Shown: positions 1 through 64,000 of the stretch, piece after piece
Numbering within the stretch: the first letter of the stretch is position 1
Layout of the letters: each line of letters begins with the position of its first letter
Assembly: GCA_947626145.1 (NCBI GenBank)
Contig: CANQRB010000004.1
Location: 29,250 to 93,249, forward strand
Length of the DNA stretch: 64,000 nt
Direction of reading: 5' to 3'
Source of the DNA: an uncultured Clostridia bacterium
GTDB taxonomy: Bacteria > Bacillota > Clostridia > UMGS1883
Notes under the pieces: generated by a model
Told to the model about the DNA's origin: nothing
The model's database searches: none
What the model saw: only the letters and a program-made list of their open reading frames with translations
Position numbers and translations under genes: made by a program

Positions 1-1929
1 GCCCGTGGTGTTAAGAAGGCCGAGGCCGCCTTTAATATAGAGAACCTTTCCGACCCCGAGAACATGAAGCTCAGCCACCACATCAATCAGGCCATCCGTG
101 CCCACGGCATCATGAAGCGGGACGTTGACTACGTTGTGAAGGACGGCGAAGTACTCATCGTTGACGAGTTCACCGGCCGTATCATGGTGGGACGGCGTTA
201 CAGCGACGGCCTCCATCAGGCCATTGAGGCCAAGGAGGGCGTGGAGGTCGCCCGTGAGAACAAGACCCTTGCCTCCATCACTTTCCAGAATTATTTCCGT
301 CTGTACGAAAAGCTCAGCGGCATGACCGGTACGGCCAAGACCGAGGAAGAGGAATTCCGTGGCATTTACGGCCTTGACGTTGTGGAAATTCCCACAAACA
401 AGCCCATCGCCCGCATAGACCAAAACGATCAGGTGTACAAAAACGTCACCGCCAAGTACAACGCCGTTGTCCGTGAGATCGAGGCGGCTCACTCTACTGG
501 CCAGCCTGTGCTGGTTGGCACCGTGTCCATTGACAAGTCTGAAATACTCAGCCGCATGCTGAAGGCCAAGGGCATAAAGCATCAGGTTCTGAACGCCAAG
601 CAGCACGAAAAAGAGGCTCAGATAATCGCTCAGGCCGGCAAGCTTGGGGCAGTTACCATTGCCACTAACATGGCGGGCCGCGGTACCGATATTTCTCTGG
701 GCGGCAACGCCGAGTATCTTGCCAAGAACGAGATGCTCCGCCGTGGCTATACCGACGAGATAATCGCCGAGGCCACAGGCTACGCCGAAACGGACAATCA
801 GGAAATACTTGACGCCCGCAAGGTCTATAACGATTTGTATAAGGAATATAGGGTGGAGGTCGAAAAGGAAGCCGAGCAGGTTCGGGCTCTCGGCGGCCTG
901 TATATCATAGGCACCGAGCGCCACGAGGCCCGGCGTATCGACAACCAGCTCCGGGGCCGAAGCGGCCGTCAGGGCGACCCGGGCAAGAGCACCTTCTTCA
1001 TCGGTCTGGACGACGACCTGATGAGGCTTTTCGGCGGCGAACGCATTGAAAAAATGGTCAGCTCCATGGGCCTGCCCGACGACGAGCCCATCGAGCAGAA
1101 GATACTCACCTCCGCCATTGAAAACGCCCAGAAAAAGGTGGAGGGCCGCAACTACAGCACCCGTAAATACGTGCTCCAATACGACGACGTTATGAACCAG
1201 CAGCGTGAGATAATCTACGGTCAGCGCCAGAAGGTGCTGGACGGCGAGGATCTGCGCGACACCATTCAGGGCATGATAGACGAGATAATCAAGTCCGCCG
1301 TGGACACCTACTGCAACGCCCCGTACCCGGACGACTGGGATCTCAACGGCTTCTACGACTATGTGGAAAAGCTCTTTGTGCCCCAGGGCGCCCTGCGCTA
1401 TACAAAGGATCAGTTCAACGACCTGACAAAGGAAAAGGTGCTTGAGGACCTTCACGACTTTGCCGACCGGCGGTACGCCGAACAGGAGGCCCTCTTCGGC
1501 CCCAATATGCGGGAGGTGGAGCGTGTCATCGTTCTCCGCGCCGTCGACACCCACTGGATGGATCACATAGATGAGATGGATCAGCTCAAGAACGGTATCA
1601 ATCTTCGGGCCTACGGCCAACACAATCCCGTGGACGAGTATAAGTTCCTTGGCTTCGATATGTTTGAGGAAATGGTGGCCGGCATCCGTGAGGACACCGT
1701 TAGATATGTAATGAACGTAAAGCCCAGAATACAGCAGATCCAGCGGGTACAGGTGGCCAAGCCCACCATGGCCGTCCACGGCGACGGCAGCCAGAGCGTT
1801 AAGCCCCGTCCTGCCCAGCGCAAGGCCGTCAAGGTGGGCCGCAACGACCCCTGTCCCTGCGGCAGCGGCAAAAAGTACAAGAATTGTTGTATGGCGAAGG
1901 ACGAGCAACAGGAGGCGGCAAATAAATGA
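1..1929 (+). CDS. secA: Preprotein translocase ATPase SecA, C-terminal part (5' end outside window)
   Basis: Frame 1 is open from base 1 ([16 protein letters not shown]...) into the 621-aa ORF. SecA motifs are seen: [49 protein letters not shown], and the C-terminal zinc motif [13 protein letters not shown]. Confidence 0.95.
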
Positions 1930-3050
1930 TAGTTGAATACGAACAGTTCAAGCAGGAGCTTGCCGGTCAGGAGGGGCCGATAAAAGAGCTGGGTTCGGCC
2001 CTGAACATCGACGGCGCCCGTGAGGAGGCCGCCGCGCTGGAAAAAAAGACCCTCGAGCCCGATTTCTATTCCGATCCGGACAAGAGCCAGAAGGTGCTTC
2101 AAAAAATAAAGCAGCTTGGCGCGAAGATAAAGCGCTACGACGACATGGTTTCCCTCTGGGAGGACACCACAACCCTTCTGGAGCTGGCTATTGCCGAGGA
2201 GGACGCCAGCGTCATGGAGGAAATTTCCTCCGGCTGTCAGCGTCTTCGGGAGACCGTGGAGGCCACCCGTCTTGAAACCCTGCTCTCCGGCCCCTACGAC
2301 AGGAGCAACGCCATCATCACCCTTCACGCCGGAGCGGGCGGCACCGAGGCTCAGGACTGGTGCAGTATGCTTTACCGTATGTACCAGATGTGGGCCGAGC
2401 GCCGTGGCTATGCCGTGTCCACCCTTGACTTCCTTGACGGGGACGAGGCCGGAATAAAAAGCATAACCATTCTTGTGGAGGGGCTCAACGCCTACGGCTA
2501 CGCCAAGTGCGAGAAGGGCGTCCACCGTCTGGTGCGCATTTCTCCCTTCGACGCGGCGGGCCGCCGGCATACCTCCTTCGCCTCGGTCGAGGTCATGCCC
2601 GACATTGAGGACGACATAGAGATAAACATCAACCCCGACGACCTTAAGATAGACACCTACCGCTCCAGCGGAGCCGGCGGCCAGCACGTCAACAAGACCA
2701 GCTCCGCCATCCGCATAACCCACATTCCCACCGGCGTTGTGGTCGCCTGTCAGAACGAGCGCAGCCAGTTCCAGAACAAGGACACCGCCATGAAGATGCT
2801 TAAGGCCAAGCTCATGGAGATTGCCGAGGCCGAGCACAAAGAAAAAATCGAGGACATCAAGGGCGTGCAAAAGGAAATAGCCTGGGGCAGCCAGATACGC
2901 TCCTATGTTTTCCACCCCTACACCATGGTCAAGGATCACCGCACCGGCTACGAGGTGGGCAACATAAGCGCCGTCATGGACGGAGATCTGGACGGCTTCA
3001 TCAACGAGTACCTGCGCAAGGCCAGTCTGGGCCAGCTGGAGCTGAAATAA
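1926..3050 (+). CDS. prfB: Peptide chain release factor 2
   Basis: 374-aa ORF with the RF2-specific SPF motif ([20 protein letters not shown]) and the GGQ motif ([11 protein letters not shown]). The ATG overlaps the secA stop (ATGA). The reading frame is uninterrupted. Confidence 0.93.
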
Positions 3051-3069
3051 AACCTTTGCCGACTGTTTT

Positions 3070-3609
3070 ATGAGTGAACTTAAGCGAAAAATCAAAGCAT
3101 GGCTTGACGACTTCCAATTCCGCCACAATTTCAATCTGGCATGGTTCATACGCTACGCCCTCGGCGGCACCGCCACGGTGATTTTGGAGTACACGGTAAT
3201 GTACCTGCTGCTGTGGTGGACCCTGCCATGGGACGTGATAGTGGCCCTCCTGCCGGAAAGGCTGCAGGCCGCCGCCGCAGGCGAGCTCAGCACCTGGGCG
3301 CTGGTTGTCAGCAACGTCATGAGCTATGTTTTCAACTATTTTGTCTCAAAATACTGGGTGTTCCGCAGCCCCGACACCAAACACAGCCGTGACGCGGCGC
3401 TGTTTTTCCTGTCCTGCGTGGTGAATTTGATCCTCGTTTCGGTCACCGGCAGGCTCGCCCTTGCGGGGCTGGAGCTTCTGCCCCTCGCCGGAAAGACGTG
3501 GGAGATGCTGAAGCCCGCCGTGGCCAAGACCGTGTCCAACATAGTAGCCTATATCTCGGTGCTGCTGTTCAAGCGGTTCATAATCTGGAACGATACCAGC
3601 AAATATTGA
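3070..3609 (+). CDS. GtrA-family small membrane protein
   Basis: 179 aa with four hydrophobic segments and a GtrA-like signature (FNYFVSKYWVF and a C-terminal FKRFIIW). Confidence 0.65.
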   Translation: MSELKRKIKAWLDDFQFRHNFNLAWFIRYALGGTATVILEYTVMYLLLWWTLPWDVIVALLPERLQAAAAGELSTWALVVSNVMSYVFNYFVSKYWVFRSPDTKHSRDAALFFLSCVVNLILVSVTGRLALAGLELLPLAGKTWEMLKPAVAKTVSNIVAYISVLLFKRFIIWNDTSKY

Positions 3610-3613
3610 TATT

Positions 3614-4198
3614 ATGTTAATAGACGAAGCCGCGAATTTGATAATGGAAAAGGCCGCCTCTCTCCGGCGCGGGGAGGGGCCGCTTGTTATTGCTCTGGAC
3701 GGCCGCTGCGCCTCGGGCAAGACCACGCTGGCCGGTAGGCTCGGGGAGCTGATGGGCTGCGCGGTTTTTCACATGGACGACTATTTCCCCCGGCCCGAAC
3801 AGCGGACGGAGCGCCGCCTTTCGGCCCCCGGCGGCAACGTGGATCACGAGCGCTTCCTGTCGGAGGTGCTTATTCCCCTGCGCTCTGGAGCGGAGGAGAT
3901 ATGCTTTCGTCCCTTTGACTGCCATAAAATGGAGCTGGCCCCGCCCGTTAAGGCGCGGGTCACGCCCACCGTGGTGGTGGAGGGCTCATATAGCTGTCAT
4001 CCGGCCCTGTGGGATTGCTATGACTTGCGGGTGTTCCTCACGGTAACTCCGGAGGAACAGCTCCGGCGCATAGCCCTGCGCAACGGCCCCGACGGGCTGA
4101 AAAGCTTCCGTGAGCGGTGGATACCCATGGAGGAGCGGTATTTTTCCGCCTTTCGGATAATGGAGCGATGTGATATTGTGGTCGGAGATCGGGAGTAA
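3614..4198 (+). CDS. P-loop nucleoside/nucleotide kinase (uridine-kinase-like)
   Basis: 194 aa with a Walker A motif ALDGRCASGKTTLA. Size and layout resemble the uridine kinase/AAA kinase family. The specific substrate was not determined. Confidence 0.55.
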   Translation: MLIDEAANLIMEKAASLRRGEGPLVIALDGRCASGKTTLAGRLGELMGCAVFHMDDYFPRPEQRTERRLSAPGGNVDHERFLSEVLIPLRSGAEEICFRPFDCHKMELAPPVKARVTPTVVVEGSYSCHPALWDCYDLRVFLTVTPEEQLRRIALRNGPDGLKSFRERWIPMEERYFSAFRIMERCDIVVGDRE

Positions 4199-4231
4199 TA
4201 GAAAATCGGCAGTAATAACTTTTCACACGAC

Positions 4232-4259
4232 AAAAACGGAACCTTTCGGTTCCGTTTTT
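4232..4259. terminator. Bidirectional intrinsic terminator after the kinase gene
   Basis: aaaaACGGAACC-tttc-GGTTCCGTtttt: a perfect 8-9 bp stem with a 4-nt loop, flanked by an A-run and a T-run. Confidence 0.8.
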
Positions 4260-4532
4260 GTTTGGCTCGGGCCGCCCTGTGGTCGAGGCAGGGCGGCCTT
4301 GTGCCTGTAATTTAAGGAAGAATTATAACCACGCTTTCTTTCAGCTCGGTTTTCCGGGCGGCAGCTTCCTCGCGCGCGCCGCCTTTTTTCTGTCCGGCTC
4401 CGCTGCAGACGGGCGGATCAGGGATGGCCTCGCCTTTGGAAAGCGGCGGTTAACTTGGGTCGGGGTGGCCGGTCTGTTGCGGCCACGGTGTGAGTGGAAT
4501 CAGTTTGCAAAAATCTGTTAACACAAAATAGT

Positions 4533-4706
4533 TTATTGTTTCTGCTTCCAAACCTTATAATCGTCAACAACAGATTTTGTATCTGTGATAACTTTTGCCC
4601 CGGTTATGCCTAAACTGGTCGCTTGGAACAGAACCCCGTCCATAACGGCCTTATCGGGAGACAGGTCTTTAATATCTATTGCGGGATTTTCAAATGCTTT
4701 TCTCAT
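4533..4706 (-). CDS. Small hypothetical protein (57 aa), not in the ORF track
   Basis: Hand translation gives MRKAFENPAIDIKDLSPDKAVMDGVLFQATSLGITGAKVITDTKSVVDDYKVWKQKQ*. GGAGG lies 9 nt upstream of the ATG, and the ORF starts 14 nt after the stop of the 1034-aa gene. No family was recognised. Confidence 0.4.
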   Translation of the reverse strand: MRKAFENPAIDIKDLSPDKAVMDGVLFQATSLGITGAKVITDTKSVVDDYKVWKQKQ

Positions 4707-4720
4707 TTTAATCTACCTCC

Positions 4721-7700
4721 TTACAGCTCGGGAATGAAGTCGACTTCCGCACCAGCGGAATCAGCTTCGGTCTCGGCGATTTCGGTACTTACAAACTCAA
4801 TCTCAACACTGTCTAGGCTGAAGATCATAGCACCATCAACGCCTTCACAAGTAACATCATTGCCATTGATAGTTATCTTATAGAACAAGCCCTCAGTTTG
4901 AGTTGCTGTTTTATCTGTGCCGTTTACATCAACAATGGTAGATACCTTGAAGCCTATACCATTATCGTAAAGGGCTTTATCCAGTTCTATCGTTGTTCCT
5001 GCTTCACTGCTTGTAACTTTAATGAATTCTTTACGAACATCGTTAATAGCGTTCTTGTCATCAAGAACAACACCGCCGGTGCTGAGAATAGCAATGGCCT
5101 GTTCAAGCTTTTTTGCATCAAATTTTTCACGATTCAAAGTATCTTTGTAGTCGCTAAGGTTGGTTTTGATATCGTTAGCAAGCAACTCATAAAGAGATGC
5201 TTCAGCTTGAGCGATGAGATAACCGCTATTTGTGTCAACAAGCCTTGCCATATAGTAAATATTGCTTCCATTGTCTTTTTTCGGAATAACAAGTACAGAC
5301 GGAGCCCCGTTACTGAGGACAGAAGTGTCTATAGTCGTATTGTCTACTCCTTTACCGCCTTTTTCATTTGTTGTTTCGTGAAGATCAATAGCTGTAACCT
5401 TTAGCGTCTGTCCATCATAAGCACCATCGGCAGTAAAAGTTATGCCCAAAGTATCCGCACTGTCTCCATCAGCAGCAAAGCCAAGTCCAGCGGTGAGTGT
5501 AGCCGTCGCAGGAACGTCCACGCCACCTGCATATACGGCAAACTTGCTGATCTCAAGGTCTCCTTCACTTGAGGGATTGTTTCCAAAGAAGGAAACACCG
5601 TCAATTCCTCCATTGTTACGGAATGGTATGCCCATCAACATTTTACCTTCACCGGATGATTCATTCCGCACGGAAAGATTATATGTGTTATTTGTAACAT
5701 CAACATCTACGATAAAAGCATATGACTGATTAAGCTCCATTGTCATAAATTCTTTCTTGGCGGCGTTGTCTCTGTAGTAAATTTTGTCGCCACCGATAGG
5801 CAAATGAATACGAAGATTTGTGCCATACGCATCTGTCCCTTTTGCGTCGTACTTAAAAAATCCGATAGCGTTGTCGCCGTTTTGTTTGGCAACAAGAGTA
5901 AATGCGACGGTAAATTTGTCTGATATTTCTTTAGGGAAACGATACATTTCACTAAATGTCCTACCCTGATTGTTGATTACTGAGTTAGAACCAACGGTCA
6001 TGCCGGCTGTAGGATCAAATGTCTTTTCATGAGTCACAACATTTGCCGTCAAGGTAAGGCCTGTATCGGCGATAGTGCCGGTAGTATCCTCCCATGTTAC
6101 GGGCAATTCCTCGGCTGTCACTGCATCACTGTCAACAGTGGTCTTAATTGCGGTGGGAAGAACATAGTTATATCCTTCGAGAGTATTAATGTCAATGCTG
6201 TCGGGGCCGGTGATGGTGGCAGTTAACTCGGCCTCAACCTCAATTTCCTTAGTAGTGGTTGCGATAATAGTATCCTGATCAGACGCCTTATTGGTATAAT
6301 ATTTATCTGCTATGCGACGATTAGTAATAATCTTGCCATCACTGGCGGCACGGCCTTGATCAACGACCTGGTTTTCTGCAACTTTTACCGTTTCGCCTAC
6401 CTTGCCGGTCTGTTTCTCGATAGTGGCTACAGTTTGACCCTTGTATTTGGCATTTATGACGTAATCCACATCGTCGTTTTCAAGATTGCTAAGTTTGGTT
6501 ATTTTGAAGTTGTCGATGATGGGCTGAGTATCGTTACCGACCCAAGCGGTCTTAAAGCCCAGTTTTGTCTGCTTGGAACCGGTCCATACAATAAACTGCT
6601 TCGTCTCAAATTGATTGAGAGTGTGCAGGGTCATCTGCTGAAGCTTTTGGCTGGTATTGTCATTTTTGTCGGCATACCAATCAGCGCAGGGGTCGTCGGC
6701 CTCGCCGGTGCCATTGGCATCGGTTACGTAAAGCCACATATACTGATCCTTTGCCTGCTTGGTTGGCATGACGTCAAAGCTCACGAGATAACGGGTATTG
6801 GGGTCAACATTCCAAGTGCCGCCGAAAACAGTTCCGGCCGCACCGGCAACGCCCTTGAGCCAAAGAGCCTGGCTTCCTTCGGTCTTTTGGTTCTCACCCT
6901 TGACTATCTCATATTCTTCATTGGGTATATTAGTCCAACCATTAATACCATTTTCAAAGCCGTCGTTGGTGCCGGTAACAGTTCCCTCGACATTTTTTAC
7001 ATGTTTGGCGGTAATGTCGTAGTTGTTATTACCTTCACTCAAAGTGATCTCTTTGATTTCGGGGAGAGCAAGTTCATAAAGCTTTTCATTTTTAACAAGG
7101 TACTTGTTGCAACTGTTGAGAGAAAACTTATCTCCGGCAAAGTATTCCTTTTTATTTCCGTTTGGATTAGACTCCTCCAAAACATTTCCGCCGTCCATTA
7201 TGCGAACATTGACAGCAGCGTCGGGAGACAAAACCTTAACATCAGCAAGGTAAGCATCCTTAAGAGAAGCTACACCCCCAGTGGCATCTCCGCCGTGGAT
7301 ATTGGAGAGCAGAAAAGCGACCTTACCACCAACTATCTTATCGGCAGGAATACGGAGCTGAGACGTCACCTCAGTCCATGAATTAGATACATTTGATGTA
7401 CTCAGTGTTCCGACAAGAACTCTGCCCTCAACAGCAGTATCGAGCAGAGCGTTGTTCTCAGCTTCAACAGCTGCAGGGTCAACAGCAAAAATGGCAGCTT
7501 TAGATATACGGTCGTTAGCACCATTGTTAGACCATGCCTGAACCTTAAAGGTAGCCCGAAGAATTTGACCGGCAGCAACATTAGTGTCTTCTGGCAGTGT
7601 GAATTCAGCAAAACCCGCACGGTTATTTGAGAAAGACACTATGGCAGACTGAGCGTCTTGAACTTTGTATTCGTCAAATGTTTGCGGACGCTTAGCATCG

Positions 7701-7825
7701 GAATTAAAATTCCAACCATAAAGCTTATCTGCGGCGATATCTCCATCAGCCGCAAAAGCTACGGGCACTACTGTCAATACCATGGCCAAAACCACAGCCA
7801 ATGACAGAACTTTTTTGATTCTCAT
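4721..7825 (-). CDS. Large secreted protein of unknown function (1034 aa) with an Ig-like/carbohydrate-binding-like flavour
   Basis: AGGAGG RBS and a signal peptide MRIKKVLSLAVVLAMVLTVVPVAFAADG. The sequence is AT-rich relative to the core. An internal segment (LPTAIKTTVDSDAVTAEELPVTWED) resembles bacterial Ig-like repeats. No LPXTG or SLH anchor was seen. Confidence 0.8.
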   Translation of the reverse strand: MRIKKVLSLAVVLAMVLTVVPVAFAADGDIAADKLYGWNFNSDAKRPQTFDEYKVQDAQSAIVSFSNNRAGFAEFTLPEDTNVAAGQILRATFKVQAWSNNGANDRISKAAIFAVDPAAVEAENNALLDTAVEGRVLVGTLSTSNVSNSWTEVTSQLRIPADKIVGGKVAFLLSNIHGGDATGGVASLKDAYLADVKVLSPDAAVNVRIMDGGNVLEESNPNGNKKEYFAGDKFSLNSCNKYLVKNEKLYELALPEIKEITLSEGNNNYDITAKHVKNVEGTVTGTNDGFENGINGWTNIPNEEYEIVKGENQKTEGSQALWLKGVAGAAGTVFGGTWNVDPNTRYLVSFDVMPTKQAKDQYMWLYVTDANGTGEADDPCADWYADKNDNTSQKLQQMTLHTLNQFETKQFIVWTGSKQTKLGFKTAWVGNDTQPIIDNFKITKLSNLENDDVDYVINAKYKGQTVATIEKQTGKVGETVKVAENQVVDQGRAASDGKIITNRRIADKYYTNKASDQDTIIATTTKEIEVEAELTATITGPDSIDINTLEGYNYVLPTAIKTTVDSDAVTAEELPVTWEDTTGTIADTGLTLTANVVTHEKTFDPTAGMTVGSNSVINNQGRTFSEMYRFPKEISDKFTVAFTLVAKQNGDNAIGFFKYDAKGTDAYGTNLRIHLPIGGDKIYYRDNAAKKEFMTMELNQSYAFIVDVDVTNNTYNLSVRNESSGEGKMLMGIPFRNNGGIDGVSFFGNNPSSEGDLEISKFAVYAGGVDVPATATLTAGLGFAADGDSADTLGITFTADGAYDGQTLKVTAIDLHETTNEKGGKGVDNTTIDTSVLSNGAPSVLVIPKKDNGSNIYYMARLVDTNSGYLIAQAEASLYELLANDIKTNLSDYKDTLNREKFDAKKLEQAIAILSTGGVVLDDKNAINDVRKEFIKVTSSEAGTTIELDKALYDNGIGFKVSTIVDVNGTDKTATQTEGLFYKITINGNDVTCEGVDGAMIFSLDSVEIEFVSTEIAETEADSAGAEVDFIPEL

Positions 7826-7878
7826 TTTTGTTACCTCCTTAAAATTTTGCTAAAAAATAAATCCTCGATTTCATGCGC

Positions 7879-7909
7879 ACTTCCTATAAGAAATGCTATC
7901 GGAAGTAAA
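7879..7909. repeat. Left copy of a 31-bp inverted repeat (itself a hairpin)
   Basis: acttccTata-agaaatgc-tatcggaagt-aaa. Its reverse complement matches 8184-8214 at 30 of 31 positions, including the 8-nt loop. Confidence 0.9.
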
Positions 7910-8022
7910 TTTATGCCGTTTTACGGCAATATTTACAACATAAAAATGAAAATTAGAAATTATTTGTTGAAATTGCACAATTACTCACAACAATTTTGTA
8001 CATTATGGATAAGGGAAAGATA

Positions 8023-8052
8023 TTGACTTTTTTATGGCAAAAGTAGTATAAT
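8023..8052 (+). promoter_or_regulatory. Near-consensus sigma-70-type promoter pointing away from the 1034-aa gene
   Basis: TTGACT (8023-8028), an 18-nt spacer, then TATAAT (8047-8052). It lies inside the segment bracketed by the inverted repeats. Confidence 0.7.
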
Positions 8053-8183
8053 TAGATTATAAAATTTCATGTGCCGATCATAGGAAAGCCTCGGAAAAAG
8101 GCCGTGTTAAGCCGGATTTGCCCGGTTGACGGCGCAGAGGTCGACTGCAAAGCCAGCCTTGGAGCGATGAATGGCCGCTCGGT

Positions 8184-8214
8184 TTTACTTCCGATAGCAT
8201 TTCTTATCGGAAGT
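8184..8214. repeat. Right copy of the 31-bp inverted repeat (perfect 10-bp-stem hairpin)
   Basis: ttt-acttccgata-gcatttct-tatcggaagt. The loop is the exact reverse complement of the left-copy loop. Confidence 0.9.
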
Positions 8215-8229
8215 TCGATGAAATCATAC

Positions 8230-8283
8230 AAAAAAGCACCTGTGACAAGCTCTTTATCGTGAGCTTGCCGCAGGTGTTTTTTT
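8230..8283. terminator. Strong bidirectional intrinsic terminator
   Basis: CACCTGTGACAAGCTC-tttatcgt-GAGCTTGCCGCAGGTG pairs at 14 of 16 positions. An A6 run precedes it and a T7 run follows. Confidence 0.85.
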
Positions 8284-8317
8284 AATGTGATGCCGTTATT
8301 TTCGATATAACGCAAAA

Positions 8318-8343
8318 AGCAGCCGATTTCGGCCGCTTTTTTT
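8318..8343. terminator. Second intrinsic terminator between the switch region and the ECF sigma gene
   Basis: aaaaAGCAGCC-gatttc-GGCCGCTttttttt, with one stem mismatch. Confidence 0.55.
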
Positions 8344-8425
8344 ATTATACGCCTACGTCGCAATCCGTTCTTTGGTATCATAGTTGTATAGGCTTGTATT
8401 TCGCATAAAAAATTTAAAATTTTCC

Positions 8426-8453
8426 TGCAACTTTTCGATCCTTTGCAACGAAT
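8426..8453 (+). promoter_or_regulatory. Candidate ECF-type (autoregulatory) promoter
   Basis: TGCAAC (8426-8431), a 17-nt spacer, then CGAAT (8449-8453), about 20 nt upstream of the sigma-factor start. The AAC ... CG pattern is typical of ECF promoters. Confidence 0.3.
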
Positions 8454-8471
8454 ATATTAAGTGGAAGGAGG

Positions 8472-9041
8472 TTGAGCGGATTGGCGGCGGAGCACGAGGA
8501 ACTTAAATGGATAAGGAAAATCAAGCTGTTCGGTTCAAAAAAAGACGCCGACAGTCTGGTTCGGTCTTATTACGATGAGATTTACAGATATGTATCCCGA
8601 CAGCTTCCCGACAGCGGGGACGCCTGGGATCTTACTCAGGAAATCTTTATATCCATGCTGCGCTCCATAAAGTCGTACAAAAAAGAACGGTCGTCCTTCC
8701 GCACATGGCTGTACCGCATCGCCACAAACAAAATTATAGACTGCCGCCGGAAAAAGGTTCCGACGACTGCCGCGCCCGACGAAGTCAATACAGCCGACGA
8801 TGCCGATTTTATAAGTCAAATCGCCCAGGCCGAGCTGCTGAAAAAAATCGAGGGCTATGTCAACCGCTTTTCGCCCGCCGTGCAGCAGATATACAGACTG
8901 CACATTTACGGGGATTTTACCTTCGCAAGCATCGCTTCAGCCCTGGACATCCCTGAGGCCACCGTAAAATCCCACTATTACAGATTGCAGAAAAAAATAA
9001 GAGAGGAGTTTGGCGATGAGTACAGAGACGTTGTCGAATGA
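8472..9041 (+). CDS. ECF-family RNA polymerase sigma factor
   Basis: Region 2 (DAWDLTQEIFISMLRSIKSYK...FRTWLYRIATNKIIDCRRKK) and region 4 HTH (FASIASALDIPEATVKSHYYRLQKKIRE). The start is TTG 8472, or more likely TTG 8481, which lies 9 nt after GGAGG. Confidence 0.9.
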   Translation: MSGLAAEHEELKWIRKIKLFGSKKDADSLVRSYYDEIYRYVSRQLPDSGDAWDLTQEIFISMLRSIKSYKKERSSFRTWLYRIATNKIIDCRRKKVPTTAAPDEVNTADDADFISQIAQAELLKKIEGYVNRFSPAVQQIYRLHIYGDFTFASIASALDIPEATVKSHYYRLQKKIREEFGDEYRDVVE

Positions 9042-9759
9042 CGAAAAGGATATTGCCATAAAAAAAATTTTGGACGCGGGCGTCGTTACCCCTTGGGACA
9101 GGGTGAAAAAAAACTTGCTGGCGCTCCGTTTCTGCGCGCCGAAGCACATATTTTTCGACATGGGCGACTGCCTGTTTTTGGGACTGCTGGCGGCAGCGGC
9201 AGGTTGGATATTGCTTTTGAATATAAACGGCGGCTTTGTCTGCTGTTCCCTGCTGCTCGCCTCCCCTTTTGCATATATGATAACCTGCCTTCTGACGGCG
9301 TGGAAGGAGCGTCAACGGCGGATGTATGAAATAAAAATGACCTGCTATTTTAATCTGCATCAGGTGACGGCCCTCCGGATGCTGTATTTCAGCGGCCTTA
9401 ATTTAATTGTAAATTTTGTCATGATTCTGCTCGAACGCCGAATTTCTATTTTGGGAGCTTTGTTCTGGCGGCTTTTGGGCATTTCCTTTTCCGGCATATT
9501 TATTTACGGAGTTTTGCTAATAGCTTTCCAAATAAAAGTCCATGGCAGAATGTCCGTTATCTTACCGCCTGTTTTTTGGCTGATGATAAACAGCGTGATA
9601 TTCATTGTATGGAACGAAAGAATAGAATTTATAATATTAAATTTATCCGTTTATATAGTATATCTTGTGACGGCGGGACTGCTCATGCTGTATATTGCGA
9701 TGCTATACACCTATATGACGAATTGGAGAGGAGAAACAGACTATGCTTTCAGTGAATAA
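9016..9759 (+). CDS. Polytopic membrane protein, candidate anti-sigma factor
   Basis: The ATG lies 7 nt after GAGAGGAG and overlaps the sigma gene end, suggesting translational coupling. A short soluble N-terminus is followed by 6 or more hydrophobic segments. No ZAS motif was seen, so the role is inferred from position only. Confidence 0.5.
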   Translation: MSTETLSNDEKDIAIKKILDAGVVTPWDRVKKNLLALRFCAPKHIFFDMGDCLFLGLLAAAAGWILLLNINGGFVCCSLLLASPFAYMITCLLTAWKERQRRMYEIKMTCYFNLHQVTALRMLYFSGLNLIVNFVMILLERRISILGALFWRLLGISFSGIFIYGVLLIAFQIKVHGRMSVILPPVFWLMINSVIFIVWNERIEFIILNLSVYIVYLVTAGLLMLYIAMLYTYMTNWRGETDYAFSE

Positions 9760-10600
9760 CGTCACAAAAAAATACGGTGATTTCACTGCGCTTCAAGACA
9801 TAAACATTGAGTTTGACCGAGGAGTTTACGGACTGCTGGCGCCCAACGGAGCCGGAAAAACCACTCTGATGAAAATGCTGGCCACCCTTTCCTTCCCAAC
9901 AAAGGGGGAGATTTTGTGGAACGGCACGGATATATTTCAACTGGACGAGGAATACCGTGATATTCTGGGCTTTTTGCCGCAGAAGTTCGGCTATTACAGG
10001 AATTATTCCCCGCGCAGGTTCTTGGGCTACATGGCGGCGTTAAAAGGCATAGAAAAAAACGGGGCGGAGGAAAAAATCGACTCACTTCTTAAAAAGGTCT
10101 TTCTCGAAGAATTTGCGGATAAAAAAATGAAGCAGTTTTCAGGGGGTATGCTCCAACGGGTAGGCATCGCTCAGGCTCTGCTCAACGACCCCGAGCTGCT
10201 TATTCTGGACGAGCCCACCGCCGGACTTGACCCAAAGGAGCGGGTTCGCTTTCGCTCCATGCTCCACTCTTTGGCCGGTGAACGCATAGTTATTCTGTCA
10301 ACTCATATCGTTTCCGACATTGAAACAATAGCTGATAAAATAATTTTGCTTAAGGATCATAAACTGCTTTGCTGTGCCGCGCCCACAAGGCTGTGCTCCG
10401 CGTTGCAGGGCAAAATTTTTGAGATACCCGCCGACAGGCATATTGACGCGCCCTGTGAAATTCTGTATGAGCGCCAGACCGGAACAGGGACCGTCCTGCG
10501 TATTTACAGCGAGTCACGCCCTGACGGAGCAACGGAAACGGCCGCGAACCTTGAGGACGTGTTCCTGACGGTTTACCGTGACGAAAGGAGACAAAAATGA
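9743..10600 (+). CDS. ABC transporter ATP-binding protein
   Basis: Walker A LLAPNGAGKTTL, ABC signature FSGGMLQRVGIAQAL, Walker B LLILDEPTAGLD. Confidence 0.93.
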   Translation: MLSVNNVTKKYGDFTALQDINIEFDRGVYGLLAPNGAGKTTLMKMLATLSFPTKGEILWNGTDIFQLDEEYRDILGFLPQKFGYYRNYSPRRFLGYMAALKGIEKNGAEEKIDSLLKKVFLEEFADKKMKQFSGGMLQRVGIAQALLNDPELLILDEPTAGLDPKERVRFRSMLHSLAGERIVILSTHIVSDIETIADKIILLKDHKLLCCAAPTRLCSALQGKIFEIPADRHIDAPCEILYERQTGTGTVLRIYSESRPDGATETAANLEDVFLTVYRDERRQK

Positions 10601-11751
10601 AACTGATAAAATCGGAAATTAAGAAGCTTGTATTTAACAAAAGCCTGTATTTTTTTCTGGCCATTTGCCTGACGTTAAATCTTGCGCTGATCGCTGTGAC
10701 GGGCGGCGAACGTTCTTATATAAAATATATTGGAGAAATCACGGCGAACGCCGGAGACAGGATCAACCGTTCTTTTCTTAATTATGTCAGCGCTTTGCCG
10801 GACAGCGAGTTCATCGACCGCCTCACAGCCGCCTGTGCCGGTGCGGGAAAAATCTTCGACAGCTTTGACGCGGCGGCATTGGGCAGAAACTGGTATTATG
10901 ATGAATACTATATAAAGTCCTCTTTCCTTCATAGAATGTTATATGAGAAATACGAAAAATTAAACAATTCAGTGAAATTGCTGAATTCCGAAAACGCCGA
11001 TCTGTCCGTTTACGGGGCCGACGCCACGGGGAATTTCCATGAGGCTCTGTTTACATATACACTCAAAGCGCTGATGATAGAGGGATTTATACTTATTTCT
11101 CTCCTTACGATCCACATAATGGGCATTGAACGTCAAAGCCTTACCGAGTCCATAATATATTCCAGCCGAAGAGGTCGGGCCCTTGTCAAAGACAAAATGT
11201 GCGCCGCCTGGATAGTGAATACCGGCTGCATCTTGCTGCTGTACGGGTCAACGCTGGCGTTTTTCTTTTCGGTATGGGATATCGGCGGCCTTTGGGAAGC
11301 CAACGTGTCAAGCTGCTTCCACCTTGTGACGGACGTTGATCTGCCGTTTCTGAAGCCTTTCCTCACTTGGACAAGCTTCACGGTAAGAGAGTATTTCACC
11401 GCGACTCTGCTTTTGGAAGCCGCATTGCTGTTGGTGTGGCAGCTCATATCCTCCTGCATCGGAATTTTGTGCGGCAGTTCCGCCAAAGGATTTCTGACGG
11501 CGGCGGCCTGCCTTACGGGTCCGTATTTTCTGCCGTTTGTTTTTAAATCGCTGAGCTGTGGGTGGTCATTTTATATTAACACCTTTTCCATCTCAATGTT
11601 AACGCTTAATCAGCATTTGTGGTTTACGGACATGGGTGTTTACGAGCTGCTGCCGTGGCAGGAAACCTTGTCGGCCGGAATACATTTATCCGTGTGTGTT
11701 CCGCTCTTTTTTACGGCAATTAAAATATTCAAAAGAAGGGAGCTGATGTAA
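10597..11751 (+). CDS. ABC-2-type permease-like membrane protein
   Basis: 384 aa. It has an N-terminal TM segment, a large loop and a C-terminal multi-TM block. Its start overlaps the ATPase stop by 4 nt. Confidence 0.65.
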   Translation: MKLIKSEIKKLVFNKSLYFFLAICLTLNLALIAVTGGERSYIKYIGEITANAGDRINRSFLNYVSALPDSEFIDRLTAACAGAGKIFDSFDAAALGRNWYYDEYYIKSSFLHRMLYEKYEKLNNSVKLLNSENADLSVYGADATGNFHEALFTYTLKALMIEGFILISLLTIHIMGIERQSLTESIIYSSRRGRALVKDKMCAAWIVNTGCILLLYGSTLAFFFSVWDIGGLWEANVSSCFHLVTDVDLPFLKPFLTWTSFTVREYFTATLLLEAALLLVWQLISSCIGILCGSSAKGFLTAAACLTGPYFLPFVFKSLSCGWSFYINTFSISMLTLNQHLWFTDMGVYELLPWQETLSAGIHLSVCVPLFFTAIKIFKRRELM

Positions 11752-12933
11752 ATGTTTGTCTGGGAGCTCAGAAAAGTTTGGACAAAGGAGCATATCTTAC
11801 TCATCGCCGCGGTCACGCTTCTTTTTTCTCTGACCTTTCTTGTACCGCCAATAAGGTCGGTGACTGTGACAGAAGAGGGCGAGGAAATCTTCTCCGCGAG
11901 GATGGGGATAATCAAGGAGTGGCTCAATAAATATGACACACAAATTACGCCTCAGGAATTTGAAGAGATAAAAAGGATCTATGATGAACGCCTTTCCGAC
12001 GGACAGGCTGTCATTTCAACGCAGCCCTATTTCGCGGAGAATAATGTGTTTACTTATGACGACTATCTTTCTTACGGTAATAACGCCCTGAACGGCGCGG
12101 AAGGCTACTCCTACGACAGCTTCCGCAAAATGCGTGAGTTCATATCCGAAGGCACCGATTATTCCGCCATGTATTATCAGGAGTATGAAGATCTCATACA
12201 TAAATATGTTGACGGCAGCTCGCGAAAAGCTCGTTATATTGAAACGCTCCTGTCCGGCAAAGCCGAAAAGGCCGCAATATCCGAGCTCGACACGCTTCGC
12301 CGAACCAAAGGCGTCGGCAGTCTGCTGCCCGGCGAACTTGTGTACGCCGCAAACCGTTACTATGTCAACCTCTCAATTTTGCTCATTATATTGGCGATGT
12401 TCATTTCCGGGCCTGTCATGGTCAACGATAATGCCAATAACATTCGGCCGGGGCAATACAGCAGCAAAATCGGTCTCAAAATATATCAGCGTCAGTATGC
12501 GGCCATGGCGGTTTCTCTTTCCGCACTTACGGCACTCATGCTCATCGGCAGCTTGACGCTTTGGCTTGCAGTCGGGGCCGGCCGCTTTTTCCAATGCGGC
12601 ATCTTTGCTTTTCAAATGATGGAAACGCCGGTGACGGGCGATCTATCGTTTGGCGTGTATTTGGTTTTGATTTCGGCGCTGATTTTTATTCTTGTAAACG
12701 GTGTTGGCGGGCTTATGTTTTATCTTTCCGGCACGAGCCGCAATTTTATCGAGATGCTGATGAAATCGATACCCGCCGCGGTTTTTGGGATAATGCTGTC
12801 GCTTTCTTTAAATGACCTGTTTCTCAATACAAACTTTCTTTTCCGTATGACAGGGATAAGAGGTGTGGAGATTTTTCCGGTTATTTTGATTTTCATATTT
12901 GGATTATTGATAAATTTAAAAGGGATACGTTAG
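11752..12933 (+). CDS. Second ABC-2-type permease-like membrane protein
   Basis: 393 aa with the same architecture as the preceding gene. It starts immediately after that gene's stop codon. Confidence 0.6.
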   Translation: MFVWELRKVWTKEHILLIAAVTLLFSLTFLVPPIRSVTVTEEGEEIFSARMGIIKEWLNKYDTQITPQEFEEIKRIYDERLSDGQAVISTQPYFAENNVFTYDDYLSYGNNALNGAEGYSYDSFRKMREFISEGTDYSAMYYQEYEDLIHKYVDGSSRKARYIETLLSGKAEKAAISELDTLRRTKGVGSLLPGELVYAANRYYVNLSILLIILAMFISGPVMVNDNANNIRPGQYSSKIGLKIYQRQYAAMAVSLSALTALMLIGSLTLWLAVGAGRFFQCGIFAFQMMETPVTGDLSFGVYLVLISALIFILVNGVGGLMFYLSGTSRNFIEMLMKSIPAAVFGIMLSLSLNDLFLNTNFLFRMTGIRGVEIFPVILIFIFGLLINLKGIR

Positions 12934-12997
12934 TAATGCGGTATGGAGAAGCTGTCTGTTGGGCTTGGCGAAGTTAGCATGGTATCACCTCAAAACG

Positions 12998-13027
12998 AAA
13001 CGGACGCTCCGCTTGGAACGTCCGTTT
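12998..13027. terminator. Bidirectional terminator between the ABC operon and the convergent toxin gene
   Basis: AAACGGACG-ctccgcttggaa-CGTCCGTTT, with T-rich sequence on both outward sides. Confidence 0.65.
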
Positions 13028-13092
13028 GATTATCTTTTTACTCTACCATTTTAACACATATATAACTCTCATTCAATCACATTTACTCTCAT

Positions 13093-13404
13093 CTATTCTA
13101 ACTTTTTTTGATAATCGCTTTTAGCATAAACGACTCTCGTAACAGTTATCAGCTTCTCGCGCTCATCCACACGATAAAACATAATATAATTCTTAATCAG
13201 CAGTTTACGGTACTCATATTTTAAAGTTTGGAGTGGGCGATAAACAGGCATGGAATACGGAAAAACTCTGATTTTTTCCGCTTCGGTTATAAACTCCTCA
13301 GCTAACCGTCCGGCCGCAATGGGATTTGATAATGTTTTGCCGATATATGTCACAATGTTAATCATATCCTGTTGGGCGATAGGCTGAAACTCCAAATCAT
13401 ACAT
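13093..13404 (-). CDS. Type II toxin, RelE/ParE superfamily
   Basis: About 103 aa (MYDLEFQPIAQQDMINIVTYI...YIMFYRVDEREKLITVTRVVY). The ATG overlaps the end of the antitoxin gene. The fold-family assignment comes from sequence resemblance. Confidence 0.8.
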   Translation of the reverse strand: MYDLEFQPIAQQDMINIVTYIGKTLSNPIAAGRLAEEFITEAEKIRVFPYSMPVYRPLQTLKYEYRKLLIKNYIMFYRVDEREKLITVTRVVYAKSDYQKKLE

Positions 13405-13675
13405 TTTCGGTTTCTCCAATCGCCTCGCGCATATTTTTCAAGACTTCTTTTGGTGAAAACCGCTTGTTTGTCATTTCCGCCTCATACTCCGCCTCCTTAA
13501 GCTTAAAGTACACTTCGCTTTCAAACTGAAGATTTTCATAAGCTTCCATACTCATAACAACCATGTCGCCAAAACCGTTTTTTGTTAAGAAAACGGGCTG
13601 CTTTGTTTCGTGGACTGTCTTGGAAATATCCGCAAATTTATTTCTTAAGTCCGAAACGGGTCTTATTAAATTCAT
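13397..13675 (-). CDS. Type II antitoxin, Phd/YefM family
   Basis: MNLIRPVSDLRNKFADISKTVHETKQPVFLTKNGFGDMVVMSMEAYENL is a typical Phd/YefM N-terminus. A GGAGG RBS precedes ATG 13675. Confidence 0.85.
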   Translation of the reverse strand: MNLIRPVSDLRNKFADISKTVHETKQPVFLTKNGFGDMVVMSMEAYENLQFESEVYFKLKEAEYEAEMTNKRFSPKEVLKNMREAIGETENV

Positions 13676-13704
13676 AAAAATTCCTCCTATCATATTATGA
13701 TTGT

Positions 13705-13733
13705 ATTTTAGCACAATTATGCTAAAATTGCAA
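13705..13733 (-). promoter_or_regulatory. TA operon promoter with embedded palindromic operator
   Basis: On the minus strand: TTGCAA, a 17-nt spacer, then TAAAAT with an upstream TGc. A perfect palindrome TTTTAGCA-6 nt-TGCTAAAA (13706-13727) fills the spacer. Confidence 0.7.
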
Positions 13734-13778
13734 GAGGAAATTTTTATTTTTATAAAGTGATTTCCTTGCTAAAGCTAC

Positions 13779-13813
13779 AAAAAATGAGCTATGGAGGGTT
13801 GGCTCCATAGCTC
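13779..13813 (-). terminator. Intrinsic terminator of the protease gene
   Basis: GAGCTATGGAG-ggttgg-CTCCATAGCTC forms a perfect 11-bp stem, followed on the minus strand by ATTTTTT. Confidence 0.85.
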
Positions 13814-13927
13814 GATAACTTACGTAGTGCCTATATTGTACAGTCTTGCGCCTGACGCACCGCGGTCGCAAAGCTTCCTATTCGAGGGCAAATGACCTGA
13901 TAAGTGATAGCCTATTGCAAATCTAAA

Positions 13928-16900
13928 TTATAAGGCTATCATACCATCAGTTTCATCATTACCATTAAGTTCTTCGTCCTTTTTGCCTGTGTTTTTATTC
14001 TCAGATATATCTCCTTCGAAAGCTGTTTCGACGGACTCTTCATTTTTAAGTTCTTTGCCTCCAAACTCATTACTGATATCCTTTATTGGCACTTTGTCTG
14101 GCAAGGATTCAATAGAAACTAGTGACTCTTCATCATGATAATTTATTAATATGCCATTAGATATTTTGAATACAGGCCAAGAGTTTCCTGATTGGTTAGA
14201 AGAAACTTTGTACACCTCAACTAAGTTATTTCCATTATATAACTCTACCTGTGCACCCGAAGTCGCCCAAGTACCTTCACCGTAGAACCAGTATACATAA
14301 TATTCATATGTGCTATTTATGTCCACTTCAAATGTAACGGTTTCCGGCCCTTCTCCATCGGTATCATCCACATCCAAATTGGCCACCAAATCTCCTGATG
14401 CATTATATCCGTTTCTGTTAGAAAAATATACATGAAAGTTTCTATGGTCTGAAAGGCTTCCAACCAAATGAGAGTCTAAGTCGCTGGGATTCATGTTCCA
14501 ACGAAGAACTGCCCTATATTGATTGCTAGTCATCGAAGGAGAAATGCTTCCATTTTGATTGGCAACTTCTCTTCCCCCAATTATTGTGACGTTGAAATAT
14601 CCGGTGGTGTATCCGTACTTTTCCATTTCTATTGTATAATACCCAGAGGATGCAGTTAGTGAATATTCACCACTACCGTTAGTTATTGTTGAAGATATTT
14701 CCTCACCTTTACTACTATTCCACCCGTTTCTCAACCTGACTATTACGCCATCAATAGGATATCCGGTTGTTGCGCTTGTAATAACGCCGCTTATTTTTCC
14801 TTCACCAGACTTTACAAGTTTAACAAGTTCTTCTGTTTGGTTGTCTTTTGTTACTGTCGCAAGCCCGTAGAAAGGCATATAACCGTCTTTTTCAATAACA
14901 ACAGAATATGTTCCCACATCAAGAGACAGTTCTTTTGCTCCCTCTGCGCCTATTTGAACTTTCCCAATCAAGAAATCATCATCAAGTATAGATATAGTTG
15001 CATCTTTTATAAATGTTTCATCTTCCGCATCAACAATTTGTATATAAAGAGTACCTCTATCCCCATATATACCAACATCATCAAATGCACGTTTTATAGT
15101 CATTTTTTCCGCTTTAGACAATCCCTGAGTATCAGCTTGAAGCAGTACATTTCTCCTTACGGTTTTAAAGTTAGAATTTGCACTGAAGCCCTTGCCCAAC
15201 GAACCATACCATAGGTCTATAAGCTTAGACATTGAAATGGCCGGAAGACTATAAGAGGGATAGCCTTGTGACATTAAATATGCAGCATGAGAAATTACTG
15301 ATGAATTCGTGTGAGCAAATACTGATTTATTACCAGTATTAGTGCACCAATTAGTTCCACCAACTTTACTGGGCTTATGGCAGGAAGATGGATCCTTAAC
15401 ATTTCTTAATGGTCGCCAGTCCTCCCCTATGGTATAGTTATTATCATCAACGAACCATCCAAAGATATCTGCGTATGCTTCGTTGATTGCATAAGATATA
15501 TGACCATTACTGTGATCGTGACTAAGTCCATTCCCTGTCTTAAACTGAACTACTCCATGAGTGTACTCATGAGCAATAATATCAAGTCCGCTGGCCGTAG
15601 TAGTTTGGAGATTACTGTCGTTATTACTATTATCATAAAAATAGAATTCTTTGTTGCCGCCTGTCCAACACGCATTACTACTGCCTCCAAATTTATGAAC
15701 AGTTACTTTAATAGGATATCCATTCCCGTCCACAGAGCGTCTGCCCAAAGTGTCCGCATACCAATTATATACATCTATCATATTGGTGTATGCAGAAATA
15801 GCCGTTTTATCTCGCCATACATTAAATTCACTGCCAACTCTACTATTAACAAGTCCCCCATCATACATTTTAATGTTTCTCTCTGAATCTTCCATATAGT
15901 AGAATAACCAATCCCATTGTTTAAATTGTACGGGGAATGACACTTCGGTATTTTTTTCATTTTCACCGCTACCAGTTACTCTTTTGTCGCCCCAGTCTAA
16001 AATATTGCTTCCAGAATAAATTACGGAACCAGTATATCCATTTATGATTACAGTTTCGTCAATATTGTCGCCAGACAAACAAATTACATATGCTACAACA
16101 GGACTTTGCTCATATTCATCAAGAGAATATATAACTACCTCTGTTGATACAACATCTACTGATTCTTGCGGGTACTGACTTTTAGCAATATTTATTGCTT
16201 CACTTTCTGATATCACGGGGTCGGTATTTACATCAACTAAGTTTGCAGATGCAACTACATCGGATGTTAATGAAGTAGATGTTCCATTATTATCTACAGA
16301 CACGGTTAAATTTCTATCATAAACGTCAAGCCCATTATATTGTTGACTAAAAGTATAATCAGTTCCGTATTTGCCAGAATTTGTCACAGATATATTTAAT
16401 TCTTTTATTGGATCGTTCATGCCAAGAATTGTTCGAACTCCGTATATTGCATAAAGAGCATCGTCTGGGGAGTTTATATCAATATCACTTATTTTACCAC
16501 TTATCGCTGTTACTTGGGATCCCTCTTCATTGTATTCTATATAAGTATCAAAATCTGCATCCTTATTCATTTGCTCTATATCGACAACTGAATTATTAGG
16601 AGACTCATTAATATTAAAGTTACTTTCTTTTATAACCGTAACTTCAAAAGATTTTGTTAAATTATAGTCTCCTTTCGATATGCTAGCGTTGAGTCTAACA
16701 TTTTTATTCTCATTTATCGGACGTGAGACGGAACCGCTTTCTGAAACTACATTAATATTGTTACTTTCCCATGATATATCTACTGTTTCAATCATTGTTG
16801 GTAAAATCAAATCATGAGTAACAGATTCTTTACAGTCACCTTTACTATATGTAATTTCAAGAGTATCATATGCATATTGAACTATCGCTTTATTAAATTC

Positions 16901-18244
16901 ATTCTCATCATATTCTACCCACCTTGCATACAAAGTTAATTTATTGTTAACGGCCAATTTAAAATCATAGATATTTTCGCAATCCCTATCAGTATACCAG
17001 CCACCAAACAAATAATCTTTACGTTCAGGGTCTTTGGGAATTGTAACATTATTTCCAGCTAAAATCTCTTGACTTTCAGGCGCATCCTCTGCCCCTTCAT
17101 AATTCAAATCAAAGGTGACAGTGTAAACGCCGTCCTCCTCAATTTCTTCTTCCCAACCAGCATACAGAGTCAAGCGCTCGGTAATTTCCGTGTTCTCAAA
17201 ATCAAACTCATAAACGCATTCCTCATCTGTGTACCAGCCCGTGAAGATATAGCCCTCTCTTTCGGGATCATCGGGACGCTCTGCATAATCGTTCTTCTTT
17301 ACTTTCTGGGTAGCCGGAGGATTTTTCGCTCCTGAATAATTCAGGTCAAATTTTACATTGTATCTCGTGGTGCCGCCGGAGCTTCCGCCACCACCGCCAC
17401 CACCGGTGGAACGACTTATCGTATATTCAACGCTCATCACATCGCTGACAAGAACATCATCTTTTACCGCGATTGCCTTCAGTGTCGCGGTAGACAGTAT
17501 ATTTATATTGCCACCTGTGTATTCCTCGCTGTCAACTGTGGGCTCTGTTCCATCGGTCGTATAGTAAATCTTAACGCCCTCGGTGTCGCTCTTAAGCGTT
17601 ACAAGCTGATTTACATAATATGTGCCCGCCTCAACGGACGCGACAGGGGCGGCTACCGTTGTGCGGAGACCGTTATAAACCATTACGGCAATGTCCCCAC
17701 GGGTAGAGGCTGATCCCTTTCTGCCCTTGAGGTTATCCGTTATACCGTTATCCTCAGCCGCTTTAATATAGCCGGCAGACCAATCATCAGGGTCGGATTC
17801 AACATCGTCGCCAAGACCGACGCCGCAAACCACCATCTTTATGGCCTCTTCATATTTGACGTCGTCATCCGGCATAAATCCGCCGCTACCGTTGCCGTTT
17901 ATTATCTCCTCTTTCGCGGCGACATTGATGTAGCCGCTGGCCCAGTGGTCGGCGGGAACATCGTCAAACTTTGTGGCGCCCTTGGAATTGCGGGCATCGT
18001 TCTCCTTGCCTATCATGCGGCATACTACCGCCGCCATTTCGGACCTTGTGATAGATTTATCCGCCCCAAATGTACCGTCGGCGTAGCCGGTGAAAATGTC
18101 GAGCTTTTCCAGAGCGAGAGCCGCCTCGGCGTAATACTCATTCCCCGTAACATCGGAAAAGACCGTGCCTGCGGCAAAAGCACCGATCGGCGCAAGCGAC
18201 AGTGTCATTGCCAAAACTAAAATGATGCTTAAAAATTTTTTCAC
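13928..18244 (-). CDS. S-layer-homology-anchored multidomain M4 (thermolysin-like) metalloprotease
   Basis: GTG start 8 nt after GGAGG, then a signal peptide. SLH-type repeats are present (FSDVTGNEYYAEAALALEKLDIFTGY..., FDDVPADHWASGYI...). A poly-Gly linker follows. Two InlB-B/Listeria-Bacteroides-type repeats are seen (YNVKFDLNYSG...GYIFTGWYTD, YTVTFDLNYEG...DYLFGGWYTD). The zinc site is IIAHEYTHGV with a downstream NEAYADIFG. C-terminal beta-sandwich-like repeats complete the protein. Confidence 0.9.
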   Translation of the reverse strand: MKKFLSIILVLAMTLSLAPIGAFAAGTVFSDVTGNEYYAEAALALEKLDIFTGYADGTFGADKSITRSEMAAVVCRMIGKENDARNSKGATKFDDVPADHWASGYINVAAKEEIINGNGSGGFMPDDDVKYEEAIKMVVCGVGLGDDVESDPDDWSAGYIKAAEDNGITDNLKGRKGSASTRGDIAVMVYNGLRTTVAAPVASVEAGTYYVNQLVTLKSDTEGVKIYYTTDGTEPTVDSEEYTGGNINILSTATLKAIAVKDDVLVSDVMSVEYTISRSTGGGGGGGSSGGTTRYNVKFDLNYSGAKNPPATQKVKKNDYAERPDDPEREGYIFTGWYTDEECVYEFDFENTEITERLTLYAGWEEEIEEDGVYTVTFDLNYEGAEDAPESQEILAGNNVTIPKDPERKDYLFGGWYTDRDCENIYDFKLAVNNKLTLYARWVEYDENEFNKAIVQYAYDTLEITYSKGDCKESVTHDLILPTMIETVDISWESNNINVVSESGSVSRPINENKNVRLNASISKGDYNLTKSFEVTVIKESNFNINESPNNSVVDIEQMNKDADFDTYIEYNEEGSQVTAISGKISDIDINSPDDALYAIYGVRTILGMNDPIKELNISVTNSGKYGTDYTFSQQYNGLDVYDRNLTVSVDNNGTSTSLTSDVVASANLVDVNTDPVISESEAINIAKSQYPQESVDVVSTEVVIYSLDEYEQSPVVAYVICLSGDNIDETVIINGYTGSVIYSGSNILDWGDKRVTGSGENEKNTEVSFPVQFKQWDWLFYYMEDSERNIKMYDGGLVNSRVGSEFNVWRDKTAISAYTNMIDVYNWYADTLGRRSVDGNGYPIKVTVHKFGGSSNACWTGGNKEFYFYDNSNNDSNLQTTTASGLDIIAHEYTHGVVQFKTGNGLSHDHSNGHISYAINEAYADIFGWFVDDNNYTIGEDWRPLRNVKDPSSCHKPSKVGGTNWCTNTGNKSVFAHTNSSVISHAAYLMSQGYPSYSLPAISMSKLIDLWYGSLGKGFSANSNFKTVRRNVLLQADTQGLSKAEKMTIKRAFDDVGIYGDRGTLYIQIVDAEDETFIKDATISILDDDFLIGKVQIGAEGAKELSLDVGTYSVVIEKDGYMPFYGLATVTKDNQTEELVKLVKSGEGKISGVITSATTGYPIDGVIVRLRNGWNSSKGEEISSTITNGSGEYSLTASSGYYTIEMEKYGYTTGYFNVTIIGGREVANQNGSISPSMTSNQYRAVLRWNMNPSDLDSHLVGSLSDHRNFHVYFSNRNGYNASGDLVANLDVDDTDGEGPETVTFEVDINSTYEYYVYWFYGEGTWATSGAQVELYNGNNLVEVYKVSSNQSGNSWPVFKISNGILINYHDEESLVSIESLPDKVPIKDISNEFGGKELKNEESVETAFEGDISENKNTGKKDEELNGNDETDGMIAL

Positions 18245-18342
18245 GATTGTAACCTCCAATTTTATTTATTCACTTTCTAATTGCAGGAAAACACCGCCAC
18301 TGTATGTCACGCCCCCTTTTGGGCGAATTTGTCCTCCGTACA

Positions 18343-18623
18343 ATAAAAAATGCGCAGCTCATCGGAGCCGCGCACGAAAAATGCTTAGCTCCGAATTTAC
18401 TGCGACATAAATTAATATAACACAAAAGAAACGCATTTTTGGCACTCGCTCATTAAAAATGCAACCAGAGCGTTACAGGAGCAGCATTTTTACCAATGCT
18501 AATGTTGCTCCGGTTAGCACTTTTATACGTTAGAATGTTAAAACAATGATAGAAAATATAGGTACTCAAAAAAGAGCGCAAAAAGCGAACTTAATAAGCG
18601 TTTCTATATTAATCTATGTCGCA
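18343..18623 (-). ncRNA. Candidate ~280-nt structured leader or ncRNA upstream of the protease gene
   Basis: The predicted TSS (~18622) coincides with the 5' arm of a long-range helix. Arm 18598-18623 pairs with arm 18401-18434 over 19+7 bp, with one G-U pair and an 8-nt bulge. The unit ends in the hairpin GCGCGGCTC-cgat-GAGCTGCGC plus T6 (18343-18373). An upstream UCGGAGC (18388-18394) can pair instead with the terminator 5' arm. Confidence 0.4.
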
Positions 18624-18628
18624 AATAA

Positions 18629-18657
18629 AGTATACCACACATTTTTCCGGTTGTAAA
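18629..18657 (-). promoter_or_regulatory. Strong sigma-70-type promoter driving the leader/ncRNA
   Basis: On the minus strand: TTTACA, a 17-nt spacer, then TATACT with an upstream TGg (extended -10). Confidence 0.65.
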
Positions 18658-19187
18658 GTGTTTTTTTTTCGTAAATGAATAATTTTTTATAACATATTCG
18701 CCGCGAAACCCATCTAGGCGCTTATCTTGCTGCTGAACGGCTCCCCGACTGTTTTACAAAAGAGTCGAACATTGCACAAATTCGTTCTTCGTAGGAAGGA
18801 GCTGCCACAACATTTCCCTCCTTTTGCTAAAAATTGTTCTTGGTCGGTTTTCCCCCCCTTTGTAATACCGGAACAATTTAAGTTATACAAAATCGGAAAT
18901 TTTTTTAAATTATCTGAAAAAGTCAAAATAAAAAGGACAGATTAATATCTATCATTCTCAGTATTCAATTACATCGCCTTTAAAAATCCCCTCCGGCGCA
19001 TGAGGGGGTTTACGCCGGAGAAAATTTTATATATCAAAGAGGCCCGTGCCTCTTAATTTTTGCGGCCGGTTATGCCTGAGTCGCGGCGTCCGTCTTGACT
19101 CTGCGGAAGCGCACCAGACCCGTACGGTGAAGGGCAACCATTATTGCCGGGATAAGCACAAGTTGAAGTATTATTCCGGGGATGGCG

Positions 19188-20000
19188 TTAAGCACCGCAG
19201 TCTGCGCAGGACAAAAAACCTGAAAAGATGTCGATTTCGCCTGACTTTGTTGGTCTATGTTGCATGGCGATCCGCTTCTGTGCAAGCTCAAAGATTTCTT
19301 CGTCAATTAACGGCTCATGCGTATTAGGTAAGAAATAGCGTTGTTCTGCCTCTTTTTCGACTTATACGAAACCTTGTGTGTTTTCTCAGTGATGATATGC
19401 CCTAAATACTTTTACCGTGTCAGGATGTCAAACAGCGTTTTCTCCGGCCATGTGTAAGGAGCGATCAAGGCTTTCTGATGTCGCGCATTCCTCGTCCGCT
19501 CATAACGTAATGCACCGATTGTCAAAACCTTGTTGTCGTCAAGCCATCGCTGAATATCGCACATCTGAGTATCCTTCACATACATGACGAAAATCTGCTT
19601 GACTATGAGATGTATCCGTATGGATATTCCCCGTTGACGTGCTCGCCCTTTTGAGTCCGCGCCTGCTTTGCGGCTCGGTGGTTGTCGCTCGGCATATTCT
19701 CTCGGATATGTGTCATGGCACACCCGCCGTATGGCTCGGCGCAAAAGGGATGTGTCCTTTGTTGCTGTTATGATGCCTCGCTGTTATCTTGCGGGCAAAT
19801 TTGTCGAGGTTCGTACAGATGGGGAGTATCGGAAAGGGGGATTTATGCGCCGCTCCAGGTCGTCGGGTCAGTTCACCTGAAAAGTCAGAATTTTTGTAAT
19901 GAGCTTCGTTTCCAGTCTGCTGATCTTCGTCTACGCACAAATGAGGATTGCCATACTCGTCGTTTTCGATGTACACTGTATGATCCAGAATACCGAAAGC
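19188..20000 (-). pseudogene. Decayed large serine recombinase (conjugative-transposon/DUF4368 type), frameshifted and 3'-truncated; bounds approximate
   Basis: Fragments in different frames resemble this family: IVKQIFVMYVKDTQMCDIQRWLDDNKVLT...YTWPEKTLFDILTR (19412-19744) and NTHEPLIDEEIFELAQKRIAMQHRPTKSGEIDIFSGFLSCADCGA* (about 19188-19325). The latter is the recombinase/Zn-ribbon region, cut right after CxxCG. Confidence 0.6.
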
Positions 20001-20366
20001 CCTGTCCTCTTTGAAATAACTGTCTCAGACTGAAAGCTGATTCATTACTTCAACAGGAAATTCGACAAAGAAAATCGCCTGCCTGCACATGGCAGGCGGG
20101 CGAAACGGAACTAACAGAAGTATTTACGTGATTTATGTGTTCATCTTCCTCGGCAGGGTATCCCGCTTGCTGGGTCAGACTTCTTTTGAGCGAAGAACCA
20201 TTGCCGGAATTTGTCGATATGGAATAGGCTTCATGGCGGCTACCTCCTGTTAGCCGCCATACCTGTTAGCCTGCAGTTTCTTCCCTTGTATCAAGAGAAA
20301 TGGCAGCCTATGAAAAACAAGCATATAACCAAGAGCAGCAGTATATAGGCTCTGCGTCTATGCGTC

Positions 20367-20513
20367 TTACTCTTTTACAACCTCGATCCGTAGGTGTTCC
20401 TCGTTAATCAGCGTTTTGCGTTTGCATTTGGGACAATACAACGGAAAGTTCTCCAGAATGGTATCTTCCAGTATTTTAATTCGTGTTTTGCTTTTACAAA
20501 CAGGACACAACAC
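20367..20513 (-). CDS. Cysteine-rich KTR-domain small protein (about 48 aa from a GTG start)
   Basis: Hand translation gives VLCPVCKSKTRIKILEDTILENFPLYCPKCKRKTLINEEHLRIEVVKE*. The CPxC...KTR...CPKC pattern is typical of small proteins found beside recombinases in clostridial mobile elements. The start codon is uncertain. Confidence 0.55.
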   Translation of the reverse strand: MLCPVCKSKTRIKILEDTILENFPLYCPKCKRKTLINEEHLRIEVVKE

Positions 20514-20716
20514 CAAAACGCTTTTATTTACTCCGATTCGAACTACTCCCTGCGAATTGCAATAAGTGTTTTAAACTATTACCCTCAACAAAGCACAACA
20601 ACCAGATATTTCCTGACGGCAATTTTTTGCGAAATGATTCCCGTAATTATCGTCGATGCATTGCTGTGAGCAGGTATTTATTTTGTAAAAAGTCGTTGCT
20701 GCCCGTATTTTAATTT

Positions 20717-21340
20717 TTACGATTTTTTGAACTTCGTTTTAAGCGCCTCAAAGTTTGCTTTCAGCTTGGCACGCTCAGCTTCCATTTTCTGCTTGCGTTC
20801 TGCGCTACGCTCAGCGTGCATCTTACGGCGAGCTTCGTCGGCAAGTTCTTTTTCTACGCGCATTGCTTCTTCTACCTCGTCCTGTACCAATGTAGCATCG
20901 CGTCGAAGAATCGTCGTTTGAAACTTATCGAACCGAAAATCCAGTGCATGATCTGTTTCCTCCTGCGCAAGGAGAAGAATCGCGACCTCACCGTCCTCCA
21001 GCTTTGATCCAACCGTTTCCAGCATTGTGTTGTTCCGATCCACATCATCAATGTCTTTGGCGCTTCCAATCAGATGACCTGTCATACCACCCAAAAGGAT
21101 GCCGAGAGGACCACCGAGAATTCCGATCAGACCGCCAATCAGACCGCCCGCGAGGGCGTCATCGCTGCTGTCCATGCCGCTTGTGAATGAGTCTATGGTG
21201 GAAATTATATTACCGTTTTTCTTTACAAGCGCCCCTTGCAATACGGTATATTGCGGCATAATTGGCTGCTTTTTGATTCCCATGTAGGCTTGATAGCCCT
21301 CGCTTTCCACATTGAACAAAATAGTTAAGACATTTTCCAT
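20717..21340 (-). CDS. Glycine-zipper membrane/stress-type protein (DUF1269-like, from memory)
   Basis: 207 aa. A central AGGLIGGLIGILGGPLGILLGGMTGHLIGS glycine zipper is followed by a K/E/R-rich coiled-coil tail. Confidence 0.65.
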   Translation of the reverse strand: MENVLTILFNVESEGYQAYMGIKKQPIMPQYTVLQGALVKKNGNIISTIDSFTSGMDSSDDALAGGLIGGLIGILGGPLGILLGGMTGHLIGSAKDIDDVDRNNTMLETVGSKLEDGEVAILLLAQEETDHALDFRFDKFQTTILRRDATLVQDEVEEAMRVEKELADEARRKMHAERSAERKQKMEAERAKLKANFEALKTKFKKS

Positions 21341-21538
21341 TCGTGAAACTTCCTTTCTTTTGTTGTTATTTTAATCACTAAATTGCTTTTGCCAATCTAT
21401 ACACGAAATCAATTATATTGCGCCTAAAAACTTTGTATATCGGTGTTTCGGGCAATAGGGGTAACCATTAACGGACGCCGCGTCATCTCGTATTTAATCG
21501 CAAGTTTTCCTCGATCAAAGAGAAACGTAATTGCCTTT

Positions 21539-21988
21539 TTATCTCCTGTTTGCTTTTTTCAGTTCCTTTTGGGCGGCTTTGATTTCCCGTTGCAGTTCGT
21601 CAAGTTCCTGTTCCAGTGCGTCGGCAATATAATCTCCGGTAATCACAGCGGCACGAATCATACAGGCGGTGCTTACAATGGCATCCTCCACCTCTTTTCC
21701 GAGTCCGAGGAGTTCCAGAGAACCTGTGCCGTTTTCATCGTACAGCACCACGTCCGGAATCCCGTTTTTATCCGTGTCTCCGAAGTACAGATTGAATTCT
21801 CCGTCGCCGGTGAGATCCACCGCCAGCGTGTCAATATCTCCGTCGCCGGTGGTATCAAGCAAAGCCAAATCCGCTTCTTTATCTCCGTCAATATCGATCA
21901 AAATCTCGTCTTTTCCACTGCGAAGCAGTGTCTTGTGCCAGTCGCGGTCAAATTTCATTTTAGTTTTCAATTTTCTGAGGGTTCCCAT
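21539..21988 (-). CDS. Acidic protein with repeated EF-hand/DxDxDG-like calcium-binding loops
   Basis: 149 aa. Loops seen: DIDGDKEAD, DTTGDGDID, DLTGDGEFN, DTDKNGIPD and DENGTG, then a C-terminal coiled coil. An AAGGAG RBS is present. Confidence 0.65.
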   Translation of the reverse strand: MGTLRKLKTKMKFDRDWHKTLLRSGKDEILIDIDGDKEADLALLDTTGDGDIDTLAVDLTGDGEFNLYFGDTDKNGIPDVVLYDENGTGSLELLGLGKEVEDAIVSTACMIRAAVITGDYIADALEQELDELQREIKAAQKELKKANRR

Positions 21989-22084
21989 AGGTCATTGCTC
22001 CTTTTCTTTTATTTTGGGCTTTTTCAGCCTTTTTTATAGGGTTATTCTGTCCGCAACACAAACAGGGGCTCTCTTTGCGGCATT

Positions 22085-22410
22085 TCTGGAGGGGATGATG
22101 CCGGCAATTTCTGACGCAACAAGCACCCCACCCCTGTGGTGGCCGGGTAGTGTTTAACTTCGAAATAAATCAATGAAATCATTAGTAATCTTATAACTTC
22201 TCCCTTGATTTATTCCGTTTCATCCGATCCCATTTTTGCAGCAGCCTCTTTATAGAAACATCCAAATATCCAATATAATTTTGCCACCGTAAAATCCGCT
22301 TATGATAGGGGCCTTCCTTTCCAAAAAACTTGTTGGATTGATACCGTCTCTGCCGCTTCTCACAAATCATGATAGCAGAGAAATCTAAACTGAAACGAAA
22401 CTGTCTTTTT
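22085..22410 (-). pseudogene. Decayed, internally deleted duplicate of the SAS-GT8-CDP-alcohol-transferase operon
   Basis: Nucleotide similarity was read by eye. Positions ~22085-22195 resemble 22830-22930 (the 5' part of the transferase gene). Positions ~22200-22290 resemble 22995-23090 (the GT8 3' end). Positions ~22300-22410 resemble 24630-24726 (the SAS start, 5'UTR and promoter box). No intact ORF remains. Confidence 0.65.
22369..22402 (-). promoter_or_regulatory. Box 1: 20-bp response-regulator-type box plus -10 hexamer
   Basis: Minus-strand sense reads AGTTTCGTTTCAGTTTAGAT-8 nt-TATCAT. The box is 22383-22402 and the -10 is 22369-22374. Confidence 0.6.
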
Positions 22411-22414
22411 TCTT

Positions 22415-22987
22415 TTATTTGTGCGGAACAGGATTGTTTTTACTCAAAATATGCTTATAGTATCGGATATAAAGGATGAGAGACATAATCATCAAACATC
22501 CGCTTATTAGAATTAGACCATTTGCTATTTTCAATGGGATATCGGGGAAAAGGATAAGCACAGATATAACAATATACAAAAAAACTGTGTTCAACTTTCC
22601 ATACCATTTTGCGCTGTTGACAGTATCTTTTCGTTTCAAAGCAAGATATCCAAGCGTGGCCATGCAGATTTCTTTTCCGATAAACAATACGATCAGAACA
22701 GACATCCACTTATACCGACTCGAAAGGCAGACAATAAGTACACATTGCGTCAATTTATCCGCTATGGGGTCTAATATCTTGCCAAGATCGGATACCATAT
22801 GGAACTTCCGTGCAATGATACCATCAGCAATGTCCGTAATTGCTGACGCGACAAGCACTCCTGTGGCTGCTTGGTAGTGTTTGACCCCGATATAAAGCCA
22901 TACGATCAGCGGGATCATCAGTAATCTTATAACGCTAAGCAAATTCGGTATGGTCAGGATTTGGTCTTTTTTGAATATCCTGTGCAT
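22415..22987 (-). CDS. CDP-alcohol phosphatidyltransferase family protein
   Basis: 190 aa, polytopic. Signature D-x2-DG-x2-AR...G-x3-D-x3-D is seen as TDIADGIIARKFHMVSDLGKILDPIADKL. A GGGAGG RBS is present. Confidence 0.9.
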   Translation of the reverse strand: MHRIFKKDQILTIPNLLSVIRLLMIPLIVWLYIGVKHYQAATGVLVASAITDIADGIIARKFHMVSDLGKILDPIADKLTQCVLIVCLSSRYKWMSVLIVLFIGKEICMATLGYLALKRKDTVNSAKWYGKLNTVFLYIVISVLILFPDIPLKIANGLILISGCLMIMSLILYIRYYKHILSKNNPVPHK

Positions 22988-23005
22988 TGAATATCCTCCC
23001 TTAAT

Positions 23006-23851
23006 CTATTCCGTTTCATCTGATCTCATTTTTGCAACAGCCTCTTTATAGAACACATCCAAATCTCCGATATAATTTTCTTTCCACGGTTTATTCCTTC
23101 CGCAGTAGTGAATTATAATGGAGTGCTTTCGTACCCAATTCAAATCAAGACTTTTTTCAAATGGACTGTGCACCCGATAAAGCCACTCTGTCATGTTATA
23201 TCGAAATGGGTCCAGCGTATAGATTTTGCTGCCATACAGGCTGCTGATAATGTCCTGATCCGGAAAGACAAGATGAGATTTTCTCTTTTCGATGAAGTGA
23301 AACACATCCGCATAGTCCTGCTCTTTCCGTAAAAGCGAGAGGTTCATGAGCAACACGCCGGAATTAATATATGGGCTGTTGTCATCCATATCCAGACGCA
23401 GTTCATTGAACTTATGGAGAAACCCAAGACTGTCAATGTGTGACGCTGCCGCATAATAGTATTCTTCCATCGAGGTCTGATACAGTGGAAGAATCGAACC
23501 ATTGAGAACAAGATCGGGGTCAAGATAGAGCACGCGGTCGAGAGTCTCCGGCAGATAGCGTGCAGCAAAAATACGGTAATAAATCTCTTGTGGATAGCGC
23601 GAAGTTGTTGGGGCCTCGTCAAGCGCCAAATAATCAGCCTTTATTGGGATCAGACATCCTCCTGCCTTAAAAAGCATTTTTTCGGTTGCTTTAAGCGCCT
23701 GCTTTGAAATTGAGGAATGAAGAAGATACACATGGAATACGCAGCCTGGGTTGGAGCGAATCAAGGTTGAAAGCATCACATTCAAATAGGGGATGTAGTT
23801 TTCATCCAAAGTAACAAGAATATTAATCGGATTTATCAATCCAGGATTCAT
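23006..23851 (-). CDS. Glycosyltransferase family 8 (GspA-like)
   Basis: LVTLDENYIPYLNVMLSTL, the DxD motif in YLDPDLV, and NSGVLLMNL. ATG 23851 lies 6 nt after GGGAGGG; the ORF-track start at 23899 is less likely. Confidence 0.85.
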   Translation of the reverse strand: MNPGLINPINILVTLDENYIPYLNVMLSTLIRSNPGCVFHVYLLHSSISKQALKATEKMLFKAGGCLIPIKADYLALDEAPTTSRYPQEIYYRIFAARYLPETLDRVLYLDPDLVLNGSILPLYQTSMEEYYYAAASHIDSLGFLHKFNELRLDMDDNSPYINSGVLLMNLSLLRKEQDYADVFHFIEKRKSHLVFPDQDIISSLYGSKIYTLDPFRYNMTEWLYRVHSPFEKSLDLNWVRKHSIIIHYCGRNKPWKENYIGDLDVFYKEAVAKMRSDETE

Positions 23852-23917
23852 TTTAATCCCTCCCTGTTTCTTATGTTGTATATAGTCTTCTTCACCCATT
23901 CACAAATCCTACCATTT

Positions 23918-24625
23918 CTATCGTGGTTTCAGAGTATTTTTATTTTGTTGGGTCTTTTTTAAGAGGTTATCCATTCTCCGATCAAGTTCCGCGCTGAGGT
24001 TTGCGCACTGATAAAGTTCCTCAGCCATTTCCGGGGTAAATGCAGAATCCTTTTTATAACGAAGCTGATGTTCAAGGCTGGCCCAGAAATCCATCGCTAT
24101 CGTGCGCAGCTGAATTTCTACTTTCATCATCCGTTTTTCATGTGCCAAAAAGATCGGAATTGCTACAATCAGATGCAGACTTCTATATCCGTTGGGTTTC
24201 GGGTTTTTTATGTAGTCCTTTTTTTCAATCAGGGTAATGTCATCCTGTATGAGCAATGCCTCTGACAGCGCATAAACATCGTCCGGAAATGAGCAGATTA
24301 CTCGAACACCGGCAATATCGTTTAGATTTTCTTCTATAGAGGAAAGTGTGGGCGGGATGCCCCGCCGCTCCAATTTTTCTTTTATGCTGCGGGGATTTTT
24401 CAGTCTGGTTTTGATACTGCTTATCGGATTACGGTCGAATTCCAAAGAATATTCTTCATTCAACACATTGAATTTTGTTTCAATCTCCATCATGGCACAT
24501 TTGTAATAGGACATCAGGCGGATAAAAGGTACAGATTTTCTCTGCATCCAGTCGATTGTCTGATCGTCCACAATAGAGAGCATTCGTGTTTTTATATTTT
24601 CATCCTCTTGATTCCATTCAGACAT
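23918..24625 (-). CDS. Small alarmone synthetase (RelQ/RelP-type GTP pyrophosphokinase, RelA_SpoT domain only)
   Basis: About 235 aa: IKTRLKNPRSIKEKLERRG...DIAGVRVICSF...KPNGYRSLHLIV...VEIQLRTIAMDFWASLEHQLRYKK. There are no hydrolase or regulatory domains. Confidence 0.9.
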   Translation of the reverse strand: MSEWNQEDENIKTRMLSIVDDQTIDWMQRKSVPFIRLMSYYKCAMMEIETKFNVLNEEYSLEFDRNPISSIKTRLKNPRSIKEKLERRGIPPTLSSIEENLNDIAGVRVICSFPDDVYALSEALLIQDDITLIEKKDYIKNPKPNGYRSLHLIVAIPIFLAHEKRMMKVEIQLRTIAMDFWASLEHQLRYKKDSAFTPEMAEELYQCANLSAELDRRMDNLLKKTQQNKNTLKPR

Positions 24626-24692
24626 TCTGATCTTCCTTTCCAAAAAACAAAGCTTGTTGGATCAATACCGGCTCTGCCGCTTTTCGCAGGTA

Positions 24693-24726
24693 ATGATAGC
24701 AGAGAAAACTAAACTGAAACAAAACA
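24693..24726 (-). promoter_or_regulatory. Box 2: 20-bp box plus -10 hexamer upstream of the SAS operon
   Basis: Sense strand reads TGTTTTGTTTCAGTTTAGTT-8 nt-TATCAT. It matches boxes 1 and 3 at 17 of 20 positions, and its 8-nt spacer (TTCTCTGC) is identical to that of box 1. Confidence 0.6.
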
Positions 24727-24818
24727 ACGACGGACCCTTCGAAAAAGAAGAATCCGTCTGACCGCTTTACGGCGGAAGTAATAAACTAATTTTATAACCA
24801 TTTCGCAAGTTGACTGTA

Positions 24819-26588
24819 TCAAGCTGCAAGGCAGCGAGCGTTGGCGCTGGATTGCTCCAGCCGGTCAGATGCTGCTTTGATTGCAGCCATCTCACTTTCA
24901 GTTACGGTTTCCGGTTTATATTTGCCAAGCAACTTTCGTAATGCAGAACAGTCTTCTTTAATCTGCTTTTTTTCTTCTTTTTCAAGCTGCTTCCCAACTT
25001 TGTGCAATGCCTGTTCAGCTTCTGATAATACCTTCCCTGCGCGATTAACCATTTCTAAAGAGTTACGGCGAACACCATCCTGTGCCGCATACTGTTCCGC
25101 ATCGCGAATCGCCTGTTCAATCTCCGCATCGGACATTTTATCATTGTTCGAAATGGTAATAGACTGTGCTTTCCCCGTATCCAAATCTCTTGCGGACACT
25201 TTTAAAATTCCATTGGCATCAATGTCGAAAGTAACTTCAATCTGCGGCACTCCTGCGGGGGCTTTCTTAATTCCGTTAAGTTTGAATTTGCCGATGGTCT
25301 TATTATCGCGTGCCATTGGCCGTTCTCCTTGTAGAACATGAATTTCCACACTGCTTTGAAACGGTGCCGCGGTTGAAAAAATCTGTGAATAGTGAATGGG
25401 CAAAGTGGAATTTCTCTCCACAAGACGTGTTGCGACACCGCCTACTGTTTCAATAGAAAGGCTGAGAGGGGTAACATCCAAAAGAAGGATACCGTTTTCC
25501 GAACCGGCAATCTGCAGCGAACCGCCAGAAAGCGTGTCTCCCTGAATGGCGGCGCCCTGAGCAACACACTCATCCGGATTGATATTCTTTGACGGTATAA
25601 TACCGGTCAATTGACGCACTTTTTCCTGAACAGCGGGAATACGGGTTGCGCCTCCGACAAGGATGACCTTGCCAAGTTCGGATGGCGCAATACCAGCATC
25701 ATTCAAGGCGTTCTGTACCGGAATTGCTGTTCGATCCACAAGATCGCGGGTCAGCTCGTTGAATTTGGCACGGGTGAGGATAGTATCAAAGTGTATTATG
25801 CCGTCCTTTTCCTGGGCCAGGTACGGCAGGCTTATCATAGCGTTCTCTGAGCCGGACAGTTCCTTTTTTGCCTGTTCAGCCGCTTCACGCACACGCTGCA
25901 ATGCTACATAATCTTTTTTTACATCTGTATGATACTGCCTCTGAATTTCCGAAATCAAATACTCAGTGATACGCTCATCAAAGTCATCGCCGCCCAAATG
26001 GTTATCACCATTTGTTGCCAGAACTTCTATAACGCCGTCTCCAATCTCAATGATGGAAACATCAAAAGTACCGCCGCCAAGGTCATATACCATGACCTTT
26101 TGCTGTGTTCCGTTATCCAGCCCGTAAGCAAGCGCGGCGCTGGTTGGCTCATTAATAATCCGTTTTACATTTAAGCCTGCAATTCGCCCGGCATCTTTTG
26201 TGGCCTGTCGCTGAATATCGTTAAAATAAGCGGGTACAGTGATGACCGCGTCCGTCACTTCCTCTCCAAGAAAGGCTTCTGCATCCTTGCGCAGTTTTCG
26301 TAGAATCATTGCACTGATCTCCTGCGGCGTAAATCTTTTACCGTCAATATTGATAGTCCAATCCGTCCCCATGTGACGTTTCACAGACGAAACGGTTCGG
26401 GACGCATTAGTAACCGCCTGTCGTCTTGCCGTTTCACCCACTAACCGTTCACCGGATGCGGTAAAAGCAACAATGCTGGGAGTGGTTCTTCCGCCTTGTT
26501 CGCTTGGAATGATAACGGGTTTGCCGCCCTCTACAAAAGCGACGCAGCTATTCGTTGTTCCAAGATCAATACCGATTGTTTTTCCCAC
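24819..26588 (-). CDS. Accessory Hsp70-family chaperone (DnaK paralogue)
   Basis: [25 protein letters not shown] and GGDDFD, followed by substrate-binding and lid regions. The likely GTG start at 26588 gives the canonical [15 protein letters not shown]-terminus; the ORF track extends to 26615. It is AT-richer than the core, and no grpE lies nearby. Confidence 0.9.
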
Positions 26589-26605
26589 AGTAATTCCATC
26601 CTTTC

Positions 26606-27406
26606 CTACATACATCTAAGGCAGCCAAATGGGCCGCATAGGAATTGCATGGCTAAAAAGCCAAAACATATTTTTTGTATATTAGTGGCTTCCATATCGA
26701 AGCCTTTTGCATTTTGTTCATAGGTTTGCTCTGAACGGCGAAATTTTTGCAAAAGCAGATGATAGGTGCGATTATTCGGCTCCATTTGTGATGCTCTCTG
26801 CATATGGTCGATTGCCTGAACGGTGTTACCAAGACCATGATTGGCAAGAGCGCTTAAATAATACCACCTTGCACCTCGTCCTACGCTCGGTATACGGGTC
26901 AAAATCCAAATTGCCTCTTGATAGCGATGGTTATTGATTTCAGTAATGGCCTGCCTGATTTCCATATTGTCGCCCGGCTCAGGCTGCGGATTCATAAAAA
27001 CGGCATCATCATTGCCGTTCCGTTCAAATCCAAATCCAAAAATATTCCCAAAGTCAAAGCCGCCAAAATCGCTCGACCAGCCACCCGGACCTCGATAACC
27101 GCCAGAGCCGCCCTGCCTTTCATATCCGGTTCCACTATAACCGCCGTTTTGATTTTCCGTATATCCCCCATATTGCCTACTCTGTCCGTAAGATTGGCGC
27201 TGCTGTGCTCGCCTTGCCTCATACTTCTGCGGATTCATCAACATATCGTAGGCTTCATTCACCGCATTCATTTTTTGGCTCGCGGTCGGATCATCGGGAT
27301 GCAAGTCAGGATGATATTGCTTTGCCTTTTGACGATATGCTTTTTTTATTTCTTCTTTAGTCGCTCCTTTAGGAACGCCCAGAGTTTGATAAGGGTCATT
27401 GACCAT
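26606..27406 (-). CDS. J-domain protein with G/F-rich linker, TPR-like region and hydrophobic Cys-rich tail
   Basis: J domain [36 protein letters not shown] (HPD motif). A Gly/Tyr/Phe-rich tract follows. The C-terminus is [21 protein letters not shown]. There is no DnaJ-type zinc-finger CxxCxGxG repeat. Confidence 0.85.
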
Positions 27407-27409
27407 GGC

Positions 27410-28228
27410 TCACTTTTTCCTTTCCGTCTGCATTTGCCGGTTATATTTGATCCAAACGCCAGAATAAAGAATGTTCCTTAAAATGTGGGCGTCCTGGACA
27501 AGCGGCAGCGATTCAAAGGCTTCAGCAGCTTCTCCGAGAATGGTCTTCAGCATGGAGCGGATTTCTTCCTGACTCAGAGTGACAGAAGAAAAAGGATTAT
27601 AACTTCCTTTTTTCTGGTCATGCCTTAAATCAATCGCGGCATCGGCAAGATAGATATACTTTCCGATATGATAACCAAACTTCTGCAAACGCGGCATCCA
27701 GTGATCCGGCTCAACCACAAAAATCGTTGACATCAATCTGCCAAAGCTGTTGGCTGCCGCATCTGGAGAGGCGAAGCAGGATTTCTCAATTTCAGAGATT
27801 TCATTTATTTCCTTTTCGATGATCGAACACTGATCTTTTCTTGCTGCTCTGACTTCTTCATAAGCCTTTTTAAGCAGAGTGGCATAGCACTTGTGGGAGA
27901 TATTTCGATCATCGTTCCAGTCGTCAAGACATTTGAAGTATGTCAAGGCTATTGTCATATCGGCGGCATAGTCTATATATTTACCGGACAGATAATTATG
28001 TTTCTTGCATGGATGCACGGCACATCGCACCGCTTTGCTGGTTTCCTCCGGTTCATACAAGGATGATAAAAACATAGCCAAGAATGTCAGATCGTATGTC
28101 AGTCCCAATCGCGACCTAAATCCATACCTTTCCCCCAACGCATGACACAATCCGCAATAAAAGGCACGATACCGTTCTTTTTCTTCATCAGTAAGACCGG
28201 ATAAATTGGCCTGTATGATTCCAAACAT
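27410..28228 (-). CDS. DUF5685-like protein
   Basis: 272 aa. The N-terminus MFGIIQANLSGLTDEEKERYRAFYCGLCHALGERYG...LTYDLTFLAMFL matches my memory of DUF5685. This was not verified by search. Confidence 0.55.
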   Translation of the reverse strand: MFGIIQANLSGLTDEEKERYRAFYCGLCHALGERYGFRSRLGLTYDLTFLAMFLSSLYEPEETSKAVRCAVHPCKKHNYLSGKYIDYAADMTIALTYFKCLDDWNDDRNISHKCYATLLKKAYEEVRAARKDQCSIIEKEINEISEIEKSCFASPDAAANSFGRLMSTIFVVEPDHWMPRLQKFGYHIGKYIYLADAAIDLRHDQKKGSYNPFSSVTLSQEEIRSMLKTILGEAAEAFESLPLVQDAHILRNILYSGVWIKYNRQMQTERKK

Positions 28229-28237
28229 AGTGCCACC

Positions 28238-28648
28238 TCATGTTTTGCGGGTTATTTTGCCTTTACATACCGGACAAGTGATTTCAATTTGCCCTTTTCC
28301 TTTCGGAACTCGTAGCCAACTTTTGCAGTTCGGACATTTATAATACCGATGCGTCTTTCGATCTCGCCACATATTTTTCCGACGTTTGAAACTCTGCTTC
28401 ACTTTGTCTGTATATTTCAAGAAAGTTTCCCGCTCCTTCTGTCGTTTTTCAAGATTGCGGGAAAAGCTGCGAAACATCGACCAAATCAACAGAATCATCG
28501 CAATCGGATATAGCAGAGGGACGAGCGGGGAAATGAGTACGAAAACCAGCACCGCAATCAATAGAAATTTGGAAAGCTCGTCATAGCCGTATCTTCCGTA
28601 CATCCATGCCTGCATTTTTTCTCCGAGCCTTTGCAACCATCGTTTCAT
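28238..28648 (-). CDS. Membrane-anchored zinc-ribbon protein
   Basis: 136 aa with two TM-like segments, then YYKCPNCKSWLRVPKGKGQIEITCPVCKGK (CxxC...CxxC). An AAAGGAG RBS is present. Confidence 0.65.
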   Translation of the reverse strand: MKRWLQRLGEKMQAWMYGRYGYDELSKFLLIAVLVFVLISPLVPLLYPIAMILLIWSMFRSFSRNLEKRQKERETFLKYTDKVKQSFKRRKNMWRDRKTHRYYKCPNCKSWLRVPKGKGQIEITCPVCKGKITRKT

Positions 28649-28688
28649 TTTCCGTTTCTCCTTTATCGGCTTACTCTTTTTACACCAA

Positions 28689-28722
28689 ATTTTACAGCAA
28701 GAATCTAAACTGAAACGAAACT
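28689..28722 (-). promoter_or_regulatory. Box 3: 20-bp box plus -10 hexamer upstream of the chaperone operon
   Basis: Sense strand reads AGTTTCGTTTCAGTTTAGAT-8 nt-TAAAAT. The box is identical to box 1 over all 20 nt. Confidence 0.6.
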
Positions 28723-28928
28723 AAGGAAGAGCTTTCTTCCAGACTATTTTTTCGGTAAGTTCAGTTCTGATAGATTTACTGAATAGCCGCAGAAGTCATA
28801 GACCTACATAAAAAAGAACCTCCACAACGAAGGCTCTCACGGTAAATCTCATATTGGAAGCGGCAGTATGCCTCACAGCACACTGCCACTTTACGCTTCT
28901 CATGCTTAATTAAATGTCCCGCACTATT

Positions 28929-29714
28929 TTATCCAATGCCTCTGAAAGCATTAACGGAAAGAATCGCCACGCCTAAAACCGTCAGCACCACACCAACAGC
29001 CCTGTTGAGCGTTTTGGCGCTGGCCTTGTTTGCGAACAATGCGGCGATCCTTGCCCACAACAGAGTAAACGCCACGCAGAGAGCGAGACACCATAGGTCG
29101 GGCATATCGCCAATGGCAAAATGACTGACGGCGCCGGTCAGCGCGGTAAAGGTCATAATAAAGACACTGGTACCCACAGCGGTTTTTAATTCATATCCCA
29201 AAATGCTGGTCAACAGAAGCAGCATCATCATTCCACCGCCTGCGCCCACAAAACCACAAATGAAGCCGACGACCATTCCGCAGACAATCGACTGAATCGT
29301 CCGCTTTTTTGCGCTTACGACAGCCATCGCCTCCTTTGTGGTCATGACAGGTTTTACAATAAATTTGATGCCCAAAAGCATCGTCATGAAGACGGAGAAG
29401 CTGCCCATAGTGGCGTTGGAGACCAGACTGGCTACCCAACTGCCTACTAAGGTGAAAAGCAAGACGGCCACCATCATAACAAGCCCGTTGCGAATGTCGA
29501 TGTTTTTGTTTTTTCCATAGGTATAGGCGCTGACCGCACTTGCCAGCACGTCACTTGCCAGAGCGATGCCTACCGCTTCATAAGCCGGCATACCCATAAA
29601 TGTGATCAGCATTGGGCTGATGACTGCGGCGGCGCTCATTCCGGCAAAACCGGTTCCCAAACCCGCTCCGATACCTGCTATAAAACAAACTAAAACTTTT
29701 ACCCACAGATTCAT
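28929..29714 (-). CDS. TSUP (TauE/SafE) family permease
   Basis: About 261 aa from ATG 29714, which has a GGAGAAAAA RBS. It is polytopic with Gly-rich helices (GAGLGTGFAGMSAAAVISP..., GFVGAGGGMMMLLLL). Confidence 0.8.
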   Translation of the reverse strand: MNLWVKVLVCFIAGIGAGLGTGFAGMSAAAVISPMLITFMGMPAYEAVGIALASDVLASAVSAYTYGKNKNIDIRNGLVMMVAVLLFTLVGSWVASLVSNATMGSFSVFMTMLLGIKFIVKPVMTTKEAMAVVSAKKRTIQSIVCGMVVGFICGFVGAGGGMMMLLLLTSILGYELKTAVGTSVFIMTFTALTGAVSHFAIGDMPDLWCLALCVAFTLLWARIAALFANKASAKTLNRAVGVVLTVLGVAILSVNAFRGIG

Positions 29715-29845
29715 TTTGCGTTTTTCTCCATATATTTTTTTATATTCTTTTCCACCCGCGTTATGTAGGACTGAAACTGCCGCTGACCTCTTTGTCAAGA
29801 TCGTCTGCGATGATATCCGCAAAATCGAAGCACTCTGATAAAAAA

Positions 29846-30940
29846 TCAGTTTTTCTGGCTTTCTTCTTCTGCATTTAGCTTTGATTTCGGCAATGTAACC
29901 GTAAACATGGTAAGATTGTTTTCGCTTTGAACCGAAACCGTTCCGTTGTGCAATTCCACCACTTTTTTGACAATTGCAAGCCCGATTCCGTTTCCCTCAC
30001 CGGAGTGTGAACTGTCAGCCTGATAAAATTTCTGAAAGATTCGTGATATACTTTCCGCAGGAATTTCCTCTCCCGAATTGATGATATCCACGGACAGGGA
30101 AGACGGTTGATTTTTAATATTGACTTCAATGACTCCTCCAGCGGGAGAAAATTTGATCGCGTTATCCAGCAGATTGATCCACACCTGTTTCAAAAGCTCC
30201 TCATTGGCAGAAATCCTGTATTCACCGAAATCCACTTTAAAGTCCAGTTGCTTTTTTTCCCACTTGTCGGCAAGCAACAGGATGGAAGACCGGATTTGTT
30301 CTGAAAGGTTAAACTTTACAACATCCGTTAAAATCGTTTGATTTTCTACCCGCGTCAGATTCAACACGTTTGTCGCCATATCAGAAAGCCGCAGAGATTC
30401 TTCTTCGATAACCGCCAAATATTCCCCTTTTTGTTCTTCTGTCAGGTTGCCTCGGCGAAGCAGCTTTGCAAAGCCGGCAATAGATACGATGGGCGTTTTG
30501 AATTCATGCGAAAAATTATTTACAAAATCCCCACGAAGCATCTCTGTATTTTTGAGTTCAGAAGCCATTCGATTGAAGCTGTGCGAAAGCTGCGAAAAAG
30601 TAGGATGTTTGGATATGGGCCATCCGAAATCCAATCGGGCACTGAAATCACCGGATGCCAGCCGATCGATTTGATAAATTACATTCCGCAGGGGGCGGGC
30701 GGATATTTTACTGGATAAATAGGCAACAATGACACCGACAATATTACTGATGACGATCATGTAGAGGATGATAATACCGATGTTTGATCGGATATCGGTA
30801 TCAAGCGTGACAACTTGAAAATGTACCAGCATATAAATAATAGAAGCGGTTATTGAAGTAATAATAAATTGAATGAAAAAAATAAGTGTCGATATTAAAA
30901 ACGTGAGCGCAAAATAATGTTTTCGATTTTGTTTGTTCAT
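29846..30940 (-). CDS. Sensor histidine kinase, intramembrane-sensing architecture
   Basis: Two TM helices are separated by only about 13 residues (FQVVTLDTDIRSN). HAMP follows, then the H-box FSHEFKTPI and an HATPase domain (NLLDNAIKF, GNGIGLAIV). Confidence 0.9.
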   Translation of the reverse strand: MNKQNRKHYFALTFLISTLIFFIQFIITSITASIIYMLVHFQVVTLDTDIRSNIGIIILYMIVISNIVGVIVAYLSSKISARPLRNVIYQIDRLASGDFSARLDFGWPISKHPTFSQLSHSFNRMASELKNTEMLRGDFVNNFSHEFKTPIVSIAGFAKLLRRGNLTEEQKGEYLAVIEEESLRLSDMATNVLNLTRVENQTILTDVVKFNLSEQIRSSILLLADKWEKKQLDFKVDFGEYRISANEELLKQVWINLLDNAIKFSPAGGVIEVNIKNQPSSLSVDIINSGEEIPAESISRIFQKFYQADSSHSGEGNGIGLAIVKKVVELHNGTVSVQSENNLTMFTVTLPKSKLNAEEESQKN

Positions 30941-31611
30941 ACTTTTTTCACCGCCTTATATCCGAGCCCGCGCACGGATTCGATATCAAATTCTTCCCAA
31001 CCCTCGAACCGTTTGCGGAGCCTGCCGATGTGAACCGTCACAGTTTCCCACCCGGTATCGCTCTCAGCGCCCCAGATTTCATCCATCAGTTGAATCCGTG
31101 TAAAAATCTTTCCGGGGTATGACAGCAATTTATAAAGTAACAAAAATTCCTTTTGCGGGAGTTCTTGTGTCTCGCCGTTTTTGGTCACGGTAAAGGAATC
31201 GTAATCCAAAATTACATTTCCAATCGTCATTTTACGTTCGTTGGCAATTTGAGCGCGGCGTAGAAGTGCTTTGATTCGCCAGAGCATTTCTTCCTCATCA
31301 ATCGGTTTTGTCATGTAGTCGTCAATCCCTAATGAAAAACCTTTATGTTTATCTTCGGGGAGCTGTTTTGCCGAAACCATAAGAATGGGAAGATTGTTCT
31401 TGCTTTCGCGGAGGATTTTTGTAAATTCATATCCGTCCATTTTCGGCATCATTATGTCGAGAATCACAAGGTCAATATACTCTTTATCCATTACATCGAG
31501 GGCGTCTTCACCGTTTTCCGCAGTAAATACAGAATAGTGCTCCGTTTCAAGCACGGCTTTGAGCAGCCGGCGTGTATTTTTATCGTCGTCTACAACAAGA
31601 ATTTGGAACAT
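30937..31611 (-). CDS. OmpR/PhoB-family response regulator
   Basis: Receiver domain (ILVVDDDKN...DLVILDIMMPKMDG...MVSAK) plus winged helix (VTVHIGRLRKRF...VRGLGYK). Its stop overlaps the kinase start by 4 nt. Confidence 0.93.
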   Translation of the reverse strand: MFQILVVDDDKNTRRLLKAVLETEHYSVFTAENGEDALDVMDKEYIDLVILDIMMPKMDGYEFTKILRESKNNLPILMVSAKQLPEDKHKGFSLGIDDYMTKPIDEEEMLWRIKALLRRAQIANERKMTIGNVILDYDSFTVTKNGETQELPQKEFLLLYKLLSYPGKIFTRIQLMDEIWGAESDTGWETVTVHIGRLRKRFEGWEEFDIESVRGLGYKAVKKV

Positions 31612-31642
31612 TGTTTACACCTCCTAATAATCAATATAAGAT

Positions 31643-31676
31643 AAGATAACATACAAATCTAAACTGAAAAGAAAGT
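31643..31676 (-). promoter_or_regulatory. Box 4: 20-bp box plus -10 hexamer upstream of the two-component system (autoregulation candidate)
   Basis: Sense strand reads ACTTTCTTTTCAGTTTAGAT-8 nt-TATCTT, preceded by TGT (extended -10). It matches box 1 at 18 of 20 positions. The -10 lies about 30 nt upstream of the regulator ATG. Confidence 0.6.
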
Positions 31677-32096
31677 GTGCGAGTTTAATCCCCAAAATTT
31701 ATTATTTCGTTCAGCAGGCTTTTTCGCGTCTTTGAGCAACAGCCACATCTTTCCCATTTTATCGACTCCTGCAATACGTCCGGCAAAACAGTAATAATTT
31801 AATCATGCGGGGAGAGATACCCCATTTTTCGCTGCCTATTTGAACGTCATGTAATTAAAATATCGCACCTCCACATATAAAATTATATTTCGTTATCTTG
31901 AAGAAAGCAAGTGCATTTGATGAACATTAGATGAATTATTTACCCTCGCTACTGAAACTGTAAAGACATATCCAAATAAAGAAAGGGACTGTAAAATGGA
32001 TCAATTTCAATAAAGCGGACAGAAAAACATAAGATGGCAGGAAATTATGTAAAATATTCAATATCCATATTTCTCATAAAGTATATCACATAAAAA

Positions 32097-32318
32097 TCAT
32101 AAAAGATATTTGTCTTGATTTTCGATTACATATTGAAGCCATTCCTCTGGAGTAGGAATGTCGTTTGAAGATGGTATTTTTTTCCACTGTGCTCTAATTT
32201 CAGGATTTGAACTGGTCATTCCAAATTTTATTCGCTCTGAAATTATAACTTTAATTTCGTCAACCGTCATATTCCTTTTCTCAGCTATTTCGGCTAATGT
32301 TATTTTTATCTGTTTCAT
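32097..32318 (-). CDS. Small hypothetical protein (73 aa)
   Basis: GGAGG RBS. It is divergent from the XRE gene. No family was recognised. Confidence 0.55.
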   Translation of the reverse strand: MKQIKITLAEIAEKRNMTVDEIKVIISERIKFGMTSSNPEIRAQWKKIPSSNDIPTPEEWLQYVIENQDKYLL

Positions 32319-32502
32319 GGACCGCCTCCTATTAATTTATTGTTTGTATTATTCCATAATATAACCGTATGCCCTTTGCGGGGCGTATATAATCTACTGA
32401 TTATGACTATTATATCACATTTTTGTGATTTAGAATAGTATTAATAGAAATTATTTTTAGAAGGTTATCTTTATGGATGTACAAAAGCGCATCAGGTAGT
32501 TG

Positions 32503-32787
32503 ATGGCGGAAAGAGGCTGGTCAGACTATAGGCTTGCAAAGGAGTCCAACCTCTCTCACTCAACTATAACGAATATATTCAACAGAAATAACGCCCCAAC
32601 GCTGCCAACATTGGAGTCCGTATGTTCCGCTTTGGGGGTAACCATGTCACAGTTTTTCACTGAAGGCGACGAACCCGTTGTGTTGAGCAGCGAACAAAAA
32701 ATAATACTTGATAGGTTCAACACGTTATCACCGACTCAGAGAAAAGTCATTATTGAACTGCCTGGCAATATGAACAAAGGCACATGA
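32503..32787 (+). CDS. XRE-family helix-turn-helix regulator (the N-terminus is preceded by an in-frame TAG)
   Basis: MAERGWSDYRLAKESNLSHSTITNIFNRNNAPTLPTLESVCSALGVTMSQFF. Upstream and in frame, ATG 32473 encodes MDVQKRIR and then TAG (32497-32499). Confidence 0.75.
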   Translation: MAERGWSDYRLAKESNLSHSTITNIFNRNNAPTLPTLESVCSALGVTMSQFFTEGDEPVVLSSEQKIILDRFNTLSPTQRKVIIELPGNMNKGT

Positions 32788-32835
32788 TGTCATAACAAGA
32801 CAGAGACCGGTCGATGAGCTTTTTTCGACATTGCT

Positions 32836-32871
32836 AAAAAACCTGCATACATTTCTGTGTGCAGGTTTTTC
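32836..32871. terminator. Bidirectional terminator after the XRE gene
   Basis: aaaaaACCTGCATACA-tttc-TGTGTGCAGGTttttt (one G-U pair). Confidence 0.75.
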
Positions 32872-32883
32872 AAATATAAAAAT

Positions 32884-32990
32884 CTAACGATTACTCAATA
32901 ATCCAACGATTACCCCAAAAAACTAACGATTTCCCATAAAACCAACGATTTCCCATAAATCCAACGATTTCCCATAAATCCAACGATTAC
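32884..32990. repeat. Six iterons with an AACGATT core at 19-20 bp spacing
   Basis: Cores lie at 32886, 32905, 32925, 32944, 32963 and 32982. The middle units are near-identical (CCAACGATTTCCCATAAAT). Confidence 0.9.
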
Positions 32991-33080
32991 ACGGCGGCGA
33001 GTTAGGATGGATAATTTCCGAAAAGCAAAAACTGCATTTATTGCCTCCGTAAGGTGCGGAAAAATTATGCCGACCATACA

Positions 33081-33106
33081 AAAAAGCCGATAATATCGGC
33101 TTTTTT
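33081..33106. terminator. Bidirectional hairpin terminator
   Basis: aaaaaGCCGAT-aat-ATCGGCtttttt. Confidence 0.6.
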
Positions 33107-33149
33107 GCACAAAGAAAGAACCTTGACTTTGTATCAAAATCAAGGTTCT
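33107..33149 (-). terminator. Terminator downstream of tRNA-Ser
   Basis: AGAACCTTGA-13 nt-TCAAGGTTCT forms a perfect 10-bp stem. On the minus strand it is followed by TTCTTTGTG. Confidence 0.6.
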
Positions 33150-33153
33150 TATT

Positions 33154-33244
33154 TGGCGGAGAGAAAGGGATTCGAACCCTTGATCGGGGTTAACCGATAC
33201 ACGATTTCCAGTCGTGCGCCTTAGACCAGCTCAGCCATCTCTCC
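33154..33244 (-). tRNA. tRNA-Ser (anticodon GGA)
   Basis: Folded by hand. The acceptor stem is GGAGAGA/TCTCTCC. The anticodon arm is CACGA-CUGGAAA-UCGUG. A long variable arm (ATCGG...CCGAT) and a T-arm (AAGGG-TTCGAAT-CCCTT) are present. The discriminator is G and CCA is encoded. Confidence 0.93.
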
Positions 33245-33259
33245 GCGCTGACAAACGGT

Positions 33260-33288
33260 ATTATAGCACATATTTTGCCGTTTGTCAA
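33260..33288 (-). promoter_or_regulatory. Consensus sigma-70 promoter of the tRNA-Ser gene
   Basis: On the minus strand: TTGACA, a 17-nt spacer, then TATAAT. The predicted TSS lies about 9 nt before the tRNA 5' end. Confidence 0.8.
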
Positions 33289-33368
33289 GGACTTTTTTCA
33301 ATTCTTATATCAAAAATTTATATCTTATATCAAAAATTTAAACAAAATTTAGAAAAGAATTAGGAAAA

Positions 33369-34067
33369 TCATTTACAGGCCTCAACGAAGCTGAGAAGGA
33401 TCTTAAACTGATCCTCATCACCGCGCCAGGAAAATTCCGGGTGCCACTGTACCGCCTGAACAAAGCGTTTCTCCGGACAGTATACGGCTTCGATCAGGCC
33501 GTCGGGAGCGGCGGCCATCGCCTTCAGCCCCGGCGCAAGAGCCTTTATGCCCTGATGATGATAGCTGTTCACACTCAGGATATCCTTCTGCAAAAGATGC
33601 CGCAGCGGTGAACCGGGCACGAGACAGACCTCGTGCCAGCCGCGGTCATAGGGCGGCACCATTTTATGACAGACGGCATCCTCCTTTTGAGACGGGATAT
33701 CCTGATACAGCGTACCGCCCAAGACCGCGTTGATAAACTGTATTCCACGGCATATGCCGAAAACAGGCCTGTCCAGCTCAAAGGCCTGACGGAACAGCTC
33801 CGTTTCCAACCGGTCACGGGGCGGATAGGGAGCGCCGCAGGAGCGCAGCCTTTTCTCACCGTAAAGCGCCGGATCCACGTCCTGACCTCCGGTAAACAGG
33901 AAGCCGGAGCACAGCTCCGCCATCTCCCCCACGCTGTCGGGGTCAAAGGGCAGGATCACGGGCAGCGCTCCGCAGGCCGTCAAGGCGTCCACATACCCCG
34001 GCAGCATCCAGATACTGTCTTTTTCCGTATCAAAAAGGGGCACAACGCCGATAACAGGTTTTTTCAC
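33369..34067 (-). CDS. Class-I glutamine amidotransferase / peptidase C26 (gamma-glutamyl-GABA hydrolase-like)
   Basis: GICRGIQFINAVLGG (nucleophile Cys) and VNSYHHQGI. Confidence 0.85.
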   Translation of the reverse strand: MKKPVIGVVPLFDTEKDSIWMLPGYVDALTACGALPVILPFDPDSVGEMAELCSGFLFTGGQDVDPALYGEKRLRSCGAPYPPRDRLETELFRQAFELDRPVFGICRGIQFINAVLGGTLYQDIPSQKEDAVCHKMVPPYDRGWHEVCLVPGSPLRHLLQKDILSVNSYHHQGIKALAPGLKAMAAAPDGLIEAVYCPEKRFVQAVQWHPEFSWRGDEDQFKILLSFVEACK

Positions 34068-34146
34068 ATAAATTACCTCGTTTCGTCGCCGCCCCTTTGC
34101 GGTCGGTATTCAGAAATTTGTATTAAATATCCATAGCGCCGGCAGG

Positions 34147-35244
34147 TCAGCCCAGCTTCTTATAGTTGCCCAGGAACCGATAGCTGGGGGCGTAGGCCTT
34201 GAGCTTGTCCAGCGTGGCGCTGACATCCATCTTGCCCACGTTGCCCTCAAGGTCCACAAAGAACAGGTACTCGCCCAGCTTGTCGGGAATGGGGCGGCTC
34301 TCTATCTTAGCCAGATTCAGGCCGGACTCCTTGAAAAAGCCCAGAGCCTCGAAAAGGGCTCCGCTGACGTGCGGCGTGGAAAACATGATGGAAATTTTGT
34401 TGTTTTGCTCATCTGTGATTGGATTTTTACTTATTATGATGAAGCGGGTGCGGTTGTTGTCGGCAAAATTGATATTTGTCTGAAGTATCTTCAGGCCGTA
34501 TATCTCGGCGGCCCGGGCGGAGCATATCGCCGCCTTGGAGGGGTCGTTCATCTCGGCCACCATGTTGGCGGCCACGGCGGTGTTCACCACCTTGGTCTGT
34601 ATCCACTCCTTGTCGGAGAGGTATTCCTTGCTCTGATAAAAGCCCTGCTCGTGGGAGTAAACCTGCTCAATGCCGTCTATTTCCGCGTCCTGAGTGCCCG
34701 CCAGACAGTGGCGCACCTCCACGTAGGTCTCGCCGGCGATATAGACCTCGTACTTTTTCAGCAGGTCAAAGACCTCCATAATGGAGCCGGTGGAGTAATT
34801 TTCCACCGGAAGCACGCCGTAGTCGGCCCGGCCGCTCTCCACCTCGCGGAACACATCTTCAAATGTAAGGACGTTGTAAATGCTGTCGCCGAACACCGCC
34901 GCCGCAGCCTCGCTGCCATAGCTGCCGTTAAGGCCCTGATAAGCCGCCGTGCCGCTGAGACGGCCCTTTTCGTAGGTGCGCATTATGCTCCGCTGGAGCT
35001 TGCGGCTCTGGGATAATATGCACTTGAATATTTCCTCAATGTGCCTGTGGTAAGCGGGGTTTTCGGCACGGGAAACACGGTCGGCCAGGATGAGCCGCTC
35101 CCGCTCGGGGTCAAGGATTTTCATGCCGTTGAGCATTTTAATGTTGCCGACCTCCTCGCTGGCGGCCATACGCTTCTCAAAAAGAGCCACCAGCTGGGTG
35201 TCCACCTCGTCGATTATTTTGCGCTGTTGTTCCAGTTCAGTCAT
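34147..35244 (-). CDS. pheA: Bifunctional chorismate mutase / prephenate dehydratase
   Basis: N-terminal CM domain (RKIIDEVDTQLVALFEKRMA...), a PDT domain, and a C-terminal ACT region (ISIMFSTPHVSGALFEALG...). Confidence 0.9.
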   Translation of the reverse strand: MTELEQQRKIIDEVDTQLVALFEKRMAASEEVGNIKMLNGMKILDPERERLILADRVSRAENPAYHRHIEEIFKCILSQSRKLQRSIMRTYEKGRLSGTAAYQGLNGSYGSEAAAAVFGDSIYNVLTFEDVFREVESGRADYGVLPVENYSTGSIMEVFDLLKKYEVYIAGETYVEVRHCLAGTQDAEIDGIEQVYSHEQGFYQSKEYLSDKEWIQTKVVNTAVAANMVAEMNDPSKAAICSARAAEIYGLKILQTNINFADNNRTRFIIISKNPITDEQNNKISIMFSTPHVSGALFEALGFFKESGLNLAKIESRPIPDKLGEYLFFVDLEGNVGKMDVSATLDKLKAYAPSYRFLGNYKKLG

Positions 35245-36331
35245 TTATCTTCTTTCCTCCCAGTAAAAAATCCATGGCGCACAGAGCGGCGCAGCTCTCG
35301 ATGACCGGCACGGCCCGGGGCACGATGCAGGCGTCGTGACGGCCCTTTATCACCAATTCGGTATCTGTGGCGGTTTTAAAATTGACGGTGCTCTGGGGCC
35401 TTGAAATGGACGGAGTGGGCTTGACGGCCACACGGAAAACAACGGGCATGCCGTTGGTTATGCCGCCGTTTATACCGCCGTTATTGTTGGTTTTGGTTCT
35501 CACTCTGCCGCCGTCCATGTAAAACTCATCGTTGGCGGCGCTGCCGGTCATTTTCGTTATGCCGAAGCCCGCGCCGAACTCCACGCCCTTTACCGCCGGA
35601 ACGGCGTACAAAAGCTCCGCGAGGCGGCTTTCAAAGGCGCCGAAGATCGGATCACCCAGACCGGCTGGCAGACCGGCAATACTGCATTCGATCACTCCGC
35701 CAACGCTGTCGAGGCTGTTTTTTGCCTCCATGGCACGGTCGTACATCAGCCTGCCTTTTTCGTCGCTGAAGGTGGGAAAGAGCTTGTCCTTGACGGCCTT
35801 CGCCTGTTCATAGGTCAGGGTTTCGATGTCCGGCCCCTCGTCCTCTATATCCATTATGCTTTTGATGTGTACGGCACAGTAAATGCCCCGCCCCTCCAAA
35901 AAGCCCGTGGCAAGCCCGCCGGCGAACACAATCGGAGCCGTGAGCCGTCCGGAGAAGTGGCCGCCGCCCCGATAATCGTTATTGCCGCCGTAGCGCACAA
36001 AGCCCGAATAGTCGGCGTGACCGGGACGGGCGTTCTCGGCAAGATTGGAATAGTCGGCGCTGTGCTGATCGCTGTTGTATATGACAAAGGCCAGCGGCGT
36101 ACCGGTGGTTTTGCCGTTAAAAACTCCGCTGAGTATCTCGGGCCTGTCCGGCTCCTTCCGGGCGGTGGTGATGGCGCTCATACCGGTGGCGCGGCGGGCC
36201 AGCATACGTTCTATCCCTTCCGTATCCACGGGGATGCCGGCGGGCAGGTCGTCAATGACGCCGCCGATGCCGCGGCTGTGGGACTCGCCGAAAACCGTCA
36301 GCTTAAAGTTCTTTCCCCAATACGAGCTCAT
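35237..36331 (-). CDS. aroC: Chorismate synthase
   Basis: FGESHSRGIGGVIDDLPAG, RPGHADY and GGGHFSGR. Confidence 0.93.
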   Translation of the reverse strand: MSSYWGKNFKLTVFGESHSRGIGGVIDDLPAGIPVDTEGIERMLARRATGMSAITTARKEPDRPEILSGVFNGKTTGTPLAFVIYNSDQHSADYSNLAENARPGHADYSGFVRYGGNNDYRGGGHFSGRLTAPIVFAGGLATGFLEGRGIYCAVHIKSIMDIEDEGPDIETLTYEQAKAVKDKLFPTFSDEKGRLMYDRAMEAKNSLDSVGGVIECSIAGLPAGLGDPIFGAFESRLAELLYAVPAVKGVEFGAGFGITKMTGSAANDEFYMDGGRVRTKTNNNGGINGGITNGMPVVFRVAVKPTPSISRPQSTVNFKTATDTELVIKGRHDACIVPRAVPVIESCAALCAMDFLLGGKKIND

Positions 36332-37500
36332 CTTATTTTACCTCCAAGCCTTTCAAATCTTTCCCAGAAATCGGGCATACTCTTGTTCACGCACTCGGCC
36401 CCGTCTATGACCAATTCGCCCTCCACATGGGGCGAAAGCGCGGCCAGAGCCATGGCGATGCGGTGGTCGTTGTGGGAGCCGCACACCGCTCCGCGCAGAG
36501 GTCTGCCGCCGCGAATGACAAGGCAGTCCTCCCCCTCTTCCACGTCCGCCCCAAGGCGGCGCAGCTCCTGAGTTATGGCGGCGAGGCGGTCGCTTTCCTT
36601 GATGCGCAGGCGGCCGGCGTTGACTATTCGGCTTTCGCCGGGGACGGTCGCCATTACGCAGGCCAGAACCGGCACAAAGTCGGGTATCTGGCCCACATCG
36701 ACCACGGCGGGAACAGCGGCGGTACCGTTTGTTGAATATCCGCCGTCAATCTCGTTTATCTCCATGCCCATCCGGCGGTATACCTCCACCGTGGCTCTGT
36801 CCCCCTGAATTGAGGCGGAGTTCAGGCCAAGGCAGTTTATCCGGCCCATAGCCATAAAAAAGCCCGCCTGAGAAAAGTCGCCCTCAACAGTGTATTCGGC
36901 GGGGCGATATTTTTGCCCCCCGCTTACGTAATATCCGTATTCCGTATTTTCTATTTTTATCCCGAATTTCTCAAGGACCTCTATCGTCATATCCACATAG
37001 CCTTTGGACTGGAGTCCGGTGGTAAGGATTATGCGGCTGTCCCCCTCAAGCAGCGGCAGGGCCAGCAACAGGCCGGTGATAAACTGGCTGCTTACGTCCC
37101 CCCGAAGCCTGTAATCCCCGGGCCTGAGCCTACCCTCGGCCCTGAGGACGGAATTTTCCGTTTTGTATTTTATGTTCTGTTCCTCAAAAATGCGGAAATA
37201 GTCGTCCAGCGGCCGCTCCATGAGCCGCCGGGAGCCCTTTATCTCCAGCCTGCCGTTGAGGGCCAGAGCGAGAGGTATCATAAAGCGCAGGGTGGAGCCG
37301 GACTCGTTCGCGTCCATGACGGCCCCTGTTTTTAGGGCTTCCATGCACTGCTTTGTTGCCCTGATGTCATCGCTGTCGCCAAGGTTCAGAGCCTGTCCGC
37401 CGCCCAGCCCGGCGCAGATAAGCGCCCGATGACTGTAGCTCTTCGACGGAGGCATGACCATCGTGCCGGACAGGGGCGAGGGGGTTATTGTGACCTTCAT
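36328..37500 (-). CDS. aroA: 3-phosphoshikimate 1-carboxyvinyltransferase (EPSP synthase)
   Basis: PPSKSYSHRALICAGL and RIKESDRLAAI. Confidence 0.93.
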   Translation of the reverse strand: MKVTITPSPLSGTMVMPPSKSYSHRALICAGLGGGQALNLGDSDDIRATKQCMEALKTGAVMDANESGSTLRFMIPLALALNGRLEIKGSRRLMERPLDDYFRIFEEQNIKYKTENSVLRAEGRLRPGDYRLRGDVSSQFITGLLLALPLLEGDSRIILTTGLQSKGYVDMTIEVLEKFGIKIENTEYGYYVSGGQKYRPAEYTVEGDFSQAGFFMAMGRINCLGLNSASIQGDRATVEVYRRMGMEINEIDGGYSTNGTAAVPAVVDVGQIPDFVPVLACVMATVPGESRIVNAGRLRIKESDRLAAITQELRRLGADVEEGEDCLVIRGGRPLRGAVCGSHNDHRIAMALAALSPHVEGELVIDGAECVNKSMPDFWERFERLGGKIR

Positions 37501-38549
37501 GCCCCATCCCCCCTGACTATGTCATTAAGAACGGATTTGTGTACCTTCATGTAATAGCCCTCTCCCATCTCGTGAACCAGCACGATGCTCAGACTGTCGC
37601 CCTTGCGCTTTTTGTCGTGAACGGCAGCGGAGGCCAGCTCGGCCCGGTGTTCGCAGTCGGTGGGAAGGCCGTATTTTTTGTTAAGGGCTTTTATGATGTC
37701 GAGGGTTCCGGCCTTGGTGTACCCCATCTTTTCGGCGTACTCGGTCATGATGCACATACCGATGGCCACGGCGGCCCCGTGGCTAAGGGTTCCGTAACCG
37801 TAGTAATTTTCCACGGCGTGGCCTATCGTGTGTCCGAAATTGAGGAGCATACGTTCGCCGGTGTCCCGCTCGTCATTCATCACTATTTCGGCCTTTATCT
37901 CGCAGCACCGGGCCACGACATCGGCCAGATCATAATCGCCGGAAAGGAGGGCCTCGCCCATCTTCTTATCCCTGATGGCGGCGTATTTGATTATTTCCGC
38001 CATGCCGCAGGCCACCTCGCGTTCGGGCAGGGTTTTGAGGGTGTCCATATCAATTATGACCGCGGAGGGCTGATAAAACGTGCCCACAAGGTTCTTGCCT
38101 ACAGGGAGATTGACGGCGGTCTTGCCGCCGACGGAGCTGTCCACCTGACTCAGCAGCGTTGTAGGCACCTGCACAAGGGTCACGCCCCGGAGCACCGTGG
38201 AAGCCACGAAGCCCGCCAAGTCCCCCACAACTCCGCCGCCAAGGGCGATAACGCAGTCCGTGCGGGAAAAGTCGTTTTCCAGTATCTCGCCGCAGACCCG
38301 CTCAAAGACGGAGATGCTCTTGCTGTTCTCCCCAGCCTCCACCACTACCTTAAACGGATTTGCTCCGGCGGCGGTGAGCTGGGCCTCCAGCGCGGAATAA
38401 TAAAGGGGCTCCACATTGGTGTCGGTTATCACGGCGGCTTTTCTGCCCTTTACTATCGGCTCGAGGATTGAGGCGCAGCCCTTCAGCAGCCCGCTCTCAA
38501 TATAGATTTTATATTCCCTGCCGGGAATGTTAACGTCAATGGTACGCAT
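37497..38549 (-). CDS. aroB: 3-dehydroquinate synthase
   Basis: ALGGGVVGDLAGFVAS, VDSSVGGKTAVN and NFGHTIGHA. Confidence 0.93.
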   Translation of the reverse strand: MRTIDVNIPGREYKIYIESGLLKGCASILEPIVKGRKAAVITDTNVEPLYYSALEAQLTAAGANPFKVVVEAGENSKSISVFERVCGEILENDFSRTDCVIALGGGVVGDLAGFVASTVLRGVTLVQVPTTLLSQVDSSVGGKTAVNLPVGKNLVGTFYQPSAVIIDMDTLKTLPEREVACGMAEIIKYAAIRDKKMGEALLSGDYDLADVVARCCEIKAEIVMNDERDTGERMLLNFGHTIGHAVENYYGYGTLSHGAAVAIGMCIMTEYAEKMGYTKAGTLDIIKALNKKYGLPTDCEHRAELASAAVHDKKRKGDSLSIVLVHEMGEGYYMKVHKSVLNDIVRGDGA

Positions 38550-38578
38550 TACATCAGATCCTTACAGTATGATATACT

Positions 38579-38607
38579 ATTTTACTATAATTTTGGTTTT
38601 TTGTCAA
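38579..38607 (-). promoter_or_regulatory. Promoter of the aroB-aroA-aroC-pheA operon
   Basis: On the minus strand: TTGACA, a 17-nt spacer, then TAAAAT. Confidence 0.7.
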
Positions 38608-38645
38608 TAGAAAAAGGGGCCGCAATTCTGCGACAAAAAAATCTA

Positions 38646-38674
38646 TTGCATTTTTCGGAAATATGTGATAGAAT
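38646..38674 (+). promoter_or_regulatory. Promoter of the YihY-family gene
   Basis: TTGCAT, a 17-nt spacer, then TAGAAT with an upstream TGa. Confidence 0.65.
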
Positions 38675-38709
38675 GTTAATGTACTGATTTTTCCAAAGGT
38701 GGCGGATGC

Positions 38710-39612
38710 GTGAAAACTCTGAGAGCTTTAAGAGATATAATACTCAGCGGGGCCAACAAGCTGGCCCACGACAGCATAGGGGCCTACTCGGCGCAGGCGG
38801 CCTTCTTTCTGCTTACCTCTCTTTTCCCGTTCATAATGCTGCTGCTGTCCCTTTTGCAGTTCTTCCCCTTCGAAATGGAGGATCTGATAAGCGCCGCCAC
38901 CGGCGTCATGCCCGACGCCATAAAGGGCTTTCTTGTGCCGGTAATAACCGAAATATACGAAAAGGGCACTCCCGCCCTCATTTCAGTGGCCGCCATTACC
39001 ACCCTGTGGTCCGCGTCCACGGGGGTAAACGCTGTCGTCCGCGGCCTGAGCCGTATCTTCGACACCGACAAAACCGAAACATGGATAAGGCTGAGGCTGG
39101 AATCCATAGTCTATATGCTCTGCCTCATCATAGTTATCATTCTGTCCCTGGGCCTGTCGGTGTTCGGCAGCTCCTTCATGGGGAAAATACTGGAGTTTTT
39201 CCCCGCCCTGAACAAGCTCGGCTTTCTCTCCCAGGGGGTGCGGCTGGTGTGCAGCTTTTCACTGCTTACGCTGATTTTTGACCTTGTGTACATCTTCGCC
39301 CCGCTGCGCAAGAGCCGGTTCACGGCCCAGCTCCCCGGAGCCATCGTGGCCGCCGTGGGCTGGATGGGATTTTCCTTTCTTTACTCCTTCTATGTTGACA
39401 ATCTGGCCAACTTCAGCGTTTACGGCAGCCTTGCGGCGGTAGTTTTCTTTATGCTGTGGATGTACGTATGCTTCTACATACTCTTTATCGGGGCGGAGAT
39501 CAACGTGTTCATCAACGTCCTGCTAAACCGGCTCAAAGCCCTGCGCCGCCCCGAATCCGAAAGCAAAAATTCCGTCAAAAAGAAAGCAGAAGAGTCTGAA
39601 GCTCGTCCATAG
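38710..39612 (+). CDS. YihY/BrkB-family membrane protein
   Basis: 300 aa, GTG start, six TM segments. The family-typical N-terminus is DSIGAYSAQAAFFLLTSLFP. Confidence 0.8.
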   Translation: MKTLRALRDIILSGANKLAHDSIGAYSAQAAFFLLTSLFPFIMLLLSLLQFFPFEMEDLISAATGVMPDAIKGFLVPVITEIYEKGTPALISVAAITTLWSASTGVNAVVRGLSRIFDTDKTETWIRLRLESIVYMLCLIIVIILSLGLSVFGSSFMGKILEFFPALNKLGFLSQGVRLVCSFSLLTLIFDLVYIFAPLRKSRFTAQLPGAIVAAVGWMGFSFLYSFYVDNLANFSVYGSLAAVVFFMLWMYVCFYILFIGAEINVFINVLLNRLKALRRPESESKNSVKKKAEESEARP

Positions 39613-40219
39613 TGCCGACCGTCCACCGGGCGCCGGCGGCCTCCAGCTCGCCCTCGGCGGCGTAGCCGAAGCCCACGCCCACGGCGCTCACTCCGTTGGC
39701 GGCCGCGCCCAGCACGTCGTGCTCCCGATCTCCTATCATGACGGCCTGCTCCGGAGCGGCCCCCAGCCTTTTCAGAACCTCGGCCACCACCTGAGCCTTG
39801 TCGGTCAGCCGGCCGTCCAGCTCGCTGCCCACTATCAAATCAAGGTACGGCGCAAGGCCGTACTTTTTTACTATCCGCTCGGCGAAGACCTGGGGCTTGC
39901 TGGTGGCGAGGGCAAGGGTTTTTCCGACGGCCTTCAGCTCCCTCAGCAGCTCAACGGCCCCGTCGTAGACCCGATTTTCGAATATGCCGACAGGCGCGAA
40001 GCGCTCCCGGTAGACCGTCACCGCCTCCTCCGCCTGCTCAGGGGTGAAGCCGCAGTAACGCATGAACTGCTCCTTGAGCGGCGGGCCGATAAAGCACACC
40101 AGCTCACCGCAGTCCCGTTCGATGCCGAAGCGGCGCAGGGCGTACTGAACGCATTTGGTTATGCCTTCTTTCGGGTCGGTGAGGGTGCCGTCAAGGTCGA
40201 AAAGAAAATATTTTATCAT
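39575..40219 (-). CDS. HAD-superfamily hydrolase (phosphoglycolate-phosphatase-like)
   Basis: Motif I FDLDGTLTD, motif II ATSK, motif IV GDREHD. Confidence 0.85.
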   Translation of the reverse strand: MIKYFLFDLDGTLTDPKEGITKCVQYALRRFGIERDCGELVCFIGPPLKEQFMRYCGFTPEQAEEAVTVYRERFAPVGIFENRVYDGAVELLRELKAVGKTLALATSKPQVFAERIVKKYGLAPYLDLIVGSELDGRLTDKAQVVAEVLKRLGAAPEQAVMIGDREHDVLGAAANGVSAVGVGFGYAAEGELEAAGARWTVGTMDELQTLLLSF

Positions 40220-40560
40220 TTGCAGCCACCGCAGGGCTTAAAAAACTCTTTAATGTTGACCGCAAGCCCGTTTTCTCCGTCCTTAAAGCCCAGCAGATAA
40301 AGGGCGGGGAACATGGTCTCATTTTTGCAGAAGCCGGTCTCAACGCCATTCAGATCAAGATGGTTCAGAGCCGCGCGGATCAAAAGCTCAAAAACGCCGT
40401 CCCTGTCCACAACGTACAGCAGCTCGCCGGTCTCCTTAAAGGCGCACCAACCCTTACAGTCCGGCCCCTCCTGAGCCCAGGCCACGCGCATATCCTCATC
40501 CGGATCGGGGTGAATGGACGCTATTACCTGTTTATTGTCAAAAATTACTACCTTTATCAC
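40216..40560 (-). CDS. Small hypothetical protein (about 114 aa)
   Basis: GTG 40560 overlaps the rluB-like stop (GTGA). The longer ORF-track version would overlap the upstream gene by 58 nt. No family was recognised. Confidence 0.5.
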   Translation of the reverse strand: MIKVVIFDNKQVIASIHPDPDEDMRVAWAQEGPDCKGWCAFKETGELLYVVDRDGVFELLIRAALNHLDLNGVETGFCKNETMFPALYLLGFKDGENGLAVNIKEFFKPCGGCK

Positions 40561-41264
40561 TTTTTCCGCCGTCCCTTCAGCTTGTTTATCTCGGCGTCGT
40601 TGAGGTGCCGCCACTTGCCCTCGGGCAGATTGCCGAGGGTCACGCCGCCCACGGCTATGCGCTTAAGGCTCAGAACCTCAGCGCCCACGGCCTCCAGCAT
40701 CTTGCGAACCTGACGGTTGCGGCCCTCGTGAATGGTTATTTTTACCTCGGGGAGCCTGCCGTGGAGCTGTTCCACTCCGGCCGGCGCGGTAAGGCGGCCG
40801 TCGATTTCCACTCCCTTGCGGAGCGCGGCCTCCTCGCTCTTGTCCAAAGGACGGTTGACACGGGCGATATAGACCTTGTCCACCGAATGGCTGGGGTGTG
40901 TGACCTGATTGGCAAAGGCCCCGTCGTTTGTCATGATCAGCAGACCCGAGGTGTCGAAGTCCAGCCGTCCCACCGGGTAAATGCGGGCGTCAATGTCCCC
41001 GACCAGCTCCATCACGGTGGGGCGGCCAAGGTCGTCGCTGACCGTGGTGACGTAATTTTTTGGCTTATTCAGGGCTATATAGTACAGCTTTTTCTCGGGG
41101 GTTATGACCTTGCCGTCAACGCTGACCTCGTCTCCCTCCCCCACCTCGCAGCCCATATAGTCCACCAGACTGCCGTTGACCTGCACCCGTCCGCTTTCGA
41201 TGAGCCGTTCCGCCGCTCTGCGGGAGGCCACGCCGCACATGGCGATATATTTTTGCAAACGCAT
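40557..41264 (-). CDS. rluB: Pseudouridine synthase, RsuA/RluB family
   Basis: An S4 domain (RLQKYIAMCGVASRRAAERLI) and the catalytic motif GRLDFDTSGLL. Confidence 0.88.
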   Translation of the reverse strand: MRLQKYIAMCGVASRRAAERLIESGRVQVNGSLVDYMGCEVGEGDEVSVDGKVITPEKKLYYIALNKPKNYVTTVSDDLGRPTVMELVGDIDARIYPVGRLDFDTSGLLIMTNDGAFANQVTHPSHSVDKVYIARVNRPLDKSEEAALRKGVEIDGRLTAPAGVEQLHGRLPEVKITIHEGRNRQVRKMLEAVGAEVLSLKRIAVGGVTLGNLPEGKWRHLNDAEINKLKGRRKK

Positions 41265-42365
41265 TTACATCAGTTCCTTCGCTATTTTTATCAGATTGTC
41301 CAGGAAGCCCTCTTCCTCCTCAATGTCACGGTCGGCCAGCAGATCCACCCCGCCCAGGAACTCTCCCTCGCAGAACATATAGAGCCGGGCCAGCTTTTGG
41401 CCTTTTTTTATGGGCAGTGTCATGTCGCCGGCCTCGGTGCGGTACTCCACGGCCCAAAGCTCGGCTCCGGTCAGTGAGGTGACAAAATCCCCGGCGCATA
41501 CCAGCCCCAGCTCGGAGCTGTCGAGGGTCACCGTCTCCCAAAGCTGGCCCGCCTTGGTGAGGGCGGCCGTTTCATAGTCGCCGAAGCCGTAATCCAGCAG
41601 CCGGGCATGATCCTGCCAGTCGTCGGGGGCGTTGAGAGTCACGGCCACAAGCTCGCGTCCGTCCCGAAGGGCCGAGGAAACAAGGCATCGGCCCGCCTTT
41701 TTGGTGAAGCCGGTCTTGACGCCGGTGCAGCCCTCGTACTGCCAAAGCAGCTTGTTATGATTTTTCAGGCTCCTGTCCCACTCGTGGCCGCTCCAAGGTA
41801 TATTTTTCTGCTTTGTGCCCGCTATTTCTCTGAATTTCGGCAACGTCATGGCATGGCGGGCCAGAACCGCCATATCATAGGCGGTGGTGTAATGGCCGTC
41901 GCCGTCCAGACCGTTCGGCGTCTCGAAGCCGGTGTTATACATTCCCAGCTCCTTCGCCTGGGCGTTCATCAAAGCGACAAAGGCGTCGACGCTTCCGGCG
42001 GTGTGCTCGGCAAGGGCAACGGCGGCGTCGTTGCCGCTGTTCAGCATAAGGCCGTACAGCAGCTGCTCCACCGTGAGCTGCTCACCGGCGGCAAGCCATA
42101 TCGACGAGCCCTCAACTCCCGAGGCCACGGGACTGACCGTGACAACGTCGGCCATGGAGCAGTTTTCTATGGCGAGGACGGCCGTCATGATTTTTGTGGT
42201 GCTGGCCATAGGCAGACGCTCGAAGCCGTTTTTCTCGTACAACAGCCGGCCCGAGGCGGCGTCCATGAGCACGGCACTGCGGGCGGAAAGGCCCTCCGGC
42301 GCCTGAGCGTGAGCCGCGGCCGTAAGAAATATTACCGTAAAGATAATTGCCGTCAGTTTTTTCAT
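41265..42365 (-). CDS. D-alanyl-D-alanine carboxypeptidase (S11, PBP5-like)
   Basis: Signal peptide, SxxK (ASTTKIM), SxN (NSGND) and KTG (VKTGFT). Confidence 0.9.
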   Translation of the reverse strand: MKKLTAIIFTVIFLTAAAHAQAPEGLSARSAVLMDAASGRLLYEKNGFERLPMASTTKIMTAVLAIENCSMADVVTVSPVASGVEGSSIWLAAGEQLTVEQLLYGLMLNSGNDAAVALAEHTAGSVDAFVALMNAQAKELGMYNTGFETPNGLDGDGHYTTAYDMAVLARHAMTLPKFREIAGTKQKNIPWSGHEWDRSLKNHNKLLWQYEGCTGVKTGFTKKAGRCLVSSALRDGRELVAVTLNAPDDWQDHARLLDYGFGDYETAALTKAGQLWETVTLDSSELGLVCAGDFVTSLTGAELWAVEYRTEAGDMTLPIKKGQKLARLYMFCEGEFLGGVDLLADRDIEEEEGFLDNLIKIAKELM

Positions 42366-42419
42366 ACCCTTATCCCCTTCACAAAATGCTACTATCATTT
42401 TATGAGGGCTTGTTCGGTT

Positions 42420-43799
42420 TTATTTAAGATTTTCCAGAGTCTCCTTCGCCGCCGCGATGGATTTTGCCACAGCCGACGGAGCCGGCCCGCCGGTGACGGT
42501 GCGGCCGTTCACACAGGTCTCAAGGCTTATTTCCCCGTAAATGTCCTCGCCGATGAGGGGGCTGCACTCCCTCAGCTCCTCAAGGCTCAGCTCATCGATG
42601 CCGACGCCCTTCTTTTCGGCGACAAGCACCATATGTCCCACCACGGCGTGGGCCTCACGGAAGGGCAGGCCGTGCTTCACAAGGTAGTCGGCCACATCGG
42701 TGGCGTTGGTAAAGCCGCCGTTGGCGCCCCTGTACATATTTTCGCCGTTTATCTTCATTGTCGCCACCATGCGGGTGAACACCGGCAGGCAGAGCTTAAC
42801 CGTGTCTATGGCGTCGAACAGAGCTTCCTTGTCCTCCTGCATATCCTTGTTATAAGCCAGAGGCAGACCCTTCATCACCGTGAGCAGGGCCGTCAGATCC
42901 CCGTAGACCCGTCCGGTCTTGCCACGTATCAGCTCGGCAAAATCCGGATTTTTCTTCTGGGGCATGATGGAGCTGCCGGTGCTGTAGGCGTCGTCCATGG
43001 TGACGAAGCGGAACTCGTTGCTGCTCCAAAGTATAAGCTCCTCGCAGAACCGTGAAAGGTGCATCATTATCACCGAGCAGTCAAACATGGTCTCCAGAGC
43101 AAAGTCCCTGTCGGACACTCCGTCCAGAGAGTTCATGGTTATCGCCGAAAAGCCCAGCTTCTCCGCCACAAATTCCCTGTCAAGGGGGTAAGTAGTGCCG
43201 GCCAGAGCCCCGCTGCCAAGAGGCATAACGTCGGTGCGTTCATAGCAGTCGCCCAGCCTGTCCATATCCCGCAGGAACATATTCACATAGGCCATGAGGT
43301 GGTGGGCCAGGGTGATGGGCTGAGCCTTTTGAAGGTGGGTATAGCCGGGCATAATAGTGCTGAGGTTTTCCCCGGCCAACTTGATAAGCGTTTCGACAAG
43401 CTCCGCCAGCATGGCTTTGATTTCGTTTATAGCGTCCTTGGTGTACATTCTCACGTCCAGCGCCACCTGATCGTTACGGCTGCGGCCGGTGTGGAGGCGT
43501 TTGCCCGCCTCGCCTATACGGTCGGTGAGGATTTTCTCTATATTCATATGGATGTCCTCGGCGTCAACGAGGAACTCCACCTTTCCGGCCTCGATGTCCT
43601 CAAGTATACCGCCGAGGGCCTCGACTATCCGGCGGCTGTCCTCCCCGGGGATTATACCCTGACGGCCCAGCATCTCGGCGTGGGCCATGGAACCCATTAT
43701 ATCCTGACGGTACATCCTTTGGTCAAAGCGTATTGACGACTGAAAGTCGTTGGCCTGAGCGTCGGTGGCCTTTTCAAAGCGTCCGCCCCAAAGCTTCAT
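42420..43799 (-). CDS. argH: Argininosuccinate lyase
   Basis: [18 protein letters not shown] and [12 protein letters not shown]. Confidence 0.95.
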
Positions 43800-43864
43800 A
43801 AAAATTTCCCCTTTGCTGCAACTCCCCGGCACGTGTGCGCCGGGGAGTGATGATATTTATTTGT

Positions 43865-45082
43865 TTATTTGTTTTCCTGATTTTGCTTCATGAGCGCGCG
43901 AACCTTGAGGGGCAGGCCGAACAGGTTGATGAAGCCCTCGGAATCCTTATGGCTGTAAAGCTCGTGGCTGTCGCCGAAGCTGGCGATGGTCTCGTTATAA
44001 AGAGAATAGGGGCTCCTGGCGCCGGCGGAGGAAATGCCGCCCTTATAAAGCTTGAGGCGCACCTCGCCGGTGACGGTCTCCTGAGTGCTGTCCACAAAGG
44101 CGGAAATAGCCTCACGGAGAGGGGTGTACCATTTGCCGTCGTAAACCAGCTCGGCAAGCTTGATGGCCACATGACGCTTGAAGGCCTGAGTGTCACGGTC
44201 AAGGCAGAGGTACTCCAGCTCGTTGTGAGCGTAGTAAAGTATCGTGCCGCCGGGGGTCTCGTAGACGCCGCGGCTCTTCATGCCCACAAGACGGTCCTCA
44301 ACTATGTCGGCTATGCCGATGCCGTAGGCGCCGCCTATCTCGTTGAGCTTTTCCACAAGAGCTCTGGGGGCCATTTTTTCACCGTCAAGGGAAACGGCCT
44401 CGCCCTTTTCAAAGCCTATGGTGATATACTTGGGCTCGTCAGGGGTCTTCTCCGGCGGAACGGTGAGCTTGAGCAGATTGTCAAGCTGAGGCTCGTTGGC
44501 GGGATCCTCAAGATCCATGCCCTCGTGGCTGATGTGCCAGATGTTGCGGTCGCGGGAGTAGAGATCCTTCTTGGTAACGGGAACCTGAATGTGATGGGCC
44601 TCGGCGTAGTCCACCGCGTCCTCACGGGACTTGATGTCCCAAATTCTCCAGGGAGCGATTATCTTCAGCTGAGGAGCGAGGGCCTTGATGGTCAGCTCAA
44701 AGCGAACCTGATCGTTGCCCTTTCCGGTGGCGCCATGGCAGATAGCCGTGGCTCCCTCCGCCAGAGCTATCTCAACAAGTCTCTTGGCGATGATGGGGCG
44801 GGCGTGGCTGGTGCCAAGCAGGTACTTGCCCTCATAAACGGCCCCGGCCTTGACCACGGGATAAATGAAGTCCTCAACGTATTCGTCTCTCAGATCCTCA
44901 AGGTAGAGCTTGGAAGCGCCGGCCGCCTTGGCCCGCTGTTCAAGGCCCTCGGTCTCCTTGCCCTGTCCCACGTCGCCGCAGACGGCAATAACCTCGCAGC
45001 CCTCATAGTTCTCCTTGAGCCAGCTTATAATGATGGAGGTGTCAAGACCGCCGGAATAAGCCAGTACGATTTTTTCTGCCAT
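43865..45082 (-). CDS. argG: Argininosuccinate synthase
   Basis: [22 protein letters not shown] and the expected length. Confidence 0.95.
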
Positions 45083-45117
45083 TGAAATTCCTCCTAAACA
45101 GTTTTTACGATGTAGTA

Positions 45118-45146
45118 ATTATACATCAAAATGCAAAATTATGCAA
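45118..45146 (-). promoter_or_regulatory. argG-argH promoter, possibly overlapped by an ARG-box-like repeat
   Basis: On the minus strand: TTGCAT, a 17-nt spacer, then TATAAT with an upstream TGt. TTGCATAATTTTGCAT contains a TGCAT-N6-TGCAT repeat. The ArgR/AhrC assignment is speculative. Confidence 0.6.
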
Positions 45147-45169
45147 TACCTTTTTATAAAATTTTTCGG

Positions 45170-45766
45170 CTATTTTAACAGCCCTTTTTGTATACCCTGA
45201 CATATTATCCAGTCGGCAAGGGCAGCGGTCTCGTCGTCCATGGCCGCCTTTACGGGTTCCATGCGCCTGTACACCTGCTCGGCACGGACGTTTCCCTTCT
45301 TCCATGTGTGGTAGTTGGTGAGGTGGTTGTTTATCAGGGGCTGGAGCCGGTCGATGGCGGCGGCGTAGGCCGCGTCGGGAGTGGCTTTTTCGTCAAATTC
45401 CTCCCACAGCAGGCGGTACTCCCGTCCCTGCTCCTCGGGCAAAAGGCCAAAGAGCCGGTCGGCGGCGGCCTTTTCACGGGCGACCTTGTCCCTGCCGGCC
45501 TCCTCGTCGTAGCAGAAGGTATCGCCGGCGTAGACCTCCACAAGGTCGTGTACAAGGGCCATTCTTATCACCATGTCAAGATCGATCTTATCCTTGTCCC
45601 GGGCGTGGTCAAAGAGGGTCAGGGCCATGAGGGCGAAATGCCAGGAATGCTCGGCGTCGGTCTCCTGACGGGAACCGTCGGCAATCAGGGTCTGACGCAG
45701 GACGTTTTTCATTTTGTCCGCCTCGACGAGGAAGCGGAGCTGCTTTTCATAATCCCCGCTTATCAC
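45170..45766 (-). CDS. HD-domain phosphohydrolase (YfbR-like)
   Basis: DAEHSWHFALMAL and LVHDLVEVYAGD. GTG 45766 overlaps the upstream stop (GTGA). Confidence 0.8.
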   Translation of the reverse strand: MISGDYEKQLRFLVEADKMKNVLRQTLIADGSRQETDAEHSWHFALMALTLFDHARDKDKIDLDMVIRMALVHDLVEVYAGDTFCYDEEAGRDKVAREKAAADRLFGLLPEEQGREYRLLWEEFDEKATPDAAYAAAIDRLQPLINNHLTNYHTWKKGNVRAEQVYRRMEPVKAAMDDETAALADWIICQGIQKGLLK

Positions 45767-47544
45767 CGGCACACCTCCCGGGTATACCGTGTCAGCCAGT
45801 CCTGCTCCTCCTGAGAGAGCCGGGGCATGAGGCGCTTGCGGCACTCAAGGTGATAGCGGTTTATCCATTCTATCTCCTCGTCGGTGAGCAGAGAGGGATC
45901 AATGCCGTTTACGTCAATAGGCACGAAGGACAGCAGTCCGAAGCCGTAAAACTCGCCGTGCCCGGTGGTCTTCCACGGCACGACGACAACGTCGTTCTCG
46001 GTGCGGATGCCGTATTTGCCCTCTATGTAAACGCCTGGCTCGATAGTGATGTTCATGCCCGGCTCAAAGGGGATGGAGCGCAGGTTCTGGCTCATGTTCT
46101 GGGGACCTTCGTGTACGTTGAGATAGAAGCCCACACCGTGACCGGTGCCGCACTTGTAGTCGATGCCCTCCCTCCACAGGGGCTCACGGGCCAGAATATC
46201 CAGATTTGCGCCCGCGGCGCCCTTAAGGAAGCGGGCGGAGATAAGGGCTATGCTGGACTTGAGCACAAGGGTGAAATTGCGGCGCTCCTCCTCGGTTATG
46301 GGGCCAAGAACCAAAGTTCTTGTTATATCGGTGCTTCCGTTCAGGTAGTGGCCGCCGGAGTCGATGAGGAGCATACCCTCGGCCTTAAGAACGGCGTTGT
46401 TTTCGGGAGTGGGACTGTAGTGCATCATGGCCGCGTTGCCCCTGTAAGCGGCAATGGTCTCAAAGCTGGGCCCCATGTTGTAGGGCTGCTGAGCCCGAAG
46501 CTCCAGCAGCTTTTCGCACACGTCAAGCTCGGTAATTGGACGGCCGCCGCTGAGGCAGTCATAAATATAGTAAAAGCCCTTGACCAGCGCCACGGCGTCG
46601 TTTTCGTAGCACTCCACAAGATTTTGATTTTCGGTCTTGTTTTTCACGGCCTTGAAGGGCGTCACTATGTCCCAGATGTACTTAAGGCTGCACTTTTGGG
46701 CGGCGGCCGCGAGAGCGCTGTTGTTTATGTCGAAATCCATGCCAAGGGTGCAGTCCTCGCCCAGGGCGGCAATATCGCCGTAAATACCGCCGTATTCATA
46801 CAGGCTGATGCCCTGCTGCTCAAGAGCGTAGCGCTCGTTCTCGCCCACCTTGGCGGGGTCGATATAGAGACGGACGCCGCCGGGGCCGACGAGCAGATAG
46901 CTGAGAGCGAAGGGGCAGCAGTGGATGTCGGAGCCGCGTATATTGCAGAGCCACATGATGCAGTCCAGCTTGCCAACGGCGTAATGGGTGAGGCCGAGCT
47001 TGCTCATCTCCTCGCGGACACGGGCGATCTTGCTCGAGGCGCTCTCCCCGCACCACTTTTCGTCGTGGAGGATTATTTTTCCGTCGGGAATGGGAGGCCG
47101 GTCCTGCCAGATGACTGACAAATCCACGGAGCTGTCCAAAACCAGCTTTTTCTCCCCGAATTTTTTCTTCATATCATTTATCGACGACTGGGAAAACAGC
47201 TTTCCGTTTACGCCTATTTTCGCGCCCTCGGGCAGCTCGTCGCAAAGGAACTGAACGTAGCTCTTCACGCCGGGGTCATAGGCCCGGAACAGCGCTATCT
47301 CGCTGCCGGAGAGCTGGTTTTCCGCCTGAATGTAGTAGCGTCCGTCTGTCCAAAGGCCGCTCCTGTCCTTTGTGACGGCCACGGTTCCGGCGCTGCCGGT
47401 GAAGCCCGAAAGCCAGCGGCGGAACTGATAGTGCTCCGGCACATACTCGCTCAGGTGCGGATCCGCCGAGGGCACAATGCAGGCGTCAAGGCCGTTTTTC
47501 TCCATTTCCTGCCGCAGGAGGGCAAGCTTTTCGTTAACTGTCAT
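45763..47544 (-). CDS. Xaa-Pro aminopeptidase (M24B family)
   Basis: 593 aa with a creatinase-like N-domain and the M24 core (DSGGHY..., TGHGVGFYLNVHEGP, EPGVYIEG). Confidence 0.88.
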   Translation of the reverse strand: MTVNEKLALLRQEMEKNGLDACIVPSADPHLSEYVPEHYQFRRWLSGFTGSAGTVAVTKDRSGLWTDGRYYIQAENQLSGSEIALFRAYDPGVKSYVQFLCDELPEGAKIGVNGKLFSQSSINDMKKKFGEKKLVLDSSVDLSVIWQDRPPIPDGKIILHDEKWCGESASSKIARVREEMSKLGLTHYAVGKLDCIMWLCNIRGSDIHCCPFALSYLLVGPGGVRLYIDPAKVGENERYALEQQGISLYEYGGIYGDIAALGEDCTLGMDFDINNSALAAAAQKCSLKYIWDIVTPFKAVKNKTENQNLVECYENDAVALVKGFYYIYDCLSGGRPITELDVCEKLLELRAQQPYNMGPSFETIAAYRGNAAMMHYSPTPENNAVLKAEGMLLIDSGGHYLNGSTDITRTLVLGPITEEERRNFTLVLKSSIALISARFLKGAAGANLDILAREPLWREGIDYKCGTGHGVGFYLNVHEGPQNMSQNLRSIPFEPGMNITIEPGVYIEGKYGIRTENDVVVVPWKTTGHGEFYGFGLLSFVPIDVNGIDPSLLTDEEIEWINRYHLECRKRLMPRLSQEEQDWLTRYTREVCR

Positions 47545-47578
47545 ATTAAATTACCCCTTTCCTCTGTCTAATCTTTAT

Positions 47579-48577
47579 TTATTCCAGTCTCAGCTGAGGC
47601 TCGGCGTTCAGTGTCAGGTCGGCCCGCATACCGGCGGCGTAGTTCAGGTACCCGGCGCAGGAGATCATGGCTCCGTTGTCGGTACACAGGTCTATGGGCG
47701 GGCAGTACATTTTCATGCCCGCGGCCCTGGCGGCGGCTTCAAGGGCCGAGCGCAGGGCGGTGTTGGCGGCCACTCCGCCGGCAAGGCAAACGGTTTTGCA
47801 GCCCGCCTGCTTTGCGGCGCCTACGGTGTTCTCCACCAGCACGTCCACGACCGCCTGCTGGAAGGAGGCGGCAATATCCGCCCGATTGAATTCCTCCCCC
47901 TTCTGTTCGGCGGTGTGAACATAGTTTATCACCGCCGTCTTCAGGCCGCTGAAGCTGAAGTCAAAGCCGTGATGGGGCCGGGGGAAGGCTATGGCGTTGG
48001 GGTCACCCTCCTTCGCCAGAGCGTTGACCTTCGGCCCGCCGGGATAGCCAAGTCCCAGCACACGGGCCACCTTGTCAAAAGCCTCGCCGGCGGCGTCGTC
48101 GGTGGTGGCGCCCAGCACCTCAAACTCGTGATAGTCCTTCACATGGAGGATGTGGCTGTGCCCGCCGGAGGCCACAAGGCAGACAAAGGGCGGTTCAAGC
48201 TCCGGATGGGCGATGTAGTTGGCGGCGATATGGCCCTGAATGTGGTTCACGGGCACGAGGGGCCTGTTTATGCCGTAGGCGAAGGCCTTTGCCACGCTTA
48301 CCCCAACCAGCAGGGCCCCCACAAGGCCGGGATTGTAGGTCACGGCCACGGCGTCCAGCTCTTTTTTGTCTATGCCGGCCTCCTTCAGAGCGGCGTCAAT
48401 TACGTATATAATCTTGTCGATATGCCTGCGGGAGGCTATCTCCGGCACAACGCCGCCGTAGACCTCGTGCAGGGCTATCTGAGTATATATAACGTTGGAG
48501 AGGACCTCCCGCCCGTCACGGGTGACGGAGGCCGCGGTCTCGTCGCAGGAAGTTTCGATGCCTAAAACCAATGCCAT
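47579..48577 (-). CDS. tsaD: tRNA N6-adenosine threonylcarbamoyltransferase
   Basis: [20 protein letters not shown] and GGVAAN. Confidence 0.95.
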
Positions 48578-48578
48578 A

Positions 48579-48989
48579 CTATCTTCTCCATTTCATAACT
48601 ACCGCGTCCTCGCCGCCGCCATAGTAGTTTTTTCTTATGCCGATCTTTTCAAAGCCCAGCTCCGTATAAAGGGCCATGGCGGGCAGATTGCTGACGCGCA
48701 CGTCCAGAAAGGCCTCGTCGGCGTCCTTTAACGCCTCGCAAACGAGGGCGCGGCCGATCCCCCTGCGGCGCCCGTCGGGAGCGACGGCGATGTTGTATAT
48801 CTCCGCCTCGCCGCAGATACAGGAAAAAATCACGTAGCCGCCGACCTTTCCCCCGTCCCACACAAGAAAGCTCACCCCCGGATGCTCCAGAAAGCTCCGG
48901 AAATCCTCCTCGATCCATGGGTCGTCAAAGGATGCGGCTTCAATACGTACTATTTCGTCCAAGTCGCTGTCATTTGCGGCACGTATCAT
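48579..48989 (-). CDS. rimI: Ribosomal-protein-alanine N-acetyltransferase (GNAT)
   Basis: GNAT motif A ([16 protein letters not shown]). Conserved position between tsaD and the Sua5-type gene. Confidence 0.85.
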
Positions 48990-49960
48990 ATAACCTTACC
49001 TCCGGCGGATTTCAAAAGCCTGTTGCGCACCGCGACTCCGATGCCCTTATTTTCCGGCAGACGTGCATAAAGGGTATCTATCCCGTCCTCGTCGGCCTTG
49101 CGGAGGAAGTAAAAGAGCTTGGCGGCATAGTCCTCCACCGTCCCGCCGGCGTCGTACACCGGACGGTCGAAGCTGCCCCCGCCGTAAGTGAGTATGGCGG
49201 AATTTTCCGCAAAGGGTATCTTTGTCATGTCGCTGACGGCCCAGACCTTGGCTTTTGGACTGTAATGGGTGTACTTCATGCCGGGGCACTTGGGGGCGTT
49301 GGCGTAATCCCCGCCGTAAACGCAGTCCCCGGCCACGGCGGCAATATCCTCGGCGGTTATTGCGCCGGGCCGCAGCACCGTTGGCACGTCAAGGGTCATA
49401 TCCACCACAGTGGACTCCACCCCTATGAAGCTGTCGCCCCCGTCGATTATCATATCCACCCTGCCGTCCATGTCGTCTATGGCGTGGCGGGCGGCGGTGG
49501 GACTGGGACTGCCGCTGAGGTTGGCGCTGGGGGCGGCGATGGGCACGCCGGCGCGCCGTATCAGCTCATAGGCCACGGCGTGGCTGGGGAAACGTATGCT
49601 CACCGTGTCCAGTCCGGCGGAAACTATGTCCGGCACCTCGGGCCGGCGCTTAAGTATCACCGTCAGCGGCCCGCCCCAGAAGTGCTCCATGAGCCTCCGT
49701 GCCCGGTCGGGTATCTCCGAGGCCAGTTCCTCCGCCTGCTCAAGAGAGCAGATGTGGGAAATCAGGGGGTTGTCGGCGGGGCGGCCCTTGGCGGCGTAAA
49801 TTTTCGCCACAGCCGCCGGGTCAAAGGTGTTTGCCCCAAGCCCGTAAACCGTCTCGGTGGGGAAAACCACCAGTCCGCCCCGCAAAATAACCTCCGCCGC
49901 CCTGTCCATGAGCGCCGCGTCAATATTTTTCGGGTCTGTTTTTATGATCTCGGTGTTCAA
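48986..49960 (-). CDS. tsaC: L-threonylcarbamoyladenylate synthase (Sua5/YwlC type)
   Basis: VVFPTETVYGLGAN, SANLSG and a C-terminal Sua5 domain. Confidence 0.9.
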   Translation of the reverse strand: MNTEIIKTDPKNIDAALMDRAAEVILRGGLVVFPTETVYGLGANTFDPAAVAKIYAAKGRPADNPLISHICSLEQAEELASEIPDRARRLMEHFWGGPLTVILKRRPEVPDIVSAGLDTVSIRFPSHAVAYELIRRAGVPIAAPSANLSGSPSPTAARHAIDDMDGRVDMIIDGGDSFIGVESTVVDMTLDVPTVLRPGAITAEDIAAVAGDCVYGGDYANAPKCPGMKYTHYSPKAKVWAVSDMTKIPFAENSAILTYGGGSFDRPVYDAGGTVEDYAAKLFYFLRKADEDGIDTLYARLPENKGIGVAVRNRLLKSAGGKVI

Positions 49961-49972
49961 GCTATCACTCTC

Positions 49973-51571
49973 TCAGATGACAAAATAAAATTCCACTCCG
50001 CCGTCCCGGTTCTCGAAGCCGCAGCTGCCCCCGTGGAGCTCCACGCACTTCTTCACTATAGTGAGGCCCAGACCGCTGCCGCCGTAGGCCCTTGTCCGGG
50101 CCTTGTCCAGCTTGCCGAAGCTCTCCCAGATCTGATCCGCCCCGCTGTCCGGTATGGGCGCGCCGCTGTTGTACACACCAAAACGCGCCCTCTCCCCTTC
50201 ACGGCGAAGGCTGACCCTGATAAGGCCCCTTTCGTCCACGTGATGGAGGGCGTTGGTTATGTAATTGTCTATCGCCTGGGTCACGGCGTTCTCATCGGCG
50301 GTTATTTCGATTTTTTCCGGGCAGTCCAGCTCAACGGAAGCACCCTGGCGCCTGGCAAGAATGTCAAAGCCCCGAACCTCTCTTTCCACCAGAGCGGAAA
50401 GGTCGAGAGCCGTCCTCTCGGGCTCGCCGCCCTCGGCGGCCTCCAGCTCGGCGACTGTCAGCATCTGCCGTATTATCTTATCCATACGCCCGGCCTCGTC
50501 GATGATAACGTCGCAGTAATAGTTTCTGTCCTCGGCGCTGGCGGCTATATTTTCCTTCAGGCCCTCGGCGTAACCGCCGATTAGGGCTACCGGCGTCTTA
50601 AGCTCGTGGGAGGCGGCGGCGATGAACTCCTTGCGCATACGGTCGATGGAGTTCTTGAGCTCGATGTCCTTTTCCAGACGGGCGTTTTTCTCCCGCAGCT
50701 CGTTGATGTTTTCCTCAAGGCGGGCGCTCATTATGTTGACGCTGCGGCCAAGATCGCCCACCTCGTCACCGGACTTGCCCTCGTATTTTCGGCTGAAATC
50801 CAGAGCGGACACGGCACCGGCTATTTCCGTAAGCTGACGGATGGGACGGGTGGCGGCGCCGGAGGCCGCAAAAACAATGGCGATGCCAAGCACAAGGGCC
50901 ACAACGCCGATAAACATCAGCAGTTCGTTGGCGGTACGCGCCGCCTCGTCCACCGGAGCCATGGCTGTCTGTAAAAACAGATAGTTTCCGTTGTCAAGAC
51001 GTGCGGTAAGACTGAGTACGGCGCCGCCCAGCCGCTCGTCATGGCGGGGGCTGAGGACGTATTTTTCATCGCCGAGGATCCTTCCGGCAATTTCGGCAAC
51101 GGGGATTTTTTTCTCCCAGCCGTGCCGGTCGCCCTCGGGAGGCGGGCCGCCGCCGCTTTCGTCCTCTCCGTCAGCCGGAGCCGGAGGCTCCGGAGGGCGG
51201 CGCCAGTCTTCGCCGCCCTCCTCCCAGGGATTTATGCCCTCACGGTCAAAAAGGCCCTCACGCAGCATGAAGAAAATATTCTGGGCGTTACGGACGGAGG
51301 CGAAGATCTCCTCGCCGTTCCCGTCACAGATAAATATGTCTATCCCCTCAACGGAGGAAATTTTGTCCAGCTCCAGCTCGTTCTCGACGGAGGACAGGGA
51401 GTTGACGGTGTTGTAGGCGTCCGTCAGGGCCACGCGCTTGTCCCGCTCGTAAAGCCGGGACAGCAGGATACGGTTGGCCACCGCTATCCCGCCGATGGTG
51501 ATAAGCAGTATCGCCGCAAAAATCAGCACAAATTTGGCCCTGAGGGTAACGCGGAATTTTTTATTTTTCAA
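49973..51571 (-). CDS. Sensor histidine kinase (extracytoplasmic sensor domain)
   Basis: Two TM segments flank a loop of about 170 aa. HAMP follows, then the H-box ASHELKTPV and an HATPase domain (GGSGLGLTIV). Confidence 0.9.
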   Translation of the reverse strand: MKNKKFRVTLRAKFVLIFAAILLITIGGIAVANRILLSRLYERDKRVALTDAYNTVNSLSSVENELELDKISSVEGIDIFICDGNGEEIFASVRNAQNIFFMLREGLFDREGINPWEEGGEDWRRPPEPPAPADGEDESGGGPPPEGDRHGWEKKIPVAEIAGRILGDEKYVLSPRHDERLGGAVLSLTARLDNGNYLFLQTAMAPVDEAARTANELLMFIGVVALVLGIAIVFAASGAATRPIRQLTEIAGAVSALDFSRKYEGKSGDEVGDLGRSVNIMSARLEENINELREKNARLEKDIELKNSIDRMRKEFIAAASHELKTPVALIGGYAEGLKENIAASAEDRNYYCDVIIDEAGRMDKIIRQMLTVAELEAAEGGEPERTALDLSALVEREVRGFDILARRQGASVELDCPEKIEITADENAVTQAIDNYITNALHHVDERGLIRVSLRREGERARFGVYNSGAPIPDSGADQIWESFGKLDKARTRAYGGSGLGLTIVKKCVELHGGSCGFENRDGGVEFYFVI

Positions 51572-52241
51572 ACCTGTATCCCACTCCCCTCACCGTTTGC
51601 AGCATATCCCCCCACTGACCCAGCTTTTTCCTCAGCTTGGTCACATGGGTGTCAATGGTGCGGGCGTCGCCGAAGTAGTCATAGTTCCAAACGTTGTCAA
51701 GAATTTTCTCACGGGTCAGGGTGGAGCCCCGATTCTCCATGAGGTACAGGAGCAGGTCATACTCCTTCAGGCTCATATATATCTCCTCGCCGTCCACATA
51801 GACGGTGTGGGCCTCCCTGTCCACCCTTATCCCGCCGACGGTAAGCTCGCTGCCCCCGTCGGAAGAGGCCGTGCGCCGGAGCATGGCCTCGACCCGGGCC
51901 ACAAAGACCTTGGGCGAAAAGGGCTTGGTCACATAATCGTCCGCCCCGGCCTCGAAGCCCTCCACCTCGTCGCTCTCCTGCGAAAGGGCGGTGAGCATGA
52001 TAACGGGTACGTCCGAGGTTTTGCGCACCTCGCGGCAGACCTCCCAGCCGCTCAGCCCGGGCATCATCACGTCAAGGATCAGCAGCTTTATTTCCTTTGG
52101 CTGGGCGTTGTACAGCTCCAGCGCCCGGCTGCCGTTCTCCGCCTCGACAACGCTGTAGCCCGCCGCCTCAAGGAAGTCCCTGATAAGCCGCCGCATCCTG
52201 TCCTCGTCGTCGGCGACGAGAATTTTGATTTTAGAGCTCAT
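51561..52241 (-). CDS. OmpR-family response regulator
   Basis: ILVADDEDR...LLILDVMMPGLSG, and the winged helix TIDTHVTKLRKKL...VRGVGYRF. Confidence 0.93.
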   Translation of the reverse strand: MSSKIKILVADDEDRMRRLIRDFLEAAGYSVVEAENGSRALELYNAQPKEIKLLILDVMMPGLSGWEVCREVRKTSDVPVIMLTALSQESDEVEGFEAGADDYVTKPFSPKVFVARVEAMLRRTASSDGGSELTVGGIRVDREAHTVYVDGEEIYMSLKEYDLLLYLMENRGSTLTREKILDNVWNYDYFGDARTIDTHVTKLRKKLGQWGDMLQTVRGVGYRFEK

Positions 52242-52253
52242 GCTTTACCTCCC

Positions 52254-53000
52254 TCAGTCCAGATCACCCGAAGCCTTGGCGGCGTTGTAGCTGTTGGCGG
52301 TCTCGTTGACCGTTTCGTTTATTTCATTGGCGGCGTTCTGAATATCGCCCAGCATGGCGTTGAGCAGCTCGGGAGTCAGGGCCGGACGAAGGACGCCGTC
52401 GCTGCCGGTATCCAGCCGAATATACACGTCCGTGGAAGTGTTGTTTATCTCGCCCGACTCCAGCACCTCCACAAGAGCCCGGTCGTTGAACTCGGCGGCC
52501 TCCTCGCTGGTGGCAACCTCTCCGTTCATCATGGCGTCGTTCATGCGTATGAACACCTGACCGTAGACCTCGCGCATGGAAGGGGCCGATATTTTGGCGC
52601 TGATATAATTGACGCCGTTTTCGGTAAGGCTCTCGCCCAGCTCGTAGCTCATACGGGGCAGCAGAGCGGCATAGGCCACATTGTTACGCGCGCTTTCCAC
52701 GTCCATCAACTGACGGTCCTCCTCACGGGCGTTGGCAAGAGCGCCCTCATAGTCCAGCTTTTGGAAGCAGTCCAGCATAGCCGAGGCGGCGGCGCGGTTG
52801 GCGGCGATAACCTCCTCGTCCGTCACCGGCTGAAATTCGTGTTCCTCCTCTTCCGGCAGGGCGTCCTCAGTCCCGGTCTGCTGTGCCGCACTGCCGTTAT
52901 AGCTGTTGCTGATTTGTTCGTCGGGCTTGTCGGCCTGCTTCCTCCCGCATCCGGCGAGGGCAAGGACGAGCACAAGGGCGATGATCACATTCTTTTTCAT
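52254..53000 (-). CDS. Lipoprotein of unknown function
   Basis: Lipobox LALAGC after MKKNVIIALVLV. It lies directly upstream of, and is co-oriented with, the two-component genes. Confidence 0.8.
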   Translation of the reverse strand: MKKNVIIALVLVLALAGCGRKQADKPDEQISNSYNGSAAQQTGTEDALPEEEEHEFQPVTDEEVIAANRAAASAMLDCFQKLDYEGALANAREEDRQLMDVESARNNVAYAALLPRMSYELGESLTENGVNYISAKISAPSMREVYGQVFIRMNDAMMNGEVATSEEAAEFNDRALVEVLESGEINNTSTDVYIRLDTGSDGVLRPALTPELLNAMLGDIQNAANEINETVNETANSYNAAKASGDLD

Positions 53001-53153
53001 AAAAATCCTTCCTTTTACTGTTCAACATTACACACAAAAAGCCCTGAATGGGCTTTTCGGAGCGGGGCCGCGCTCCCGTAACAGACGGCCGGCCCCGCCT
53101 CACATTATCCCCGCAGGAGCCTTGTAATTTTCAAATACTGACATATGACAAAT

Positions 53154-53423
53154 TTAACCCTTATTTTCTCCGTGTACATCCTCAAACGGTTTGGGGCAGT
53201 CAGGGTCAAGGTCACAACAGAACAGAAGAAATTCCGAAGAACTGGGTGAGTTTTCTTTTATAAACTCTATCATTTTTTGTGCCGTGCCAAGCCTTTTTGC
53301 GTCTATGCACGCACCTATTTCAAGGCCCTCATAACATCTCGGTATTGTCCTGACCCATTTTAACAGCTCCTGAAATTCTTCCCGCTCAAGCAGCGGGACT
53401 TTTTTCGTTTCTTTATTTTTCAT
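53154..53423 (-). CDS. Small Cys-containing hypothetical protein, paralogue B (89 aa)
   Basis: MKNKETKKVPLLEREEFQELLKWVRTIP... is a close paralogue of the adjacent gene. The true start is the internal ATG of the 129-aa track ORF. Confidence 0.65.
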   Translation of the reverse strand: MKNKETKKVPLLEREEFQELLKWVRTIPRCYEGLEIGACIDAKRLGTAQKMIEFIKENSPSSSEFLLFCCDLDPDCPKPFEDVHGENKG

Positions 53424-53676
53424 TTTGTATATCCTCGAACGGTTTGGGGCGTTTGGGGTCAAGGCCATAACAGAACAAAACGAGTTCTGAAGAGCTGGGG
53501 GAGTTTTCCTTGATGTAGTCAACGATTTCCTTCGTCTTGCCAAATTTTTTTGCTTCTATGCAAGTACCTATTTCAAGATCCACGTAACAGTCCGGTATCG
53601 TTCTGACCCACTTTAACAGCTCCTGAAATTCTTCCTGCTCAAGCAGCGGTATTTTTTTCGTTTCTTTATTTTTCAT
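53413..53676 (-). CDS. Small Cys-containing hypothetical protein, paralogue A (87 aa)
   Basis: MKNKETKKIPLLEQEEFQELLKWVRTIP... is the tandem duplicate of paralogue B and overlaps it by 11 nt. Confidence 0.65.
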   Translation of the reverse strand: MKNKETKKIPLLEQEEFQELLKWVRTIPDCYVDLEIGTCIEAKKFGKTKEIVDYIKENSPSSSELVLFCYGLDPKRPKPFEDIQNEK

Positions 53677-53730
53677 TATTTATCATCCATTCTTAAACAT
53701 TTTCAATGCGGCAAATCGGGCCTTACCGGC

Positions 53731-55209
53731 CTATTCCGTAACGGGCTCATACCTGTCCGCCGGGCAAAGAGGTTCGAGTTTGTCCATCATCCAGACCATG
53801 TGAGTCACCGGATCAAGGGACATATAATCCTTCGTGGTGACCGAGCTGCGCGGGGCAAGGGTTACGGCGGAGGTTTTCTGATTATACTGAACGCCGTTAT
53901 TGCTCGCCGCCCATATATCCGTCACGGTATAGCTGTCAAAGCCGCTGTTGGTTATGGTCGCGGATGCGGTGAAGCTGTCGCTGTCAAAGCTTATGCCGCT
54001 GACGGTTATTTTCCTGCCCAGAAGGGTATCCATCATCCTGCCGACGTCCACGATGCCGAAGCCGTAAAAGGTGTCCCAGCCGGGAGCCCCCATATCACGG
54101 GACGTGGCCTGAATAAGGGAGCGGAACCGGTTCACGTCCGCCTCGGGCTCGATCTGCTTGACAAGAGCCGCCACGGAGGCTATGTATGGCGAGGAAAACG
54201 ACGTGCCGCTGTTTTGCCCGAAGCCCATATTCGACAGGTCTTTGAAATTGAGGACGGAGACGCTTCCGCCGCAGGCGGCCACATCCACCTGACTGTTATG
54301 GTACGAAAAGCTGGAATAGTTGCCGTTGCTGTCCACCGAGGCCACGCTTATCACGTTGTTAAAAGCGCCGGGGTACATAAAGGGGCTGTCCTTATTCAGA
54401 TCGTTTTTGTTGTTGGTCGTACTGTCGTGATTGCCCGCGGCGGCCACCACTATGATGCCCCTGTTGGCGGCGTTGTCAATAATTTCCTTCATGGACTTTA
54501 TGGCGGCGGCATTGTTGGCGTCTTCCTTCGCGCCAACACTCATATTTATAACGTCGCAGCCCTGCCTTACGGCGTAGTCCAAGCCGAGGATGAGGTTGCT
54601 GACGGCGGTGGTGTTTGAGTTGCCGGGGAAGGCCTTTATCACCACGAGATCAACGCCGTCGGCCAGGCTGGAAAGTCCCCTGCTGTTGTTGGTCGCGGCG
54701 CATATCATCCCGGCCACAGAGGTGCCGTGGCCCTGATAATCGGTGACATCCTCCGCCTTGGGGTCAGTCTCCTTGACGGTCACATCCCGCCGTCCGACGA
54801 CCTTGGCGTAGTTGATATCCGGATGGCCGTTGGCGATGCCCGTATCAATGATACCCACCTTGACGCCGGAGCCGTTATACGTTCCGTTGTTAACCACGCC
54901 GATAGCGTTTGTGAGCCGGAACTCATAGCTCCGCTGGCGCTCGTAGCCCGTGTCGTCGGCGGCATCCATGAGCTCCACCGAGGCGTCGGGGCCGTAATAT
55001 TCAATTATGCCCGCCTCATACAGGCGCTGAAGCTCCTCAAGGTCGTCGCTGAGATAGATGGCCCCGCTTAGGTGGTTCTGCTCCATCTCAAGGCTCATTG
55101 GCATAACAAGGCCGTCCCTGTACCGGAATATGTAGTCCTGGGCATACGCGGCAGAGCAGAACAGCAGCGCCATCAGCCCGGTCAGAAAAAAACTTTTGAC
55201 AAATTTCAT
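53731..55209 (-). CDS. Secreted S8 (subtilisin-like) serine peptidase
   Basis: Signal peptide. The catalytic triad contexts are VGIIDTGI (Asp), HGTSVAGMI (His) and SGTSFSSPYIASVAAL (Ser). Confidence 0.9.
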   Translation of the reverse strand: MKFVKSFFLTGLMALLFCSAAYAQDYIFRYRDGLVMPMSLEMEQNHLSGAIYLSDDLEELQRLYEAGIIEYYGPDASVELMDAADDTGYERQRSYEFRLTNAIGVVNNGTYNGSGVKVGIIDTGIANGHPDINYAKVVGRRDVTVKETDPKAEDVTDYQGHGTSVAGMICAATNNSRGLSSLADGVDLVVIKAFPGNSNTTAVSNLILGLDYAVRQGCDVINMSVGAKEDANNAAAIKSMKEIIDNAANRGIIVVAAAGNHDSTTNNKNDLNKDSPFMYPGAFNNVISVASVDSNGNYSSFSYHNSQVDVAACGGSVSVLNFKDLSNMGFGQNSGTSFSSPYIASVAALVKQIEPEADVNRFRSLIQATSRDMGAPGWDTFYGFGIVDVGRMMDTLLGRKITVSGISFDSDSFTASATITNSGFDSYTVTDIWAASNNGVQYNQKTSAVTLAPRSSVTTKDYMSLDPVTHMVWMMDKLEPLCPADRYEPVTE

Positions 55210-55370
55210 AGCTTTATCCCCTGAAATCAACAATCAATAATATTACATTTTCTATTGTACAATAAAAAAGGAAATTTGTCAAATGAATTTTTTGTTATTT
55301 TTATTTTAAACTAATCCCAAATTAAAATCATAAATATGTGAGTTCATTATGGTAACAATGACAGATTAAA

Positions 55371-55526
55371 AAGGCTTCCCCTCGAGGGGAAGCTGTCAGC
55401 GACAGCTGACTGATGAGGTGTAGCCGCTGTGCGGCGTTAGCATAGCCGTAAACGTATAACGGATGCTTCGCATCCTACACCTCATCCGGCACTTCGTGCC
55501 ACCTTCCCCTCAAAGGGGAAGGCTTT
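55371..55526. repeat. About 156-bp multi-hairpin palindromic element
   Basis: A 12-bp long-range stem GATGAGGTGTAG (55412-55423) pairs with CTACACCTCATC (55485-55496). Local hairpins are nested and flanking: CTTCCCCT-cg-AGGGGAAG, GTCAGC-gaca-GCTGAC, GCCGC-tgt-GCGGC, GGATGC-ttc-GCATCC, GGCAC-ttc-GTGCC and CTTCCCCT-caa-AGGGGAAG. Confidence 0.85.
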
Positions 55527-55708
55527 ATTATCTGCTATATTTAATACTACTTTCTAATTAAAATCATCAATTCACGGCAGTCTTTTTGGTCTCTTCCTTG
55601 TCTGACACGAAAAATCCTCGCCACTCGGTGTCTGCTTTTAATAGATTAGTATTAAATAAATAAGGGGACAGGCTTTCAGATCAAACCGAAAACCCGTCCC
55701 CGCTCCGC

Positions 55709-56059
55709 TCACCTTCCGCTCAGCCCGAAGCTGACGGATATGGCGTCGTTGACCTTTACCATCTGCAATTCATCCAAACGGCCTATCTTTTCACGAAGGC
55801 GCTTTTTATCTATGGTCCGTATCTGCTCCAGAAGGACGACGCTGTCCTTTTGGAGGCCGTACTGGGCCGCCTCTATCTCAATGTGCGTGGGGAGCTTGGC
55901 CTTGTTGATGCGGCTGGTTATGGCGGCGGCTATGACCGTGGGGCTGTACTTGTTGCCCACGTCGTTCTGCACCACCAGCACCGGCCTGACGCCGCCCTGC
56001 TCTGAACCCACCACCGGACTAAGATCCGCGTAAAAAATGTCGCCTCGCTTGACAATCAC
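55709..56059 (-). CDS. mazF: MazF/PemK-family endoribonuclease toxin (EndoA-like)
   Basis: [36 protein letters not shown]. It lies downstream of alr, as in Bacillus ndoAI-ndoA. Confidence 0.93.
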
Positions 56060-56065
56060 TAAACT

Positions 56066-56341
56066 TCACTCTCCGATAAAATTTTCGTAGGCGTACAACG
56101 CGATTTCATCAGTTGGAAGGGCTTCATTAGCGATTTTCAGATTTATCTCGGCCATCTCGAGATACCCCGACCGCATAAGGGACTTAAGCTCCAGCCGCCG
56201 CTTTTCCCTCAGGTAAGAGCGGACGATCTGGACGATAAAGTCGCTGCGGCTGTTGCGTCCGGGACCGGCGAGAAGGTCTATCTCGGACAGCATGGAATCG
56301 GGTATACTCAGTGAGATCTCCTTTTCACAGCGCTGTGGCAT
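56066..56341 (-). CDS. Ribbon-helix-helix antitoxin (MazE/EndoAI-like)
   Basis: 91 aa, with RSDFIVQIVRSYL resembling CopG/RHH. It lies immediately upstream of mazF. Confidence 0.8.
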   Translation of the reverse strand: MPQRCEKEISLSIPDSMLSEIDLLAGPGRNSRSDFIVQIVRSYLREKRRLELKSLMRSGYLEMAEINLKIANEALPTDEIALYAYENFIGE

Positions 56342-56443
56342 ATCTGTTCCTCCTTCACATACGGGAGCTGACCCCTATTATATATGAATATTATACAACA
56401 AATATGCCCGGGCGTCAAACCACAAACTCCGGAAAACGTGCCG

Positions 56444-57580
56444 CTATATGTAAATTCGGGGAACGCGCTTTCCGACGGTACAGATGACCTCATAGTTTAT
56501 TGTGCCCATAATTTCCGCAAGCTCTTCCACCGGCACGGTCTGTCCTCCGTCGCTGCCGAACAGAACCACACTGTCGCCTACAGAAATATTTTGGACATTT
56601 CTCAGGTCAATCATACATTGATCCATACAAATTCTGCCCAGGACGGCCTTTTTTTCTCCGCCGACAATGACCCGGGCTCTGCCGCTGAGGGCGCGGGAGT
56701 AGCCGTCGGCGTAGCCGGCGCTGACCGTGCCGATTTTCATATCCTCGGGAGTGGTGTAAGCTCCGCCGTAGCTGACGAGGCTGCCCTCTGGCACGGTCTT
56801 TATTTCGGAAATGCGGGCCCTCATGCTCATGACGGGCCTCAGCGGCAGGCGGCTCCTGTCCACCTCATCCGAGGGATACAGGCCGTAAAGCACTATCCCC
56901 GCCCGCACCATGTCAAGGTGCATCTCCGGAGCGTTCATTATGGCCGCGCTGTTGCAGCAGTGCCGAACCTTTATATGCACTCCGGCGGCCTCTATCCTGT
57001 CCAGACAGTCCATGAAGCGCCGGAACTGCAGCTTTTGATACGTGTTGTCCCGCTCGTCCGCCTTGGAAAAATGGGTGAAGGCTCCCTCCACCTCTATGCC
57101 GGGCAGATCGGCTATTTCCCTGACCCTGGCGGCAAGCTCCGGATCGGAATAGTACAGGCCCAGCCGGTTCATGCCGGTGTCCAGCTTGATATGCACCTTC
57201 ACGCTCTTATCCTGTGCGGCGGCCTCACGGCTCAGCACCCGGGCAAGGGCGAGGTCAAATACCGCCGGTATCACATCCAGCCGCACAATGTCGGCGGCGT
57301 TTTCCTCGTCGGCCCCGCTGAGCATGTGTATCGGGGTCTCGGGGAAGCGCGCCCGCAGCTGAGCGGCCTCGTCCACGGTGGCCACCGCAAGCCGGTCGGC
57401 CCCGTTTTTAAGCAGCACCTTTGACACCTCAACCGCGCCGTGGCCGTAGCCGTCGGCCTTGACCACGCCCATGACCATGGCCCGGGGGTCGGTTATGCTC
57501 CGCACGTTCCTCATATTTTCGGCAAGGGCGCCCAAATCTATCTCAGTCCAGACTCTTCCGTGACCGCTCACTGTTATCAA
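56444..57580 (-). CDS. alr: Alanine racemase
   Basis: PLP-lysine context VVKADGYGHG and the expected length. The start is TTG 57580 or GTG 57571. Confidence 0.93.
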   Translation of the reverse strand: MITVSGHGRVWTEIDLGALAENMRNVRSITDPRAMVMGVVKADGYGHGAVEVSKVLLKNGADRLAVATVDEAAQLRARFPETPIHMLSGADEENAADIVRLDVIPAVFDLALARVLSREAAAQDKSVKVHIKLDTGMNRLGLYYSDPELAARVREIADLPGIEVEGAFTHFSKADERDNTYQKLQFRRFMDCLDRIEAAGVHIKVRHCCNSAAIMNAPEMHLDMVRAGIVLYGLYPSDEVDRSRLPLRPVMSMRARISEIKTVPEGSLVSYGGAYTTPEDMKIGTVSAGYADGYSRALSGRARVIVGGEKKAVLGRICMDQCMIDLRNVQNISVGDSVVLFGSDGGQTVPVEELAEIMGTINYEVICTVGKRVPRIYI

Positions 57581-59045
57581 CCTCCATAAATGCGTATTTA
57601 AGATTATCTATGATGTCGTCGGCGGTGACGGAATACGCACCGATGCTTTTCTCGCAGAACATTCCGCTCCGTCCGTGGAGCCAGACCGCGAGAACAGCCG
57701 CCCGGTCAGCCGGTATGCCCTGGGCGCAGAGGGAGCCTACAAGCCCCGCCAGAATGTCGCCGCTGCCGCCCCGTGCCAGAGCCGAGGTGGCCGACAGCGA
57801 GACCCAGGCCTCCCCATCGGGCCGGGCGACAACCGTCCTCGCCCCCTTCAGCAGCACCGTGACGCCGTATTCGGAGGCAAAGCTCCGGGCGGCGCCCAGC
57901 CGGTCGGCCTCTATATCCTCAACACTATGCCCCGTAAGGCGGGAAAATTCCATTGGGTGGGGCGTTATCAGCACTTTCCCTCCGCGCAGAAGCTCCGGAC
58001 GCCCCTTCAGTGCGTTGAGGGCGTCGGCGTCCAGTATCACCGGCCCGCCGGCGGCCTTTATCACACCGGAAATAAAGCCCGGCGCCAGGGTACCGCCGCT
58101 GCCGCAGCCCATTACCGCGGCGGAGGCCGACCTCACGGCCTTTTCCAGCCTTTCGTCGCTAAAATCGTATTTTTTCACCGGCAGCGCCACGGCCTGGGGG
58201 GCCATGAGGTTCATAAAATTCTCCGTTCCGTCGGGGCAGGCCGCCGTCACCAGTCCGCAGCCGCCGCGGAGCGCGGCCCGTGCCGCCATGGACGCGGCTC
58301 CCATCATGCCGTGACTGCCTGTGACCAGCAGCAGACGCCCGAAGGTTCCCTTGTGGGAAAACCGGGGACGCCGCGGGAGTATCTCCGCAGCAAGGCCGGG
58401 AGTTATGGGTATGGGCTGCTCCGCCGGAACCTCGCCCCAGTCCACCGGTATGCCGGCGTCACGGACAACCGTTTCGCCGCAGGGCTCCACGCTTTCACTG
58501 TTTAAAAATCCGGTCTTCGGCGCCGTAAAGGTGACGGTCTTATCCGCCATGACGCAGACCCCGCAGGGCCGTCCGCCGTCGGCGTCCAGTCCGCTGGGTA
58601 TATCCGCCGACAGGACGTAAGCGTCCATGGAATTTATGTAGTCGATGGCCTCCCGTGCCGGGCCGACCACCCCTCCCCTGATGCCGATGCCGAAAATGGC
58701 GTCAACGACAGCGTCACAGATGGGCTTTTCCATATTTTTGTCAAATGACTTTATGGCAATGCCGGCTCTGCGGCACTCCTCCGCCAGCGTCCTGCACTCC
58801 GGAGTGAAGGGCTCGGCCACGCTGACGACGCCCACTCTTTTTCCCATGTCCGCCAACAGCTTCGCCGTCCTGTAGCCGTCGGCGCCGTTGTTGCCCTTGC
58901 CGCAAAAAACGCAAACCGCGTCAAAGAGCCTCAGCTCCCTGACGCAGGCGCGGGCGGCGTTGTCTATGAGCTCAAGGGAGGCCTCGGGGCCGGTTATGAC
59001 CCGGCTCTCGAAATCCCTTATCTGACCTGAAGTCAAAAAACGCAT
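57543..59045 (-). CDS. nnr: Bifunctional NAD(P)H-hydrate repair enzyme (epimerase/dehydratase)
   Basis: An N-terminal YjeF_N domain (CGKGNNGADG) and a C-terminal carbohydrate-kinase domain (GGSGDILAG). ATG 59045 lies 6 nt after AAGGTG. Confidence 0.9.
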   Translation of the reverse strand: MRFLTSGQIRDFESRVITGPEASLELIDNAARACVRELRLFDAVCVFCGKGNNGADGYRTAKLLADMGKRVGVVSVAEPFTPECRTLAEECRRAGIAIKSFDKNMEKPICDAVVDAIFGIGIRGGVVGPAREAIDYINSMDAYVLSADIPSGLDADGGRPCGVCVMADKTVTFTAPKTGFLNSESVEPCGETVVRDAGIPVDWGEVPAEQPIPITPGLAAEILPRRPRFSHKGTFGRLLLVTGSHGMMGAASMAARAALRGGCGLVTAACPDGTENFMNLMAPQAVALPVKKYDFSDERLEKAVRSASAAVMGCGSGGTLAPGFISGVIKAAGGPVILDADALNALKGRPELLRGGKVLITPHPMEFSRLTGHSVEDIEADRLGAARSFASEYGVTVLLKGARTVVARPDGEAWVSLSATSALARGGSGDILAGLVGSLCAQGIPADRAAVLAVWLHGRSGMFCEKSIGAYSVTADDIIDNLKYAFMEVDNSERSRKSLD

Positions 59046-59059
59046 AACAAACACCTTAT

Positions 59060-59566
59060 TTATCTGAAAATTCTGCTCCTCACATAAACCGACATTCCGT
59101 CCAGTATTTTGTCGTTGGGCTCGAACACCAGCATACAGCTGCCGCCCTCGCCGGCAAACACGGCGAACATAGCGCCGGAAGCATCGGGAGCGGACGCCGC
59201 CTGTATCACCTTGGCGAAGCTCCGCTTCATCTCCCCCTTTTTGTCCGGATCGTCAACCCGGGCGCAGAGCTCCATGGCCTCCATATCGAAGCCGCAGAGC
59301 CGCCGGCGGTTCCTGCCGCCGATTATCACGTCCACGTCCAGATGGTCGTTGGTGAGGATATATTCAAATTCTCTTTTTATGCCGGAGGCCAGCCACCAGG
59401 CCCCATAGCCTCCCAGCACCAGAAGCACCAAAGCGCTGGCAAAGCCCAGCCACAGTCCGGCTCCGCCGCATATCACGAACAGAGCCAGGATTATGAGACA
59501 GTATTTGAGCATATCGCTTCGGTCGAATTTTTTCTTTACAAGATATTCAGTATAGTTTTCCATCAA
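59060..59566 (-). CDS. Membrane protein of unknown function
   Basis: 168 aa with two N-terminal TM helices. Its start overlaps the PBP stop by 4 nt. Confidence 0.6.
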   Translation of the reverse strand: MMENYTEYLVKKKFDRSDMLKYCLIILALFVICGGAGLWLGFASALVLLVLGGYGAWWLASGIKREFEYILTNDHLDVDVIIGGRNRRRLCGFDMEAMELCARVDDPDKKGEMKRSFAKVIQAASAPDASGAMFAVFAGEGGSCMLVFEPNDKILDGMSVYVRSRIFR

Positions 59567-62286
59567 AAGCCTCCGTCGCTTACGACCTCGCCGCCGGAAG
59601 GAGCGGTTCCGCCGCCGTCACCGCCGCCGGAGGGAGCCACGCTGCCGCCGCCACCGCCGGAGGGCGTTACACTGCCGCCGCCCGAAGGCGTTACGCTGCC
59701 GCCACCGCCGCCGGAAGGTGTTACGCTGCCGCTGTCGCCGCCGCCGGAAGGCGTTACGCTGCCGCTGTCACCACCGCCGGAAGGCGTTACGCTGCCGCTG
59801 TCGCCGCCGCCCGAAGGCGTTACGCTGCCGCCACCGCCGGAGGGTGTTGTGCTGCCGCTGTCGCTGCCGCCGGAGGGCGTTGTGCTGCCGCTGCCGTCGC
59901 CGCCGCCGGAGCCATCACCGCCCGCGGGCTCGGCGGAAACCGTTTCGCCGCCTTCGCCCGAGGTCGTTTCGCCTGAGCCGGAGCCGGAGCTTCCGGAATC
60001 GTCATCATCGTCGGAGCTGCTGCCGGAACTCGTATTACGCCTTGACGACGAGCCGCTGCTGCTTGTCGCCTTGCCCTCGCTGAGGACATTCTTGCTGCCG
60101 GTCACAAGGGGATGGAGCTTGCAGCGCGTAGTGGGGATGCTGCCGCTCTTGAAAATCTGACTCTCCACACGGTCACAGCCCGGATTGGCCCGCTGTCCGC
60201 TGTCGGAGCAGATCATCACCGAGACCTCCTTGCCGGGTCTCTCGAAATCCTTATATTTCAGATCCTCGTGAATGGGCATCATCACCTTGCGCCAGGTGAG
60301 GGCCGCCGGGTTGGAAGAAAATCCGCTGAGGTTCCGGGGCTGGTCATAGCCGAACCACACCGCGCCCACATAATAGGGTGTCATACCCACGAACCAGCGG
60401 TCATTGCTGGTGGTGGTGCCGGTGGTGCCGGTCTTGCCGGCTATTTCCATTCCGCTGAAGTTGGCCATCTTGCCGCTGCCGTAGCTGACAACGTCCTTAA
60501 GCATCGAGATCATGTCGGCGGCGGTCTTTTCGCTCATGGCTATCTCATGGGTGGGCTCGCCGCTGAGGATAACGCCGCCGTTGGCGTCCAGCACCCTGGT
60601 GTAAAGGGTGGGCTTGTTGTAAAAGCCGTCGTTGACAAAGGAGCAGTAGGCCGCCGTGAGCTCAAGCACGCTGACGCCGTCGGTAAGGCCGCCGAGGGCC
60701 AGAGGCGCCAGATCCTTATCGGAGAAGGTCTTGCCGTTGCGCTCCTCAAAATCCACAAGGGTGGAAATGTGCATACGCTCGGTCATATAGTCGAAGGAAT
60801 TGTCCACGCCGAGGTAACGGCACACCTTGACGGCGGGCACGTTACGGGAATTGGCAAGGGCGCTGCGAACCGAAACGTTGCCCACAAAGCGGTTGTCCAC
60901 GTTTTTCGGGGACCAGCCGTTATAGGTGACGGGGGCGTCCTTTACCGTGGAGGTGGGCGTTATGAGGCCGTATTCCATGGCCGGACCGTAAACGCCGATG
61001 GGCTTGATCGTGGAACCCGGCTGGCGCAGGGACTGAGTGGCACGGTTAAGTGTGAGGTTGCCCTCCTTATCTCCGCGTCCGCCCACAAGGGCCTTTACCT
61101 GGCCGGTATAGGGATCCATTATGACCATGGCGGACTCGGGCTGTACCTCGCCCCTGCCCTTGGGGAACGCCGACTCGTCGGCGTACACGTCGTCCATGAT
61201 CTGCTGGAGGTTCATATCCTGAGCCAGATATATCTTGAGGCCGCCGTTAAATAGAACGCGCTGGGCTATATCCTTTGTATAGTTATACTGGGTCATAAGA
61301 TCGTCAATGATCTGGTTTATGGCCGCGTCAACATAGTAGCTCTGATAAACTATCTCATCCTGAGTCTTAAGGGGCACAAAATGGAGCTCCTGCGCCACGG
61401 CATCCTCATACTGAGCCTGAGTGATGTGGCCCAGCTCAAGCATTTTTCCAAGGACTACCTCCTGCCGCTCCTTATTGTTTTGGGGATTTGCGTAGGGGTC
61501 GTACTTGGAAGGGGACTGGGTTATGCCGGCTATGCAGGCGCACTCGGCCAGAGACAGCTCCGATACGGGCTTGCCGAAATATACGTTGGCCGCCGAGGAA
61601 ACGCCGTTGCACTGCTGACTCAGGAAAATGGTATTAAGGTAATATTCGAGGATTTCTTCCTTGGACAGCTCATCCTCCAGCTTGAAGGCCCGGTATATCT
61701 CCTGAATTTTTCTTTCAACGCTGTAGCCCTTTTCGCCGGTAATGTTCTTTATGAGCTGCTGTGTCAAGGTGCTTCCGCCGAAGGTACGGTCGCTGGTGCC
61801 CCTGATCTTGCCGTAGACATAGGTTACCGTCGCGCCTATGGTACGCTTGATGTCAACGCCCTTATGGCTCCAGAAGCGCTCGTCCTCAATGTCAATGAAG
61901 GCGTTCTGAAGGTCCTTGGGTATATCGTCAAGGTCCACCCAGATGCGGTTTTCGTTGTCATAGAGCCGCTGCACCTCAACGGTGTTGCCGTCGGGGTCGG
62001 TGCCGTAAACAAAGGACGTCATGTTCAGCTTTATGTTGTTCACGTCGATGGTGTCCACGGTCTCAACATAGCCGAACAGGGCTCCCGCCACTATACCGGC
62101 GCCGATAATGCCGATGAGCAGCACAATGAGCAGCAGCGCCAGAAAGACGTTCCTGAACGACAGGAGAATCGCCATTCCGACGCTTCTCTTCTTTTTGCCG
62201 GAAGAGGTTCCCCTCCGAGTTCTGTCATTTGCCATAAAAAGCGCACCTCCGAAGTTATTTGAGGAGTAGTAATTATAGAAAGACAT
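59563..62286 (-). CDS. Class A penicillin-binding protein (PBP1A-type transglycosylase/transpeptidase) with a low-complexity tail
   Basis: GT51 motifs EDERFWSHKGVD and GGSTLTQQL. Transpeptidase motifs STIKP, SRN and KTGTT. The C-terminal ~130 aa are Gly/Ser/Thr/Pro repeats. Confidence 0.93.
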   Translation of the reverse strand: MSFYNYYSSNNFGGALFMANDRTRRGTSSGKKKRSVGMAILLSFRNVFLALLLIVLLIGIIGAGIVAGALFGYVETVDTIDVNNIKLNMTSFVYGTDPDGNTVEVQRLYDNENRIWVDLDDIPKDLQNAFIDIEDERFWSHKGVDIKRTIGATVTYVYGKIRGTSDRTFGGSTLTQQLIKNITGEKGYSVERKIQEIYRAFKLEDELSKEEILEYYLNTIFLSQQCNGVSSAANVYFGKPVSELSLAECACIAGITQSPSKYDPYANPQNNKERQEVVLGKMLELGHITQAQYEDAVAQELHFVPLKTQDEIVYQSYYVDAAINQIIDDLMTQYNYTKDIAQRVLFNGGLKIYLAQDMNLQQIMDDVYADESAFPKGRGEVQPESAMVIMDPYTGQVKALVGGRGDKEGNLTLNRATQSLRQPGSTIKPIGVYGPAMEYGLITPTSTVKDAPVTYNGWSPKNVDNRFVGNVSVRSALANSRNVPAVKVCRYLGVDNSFDYMTERMHISTLVDFEERNGKTFSDKDLAPLALGGLTDGVSVLELTAAYCSFVNDGFYNKPTLYTRVLDANGGVILSGEPTHEIAMSEKTAADMISMLKDVVSYGSGKMANFSGMEIAGKTGTTGTTTSNDRWFVGMTPYYVGAVWFGYDQPRNLSGFSSNPAALTWRKVMMPIHEDLKYKDFERPGKEVSVMICSDSGQRANPGCDRVESQIFKSGSIPTTRCKLHPLVTGSKNVLSEGKATSSSGSSSRRNTSSGSSSDDDDDSGSSGSGSGETTSGEGGETVSAEPAGGDGSGGGDGSGSTTPSGGSDSGSTTPSGGGGSVTPSGGGDSGSVTPSGGGDSGSVTPSGGGDSGSVTPSGGGGGSVTPSGGGSVTPSGGGGGSVAPSGGGDGGGTAPSGGEVVSDGGF
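59590..59925. repeat. Imperfect in-frame tandem repeats (mostly 42-bp units) encoding the PBP tail
   Basis: Units such as ccggaaggcgttacgctgccgctgtcgccgccg recur. They translate on the minus strand as (G)GGDSGSVTPSGG. Confidence 0.85.
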
Positions 62287-62406
62287 AATTAACTTATTAT
62301 ATTTTACATCAAAACCGTTAAAAAAGTATTACAAAATCCCCTTTTTCCACTTTTATTTTGCGGGAAATTGCATTTTGAATTTTTACTGCGCATATTGCAC
62401 AAAAAC

Positions 62407-62435
62407 ATTGTAAAATTATTGTATAATTCTGACAA
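62407..62435 (-). promoter_or_regulatory. Candidate PBP1A promoter
   Basis: On the minus strand: TTGTCA, a 17-nt spacer, then TACAAT. It sits back-to-back with the first sRNA-like unit's promoter. Confidence 0.55.
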
Positions 62436-62478
62436 AATGCTTCTTGCAAAACCTGAAACCCTGTGGTAAGATATATAC

Positions 62479-62558
62479 GTACTCGATGAGAGTGCAAAAA
62501 CTTTTTTCATTTTCCCTCCTTTTTTAGTGGCAGATACACAGTGTCTGTCATTTTTTTT
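62479..62558 (+). ncRNA. Candidate sRNA or leader unit 1 (~80 nt) with a CCCUCC motif
   Basis: Promoter: TTGCAA (62444), a 17-nt spacer, then TAAGAT (62467) with an upstream TGg. A conserved block at 62489-62560 contains UUUUCCCUCCUUUUUU. The terminator is GGCAGATAC-aca-GTGTCTGTC plus T8. Confidence 0.45.
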
Positions 62559-62669
62559 GCGCTCTGCCGCCGTTATTATAAGTTTTGCACAAAACCTCGC
62601 CGCTTTCTTTATAAAAATTGAATAAAATTACCGTTGATATGGCGCTTTAAAAGCTGATATAATAACAGT

Positions 62670-62748
62670 GCGCCAGTAGAGTGCATAAGTTTTTTTCATT
62701 TTCCCTCCTTTTTTAGTGGCAGATACAACGTGTCTGTCATTTTTTTTG
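62670..62748 (+). ncRNA. Candidate sRNA or leader unit 2 (~79 nt), a duplicate of unit 1
   Basis: Promoter: TTGATA (62634), an 18-nt spacer, then TATAAT (62658). The conserved block 62678-62749 is near-identical to 62489-62560. Its terminator ends 30 nt before the ATG of the downstream ATPase gene. Confidence 0.45.
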
Positions 62749-62778
62749 CAATAATACTACCTTAAAAGAGGTGCCGTC

Positions 62779-63975
62779 ATGAACAGATACGCTTATTTAA
62801 ACTCCCGTCTGGGTACGCTGACCGTATTCCGCAATATCCTCGGCGAGCCCGTGATAGCAAGGCTAAGGGAGCTTCTCTCCTGCGAGGACTGGGACAAGCT
62901 CCGTCTGGCCGAGCTGTACTGCGGCTTTGTACACGAGCTGTACCTCACCGGAGACAGCCTTACCGACTGGGTGCTGCGGTACATATCCGGCGACGAAAAC
63001 CCATACGTGGGCCGCATTATTTCCGGCGGGGTTCCGGGTAAGTTAATGGAAGAGAGCCTGACAAACGAGCTGAAAATTCTTGAAGAGCTGGCCGCGCTGG
63101 ACTGCGGAGAGGTTGCGGAGGCCATTAACTGCGGGCTTGAGCTGCCCCGCTGGGAGAGCCGCCGCGAGGATCTGACCGCCGCCTGCCGCCGGAGAATTGC
63201 CGAGATACCCACCAGGGGCTACGGTATATTTGCCAAATATCATATGTTCACCCTGGACGGCGACGGAAATCTCGTGCCCGTCCGCCATCCCGACCCACAG
63301 ACTCTTGACAGCCTCTACGGCTATCAGCGGGAGAGGGAGACCGTAATGCGCAACACCCTCGCCCTTATCGAGGGCCGGGGCGCCAACAACGTCCTCCTCT
63401 ACGGGGACGCCGGCACCGGTAAGAGCTCCACGGTCAAGGCCATCGCCAACGCCCTTAAGGACAGGGGTCTGCGCCTTATCGAGGTCAGGAAAAACCAGCT
63501 CTACCTGCTGCCGGGGCTGATGGACAGCCTTGAGGGCAGCCCGCTGAAATACATCATATTTATTGACGATCTGAGCTTCGGCGGCGGGGACGCCGACTTT
63601 GCCGCCCTGAAGGCCATACTGGAGGGCAGCGTCAGCAGCCGCGGCACAAACGTGGCCGTTTACGCCACCAGCAACCGCCGCCATCTGCTTAAGGAGAGCA
63701 TGAGCGACCGTGACGGGGACGACATTCACGCCTCCGACACCCGTCAGGAGCAGCTGAGCCTTTCCGCCCGCTTCGGCCTGACGGTGACCTTCCTCCGGCC
63801 GGAGCATGAGCTTTACTGCGAAATAGTGGAAAAGCTGGCCCGTGAGCACGGCATAACCATGGACAGGGATCGGCTTCTGGTCAAGGCTGAGGCCCACGCC
63901 ATCAGGAACGGCGGCCGCAGCCCCCGCACCGCCAAGCAGTTTGTGGAAATGCTCAGTCAGGGAGTTATAGAATAA
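62779..63975 (+). CDS. AAA-type ATP-binding protein (DUF815-like)
   Basis: 398 aa with Walker A LLYGDAGTGKSSTVKA and Walker B YIIFIDDLSF. The family name is recalled from memory. Confidence 0.75.
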   Translation: MNRYAYLNSRLGTLTVFRNILGEPVIARLRELLSCEDWDKLRLAELYCGFVHELYLTGDSLTDWVLRYISGDENPYVGRIISGGVPGKLMEESLTNELKILEELAALDCGEVAEAINCGLELPRWESRREDLTAACRRRIAEIPTRGYGIFAKYHMFTLDGDGNLVPVRHPDPQTLDSLYGYQRERETVMRNTLALIEGRGANNVLLYGDAGTGKSSTVKAIANALKDRGLRLIEVRKNQLYLLPGLMDSLEGSPLKYIIFIDDLSFGGGDADFAALKAILEGSVSSRGTNVAVYATSNRRHLLKESMSDRDGDDIHASDTRQEQLSLSARFGLTVTFLRPEHELYCEIVEKLAREHGITMDRDRLLVKAEAHAIRNGGRSPRTAKQFVEMLSQGVIE

Positions 63976-64000
63976 AAAAAGAATAATTTGCGAAAAAGCG

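Follow-up and report, generated by a model that had tools for sequence, protein, structure and literature searches.

Small alarmone synthetases are known to respond to envelope stress; their coupling partners are poorly understood. That two-component systems of the envelope-stress response control relP is established for VraRS in S. aureus and for WalR in B. subtilis (PMC10117726), and in S. mutans a single operon comprises relP and the two-component genes relRS (PMC4963387). In C. difficile, the two-component system HexRK drives the lipid/glycolipid operon hexSDF, with altered membrane composition and antibiotic resistance (PMC10128005). New here is a RelP-type gene in a predicted transcript with phospholipid and glycolipid enzymes, a type of cluster that recurs in several gut Clostridia lineages.

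The window is a stretch of 64,000 nt from an uncultured Clostridia bacterium (UMGS1883; GCA_947626145.1, contig CANQRB010000004.1). The ORF list and Pfam define three real genes on its minus strand: a RelP-type small alarmone synthetase (SAS; 23918..24625, 235 aa; RelA_SpoT PF04607, 3.4e-33), a GT8 glycosyltransferase (GT8; 23006..23851, 281 aa; PF01501, 2e-35) and a CDP-alcohol phosphatidyltransferase (PT; 22415..22987, 190 aa, a multi-pass membrane protein; CDP-OH_P_transf PF01066, 2.4e-37).

With the relP genes under envelope-stress signalling in S. aureus and B. subtilis, the locus has in common a single-domain RelP-type synthetase, mainly transcriptional control (here predicted), identical catalytic residues and, in the G-loop, the same rigid proline. 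It differs from VraR-controlled relP in its regulator, which is OmpR-type and paired with an intramembrane-sensing kinase; VraR belongs to another class, the NarL type. It differs also in the mRNA that SAS is predicted to share with GT8 and a CDP-alcohol transferase: we know of no co-transcription of relP with genes for lipid enzymes in S. aureus or B. subtilis. The link of relP to a two-component system recalls S. mutans relPRS; in the related loci L008, L019 and L037, response regulator, histidine kinase, (TauE) and SAS follow one another in one direction. However, relPRS has no lipid or glycosyltransferase genes, and in the window a separate box promoter drives SAS, at a distance of 5 kb from the predicted two-component genes. 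The C. difficile HexRK-hexSDF pair offers the complementary likeness, a clostridial two-component system with lipid/glycolipid enzymes, but it has no alarmone synthetase, and its enzymes are an MGDG synthase-type glycosyltransferase, a deacetylase and an MprF-like flippase instead of GT8 and a CDP-alcohol transferase (PMC10128005).

SAS starts at the ATG at 24625, behind the ribosome-binding site GGAAAGGAAG. It contains one PF04607 domain (residues 79-199 of the 241-aa form), without hydrolase or regulatory domains; we took as RelP-type a single RelA/SpoT synthetase domain in about 210-240 aa. Among PDB chains it matches S. aureus RelP (3.4e-52, 180.6 bits) and B. subtilis YwaC (4.8e-50, 173.6 bits) better than YjbM, or RelQ (1.3e-35, 126 bits). 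It is about 50% identical to RelP and falls below the NCBIfam YjbM (RelQ) equivalog cutoff (170.8 vs 320). The catalytic and G-loop residues of S. aureus RelP (R78, K80, S84, K88, R91, D107, R112, P146, Y151, E174 and H190; PMC5794853) are intact in the alignment, 11 out of 11: their equivalents are R74, K76, S80, K84, R87, D103, R108, Y147 in the G-loop, E170 and H186, with P142 for the RelP-specific G-loop proline P146. By alignment, SAS is RelP-type and not RelQ-type. Characterised RelP needs no allosteric activation.

The GT8 gene more likely starts at 23851 than at the alternative 23899 (297 aa), with a ribosome-binding site GGGAGGG and homologues that begin at the same place. Its product covers profile positions 1-252 of 253 of PF01501 (123 bits vs 24.3) and keeps both the DxD motif, as DPD111, and the C-terminal His motif (H..G..KPW), as HYCGRNKPW248. 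A check of the sequence for transmembrane segments found none, and the protein is taken as soluble. The closest solved structure is the GT8 enzyme of Anaerococcus prevotii (3TZT, 2.3e-62), with which it has in common the full-length GT8 fold, the DxD and His motifs and solubility; Neisseria LgtC (1G9R) has the same fold and motifs at a greater distance (3.8e-19).

In PT, the signature D-x2-DG-x2-AR-x8-G-x3-D-x3-D is intact, as are the metal- and CDP-binding residues D52, D55, G56, A59, R60, G69, D73, D77, N15 and K131. Substrate-family models, proposed in the sequence-only reading of this DNA, were run on PT, and every score lies under its curated cutoff: 87.1 vs 109.1 bits for NCBIfam pgsA (TIGR00560), 61.7 against 304 for PRK10832, 85.2 against 240 for ClsA, 27.7 against 107 for PssA and 22.2 against 170 for PIP synthase. 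We therefore rejected PT as a housekeeping PgsA, ClsA, PssA or PIP synthase. The structure of S. aureus PgsA (7DRJ; PMC8640168) is matched at 1.4e-11: the fold family, the CDP-alcohol motif and the CDP contacts N5, R65 and K135 are common to both. The difference lies in the pocket for the phosphate of glycerol-3-phosphate, formed in S. aureus PgsA by K83, R110, R118, K137 and Y181, the last of which is not alignable. PT keeps K78 and K105, but R118 is replaced by G113 and K137 by N133, so that in the sequence alignment two of the four alignable basic residues are exchanged for non-basic ones. Across 46 sequences of the PT family, the R118 position is occupied by G, A, N or S and the K137 position by V, T, N, S, C or A, never by K or R. 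From these scores and residues PT reads as a PgsA-like enzyme with an altered glycerol-3-phosphate pocket, not as a clear, canonical PgsA. It would belong to an uncharacterised family of CDP-alcohol transferases linked to two-component systems, and it probably uses CDP-diacylglycerol and an acceptor other than glycerol-3-phosphate.

All three family calls of the sequence-only reading hold. The RelQ/RelP-type single-domain synthetase can be narrowed to the RelP side (180 vs 126 bits); the loss of catalytic residues, which that reading had named as a possible objection, does not occur. The GT8 call is borne out by the full-length domain and its two motifs, and the 190-aa CDP-alcohol phosphatidyltransferase by its length, Pfam match and signature.

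SAS and GT8 are separated by 66 nt, or by 18 nt with the upstream ATG of GT8, and 18 nt lie between GT8 and PT; a ribosome-binding site can be read in each gap. A scan of the trio detected no terminator-like sites between the genes and a single promoter-like match, 9/12, inside GT8, at chance level. Upstream, a strong terminator-like hairpin on the minus strand (24729..24758; 12 pairs followed by GTTGTTTTGT), seen both in the scan and on reading the sequence, marks the end of the preceding Hsp70 operon. The same gene order was recovered on independent assemblies, namely three ENA contigs, and four short Logan contigs agree with it. A single SAS-GT8-PT transcription unit is supported by the spacing, the absence of an internal terminator and the unit's own box promoter. 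These same features fit the earlier proposal that the three genes form one operon. Its two gap lengths were right but assigned in the wrong order; its placement of the trio downstream of box 2 is correct, because the box at 24695-24728, the second of four along the plus strand, directly precedes SAS after the Hsp70-operon hairpin. A riboswitch or leader RNA ahead of SAS was rejected: Rfam at gathering thresholds returned only a tRNA in the whole window, and L010, L011 and L013 show no conservation of the leader.

The box consists of GTTTCGTTTCAGTTTAGATT followed by a -10-like hexamer, with a conserved tandem GTTT-type element in place of the -35 element. Four copies occur in the window, with at most one mismatch and all on the minus strand. 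The promoter and leader of the SAS operon (24649..24728) comprise the box GTTTTGTTTCAGTTTAGTTTT, 6 nt, the -10-like TATCAT and a leader of about 60 nt with its ribosome-binding site. Another copy (22325..22404) begins 11 nt after the PT stop, and its leader is 86% identical to that of SAS; this long similarity is due to duplication. A third copy (28691..28724) precedes an operon of Zn-ribbon, DUF5685, DnaJ and Hsp70 genes (28648-24819), and the fourth (31645-31678) lies in the promoter of an OmpR/PhoB-family response regulator (30937..31611, minus strand; family profile search). The regulator is followed by a histidine kinase with two N-terminal transmembrane segments and a roughly 10-residue loop, of the intramembrane-sensing type (29846..30940, minus strand), and by a TauE/SafE family membrane protein in the same orientation (28929..29714, minus strand). 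In the literature, only a single in-silico paper was found to mention DUF5685.

In the window plus six related loci, the box was counted 18 times. Every instance points the same way as the gene that follows it, carries a -10-like TAnnAT and lies 45-80 nt from the start codon. One stands upstream of the regulator gene in every one of these loci whose DNA covers that region. The exact box is confined to loci that either hold a regulator of 80% identity or more or match the window almost completely in other respects. As a general trait of SAS orthologues it was rejected: it is absent beyond the closest relatives of the window (regulator at least 80% identical where on the contig). In L019, where the regulator is only 54% identical, another motif, read by eye, is common to the regulator and SAS-PT promoters. 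In the window, the trio promoter and the regulator's own promoter carry the same putative operator. Since the same box stands before the OmpR-type regulator and kinase genes and before two other operons, the trio would be one output module of a self-regulated regulon.

We compared SAS orthologues at 80 species-level loci, 64 of which had enough downstream DNA. The gene after SAS belongs to a lipid family in 6 of the 64, and about 90% of the orthologue loci have no adjacent lipid gene. The exact trio was found in none of the 80: it was seen only in the species of the window and, in another gene order, on one metagenome contig. The pairing of SAS with lipid genes nevertheless recurs in at least eight different arrangements, several of them unrelated, and usually with a related two-component system alongside. 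Besides SAS-GT8-PT in the window, they include SAS-PT (L011), SAS-GT8 (L010, L012), SAS-PLD-PLD (L036, L042) and SAS, a 49-aa frame and VTT (L168). Longer sets are RR-HK-SAS-PT-CrtO-GT28 (L019), PT::VTT-GT8-SAS (L095), SAS-Cls-PLD-RR-HK-FUSC-PT (L151) and, in L109, RR-HK-PT, an unknown gene, a PlsC acyltransferase, DagK, a second unknown gene and SAS-CdsA. The families that adjoin RelP-clade SAS thus comprise PT, GT8, PLD/cardiolipin-synthase-like enzymes, CdsA, DagK, PlsC-type acyltransferases, GT28 and VTT/DedA. Lipid-family matches number 13 in 1.04 Mb of SAS loci, and 6 of the 13 start at most 222 nt downstream of SAS on the same strand; the corresponding P of about 1e-5 is crude. Some seed families were picked after inspection of the loci, and there is redundancy among those from metagenomes. 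This adjacency in several unrelated arrangements speaks for the link between alarmone synthetase and membrane lipids that the sequence-only reading had drawn. We found no paper that joins 'small alarmone synthetase' with 'CDP-alcohol phosphatidyltransferase', nor one that joins 'relQ', 'cardiolipin synthase' and 'operon'.

The reading that we favour, at a probability of roughly 60%, is that the trio forms one box-driven unit of a self-regulated envelope- or membrane-stress regulon that couples (p)ppGpp synthesis with lipid remodelling. The kinase would sense a perturbation of the membrane, for which antimicrobial peptides, detergents and bile are candidate signals, and the phosphorylated regulator would activate the box promoters. 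The RelP-type enzyme would then convert ATP and GDP or GTP into (p)ppGpp and slow growth. The soluble GT8 and the membrane-bound PT, made from that same transcript as the synthetase, may alter the head groups of lipids or glycolipids. The similar pairings in related bacteria suggest that membrane stress starts growth braking and membrane remodelling together. This makes a testable idea: signalling of membrane damage would set off a joint programme of (p)ppGpp-mediated growth arrest and remodelling of lipids. It would bear on the tolerance of gut anaerobes to membrane-active antibiotics, antimicrobial peptides and bile.

The trio sits on a low-GC island that is visibly mosaic. Repeat analysis uncovered, on the minus strand at 22040..22290, the decayed 3' end of a second GT8 gene together with the 5' end of a PT gene. 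This remnant, which has deletions and lacks a start codon, is left over from a duplication of the module. Attachment sites of an island were rejected, as the two edges have no repeat of 13 nt or more in common and no integrase turned up in the large ORFs. Such a structure raises the possibility that the linkage is incidental: the region would be a patchwork of box-headed cassettes recombining at their boxes, in which SAS, GT8 and PT are independent stress effectors that by chance lie behind one promoter in this species, their co-transcription meaning no more than a common regulator. Close relatives do vary in the cassette, from SAS alone through SAS-GT8 and SAS-PT to a form in which a box and an ABC transporter come after SAS. 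In the loci of the closest SAS relatives, L008 and L009 (96% identical), there is no GT8 or PT, and an ABC/FtsX transporter stands instead. The duplicated box and leader, together with the GT8/PT remnant, show recent rearrangement, and identity along the locus is uneven, SAS in L010 being 92% identical vs only 69% for GT8. The rarity of lipid neighbours among SAS orthologues points the same way. On the other hand, adjacency returns at SAS identities of only 52-68%, with other gene orders, other lipid enzymes and another regulator box, and the lipid-family matches concentrate immediately downstream of SAS. We hold incidental linkage to be possible but unlikely, and selection for the coupling the better account.

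A bolder extension, which we consider doubtful, concerns the product. The PT family would be a CDP-alcohol transferase of new specificity that makes a phospho(glyco)lipid under stress, such as a phosphatidyl-glycolipid or a lipid akin to cardiolipin, and the embedded RelP enzyme would act as a growth-pause checkpoint while the membrane is rebuilt. It is based on the loss of the glycerol-3-phosphate pocket and on the recurrence of PT beside cytoplasmic glycosyltransferases (GT8, or a CrtO-like acyltransferase with GT28) and beside DagK, CdsA and PlsC. If true, gut Clostridia would possess a second, dedicated route to phospholipids that a two-component system turns on.

A single biochemical pathway, in which PT or GT8 uses a pyrophosphorylated nucleotide made by SAS or is directly and allosterically controlled by the alarmone, would account for the tight coupling of the genes, with gaps of 18-66 nt here and overlaps in L095 and L109, and for the position of SAS amid PlsC, DagK, CdsA and PT in L109. 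We judge it quite improbable. SAS, at its level of identity to RelP, keeps every standard residue of an ATP:GTP/GDP pyrophosphokinase, and most of its orthologues stand without lipid genes; moreover, we know of no use of 3'-pyrophosphorylated nucleotides by CDP-alcohol transferases or GT8 enzymes.

That SAS is a toxSAS or anti-phage effector, with neighbours serving as antitoxin or immunity function, is scarcely credible: the match to the PADLOC candidate PDC-S33 (2.9e-24) is partial, covering the catalytic core only (profile positions 64-175 of 349), for which we rejected this reading, and although an element with a MobA/MobL relaxase carries a relative of 79% identity and a small membrane Zn-ribbon gene directly follows SAS in about ten species, the similarity to 7ZTB/9ERV (deposited as 'RelA/SpoT family protein'; presumably CapRel-type chains) is a marginal 1.6e-4 vs 3e-52 to housekeeping-type RelP, the SAS promoter is a regulator box common to chaperone and transporter operons, and no conserved small cytoplasmic partner gene adjoins SAS within the window.

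Two more genes complete the cluster on the minus strand. The last one encodes a DUF1269 membrane protein (20717..21340), identified by a Pfam-level domain search. Downstream of the duplicated box copy at 22325..22404, an acidic protein of 149 aa and no family (21539..21988) is conserved in L009 and L011; it probably belongs to the same regulon as the trio.

Three co-oriented genes on the minus strand encode a small alarmone synthetase (SAS; 24625-23918, 235 aa, ATG after GGAAAGGAAG, one RelA_SpoT synthetase domain at 3.4e-33), a family 8 glycosyltransferase (GT8; 23899 or 23851 to 23006, full-length domain at 2e-35) and a CDP-alcohol phosphatidyltransferase (PT; 22987-22415, 190 aa, 2.4e-37), as the sequence-only reading had proposed; each domain is matched by profile. 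The GT8 start at 23851 has a stronger ribosome-binding site (GGGAGGG) and agrees with the starts of its homologues. The SAS/GT8 gap is therefore 66 nt and the GT8/PT gap 18 nt: both values had been read correctly, in swapped order. With the upstream ATG at 23899, both gaps are 18 nt. The scanned intervals between the three genes contain no terminator-like element, and the single promoter-like match lies inside GT8, at chance level, consistent with the claim of one operon. The same arrangement occurs on independent assemblies from the same organism. The scan detected no terminator after PT either, so read-through into the module behind the next promoter box is possible.

Upstream of SAS, a hairpin (24758-24729; 12 pairs and a T-rich tail) lies just 3' of an Hsp70 gene; directly after it come the box GTTTTGTTTCAGTTTAGTTTT, 6 nt and TATCAT. 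The window contains four copies of the 15-mer GTTTCAGTTTAGATT, none with more than one mismatch and all on the minus strand: ahead of a response-regulator gene (31678-31645), a Zn-ribbon/DUF5685/DnaJ/Hsp70 operon (28724-28691) and SAS (24728-24695), and, as box 4, 11 nt past the PT stop codon (22404-22371). Going along the plus strand, the SAS-proximal copy is the second, and the trio had thus been rightly placed downstream of "box 2". In the window and six related loci, all 18 box instances are co-oriented with the next gene and have a TAnnAT hexamer at fixed spacing, with the start codon 45-80 nt away; the regulator gene itself has an upstream instance wherever flanking DNA is present. The exact box is limited to loci whose regulator is at least 80% identical, or to two otherwise near-identical to the window (L010 and L011), whose contigs end before the regulator gene. 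By analogy with PhoB/OmpR-type activation, we infer that the box is the putative operator of this regulator, standing in for a -35 element. The partner histidine kinase has two transmembrane segments with about 10 residues between them, the architecture of intramembrane-sensing kinases.

SAS, previously described as RelQ/RelP-type, falls on the RelP side: among solved structures it comes closest to S. aureus RelP (3.4e-52), then to B. subtilis YwaC/RelP (4.8e-50), with RelQ/YjbM (1.3e-35) further off. Every functional residue named for RelP by Steinchen et al. (PMC5794853) is kept, so the catalytic-residue loss named earlier as a refuting outcome is not seen: in S. aureus numbering, the adenine-stacking R78 and R112, the phosphate contacts K80, S84, K88 and R91, the Mg2+-coordinating D107 and E174, and the ribose-binding H190, along with Y151 of the guanosine-binding G-loop and the RelP-specific proline P146. 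RelP needs no allosteric stimulation for activity (PMC5794853), which makes transcription its natural control point.

GT8 is soluble and keeps its DxD motif (DPD111) and a C-terminal HYCGRNKPW; its nearest structure is the uncharacterised 3TZT (2.3e-62). PT has a complete CDP-alcohol signature. The substrate-family models suggested earlier place it in none of the families compared, all scores lying below the curated cutoffs: pgsA (87.1 bits, cutoff 109.1), CDP-type ClsA (85.2, cutoff 240), PssA (27.7, cutoff 107) and PIP synthase (22.2, cutoff 170). When residues of S. aureus PgsA (PMC8640168) are transferred through a HMMER alignment, the metal and CDP contacts of PT are kept. In PgsA, R118 and K137 are among the basic residues that bind the head group, glycerol-3-phosphate, by its 3'-phosphate (PMC8640168); in PT these two are replaced by G113 and N133. 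Among 46 distinct members of the PT family, none has K or R at the K137 position, and a single one has a basic residue at the R118 position. Judged from this sequence alignment, the acceptor of PT is probably something other than glycerol-3-phosphate.

The evidence best supports an envelope- or membrane-stress regulon carried on a low-GC island. One of its operons would express a (p)ppGpp synthetase, constitutively active, together with two enzymes altering lipid or glycolipid head groups; its other outputs would be the two-component system's own genes along with a TauE-family protein, the Hsp70/J-protein/DUF5685/Zn-ribbon set, and the 149-aa and DUF1269 proteins. Envelope-stress systems are known to control relP/relQ transcription, namely VraRS in S. 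aureus and WalR in B. subtilis (PMC10117726; PMC6606846), and in S. mutans relP and the two-component genes relRS belong to one operon (PMC4963387). The clostridial two-component system HexRK drives a glycolipid-synthesis operon, hexSDF, affecting daptomycin and bacitracin resistance (PMC10128005). The literature that we searched, with incomplete coverage, yielded no description of an alarmone synthetase within such lipid operons. Two-component control of RelP is therefore already known; what is added here, supported with caveats, is a recurrent and previously unremarked link to phospholipid enzymes, including PT as a member of an orphan CDP-alcohol transferase family.

The main rival holds that cassette shuffling brought the genes together by accident; it retains considerable weight, since SAS orthologues mostly lack lipid linkage. 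The full trio occurs in none of 80 species-level genome loci with SAS orthologues (62-96% identity), and the next gene downstream of SAS is of a lipid family in 6 of the 64 (9%) having at least 1.5 kb of downstream DNA. GT8 comes next after SAS in L010 and L012, PT in L011 and L019 (3 kb away in L013), and two PLD/cardiolipin-synthase-like genes in L036 and L042. The alarmone/membrane-lipid link proposed earlier is supported as a recurrent theme. In 1.04 Mb, lipid-family matches cluster just 3' of SAS, 6 of 13 lying within 222 nt of its stop codon on the same strand; the crude uniform-placement P of ~1e-5 is indicative only, since some seeds were picked after inspection. The a-priori seeds alone (PT and GT8) give 4 of 5 within 80 nt. 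In B. subtilis, ywaC and gspA (ywaG) presumably lie close together, with the dlt operon not far off.

From the PT side, we collected 80 metagenome loci (PT 43-59% identical). Of the 36 loci whose upstream sequence is long enough, 21 have a related regulator and kinase (53% and 39% identical) at most 3 kb upstream of PT, in its orientation, and 32 of all 80 have a second lipid-family gene within 6 kb; these counts are non-independent, as many contigs come from one human-gut species. Three of these loci also carry SAS, in three different layouts. L095 has the window's trio in another gene order: PT fused to a VTT/DedA-type domain, GT8 (55% identical) and SAS (62%), overlapping or 7 nt apart. L109 reads hydrolase-RR-HK-PT-(163 aa)-PlsC-type acyltransferase-DagK/YegS lipid kinase-(81 aa)-SAS-CdsA (RR and HK, regulator and kinase), neighbours overlapping or standing no more than 105 nt apart, and L151 reads SAS-Cls(PLD)-PLD-RR-HK-FUSC-PT. 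The Cls(PLD)-PLD-RR-HK-FUSC-PT part forms a single co-oriented cluster in L116, L151 and similar contigs of a human-gut organism that is very common; just upstream of it, L151 has SAS and a choloylglycine (bile-salt) hydrolase-like gene. L019 has RR-HK-SAS-PT-CrtO-like acyltransferase-GT28/MGDG-synthase, the regulator and SAS promoters having a common motif distinct from the window's box. In L168, SAS (91% identical) precedes a VTT-domain gene, FtsH and an ABC/FtsX transporter. The theme of SAS with lipid genes is conserved, though the exact trio is not. These layouts span SAS identities of 52-92% and draw on varied lipid enzymes; they are not explained by simple descent from a single ancestral operon. 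It is unlikely that the three enzymes form a true pathway, or that SAS has a toxSAS/defence role.

Other partners of SAS recur as well. The nearest relatives, L008 and L009 (SAS 96% identical), read RR-HK-TauE-(ZnR)-SAS, then a box and a fused ABC-ATPase/FtsX permease of ~1000 aa, resembling peptide-antibiotic detoxification transporters. This gene (L008 10824-13826; L009 6998-10006; L011 6765-9788; L168 10459-13467) lies directly 3' of a box copy in L008, L009 and L011, and was not detected in the window. A homologue of the 136-aa membrane Zn-ribbon protein (ZnR; 40-51% identical) is a commoner partner than any lipid gene, standing immediately 3' of SAS (62-76% identical) in about ten species (L022, L027, L039, L045, L054, L059, L064, L066, L069 and L078). 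A 79%-identical SAS is found on a Lachnospiraceae element (L170 1-8684) with a MobA/MobL relaxase, an APH-type kinase, acetyltransferases and a Zn-dependent phospholipase C; SAS genes of this clade seem to move horizontally.

The island (~4.5-33.5 kb; window ~4500-33500) has a GC content of 0.31-0.47 against 0.56-0.62 in the flanks, and close to one of its edges lies a tRNA with a long variable arm (33244-33157, minus strand). Its large ORFs showed no integrase, and no repeat of at least 13 nt is common to both edges. Box and leader are duplicated at 22404-22325 (minus strand), and next, at 22290-22040 (minus strand), come decayed copies of the 3' end of GT8 and the 5' end of PT. They are the relic of a second module and a sign of recent rearrangement, and together with the duplicated box and leader they suggest recombination at boxes. 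The box-driven operon at 28648-24819 (minus strand; 136-aa membrane Zn-ribbon protein, DUF5685, J-domain/TPR protein, Hsp70 paralogue) looks like a specialised stress-inducible chaperone set; the DUF5685-DnaJ-Hsp70 order repeats in L010, L011 and L037, among which L011 alone has the Zn-ribbon gene. Between the SLH/M4 peptidase and DUF1269 genes, ~2.4 kb (18260-20716) contains neither an ORF longer than 110 aa nor, at E<=0.1, a match to Rfam. At 32880-32990, 5.8 tandem copies of the 19-nt unit AAATCCAACGATTACCCAT lie within the AT-rich DNA that separates the regulator promoter region from the tRNA. The island further carries a PhdYeFM/ParE-type toxin-antitoxin pair (13093-13714, minus strand), an SLH-anchored M4 peptidase of 1443 aa (13928-18259, minus strand), and, on the plus strand at 8472-12933, an ECF sigma factor gene together with an ABC ATPase gene and unassigned membrane genes.

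Follow-up and report, generated by a model that had tools for sequence, protein, structure and literature searches.

The four-gene Hsp70/J operon found in the window (the whole 64-kb stretch of DNA analysed here) is a form, equipped with an Hsp70, of a widespread clostridial two-gene module, whose invariant core is a DUF5685 protein together with a 'cysteine-string' J-protein. Two points about this core were absent from the preliminary description of the locus: that DUF5685 has an isoprenoid-synthase fold, and that the Cys-rich tail is universal among the partner J-proteins. The module is probably a membrane-directed J/Hsp70 system with an obligate isoprenoid-diphosphate-binding partner, a putative enzyme. 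The most complete explanation, in which a prenylated J-protein tail at the membrane recruits Hsp70, is put forward tentatively, as a reading that falls somewhat short of probable. No literature on the DUF5685/J-protein operon was found.

The four genes are co-oriented on the minus strand in the order ZnR–DUF5685–J-protein–Hsp70 and form one unit with hairpin terminators at both ends (Table 1), which bears out the operon proposed in the preliminary description. The tight packing also claimed there, with gaps or overlaps of 10 nt or less, holds for the ZnR–DUF5685 (9 nt) and DUF5685–J-protein (3 nt) junctions but probably not for the third. The GTG start of the Hsp70 gene is more likely than the upstream ATG: it is preceded by a GGAAAGGA ribosome-binding site, it gives a DnaK-like N-terminus, and it is the start chosen in the gene calls of near-identical contigs. 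This start leaves a 17-nt gap after the J-protein gene instead of a 10-nt overlap. The AT-richer composition described for the operon was confirmed, with a GC content of 0.42–0.48 against about 0.58 in the flanks. This low-GC, apparently acquired region adjoins a tRNA gene.

Table 1. Features of the operon and its surroundings, in window positions
Feature	Position	Strand	Details
ZnR	28238..28648	-	ORF 28648..28238, 136 aa
DUF5685	27410..28228	-	ORF 28228..27410, 272 aa
J-protein	26606..27406	-	ORF 27406..26606, 266 aa
Module-linked Hsp70	24819..26588	-	Probable GTG start 26588, 589 aa; alternative ATG 26615
Terminator-like hairpin closing the upstream RR-HK-TauE unit	28814..28838	-	11-pair stem, then T-run
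Terminator-like hairpin ending the four-gene operon	24729..24758	-	12-pair stem, then T-run; directly before box 2
Box 3, TTTCGTTTCAGTTTAG	28705..28720	-	Upstream element shared by several units; the ZnR start codon follows after about 55 nt
Box 4	31674-31659	-	Directly upstream of the response regulator
Box 2	24724-24709	-	Ahead of the RelA_SpoT-like gene
Box 1	22400-22385	-	Ahead of p149/DUF1269
Two-component system, candidate box regulator	29846..31611	-	Pfam Response_reg + Trans_reg_C, HisKA + HATPase_c on identical contigs
OmpR-family response regulator	31611..30937	-	
Histidine kinase	30940..29846	-	Two TM helices, loop of about 14 aa between
Neighbouring box-preceded unit	22385..24724	-	Boxes 2 and 1
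RelA_SpoT small alarmone synthetase-like gene	24643..23918	-	
GT8	23899..23006	-	
CDP-alcohol phosphatidyltransferase	22987..22415	-	

Linkage was counted in 80 other species-level genomes that carry the module. The genes for DUF5685 and the J-protein are adjacent in every one, which upholds the conserved linkage looked for beyond this genome, but only for this pair; it is uneven for ZnR (48/80 loci) and Hsp70 (20/80). The full ZnR–DUF5685–J–Hsp70 order recurs in one subclade (L006, L011, L013, L014, L016, L020, L021, L060 and L096–L098), and three independently picked J-protein homologues were all encoded within that same arrangement. The pair stays adjacent even where identity falls to 33% (Pusillibacter) or 28% (Subdoligranulum). 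The DUF5685 stop and the J-protein start overlap by 4 nt in the annotated Pusillibacter record and by 8–11 nt in L006 and L096–L098, compared with the 3-nt gap of the window. In most genomes the pair lies among housekeeping genes (e.g., gatCAB, ligA, dnaE, gmk, rpoZ and priA), and no family is enriched among the 145 nearest neighbours of the other modules.

ZnR is the membrane CxxC...CxxC protein of the preliminary description: residues 21–60 are strongly hydrophobic, read as two TM helices, and a CPNC...CPVC ribbon lies at the C-terminus. Conservation was assessed over 51 homologues: the N-terminus has a GRYGxD motif, the segment FRxFSRNxxKRxxEN after the TM helices is basic, and the C-terminal CxxC...CxxC zinc ribbon gives weak Pfam matches. 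Since 40% of the modules lack ZnR, which is also found apart from the module, the case for it as a partner is weak.

The J-protein belongs to class III. A J-domain with the HPD motif (residues 1–73; PF00226 at 4–61, E 4.8e-21) is followed by a disordered G/Y/F-rich linker (76–134) and, in the C-terminal half, by a 3-TPR domain (140–233) and a hydrophobic, Cys-rich tail (about 247–266). Against the DnaJ equivalog TIGR02349 it scores 83 bits, with a cut-off of 377 and a match confined to its N-terminal part, and it is therefore not a type I DnaJ; the CxxCxGxG zinc finger and C-terminal substrate-binding domains of that type are missing, the linker being followed by TPRs. The lack of the zinc finger and the succession of linker, TPR-like region and tail had thus been read correctly before. 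This architecture is uniform among the partner J-proteins, with the HPD kept in 81/81 homologues.

The tails of all 81 proteins carry 4–10 cysteines in their last 30 residues, while Cys makes up 0.57% of the residues elsewhere. Cys is the final residue in 59% of them and is found among the last four in 89%, with endings such as xxCC, xCxC and CxxC. Hydrophobic residues make up 73% and cysteine 21% of the tail, which spans about 20 residues and is predicted to be helical. As autonomous TM helices the tails are borderline: the median hydropathy of their best 19-aa windows is 1.43, and the threshold of 1.6 is attained by only 21% of them and, after in silico replacement of Cys by Ser, by none.

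A simple tail-anchored or amphipathic membrane J-protein without lipidation, with DUF5685 serving as client, regulator or sensor, or shielding the tail, could account for part of these data. The predicted helix and its hydrophobicity argue for it, as do the fifth of the tails that pass a classical TM threshold and the TM-anchored J-proteins DjlC and DjlA of E. coli. Nevertheless, it leaves the abundance of Cys in every tail (about 21%) unexplained, no tail reaches the TM threshold once its Cys are exchanged for Ser, and it is considered unlikely. It has also been envisaged that the cysteines form a metal-binding (Zn, Fe–S or Cu) or thiol-switch element, in one relay with the Cys3His (CCCH) site of DUF5685 and the Cys4 site of ZnR, that controls the chaperone. 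This proposal is distinctly improbable, even though conserved Cys sites occur in all three non-Hsp70 proteins, the hosts are mostly strict anaerobes, and in Pusillibacter the place upstream of DUF5685 belongs to an RseC-family protein ('SoxR reducing system') that is Cys-rich and has two TM segments. M. tuberculosis Ruc is described as a redox-switched zinc-ribbon chaperone that works with DnaK, an example of the known systems of this kind (PMC7448276). However, the spacing of the tail cysteines is variable (CC, CxC, CxxC and others), the tail, unlike a metallothionein-type or Fe–S site, is greasy with hardly any charge, RseC-like neighbours were found at 0/80 loci, and such a relay would leave the conserved Asp-rich motifs of the isoprenoid-synthase fold without a function.

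DUF5685 matches Pfam PF18937 over profile positions 1–271 of 272 (E 2.3e-94), a family with 5,924 representatives at 50% identity, i.e., thousands of sequence clusters. The protein is soluble and all-alpha, lacks a TM segment, and has the isoprenoid-synthase (trans-IDS/prenyltransferase) fold. A first acidic motif, DDxxD (102–106, as D102-D/N-W-x-D106), lies at the C-terminal end of helix 83–107, with D102 and D106 conserved at 95% or above; a second, DxxxDxxxD (196–204, as D196-A-x-x-D200-x-x-x-D204), lies at the C-terminal end of helix 178–199 in 83/83 sequences. In spacing, the two agree with the motifs by which class I isoprenoid enzymes bind Mg-diphosphate. The second differs from the DDxxD of trans-IDS and is spaced like the NSE/DTE triad known from class I terpene synthases. 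In addition, a CCCH site (C25/C28/C69/H72) is conserved in 81/83 sequences, and this four-ligand site looks structural rather than catalytic. No Pfam family other than DUF5685 matched at E<=10, hence no PF00348; hhalign against an IspA mini-profile returned a probability of 0.1%, and a profile search of PDB sequences returned nothing relevant. The equivalence of the two motifs to FARM and SARM is therefore putative, resting on helix topology instead of residue-level superposition, since sequence similarity to trans-IDS is not detectable.

A fold that binds long prenyl chains would also suit two variants of the unlipidated tail anchor. In the first, DUF5685 makes or binds a polyprenyl lipid (the C55 carrier or a terpenoid) and needs J/Hsp70 for its assembly or switching; in the second, its hydrophobic tunnel shelters the greasy J-protein tail. 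The apparent envelope-stress regulon that joins the operon to a CDP-alcohol phosphatidyltransferase and a glycosyltransferase is in line with such a lipid function, but these lipid-enzyme neighbours are lineage-specific, with no enriched counterpart around the other modules, and DUF5685 has no membrane segment of its own.

Alternatively, DUF5685 may prenylate the J-protein tail, which is regarded as possible. The invariable adjacency of the two genes, the conservation of the motifs, the Cys-dense tails and their borderline TM character were all counted for this reading. On the other hand, 4–10 cysteines in a string look more like a site of multiple acylation or metal binding than of a single prenylation. 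Peptide prenylation by trans-IDS-fold enzymes is established for ComQ, PalQ and ChrPC, although, according to a 2026 review, all the characterised trans-IDS-like peptide prenyltransferases modify tryptophan, not cysteine, and they use a Gln directly upstream of the second motif (PMC13290415). In DUF5685 the Trp-recognising Gln of ComQ, PalQ and Ord1 is replaced by Ala (position 195, at least 90% of sequences). DUF5685 further differs from these enzymes in its DxxxDxxxD and its extra CCCH site, and it has no detectable sequence similarity to ComQ, PalQ, ChrPC, Ord1 or MoeN5. The putative acceptor is also of another kind, a chaperone cofactor of 266 aa with a Cys tail, whereas ComQ acts on ComX, a small Trp signalling peptide. 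The CaaX and Rab protein prenyltransferases are alpha/beta heterodimers with an alpha–alpha barrel and a catalytic Zn, which accept CaaX or CC/CxC ends; DUF5685 was rejected as one of them because its fold is trans-IDS-like and the partner tails, which end mostly in CC, CxC or C, are not CaaX.

Lipid-anchored J-proteins are familiar from eukaryotes, where the cysteine-string protein DNAJC5 is palmitoylated and Ydj1/DNAJA1 is farnesylated at a CaaX box. The module shares with them a J-domain, a flexible linker and a C-terminal Cys region (with lipidation putative here), and its Cys density is like that of a cysteine string, an analogy with no homology beyond the J-domain. Unlike these systems, it includes neither a DHHC acyltransferase nor an alpha/beta CaaX prenyltransferase, and its tails lack the CaaX ending of Ydj1/DNAJA1. 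In E. coli, HscC works with the membrane-anchored J-proteins DjlC and DjlB, and DjlA with DnaK. The likeness to HscC comprises a specialised Hsp70 encoded beside its own class III J-protein, no dedicated GrpE, and a J-protein that a hydrophobic segment keeps at the membrane (putatively so in the module). In contrast, the Hsp70 of the module is optional and belongs to a DnaK-derived paralogue clade, not to HscC; the putative anchor is a Cys string instead of an ordinary TM helix; and the E. coli systems offer nothing like the module's obligatory third partner of isoprenoid-synthase fold.

The Hsp70 is full-length (PF00012, E 1e-216, 721 bits, profile positions 2–594 of 599), with a complete architecture of NBD, linker, SBD and lid. 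It aligns with Geobacillus DnaK (2v7y) at 663 bits, with the conserved ATPase motifs intact and without an N-terminal gap, and is of the Gram-positive type. It exceeds the cut-off of one DnaK equivalog (NF001413, 810.4 against 648) and stays below that of another (TIGR02350, 798.6 against 822.55). HscA was rejected by both of its models (TIGR01991, 558.9 against 708.55; NF003520, 556.8 against 620), and by these profile scores the protein is classed as a DnaK-type paralogue. The phylogeny agrees: when 18 module-linked Hsp70s were compared with six annotated operon DnaKs and an unannotated DnaK-like gene of S. variabile, they grouped in a clade of their own (NJ bootstrap 98/100). The clade excludes the hrcA–grpE–dnaK–dnaJ DnaKs of Vescimonas, Ruminococcus albus, Monoglobus, Paenibacillus and Listeria, and it stands apart from the operon DnaKs that occur in the same bacterial families. 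The protein of the window is 73–81% identical to members of its own subclade, which carries an insertion of 8–17 aa before the interdomain linker, and 54–60% identical to the operon DnaKs.

It is scarcely credible that this gene is the housekeeping DnaK of the genome in a rearranged dnaK operon with an unusual set of co-chaperones. The NF001413 score, the two intact DnaK motifs and a related locus (L072) with grpE between the J-protein and Hsp70 genes argue for it; the TIGR02350 score, the separate clade, the low-GC location and the lack of an Hsp70 in 75% of the modules argue against it. Furthermore, no GrpE or HrcA homologue and no type I DnaJ is encoded anywhere in the 64-kb window, so that these three components of the canonical Bacillota operon are missing at the module. 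The statements that GrpE is absent and that this is not the housekeeping dnaK operon are consequently supported, and the idea of a specialised Hsp70/J system gains from both the dedicated paralogue clade and the conserved DUF5685/J linkage.

As had been noted, box 3 precedes the operon, where it probably overlaps the -35 region of the promoter. The 16-nt box occurs exactly four times in the window, always on the minus strand and upstream of gene units, including a two-component system, while 0.21 copies are expected by chance and 0/100 shuffled sequences reached four. In L098 the box core likewise precedes the module, and in L096 it precedes the FtsH unit. Judged by position, the response regulator may act on the boxes. 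Expression of the operon would then probably start from box 3, driven by this adjacent OmpR-type regulator and its short-loop histidine kinase, and the operon would probably belong to a regulon of four units for membrane or envelope stress in the source genome. The genes behind boxes 2 and 1 are lineage-specific, RelA_SpoT being found in only 2 of the 145 neighbours closest to other modules.

An anti-phage defence or conflict system built on an Hsp70-like ATPase is a highly implausible alternative. The low-GC, apparently acquired setting beside a tRNA gene and the match of the adjacent RelA_SpoT-like protein to the PADLOC candidate PDC-S33 would be compatible with it. Nevertheless, PADLOC gave 0 matches for ZnR, DUF5685, the J-protein and Hsp70, the pair resides mostly among housekeeping genes in other genomes, and the module has no nuclease or other effector domains.

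In the proposed prenylation mechanism, DUF5685 would bind a prenyl diphosphate and move the prenyl group onto at least one cysteine of the J-protein tail. The lipidated tail would fix the J-protein to the cytoplasmic face of the membrane, possibly beside the 2-TM ZnR; the membrane-proximal location suggested in the preliminary description is consistent with this protein and with the hydrophobic tail. There, the J-domain would recruit and activate Hsp70 for membrane-proximal protein quality control, using the private paralogue if the genome has one and otherwise, as in about 75% of genomes, the housekeeping DnaK. It is doubtful, though conceivable, that DUF5685 is the first bacterial S-prenylating enzyme for a protein of its own cell, a zinc-containing Cys prenyltransferase of trans-IDS fold with the J-protein tail as dedicated substrate. 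If so, Clostridia would have evolved a lipid-anchored Hsp70 co-chaperone independently of eukaryotes, in parallel to farnesylated Ydj1/DNAJA1 and the palmitoylated cysteine-string protein.

DUF5685 and the J-protein were found to be the invariant core of the module. A profile-guided scan, with one genome per species, recovered 593 DUF5685 loci, and the ORFs of the best 80 were searched with the window proteins. These best 80 loci belong mostly to Oscillospiraceae, Christensenellales, Lachnospiraceae and Peptococcaceae, with one labelled Paenibacillus. The J-protein gene lies immediately downstream of DUF5685 in all 80, whereas ZnR, the membrane zinc-ribbon protein, is present in 48 (directly upstream in 38 and downstream of the J gene in 9; at one more locus, L019, it lies upstream but was removed by the position filter as an extended DUF5685 ORF overlaps it) and an adjacent Hsp70 gene in 20. 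Therefore, ZnR and Hsp70 are frequent additions to the DUF5685–J-protein core. The linkage of four genes suggested in the preliminary description holds for this pair and only partially for the other two members.

The pairing extends to distant relatives. In Pusillibacter faecalis, a 33% identical protein, annotated as 'DUF5685 family protein', is followed, with a 4-nt overlap, by a gene annotated as 'J domain-containing protein', and in Subdoligranulum variabile the J-protein is still adjacent to a DUF5685 with 28% identity. Reciprocally, three J-protein homologues chosen from an independent search all sit in a ZnR–DUF5685–J–Hsp70 arrangement.

No Pfam family was enriched among the 145 nearest flanking genes of the module loci (maximum 6/145, with YunB found three times and RelA_SpoT twice), so the RelA_SpoT, GT8 and CDP-OH neighbours are lineage-specific. 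In the window, as in loci L006, L012 and L016, the module is followed by a RelA_SpoT gene. A link to sporulation is not supported, YunB accounting for only 3/145 neighbours, and an anti-phage defence role was discarded since no core protein had a PADLOC match. The search of a plasmid collection gave no sign of a plasmid-borne module: the only matches were two large Oscillospiraceae replicons, one carrying housekeeping genes and the other unannotated.

The AlphaFold2 model of DUF5685 (32-sequence alignment; pLDDT 87, pTM 0.88) is confident and all-helical with one beta-hairpin, and Foldseek places MoeN5 as its top match and CrtE at a TM-score of 0.60, in agreement with an isoprenoid-synthase fold. 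The relationship to the trans-isoprenyl diphosphate synthases (hereafter trans-IDS) is by fold only, because Pfam gave no trans-IDS match at E<=10, the PDB sequences gave no relevant match, and hhalign against an IspA mini-profile (built on a sequence identical to 1RQJ) returned a probability of 0.1%. Trans-IDS genes were sought in the 80 module loci for a better profile, and none was found.

Residue conservation was derived from 83 DUF5685 sequences with 41–100% identity. A CCCH set (C25, C28, C69, H72) is kept in 81/83, many aromatic residues are near-invariant, and two acidic motifs stand out: a near-invariant D102-[D/N]-W-x-D106, and D196-A-x-x-D200-x-x-x-D204, which is present in 83/83. 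They lie at the C-terminal ends of helices 83–107 and 178–199, respectively, with three helices between the two. In class I isoprenoid enzymes, helices D and H each carry a Mg-diphosphate-binding motif, and the acidic motifs in the model would match these positions, a correspondence of topology and not of superposed structures. The second motif is spaced like the NSE/DTE triad of terpene synthases, not like DDxxD. The S. variabile protein retains both motifs, as DDLAD and DAAEDYEKD. With 5,924 representatives at 50% identity (E<=1e-3), the family is very large; those ranked in the top 150 measure 222–400 aa, and none of these is long enough for a fusion with a J-domain.

The J-protein scores 83 bits against a cut-off of 377 on the DnaJ equivalog model and thus lacks the type I zinc-finger and C-terminal domains; the missing zinc finger had been read from the sequence at the outset. 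AlphaFold2 predicts a confident J-domain (1–73), a disordered G/Y/F-rich linker (76–134), a confident helical domain (140–233) and a low-confidence terminal helix (238–256). The HPD motif is intact in 81/81 J-proteins, and all 81 end in a tail of about 20 residues. The last 30 residues contain 4–10 cysteines (median 6, n=81); cysteine makes up 21% of the tail versus 0.57% of the remainder of the protein, with 73% hydrophobic and 6% charged residues. The C-terminal residue is Cys in 59% of the proteins and Cys occurs among the last four in 89%. Judged by hydropathy, the tail would be borderline as a free-standing TM helix: the best 19-residue window has a median of 1.43 and reaches at least 1.6 in only 21% of tails, and in none after computed Cys-to-Ser replacement. 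The S. variabile J-protein (locus L104, 3935-4570) carries NPD in place of HPD and a tail with 10 cysteines; if this NPD is real, the pairing of the Cys tail with DUF5685 can outlive Hsp70 stimulation.

The module Hsp70 scores 810 on NF001413 (cut-off 648), just under the cut-off of TIGR02350 and far below those of the HscA models, and matches Geobacillus DnaK with 663 bits; it is thus a DnaK-type protein. Reference DnaKs were taken from annotated hrcA–grpE–dnaK–dnaJ operons of five Bacillota (Vescimonas fastidiosa, Ruminococcus albus, Monoglobus pectinilyticus, Paenibacillus cellulosilyticus and Listeria monocytogenes), with Streptomyces dnaK, from dnaK–grpE–dnaJ, as the outgroup. In a neighbour-joining tree, the 18 Hsp70s linked to modules group together as one clade in 98/100 bootstraps, and the Hsp70 of the Paenibacillus MAG module falls inside their clade, apart from the Paenibacillus operon DnaK. 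Neither GrpE nor HrcA homologues occur in the 64-kb window. The preliminary description of a private Hsp70 without GrpE is upheld, its open phylogenetic position being settled as DnaK-type, in a clade separate from the operon DnaKs and not HscA.

The window Hsp70 is 73–81% identical to its own subclade versus 54–60% to operon DnaKs, and this subclade has an 8–17-residue insertion immediately before the interdomain linker. The insertion is subclade-specific, and the search for clade-wide diagnostic substitutions yielded one weak position only. The C-terminal 'CLAA' of the window protein, considered as a CaaX box, was dismissed as a coincidence, not being kept in the 17 other module Hsp70s. GrpE was found in one of 86 module loci, L072, where a homologue lies between the J gene and Hsp70 (11644-12063; ZnR–DUF5685–J–GrpE–Hsp70); this arrangement may be ancestral for the module-linked clade, or a hybrid.

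Terminator-like hairpins on both sides of the four co-oriented ORFs delimit a clean four-gene operon. The most likely Hsp70 start codon is a GTG at 26588, preceded by the ribosome-binding site GGAAAGGA; the N-terminus from this start is DnaK-like, and gene calls on near-identical contigs give a length of 589 aa. Exact copies of the window ZnR, DUF5685 and J-protein are recorded on a 191,278-bp NCBI contig. An Hsp70-cluster member recorded from a 191,278-bp contig has 496 aa versus 589 aa in the window, a difference that points to a shortened gene call or to a frameshift in the assembly concerned. ZnR has a C-terminal CxxC...CxxC ribbon and a strongly hydrophobic stretch at residues 21–60, read as two putative TM helices.

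Coordinates of the module, its surroundings and associated loci (window positions unless a locus is named)
Feature	Position	Strand	Remarks
1034-aa protein	4721..7825		inside low-GC block
SLH/thermolysin-like surface protease	13928..18259		1443 aa; inside low-GC block
Box 1	22385-22400	minus	upstream of p149/DUF1269
Box 2	24709-24724	minus	upstream of RelA_SpoT-GT8-CDP-alcohol phosphatidyltransferase
Terminator-like hairpins	28838-28814 and 24758-24729		flank the four-gene unit
Hsp70	end at 24819	minus	721-bit Pfam HSP70 match
J-protein	27406..26606	minus	266 aa ORF; DnaJ domain at residues 4-61 and weak TPR match (Pfam)
DUF5685	28228..27410	minus	272 aa ORF; Pfam E 2.3e-94, full profile
ZnR	28648..28238	minus	136 aa ORF
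Box 3	28705-28720	minus	upstream of ZnR-DUF5685-J-Hsp70 operon
Box 4	31659-31674	minus	upstream of RR-HK (response regulator-histidine kinase)-TauE
tRNA-Ser(GGA)	33154-33244		right edge of low-GC block
Flavodoxin_3-FtsH	L006 6710-9224; L096 10697-12828; L098 9791-12250		downstream of Hsp70-bearing module

ZnR homologues also occur outside the module. At L103 (4285-5417), a ZnR-family gene is translationally coupled to the gene of a RelA_SpoT small alarmone synthetase, overlapping its stop codon, and the homologue at L102 (5001-5423) is solitary, behind a large MerR-like gene. In P. faecalis (locus L088, 4586-4996), a 136-aa, 2-TM, Cys-rich RseC-family protein occupies the ZnR slot upstream of DUF5685, with ispD and ispF less than 5 kb upstream; as a general substitute for ZnR, such a protein was rejected, being found in 0/80 loci. 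Furthermore, three independent genomes have Flavodoxin_3 and then an FtsH protease gene downstream of the module with Hsp70, and HtpG lies upstream of it in L098, a hint that the Hsp70-bearing subclade has a wider island for membrane proteostasis.

The GC content is 0.32–0.49 across ~4.2 to 33.1 kb of the window and ~0.58 outside. No integrase was noticed in this block (~4200-33150), and its flanks gave no direct repeat of the tRNA end. The upstream element proposed earlier proved real: the 16-nt TTTYKTTTCAGTTTAG occurs in exactly four window copies, always on the minus strand, against 0.21 expected by chance, and four copies were reached in 0/100 shuffles. The units that these boxes precede are consecutive, and one is headed by an OmpR-family response regulator gene. 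The accompanying histidine kinase has two TM helices with only ~14 residues between them; two TM helices with a short loop are the layout of intramembrane-sensing kinases. An 11-nt core of the box, with ~0.6 chance matches expected over the ~2.7 Mb searched, is found again in related genomes: L098 has it directly upstream of ZnR, L096 upstream of both ABC-transporter genes and Flavodoxin_3–FtsH, and L006 upstream of a MatE gene. We infer that the boxes are putative regulator sites of a membrane or envelope stress regulon under two-component control, and the set looks like an autoregulated one.

Two further repeat features were observed. Five to six tandem copies of a 19–20-nt unit, CCCATAAAnCCAACGATTT, iteron-like or operator-like, lie at 32875-32988, with an XRE-type HTH gene (32500-32787) on one side and the tRNA-Ser on the other. 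The box 1 region (22169-22404) is a mosaic of short copies, 83–91% identical, from the box 2/5'-UTR segment (24649-24725), the 3' end of the GT8 gene (22996-23053) and the CDP-alcohol phosphatidyltransferase gene in its 5' part (22905-22933); it looks like a copy of the neighbouring unit that has undergone deletion.

A prenyl-diphosphate-binding-fold, enzyme-like protein is thus always encoded beside a J-protein, often with translational coupling, and this J-protein is unusual only in its greasy cysteine string. The pair is often accompanied by a dedicated DnaK paralogue and by a zinc-ribbon protein with two TM helices. It is proposed that DUF5685 would alkylate the tail cysteines using a prenyl diphosphate, that the lipidated J-protein would be located on the membrane, and that it would there activate Hsp70 on membrane-proximal clients. 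In this genome, a membrane-sensing two-component system would co-induce the module together with the alarmone synthetase and the lipid and glycosyl transferases. The general picture of a membrane-directed J/Hsp70 module, with an isoprenoid-diphosphate-binding enzyme as obligate partner, is the reading towards which we lean, while prenylation of the tail by DUF5685 is offered tentatively, at less than even odds.

As precedents, lipidated J-proteins are known in eukaryotes, namely farnesylated Ydj1 and the palmitoylated cysteine-string protein. Trans-IDS-fold peptide prenyltransferases encoded beside their substrates also exist, as in ComQ/ComX and PalQ (PMC13290415). A point against prenylation of cysteines is that every known trans-IDS-like peptide prenyltransferase has Trp as its acceptor (PMC13290415). 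Moreover, the Gln that these enzymes use is Ala in DUF5685. A four-ligand zinc site is usually structural, which counts against a catalytic CCCH, and a multi-cysteine string suits prenylation no better than it does acylation or metal binding.

To our knowledge, specialised bacterial Hsp70/J pairs are few (HscA/HscB, HscC/DjlC, DjlA), and we know of none with an isoprenoid-synthase-fold partner or a cysteine-string anchor. The closest bacterial systems, HscC/DjlC and DjlA/DnaK, differ from the module in the Hsp70 clade, the type of anchor and the obligatory third partner. Full-text searches of a library of papers found neither a bacterial cysteine-string J-protein nor an isoprenoid-synthase/J-protein pairing, and the sole mention of DUF5685 found was a domain listing in C. 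difficile R20291. This analysis provides the family with a fold, candidate catalytic residues, an obligate partner and a testable substrate hypothesis, and the chemistry underlying the module has a substantial chance of being new for bacteria. If prenylation is true, bacteria would be shown to S-prenylate proteins of their own, trans-IDS-like prenyltransferases would be known to reach further than tryptophan, and the way in which gut Clostridia send Hsp70 to the membrane would be revealed. If it is false, the strict DUF5685–J-protein pairing would still represent an unexplored link between chaperones and isoprenoids.

Follow-up and report, generated by a model that had tools for sequence, protein, structure and literature searches.

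The window (the whole 64,000-nt stretch of DNA analysed) carries a dense block of hairpins at 55371-55526, between mazF of the alr-mazEF operon and the gene of an S8 peptidase. Enumeration of perfect local hairpins (stem of at least 5 bp, loop of 3-11 nt) returned seven in this block, two of which are overlapping alternatives, leaving the six non-overlapping hairpins in about 156 bp that the sequence-only reading had counted. In 1000 shuffles of the block the mean number was 1.1 and the maximum 6, and seven was reached in none of them (0/1000). The minimum free energy (MFE) of the block is -89.5 kcal/mol, against -50.4 ± 4.1 for the shuffles (z = -9.5), and the opposite strand also folds strongly (z = -8.0). 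The hairpins belong to a core with the following parts:

55368-55528, + strand: the core, a copy of a five-hairpin palindromic repeat (covariance model R1, family alignment A3)
55374-55393, + strand: HL, the left outer hairpin (8 bp, GCTTCCCC-TCGA-GGGGAAGC), its local pairing backed by compensatory changes across the family
55395-55410, + strand: hp1 (6 bp, GTCAGC-GACA-GCTGAC), from the hairpin enumeration; family consensus GTCnnn-GAA-nnnGAC
55412-55423, + strand: 5' arm of the long-range stem P (GATGAGGTGTAG), a perfect 12-bp stem
55424-55474, unstranded: central variable segment, from the comparison of orientation with loci L105 and L067 and with the family
55423-55435 (5 bp) and 55461-55475 (6 bp): small hairpins of the central segment, from the hairpin enumeration
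55475-55486, + strand: 3' arm of stem P (CTACACCTCATC), of the same perfect 12-bp stem
55488-55500, + strand: hp2 (5 bp, GGCAC-TTC-GTGCC); family consensus GGCnn-TTC-nnGCC
55502-55522, + strand: HR, the right outer hairpin (9 bp, CCTTCCCCT-CAA-AGGGGAAGG), from the enumeration and the comparison of pairings in the family

The core is laid out as HL, hp1, a long stem around a variable centre, hp2 and HR, joined by 1-nt linkers, and its two arms are near mirror images; the hp2 consensus is the mirror image of that of hp1, for which an alternative 7-bp pairing exists at 55391-55407. HL and HR share sequence, CTTCCCCT...AGGGGAAG being present in both, as first noticed at the two ends. The 12-bp long-range stem is real and perfect, but it encloses the central hairpins only and not, as had been proposed, the whole element. 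Scored with R1, the core reaches 122.5 bits on the + strand and 80.6 bits on the - strand and is the sole match in the 64-kb window, where BLAST and the family covariance model run without filters agree with the single copy visible at first inspection.

A complex terminator of the alr-mazEF operon had been put forward, and the block does lie downstream of mazF, with G+C-rich hairpins followed by T-runs. However, mazF has a separate terminator of its own at 55701-55664, a 16-pair hairpin with a TTATTTATTT tail, which is kept in all alleles, with nothing more in related strains, and some strains with identical MazF (the empty alleles) lack the hairpin block altogether. The empty alleles contradict this explanation, to which we give next to no credence.

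An exact-protein lookup of MazF showed that the spacer measures 500 nt in filled alleles, against 153-163 nt in empty ones, and the alignment of filled and empty alleles revealed a single clean 346-bp difference at TTATTT[TTA]AATAAA, which corresponds to 343 bp plus a 3-bp duplication. There is microhomology at the junction (TTAAA), such that the duplication could be of 2-5 bp, and it contains a TA. The bounds 55371-55526 first given to the element cover the core, but the mobile unit is larger:

55306-55308, unstranded: left copy of the target duplication, TTA (alignment of filled and empty alleles)
55309-55651, unstranded: the whole inserted element, a 343-bp non-autonomous IS630-type MITE (filled vs empty alleles)
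55309-55327, + strand: left terminal inverted repeat (TIR), AACTAATCCCAAATTAAAA, matching IS630-like ends and sister copies
55328-55370, unstranded: left arm, AT-rich, from similarity to L105 and L067
55529-55633, unstranded: right arm, from repeat D1 and the comparison with L105
55634-55651, - strand: right TIR, TACTAATCTATTAAAAGC when read on this strand (inverted repeat I3)
55652-55654, unstranded: right copy of the target duplication, TTA (alignment of filled and empty alleles)

No ORF of at least 40 aa was found inside the 343-bp unit. In its inner part (CAGATTAAAAAGG) the left arm is a mirror of the core's right side (inverted repeat I1), and over 58-63 nt the arm shows 86-89% identity with L105 and L067, two loci of a related rabbit-gut MAG (CANRJP01) that carry the same arms; elsewhere, the TIR alone matches the left-arm region. 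In the same MAG, L040 gave a core-only match that stops at the end of the locus. The right arm comprises about 105 bp without counterpart in the sister copy L105 and holds a second, internal copy of the left TIR at 55545-55563 (repeat D1). L105 and L067 have TA at both ends, and all the ends in the family read A-TA-CTAATC.

The 343-bp segment is present in the window, in L001 and L005 and in the partial contigs L008 and L010; it is absent from L009 and among the outgroup-like contigs L002-L007, of which L005 is listed as filled. Since L009 is empty but near-identical to the filled allele in its flanks (98.4-98.5%), and since the outgroup-like contigs are empty too, the event is an insertion, restricted to one sub-lineage of this rabbit/herbivore-gut Clostridia species. 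It went into the AT-rich spacer that separates the mazF terminator from the S8 peptidase promoter, and lies about 26 bp upstream of the promoter's -35 box. In annotation, the hairpin block marks a strain-variable transposon insertion and should not be labelled a mazEF terminator or an sRNA. Such repeats confound RNA-motif and terminator predictions and also break metagenome assemblies, as on contig L008, which breaks off within the 343-bp element.

The 343-bp segment ends in inverted repeats (T/A)ACTAATCCCAAATTAAAA. The same 19-nt termini bound metagenomic insertion sequences of about 1.1 kb that encode HTH and DDE_3 (IS630-type) transposases, and also elements of 100-350 bp without core. The left TIR matches, at 18 of 19 bases, the TIR of the ~1.1-kb IS630-like elements and the ends of L105 and L067, and the ends in the window (AACTAATCCCAAATTAAAA/TACTAATCTATTAAAAGC) correspond to the TACTAATCCCAAATTAAAA ends of L226, L201, L203, L237, L261 and L278, elements of 1.11-1.18 kb whose two overlapping ORFs match HTH_33/HTH_29 and DDE_3; IS630-like transposase elements of the L226 type have TACTAATCCC ends. 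Because these TIRs are common to insertion sequences with an HTH and DDE_3 transposase, the 343-bp unit is a transposase-less IS630-family MITE, carrying the hairpin core as a passenger. It would be moved in trans by an IS630-type DDE transposase recognising (TA)CTAATCCCAAATTAAAA ends; a tblastn search for such a gene in the window and in the examined contigs of this species returned none. Among IS630-family MITEs, RUP of Streptococcus pneumoniae is thought to be moved by IS630-Spn1. The unit resembles these MITEs in being short, transposase-less and AT-rich, in sharing its TIRs with a full-length insertion sequence encoding HTH and DDE_3 in two frames, and in having TA at both ends, several copies per genome and strain-polymorphic insertions. 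It differs from them by the unrelated 156-bp G+C-rich nested palindrome in its middle, by the lack of a partner transposase in the examined contigs, and by its junction, which is TTA (up to TTAAA) and not the plain TA duplication expected for IS630 with canonical termini, the left terminus reading AACTAATC and not TACTAATC.

The core itself is one copy of a large, old family of nested palindromes of about 150 bp, found mainly in Oscillospiraceae and their phages. Among the matches listed there are at least 117 loci in GTDB genomes, mostly Oscillospiraceae; the family also occurs in 15 gut 'Bacteriophage sp.' records and 11 IMG/VR contigs, and R1 marks about 50 places when run over 267 kb from Gemmiger and related loci. 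Gemmiger formicilis carries dozens of copies, and Faecalibacterium and other abundant gut Oscillospiraceae carry them as well, which bears out the initial remark that similar GGGGAAG-type palindromes exist in other Clostridia. The family alignment gave GGCTTCCCC, GAAGCTGTC, GACTGATGAGG, CCTCATCCGGC and CCACCTTCCCC as conserved motifs. A plasmid collection searched with the element returned only a chance 44-nt match, and a literature search by topic and by sequence strings found no description of the core family; conserved MITEs common to Gemmiger and viral contigs are reported in one paper, without detail.

Two intergenic sites of Gemmiger hold a naked core in ATCC 27749 and are empty in relatives, and a search for empty sites among the examined loci by pairing flank matches returned filled orthologues only. 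The Gemmiger copies lie 5-46 nt after stop codons, upstream of the terminators of those genes, and therefore would be transcribed; core copies may be part of mRNAs. The copies have no fixed orientation relative to genes, and within L085 and L104 their orientations are mixed; their left flanks are rich in A and their right flanks in T. Context classes based on ORFs are crude: 50 of 106 copies 'overlap' long ORFs, themselves probably spurious in these G+C-rich genomes. The core has been caught in different AT-rich TIR shells, in the window lineage and in L085, and other small repeats nest within core copies. Target-site duplications, which had been named as a check, are found at the MITE ends (TTA, up to TTAAA) and not at naked cores, around which nothing rose above shuffles at all offsets for lengths of 2-8. 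The initial suggestion of a REP/MITE-like repeat was right on two levels, with a TIR-bounded polymorphic MITE and, inside it, a palindromic repeat family. All-against-all clustering of the ORFs in about 1 Mb of copy flanks revealed no recurrent gene, the top clusters consisting of translated repeat sequence or of generic ABC ATPases, and no autonomous version was found in which left and right arms lie 0.5-3 kb apart around a gene. The sample holds no near-identical non-orthologous paralogues (maximum 88%) by which the exact core termini could be defined.

We analysed the pairing of the core across its family. In the family alignment 93.5% of the cells were paired, against 42-58% when the partners were slid, and double-change cells numbered 237, against 77.5 in shuffles, none of which was as high (0/500). 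The MFE structure and RNAalifold pair HL with HR at long range, an arrangement rejected on the compensatory changes in the family, which favour local over cross pairing of the outer hairpins by 14 to 0. For hp1, with 64 distinct sequences in 95 copies, we counted 571 Watson-Crick, 6 G-T and 2 A-C pairs, and for hp2, with 51 distinct sequences, 454 Watson-Crick and 2 G-T pairs, which makes 1025 Watson-Crick vs 8 G-T pairs for the two together. The extension of stem P covaries (GC 62 / UA 26 at columns 88/168), and its G-T and A-C mismatches are about equal in number (92 vs 72); the pairing GAUGAGG/CCUCAUC of stem P is present in 96/96 aligned copies, but it was fixed by the search pattern (GATGAGG). 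Identity between non-orthologous copies does not exceed 88% (median 71%), and their hairpins are nonetheless almost perfect, unlike passively decaying selfish DNA, which points to some continuing selection on the structure.

The centre of the core in the window has the same orientation as in L105 (score 44 vs 9) and is inverted relative to L067 (29 vs 7), and similarity between centres across the family is direct in 52 pairs and inverted in 43. With R1, opposite-strand scores are just 35-45 bits lower. The few G-T pairs, the flipping centre, the near-equal strand scores and the absence of gene orientation give the core a DNA-like symmetry, and the constraint on its shape would most likely act on the DNA itself or on both strands alike.

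We therefore favour, with good confidence, the explanation that the block is the core of a dispersed family riding in an IS630-derived MITE, at a strain-variable insertion. The TTA junction, the deviating left terminus and the failure to find a transposase gene in the window or the examined contigs count against it, as do, for the naked core, the lack of a target duplication, recurrent neighbour or autonomous version, and the near-perfect hairpins of diverged copies. The hairpin cluster is accordingly mobile repeat DNA; it is not a known RNA gene, nor is it what terminates the mazEF operon. Hitch-hiking in the MITE shell would be the way in which the core spreads in this lineage; in other genomes, the naked core may be spread or maintained by a mechanism that reads the shape of the hairpins and not their sequence. 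It is possible, although rather unlikely, that the core is a folded single-strand DNA substrate of a structure-specific enzyme that copies or maintains it, a Firmicutes analogue of REPINs and no passive passenger, for which a REP/RAYT-like HUH transposase, an IS200/IS605-type TnpA or an attC/integrase-like recombinase would be candidates. Such a substrate would suit stem sequences that vary freely while pairing stays near-perfect with almost no wobble, near-identical hairpins at both ends, the lack of target duplication, paralogues that are old (at most 88% identical) yet structurally intact, and copies placed, like REPs, between stop codons and native terminators; it would also suit the loop of hp1, mostly C-GAA-G, which we take to be a very stable DNA mini-hairpin motif, and hp2, its mirror on the other strand. 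However, no Y1/HUH gene or other recurrent gene turned up in the roughly 1 Mb of flanks, the mirror symmetry of the arms does not suit HUH enzymes, which read the same strand at either end, and the GTAG motif that is the hallmark of REPs is absent. A lone Y1_Tnp fragment by ruvX (L156-L159) was rejected as a partner: it is what is left of an AT-rich IS200, its ends are unrelated and the model does not match it. We likewise hold only tentatively, as somewhat improbable, that the core is a substrate, as folded DNA or structure-only RNA, of an enzyme or host factor conserved across Oscillospiraceae, its shape being selected and its centre flipped, which would make it the counterpart in Clostridia of REP/RAYT or attC/integrase systems; this fits with near-perfect pairing at a median identity of 71%, no target duplication and repeated capture in TIR shells, and the flips of the centre would then come from recombination, or from template switching, between inverted arms of 7-12 bp. 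If a dedicated enzyme does maintain the core, it would constitute a new repeat/enzyme system in Firmicutes.

A structured RNA had also been put forward. Rfam 15 gave no match at gathering score in the window, only chance-level matches at E <= 10 in 55150-55750, and no match at any of about 30 core copies in 124 kb of related loci; this outcome of the cmscan check, the few G-U pairs, the lack of a fixed orientation and the presence of the centre in both orientations speak against a dedicated RNA gene. The gut Oscillospiraceae (Gemmiger, Faecalibacterium) and their phages carry a strongly structured repeat absent from Rfam, and repeats of this kind can link phages to hosts. We find it doubtful that the core is an orientation-independent RNA module of mRNA UTRs, kept by host selection, whose role would be that of a 3' exonuclease barrier or a bidirectional terminator/attenuator. 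HL and HR each fit a terminator-like pattern, on opposite strands, between the A-rich and T-rich flanks, the fold is strong from either strand, and the Gemmiger copies follow stops at 5-46 nt and precede native terminators; yet G-U pairs are nearly absent (8 in about 1060 stem pairs), the two kinds of mismatch in the P-stem extension (92 vs 72) are near equal, the window element lies after the mazF terminator and not before it, and related strains and species lack the core at the same loci. A small RNA gene in its own right on the - strand, some 150 nt long, driven by a promoter-like TAGAAA-18-GATAAT at 55556-55527 and terminated by the HL hairpin and a T-run, is very improbable: the site is immediately upstream, if weak (9/12), a terminator-like hairpin followed by CTTTTT stands at the far end on that strand and the fold is very stable, but the promoter-like site lies within the lineage-specific MITE arm and is not in other family members, no Rfam family matches, copies occur in both orientations with the centre flipped, and sister strains do without the element. 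The left arm of the core has some likeness to a hammerhead ribozyme, with GUC, a hairpin and then CUGAUGAG; this candidate (GUC...CUGAUGAG) was ruled out by the anatomy of the core, in which GAUGAGG pairs along its whole length with CCUCAUC (as the search pattern required) and the second stem is followed by UCAUCC instead of GAAA, and by cmscan, where no hammerhead model scored even at E <= 10.

Several known repeat systems share traits with the core. Integron attC sites are likewise imperfect palindromes of similar length with short conserved end motifs, a variable centre and conserved structure rather than sequence, but the core forms no same-orientation arrays separating promoterless cassettes, its orientations and spacing being mixed, has no R''/R' GTTRRRY-type motifs as judged by eye, and showed no recurrent integrase-like neighbour. 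IS200/IS605-derived palindrome-associated elements (PATEs), moved by a Y1 TnpA, have subterminal hairpins at both ends, no TIR and no duplication; the core may be compared with them for the similar hairpins at its ends and the lack of a duplication, but its arms form inverted repeats with mirror symmetry, and the search of its surroundings turned up no TnpA. BOX of S. pneumoniae and ERIC/IRU of Enterobacteria are, like the core, intergenic palindromes, either modular or long and imperfect, that measure 100-200 bp, are predicted to fold stably from either strand and have no assigned mobilising enzyme; the core has no sequence similarity to them and differs in its near-perfect Watson-Crick hairpins, mirror arms and flipping centre. 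With the REP/BIME/REPIN repeats of Proteobacteria it shares G+C-rich palindromes scattered outside genes, tens of them in a genome, a structure kept while sequence drifts, the lack of target duplication, a position just after stop codons and other small repeats nested inside. It is unlike a REP in its size and make-up (five hairpins around a variable centre in about 150 bp, against a palindrome of 20-40 bp or a simple doublet), in its Clostridia hosts, and in having no GTAG-type head motif and no RAYT/Y1 gene found nearby. Where the core is transcribed, its G+C-rich hairpins and A/T runs may incidentally form transcript-end or stabiliser structures, as REPs do, and by this analogy such repeats may shape mRNA ends.

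We confirmed that the hairpin core has the architecture that a sequence-only reading had given to 55371-55526. Enumeration of perfect hairpins (stem of at least 5, loop of 3-11) across this interval returned seven, against a mean of 1.1 and a maximum of 6 in 1000 shuffles; because two of the seven overlap as alternatives, six are non-overlapping, the number counted by that reading. Its 12-bp long-range stem is perfect and pairs GATGAGGTGTAG (55412-55423) with CTACACCTCATC (55475-55486), and the outer hairpins, HL and HR, both read CTTCCCCT...AGGGGAAG. For the + strand of the core the minimum free energy is -89.5 kcal/mol (z = -9.5); the - strand fold has z = -8.0. The genes around the core are all on the - strand, and the core lies in the AT-rich, 500-nt spacer between mazF and the S8 peptidase gene, with a terminator-like site on one side and a near-consensus promoter-like site on the other:

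57543-59054, - strand, NAD(P)HX epimerase/dehydratase
56444-57580, - strand, alanine racemase
56066-56341, - strand, RHH antitoxin
55709-56059, - strand, MazF/PemK
55701-55664, mazF terminator-like site, 16-pair hairpin with TTATTTATTT
55502-55522, core perfect hairpin
55488-55500, core perfect hairpin
55461-55475, core perfect hairpin
55423-55435, core perfect hairpin
55395-55410, core perfect hairpin
55374-55393, core perfect hairpin
55282-55254, S8 peptidase promoter-like site, TTGACA-17-TACAAT
53731-55233, - strand, S8 peptidase ORF, ATG start at 55209

We compared alleles of this spacer on contigs encoding exactly the window's MazF. Filled alleles have a 500-nt spacer (L001 and L005, with L008 and L010 as partial contigs) and empty alleles, among L002-L007 and L009, one of 153-163 nt; filled and empty sequences align with a single clean difference of 346 bp. 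We interpret this difference as an insertion acquired by one sub-lineage rather than as a loss from the others, because L009, whose flanks are 98.4-98.5% identical to the window, and L002, a GTDB species representative from a rabbit-gut MAG (85-88% identical), are both empty. On the + strand the empty site reads TTTATT-TTA-AATAAATAAGG and the filled site TTTATT-TTA-(AACTAATCCC...AGATTAGTA)-TTA-AATAAATAAGG. This places the element at 55309-55651 (343 bp), with inverted-repeat ends and TTA at both sides, the junction overlap being readable as TA up to TTAAA. Two sister copies from a related rabbit-gut MAG, L105 and L067, have AT-rich arms in common with the window element, termini TACTAAYC...GRTTAGTA and flanks TAA/TAA and TTA/TTA; compared with L105, the right arm of the window copy is longer by ~105 bp, part of which is a second left end at 55545-55563. 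The L008 contig, from the species of the window, ends inside the hairpin core (aligning to 55501) and the short L010 contig ends in the right arm (55593), as would be expected of a repeat that breaks assemblies.

Conservation across alleles extends to the rest of the spacer, with both the mazF terminator and the promoter of the peptidase gene retained. We thus rejected the suggestion that the core is the terminator of the alr-mazEF operon, since empty alleles lack the core and the mazF terminator is kept in filled and empty alleles alike. The insertion leaves the S8 peptidase promoter intact, its boundary falling ~26 bp upstream of the -35 box, and puts additional terminator-like hairpins upstream of the gene. 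A weak promoter-like site in the left arm (55355-55327, - strand, TTACCA-17-TATGAT, 9/12) is directed at the S8 peptidase gene and could add transcription into it in insertion-bearing strains.

To characterize the shell, that is, the 343-bp unit enclosing the core, we scanned metagenome contigs for its terminal repeat, TACTAAYCYCAAWTTAAAA. The matches fell into three classes: probable chance matches, inverted end pairs 100-350 bp apart, and pairs 1107-1179 bp apart. The second class are MITEs, none of which holds the hairpin core; core-less derivatives of 100-190 bp are numerous in the same data (for example L167, L200 and L224). The third class carries two overlapping ORFs matching winged-helix HTH_33/HTH_29 and DDE_3 (E = 1.8e-23), a pair that is the IS630/Tc1-mariner arrangement. 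Full-length ~1.1-kb IS630-family insertion sequences with the termini of the window MITE, and HTH and DDE_3 in two overlapping frames, are:

L226, 4055-5178
L201, 97-1231
L203, L237, L261 and L278

All element ends in this comparison read A|TA|CTAATC, as expected for insertion at TA. The window copy departs from the textbook picture at its left end, AACTAATC; nor can its observed empty site be derived from canonical termini with a simple TA duplication. From these ends we assign the shell to the IS630-family MITEs, in agreement with the REP/MITE-like option of the sequence-only reading. Since neither the window nor the fetched contigs of this lineage contain an IS630-type transposase gene, the 343-bp unit would have been cut and pasted by such a transposase acting in trans. 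The core would have spread in the window lineage by riding inside the shell.

The core belongs to a large palindromic family of its own. When the insertion was compared with phage records by sensitive BLAST, the core alone was matched, in 15 unverified 'Bacteriophage sp.' contigs of human faecal origin, and an alignment of five of them revealed conserved motifs with covarying hairpins between. The pattern GACTGATGAGG-N35-65-CCTCATCCGGC was found in 11 IMG/VR contigs and in at least 117 stretches of GTDB species representatives; the scan is pattern-biased and gives minimum copy numbers, and because the pattern imposes GACTGATGAGG and CCTCATCCGGC, their invariance is no evidence of conservation. 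Oscillospiraceae account for the overwhelming majority of hosts among the matches listed (Gemmiger, Faecalibacterium, Faecousia, Anaerofilum, Flavonifractor and many unnamed MAGs), with some Acutalibacteraceae and Lachnospiraceae MAGs; a few core-bearing bins are labelled as other phyla, possibly through contamination, and terminase and capsid genes identify some of the viral contigs as real phages. A covariance model trained on 96 distinct copies recognized ~50 sites across 267 kb of Gemmiger and related loci, nothing on L002, which has the empty allele, and a single copy in the window, as the sequence-only reading had seen. The Rfam scan that it proposed matched no family in the window, nor at ~30 core copies in 124 kb. 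MITEs and palindromic extragenic repeats are known as kinds, and an IS630-derived MITE is ordinary; the core family, by contrast, has no match in Rfam 15, and no description of it was found in the literature searched by topic and by sequence string. A survey of conserved MITEs ties many viral sequences to Gemmiger through shared MITEs without describing the MITEs themselves.

The family consensus has five helices with single-nucleotide joints. Its left half reads (AAA)G-GCTTCCCC-loop-GGGGAAGC-T-GTCnnn-GAA-nnnGAC-T-GATGAGG and, after 35-65 nt, its right half CCTCATC-C-GGCnn-TTC-nnGCC-A-CCTTCCCC-loop-GGGGAAGG-C(TTT). On this structure 93.5% of cells are paired, versus 42-58% with partners slid, and double-change cells number 237 versus 77.5 in shuffles, with none of 500 shuffles as high. 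We rejected the cross pairing of HL with HR predicted by MFE and RNAalifold: at 14 positions where HL and HR of one copy differ, the local pair survives and the cross pair is broken, and the reverse occurs at none. Among 95 copies, the inner hairpin hp1 has 64 distinct sequences (571 Watson-Crick, 6 G-T and 2 A-C pairs) and hp2 has 51 (454, 2 and 0, respectively). Mismatches in HL and HR are about equally T-G (20) and C-A (12), which favours neither strand. Left and right arms are mirror images, with GAA loops matched by TTC and GTC...GAC by GGC...GCC, and the opposite-strand model scores just 35-45 bits lower. The near-absence of G-T pairs, the balanced mismatches, the mirror arms and the similar opposite-strand scores point to a constraint on DNA, or equal for both strands, rather than to a structured RNA read from one strand. 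A hammerhead (GUC...CUGAUGAG) was also discarded: GAUGAGG lies in a stem, GAAA does not follow it and no model matched.

We then oriented copies by their asymmetric arms and compared central segments pairwise. Similar pairs were clearly direct in 52 cases and clearly inverted in 43. The window centre is collinear with that of L105 (score 44 versus 9) and inverted relative to L067 (29 versus 7), although the shell and its orientation are common to all three. The segment of ~50 bp that the inverted arms of the long-range stem P enclose has therefore inverted during family history, as would be expected of DNA palindromes; a sequence-specific RNA would fit this less easily.

Core copies also occur without a shell. 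In Gemmiger formicilis ATCC 27749, one lies 46 nt past bioY and another 5 nt past uppS, and in both cases the terminator hairpin of the gene itself comes downstream of the core; a 6S RNA gene (L104 7151-7344, 70.2 bits) is nearby. Among contigs fetched via RuvX homologues, the closest relatives (L144 and L145) are filled at both sites, L148-L155, L280 and L281 (RuvX 84-93% identical) are empty at both, and L156 (83%) is likewise empty at uppS. Naked cores thus come and go between lineages, the flanks being too diverged for exact junctions. Across 107 copies conservation ends at AAAG/CTTT, and the proposed check for target duplications detected none. No recurrent gene family was found beside the copies, as judged from crude ORF calls, and no autonomous version was seen. 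An Oscillospiraceae MAG (SIG504, L085) holds three cores (835-986, 5729-5881 and 7207-7358) in a common AT-rich shell with inverted ends TAAATTATYGTTTA; as this shell differs from the window's, more than one kind of MITE may have taken up the core or received it by insertion.

Identity between non-orthologous copies has a median of 71% and does not exceed 88%. Perfect hairpins in paralogues that have diverged to ~71% identity argue for continuing selection on the structure. Outside the window lineage, the core would be propagated or maintained by a factor that reads hairpin shape. Selection could act on the element, as a structure-dependent replicator of the kind exemplified by REPINs and attC; compared with REP/RAYT systems, the core has no GTAG head, and no RAYT was found in ~1 Mb around copies, and an attC array was rejected given mixed core orientations and no integrase nearby. 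Selection could also act on the host through structure-only RNA roles, such as 3'-end protection. The sole Y1 fragment met is an unrelated IS200 remnant: in one Gemmiger-like lineage (L156-L159, 1035-1302), a truncated AT-rich tnpA (Y1_Tnp, 88 aa), unmatched by the core model, stands in place of bioY upstream of ruvX.

In Gemmiger, a second G+C-rich repeat of ~63 bp, AGTCTACGCGCTAAGAGCCGCCTTCGGCGGTTGCGCTCCGACACGCGCCTGCGGGCGCAGT, sits inside HL or HR (L138 5730-5792, - strand; also L041, L116, L117, L018, L111 and L133). Its insertion always at CTTC|CCCC suggests that it targets the core outer hairpin, and the resulting mosaic of small nested repeats is much like enterobacterial BIMEs. Elsewhere in the window, on the downstream side of the S8 peptidase gene, an AT-rich stretch of ~685 bp (53058-53741) has two small ORFs without Pfam match, 53413-53676 (87 aa) and 53154-53543 (129 aa); ~20 bp takes its place in the related contigs L002 and L003, and it is therefore a second indel between these lineages. 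The window has one tRNA (33157-33244, - strand).
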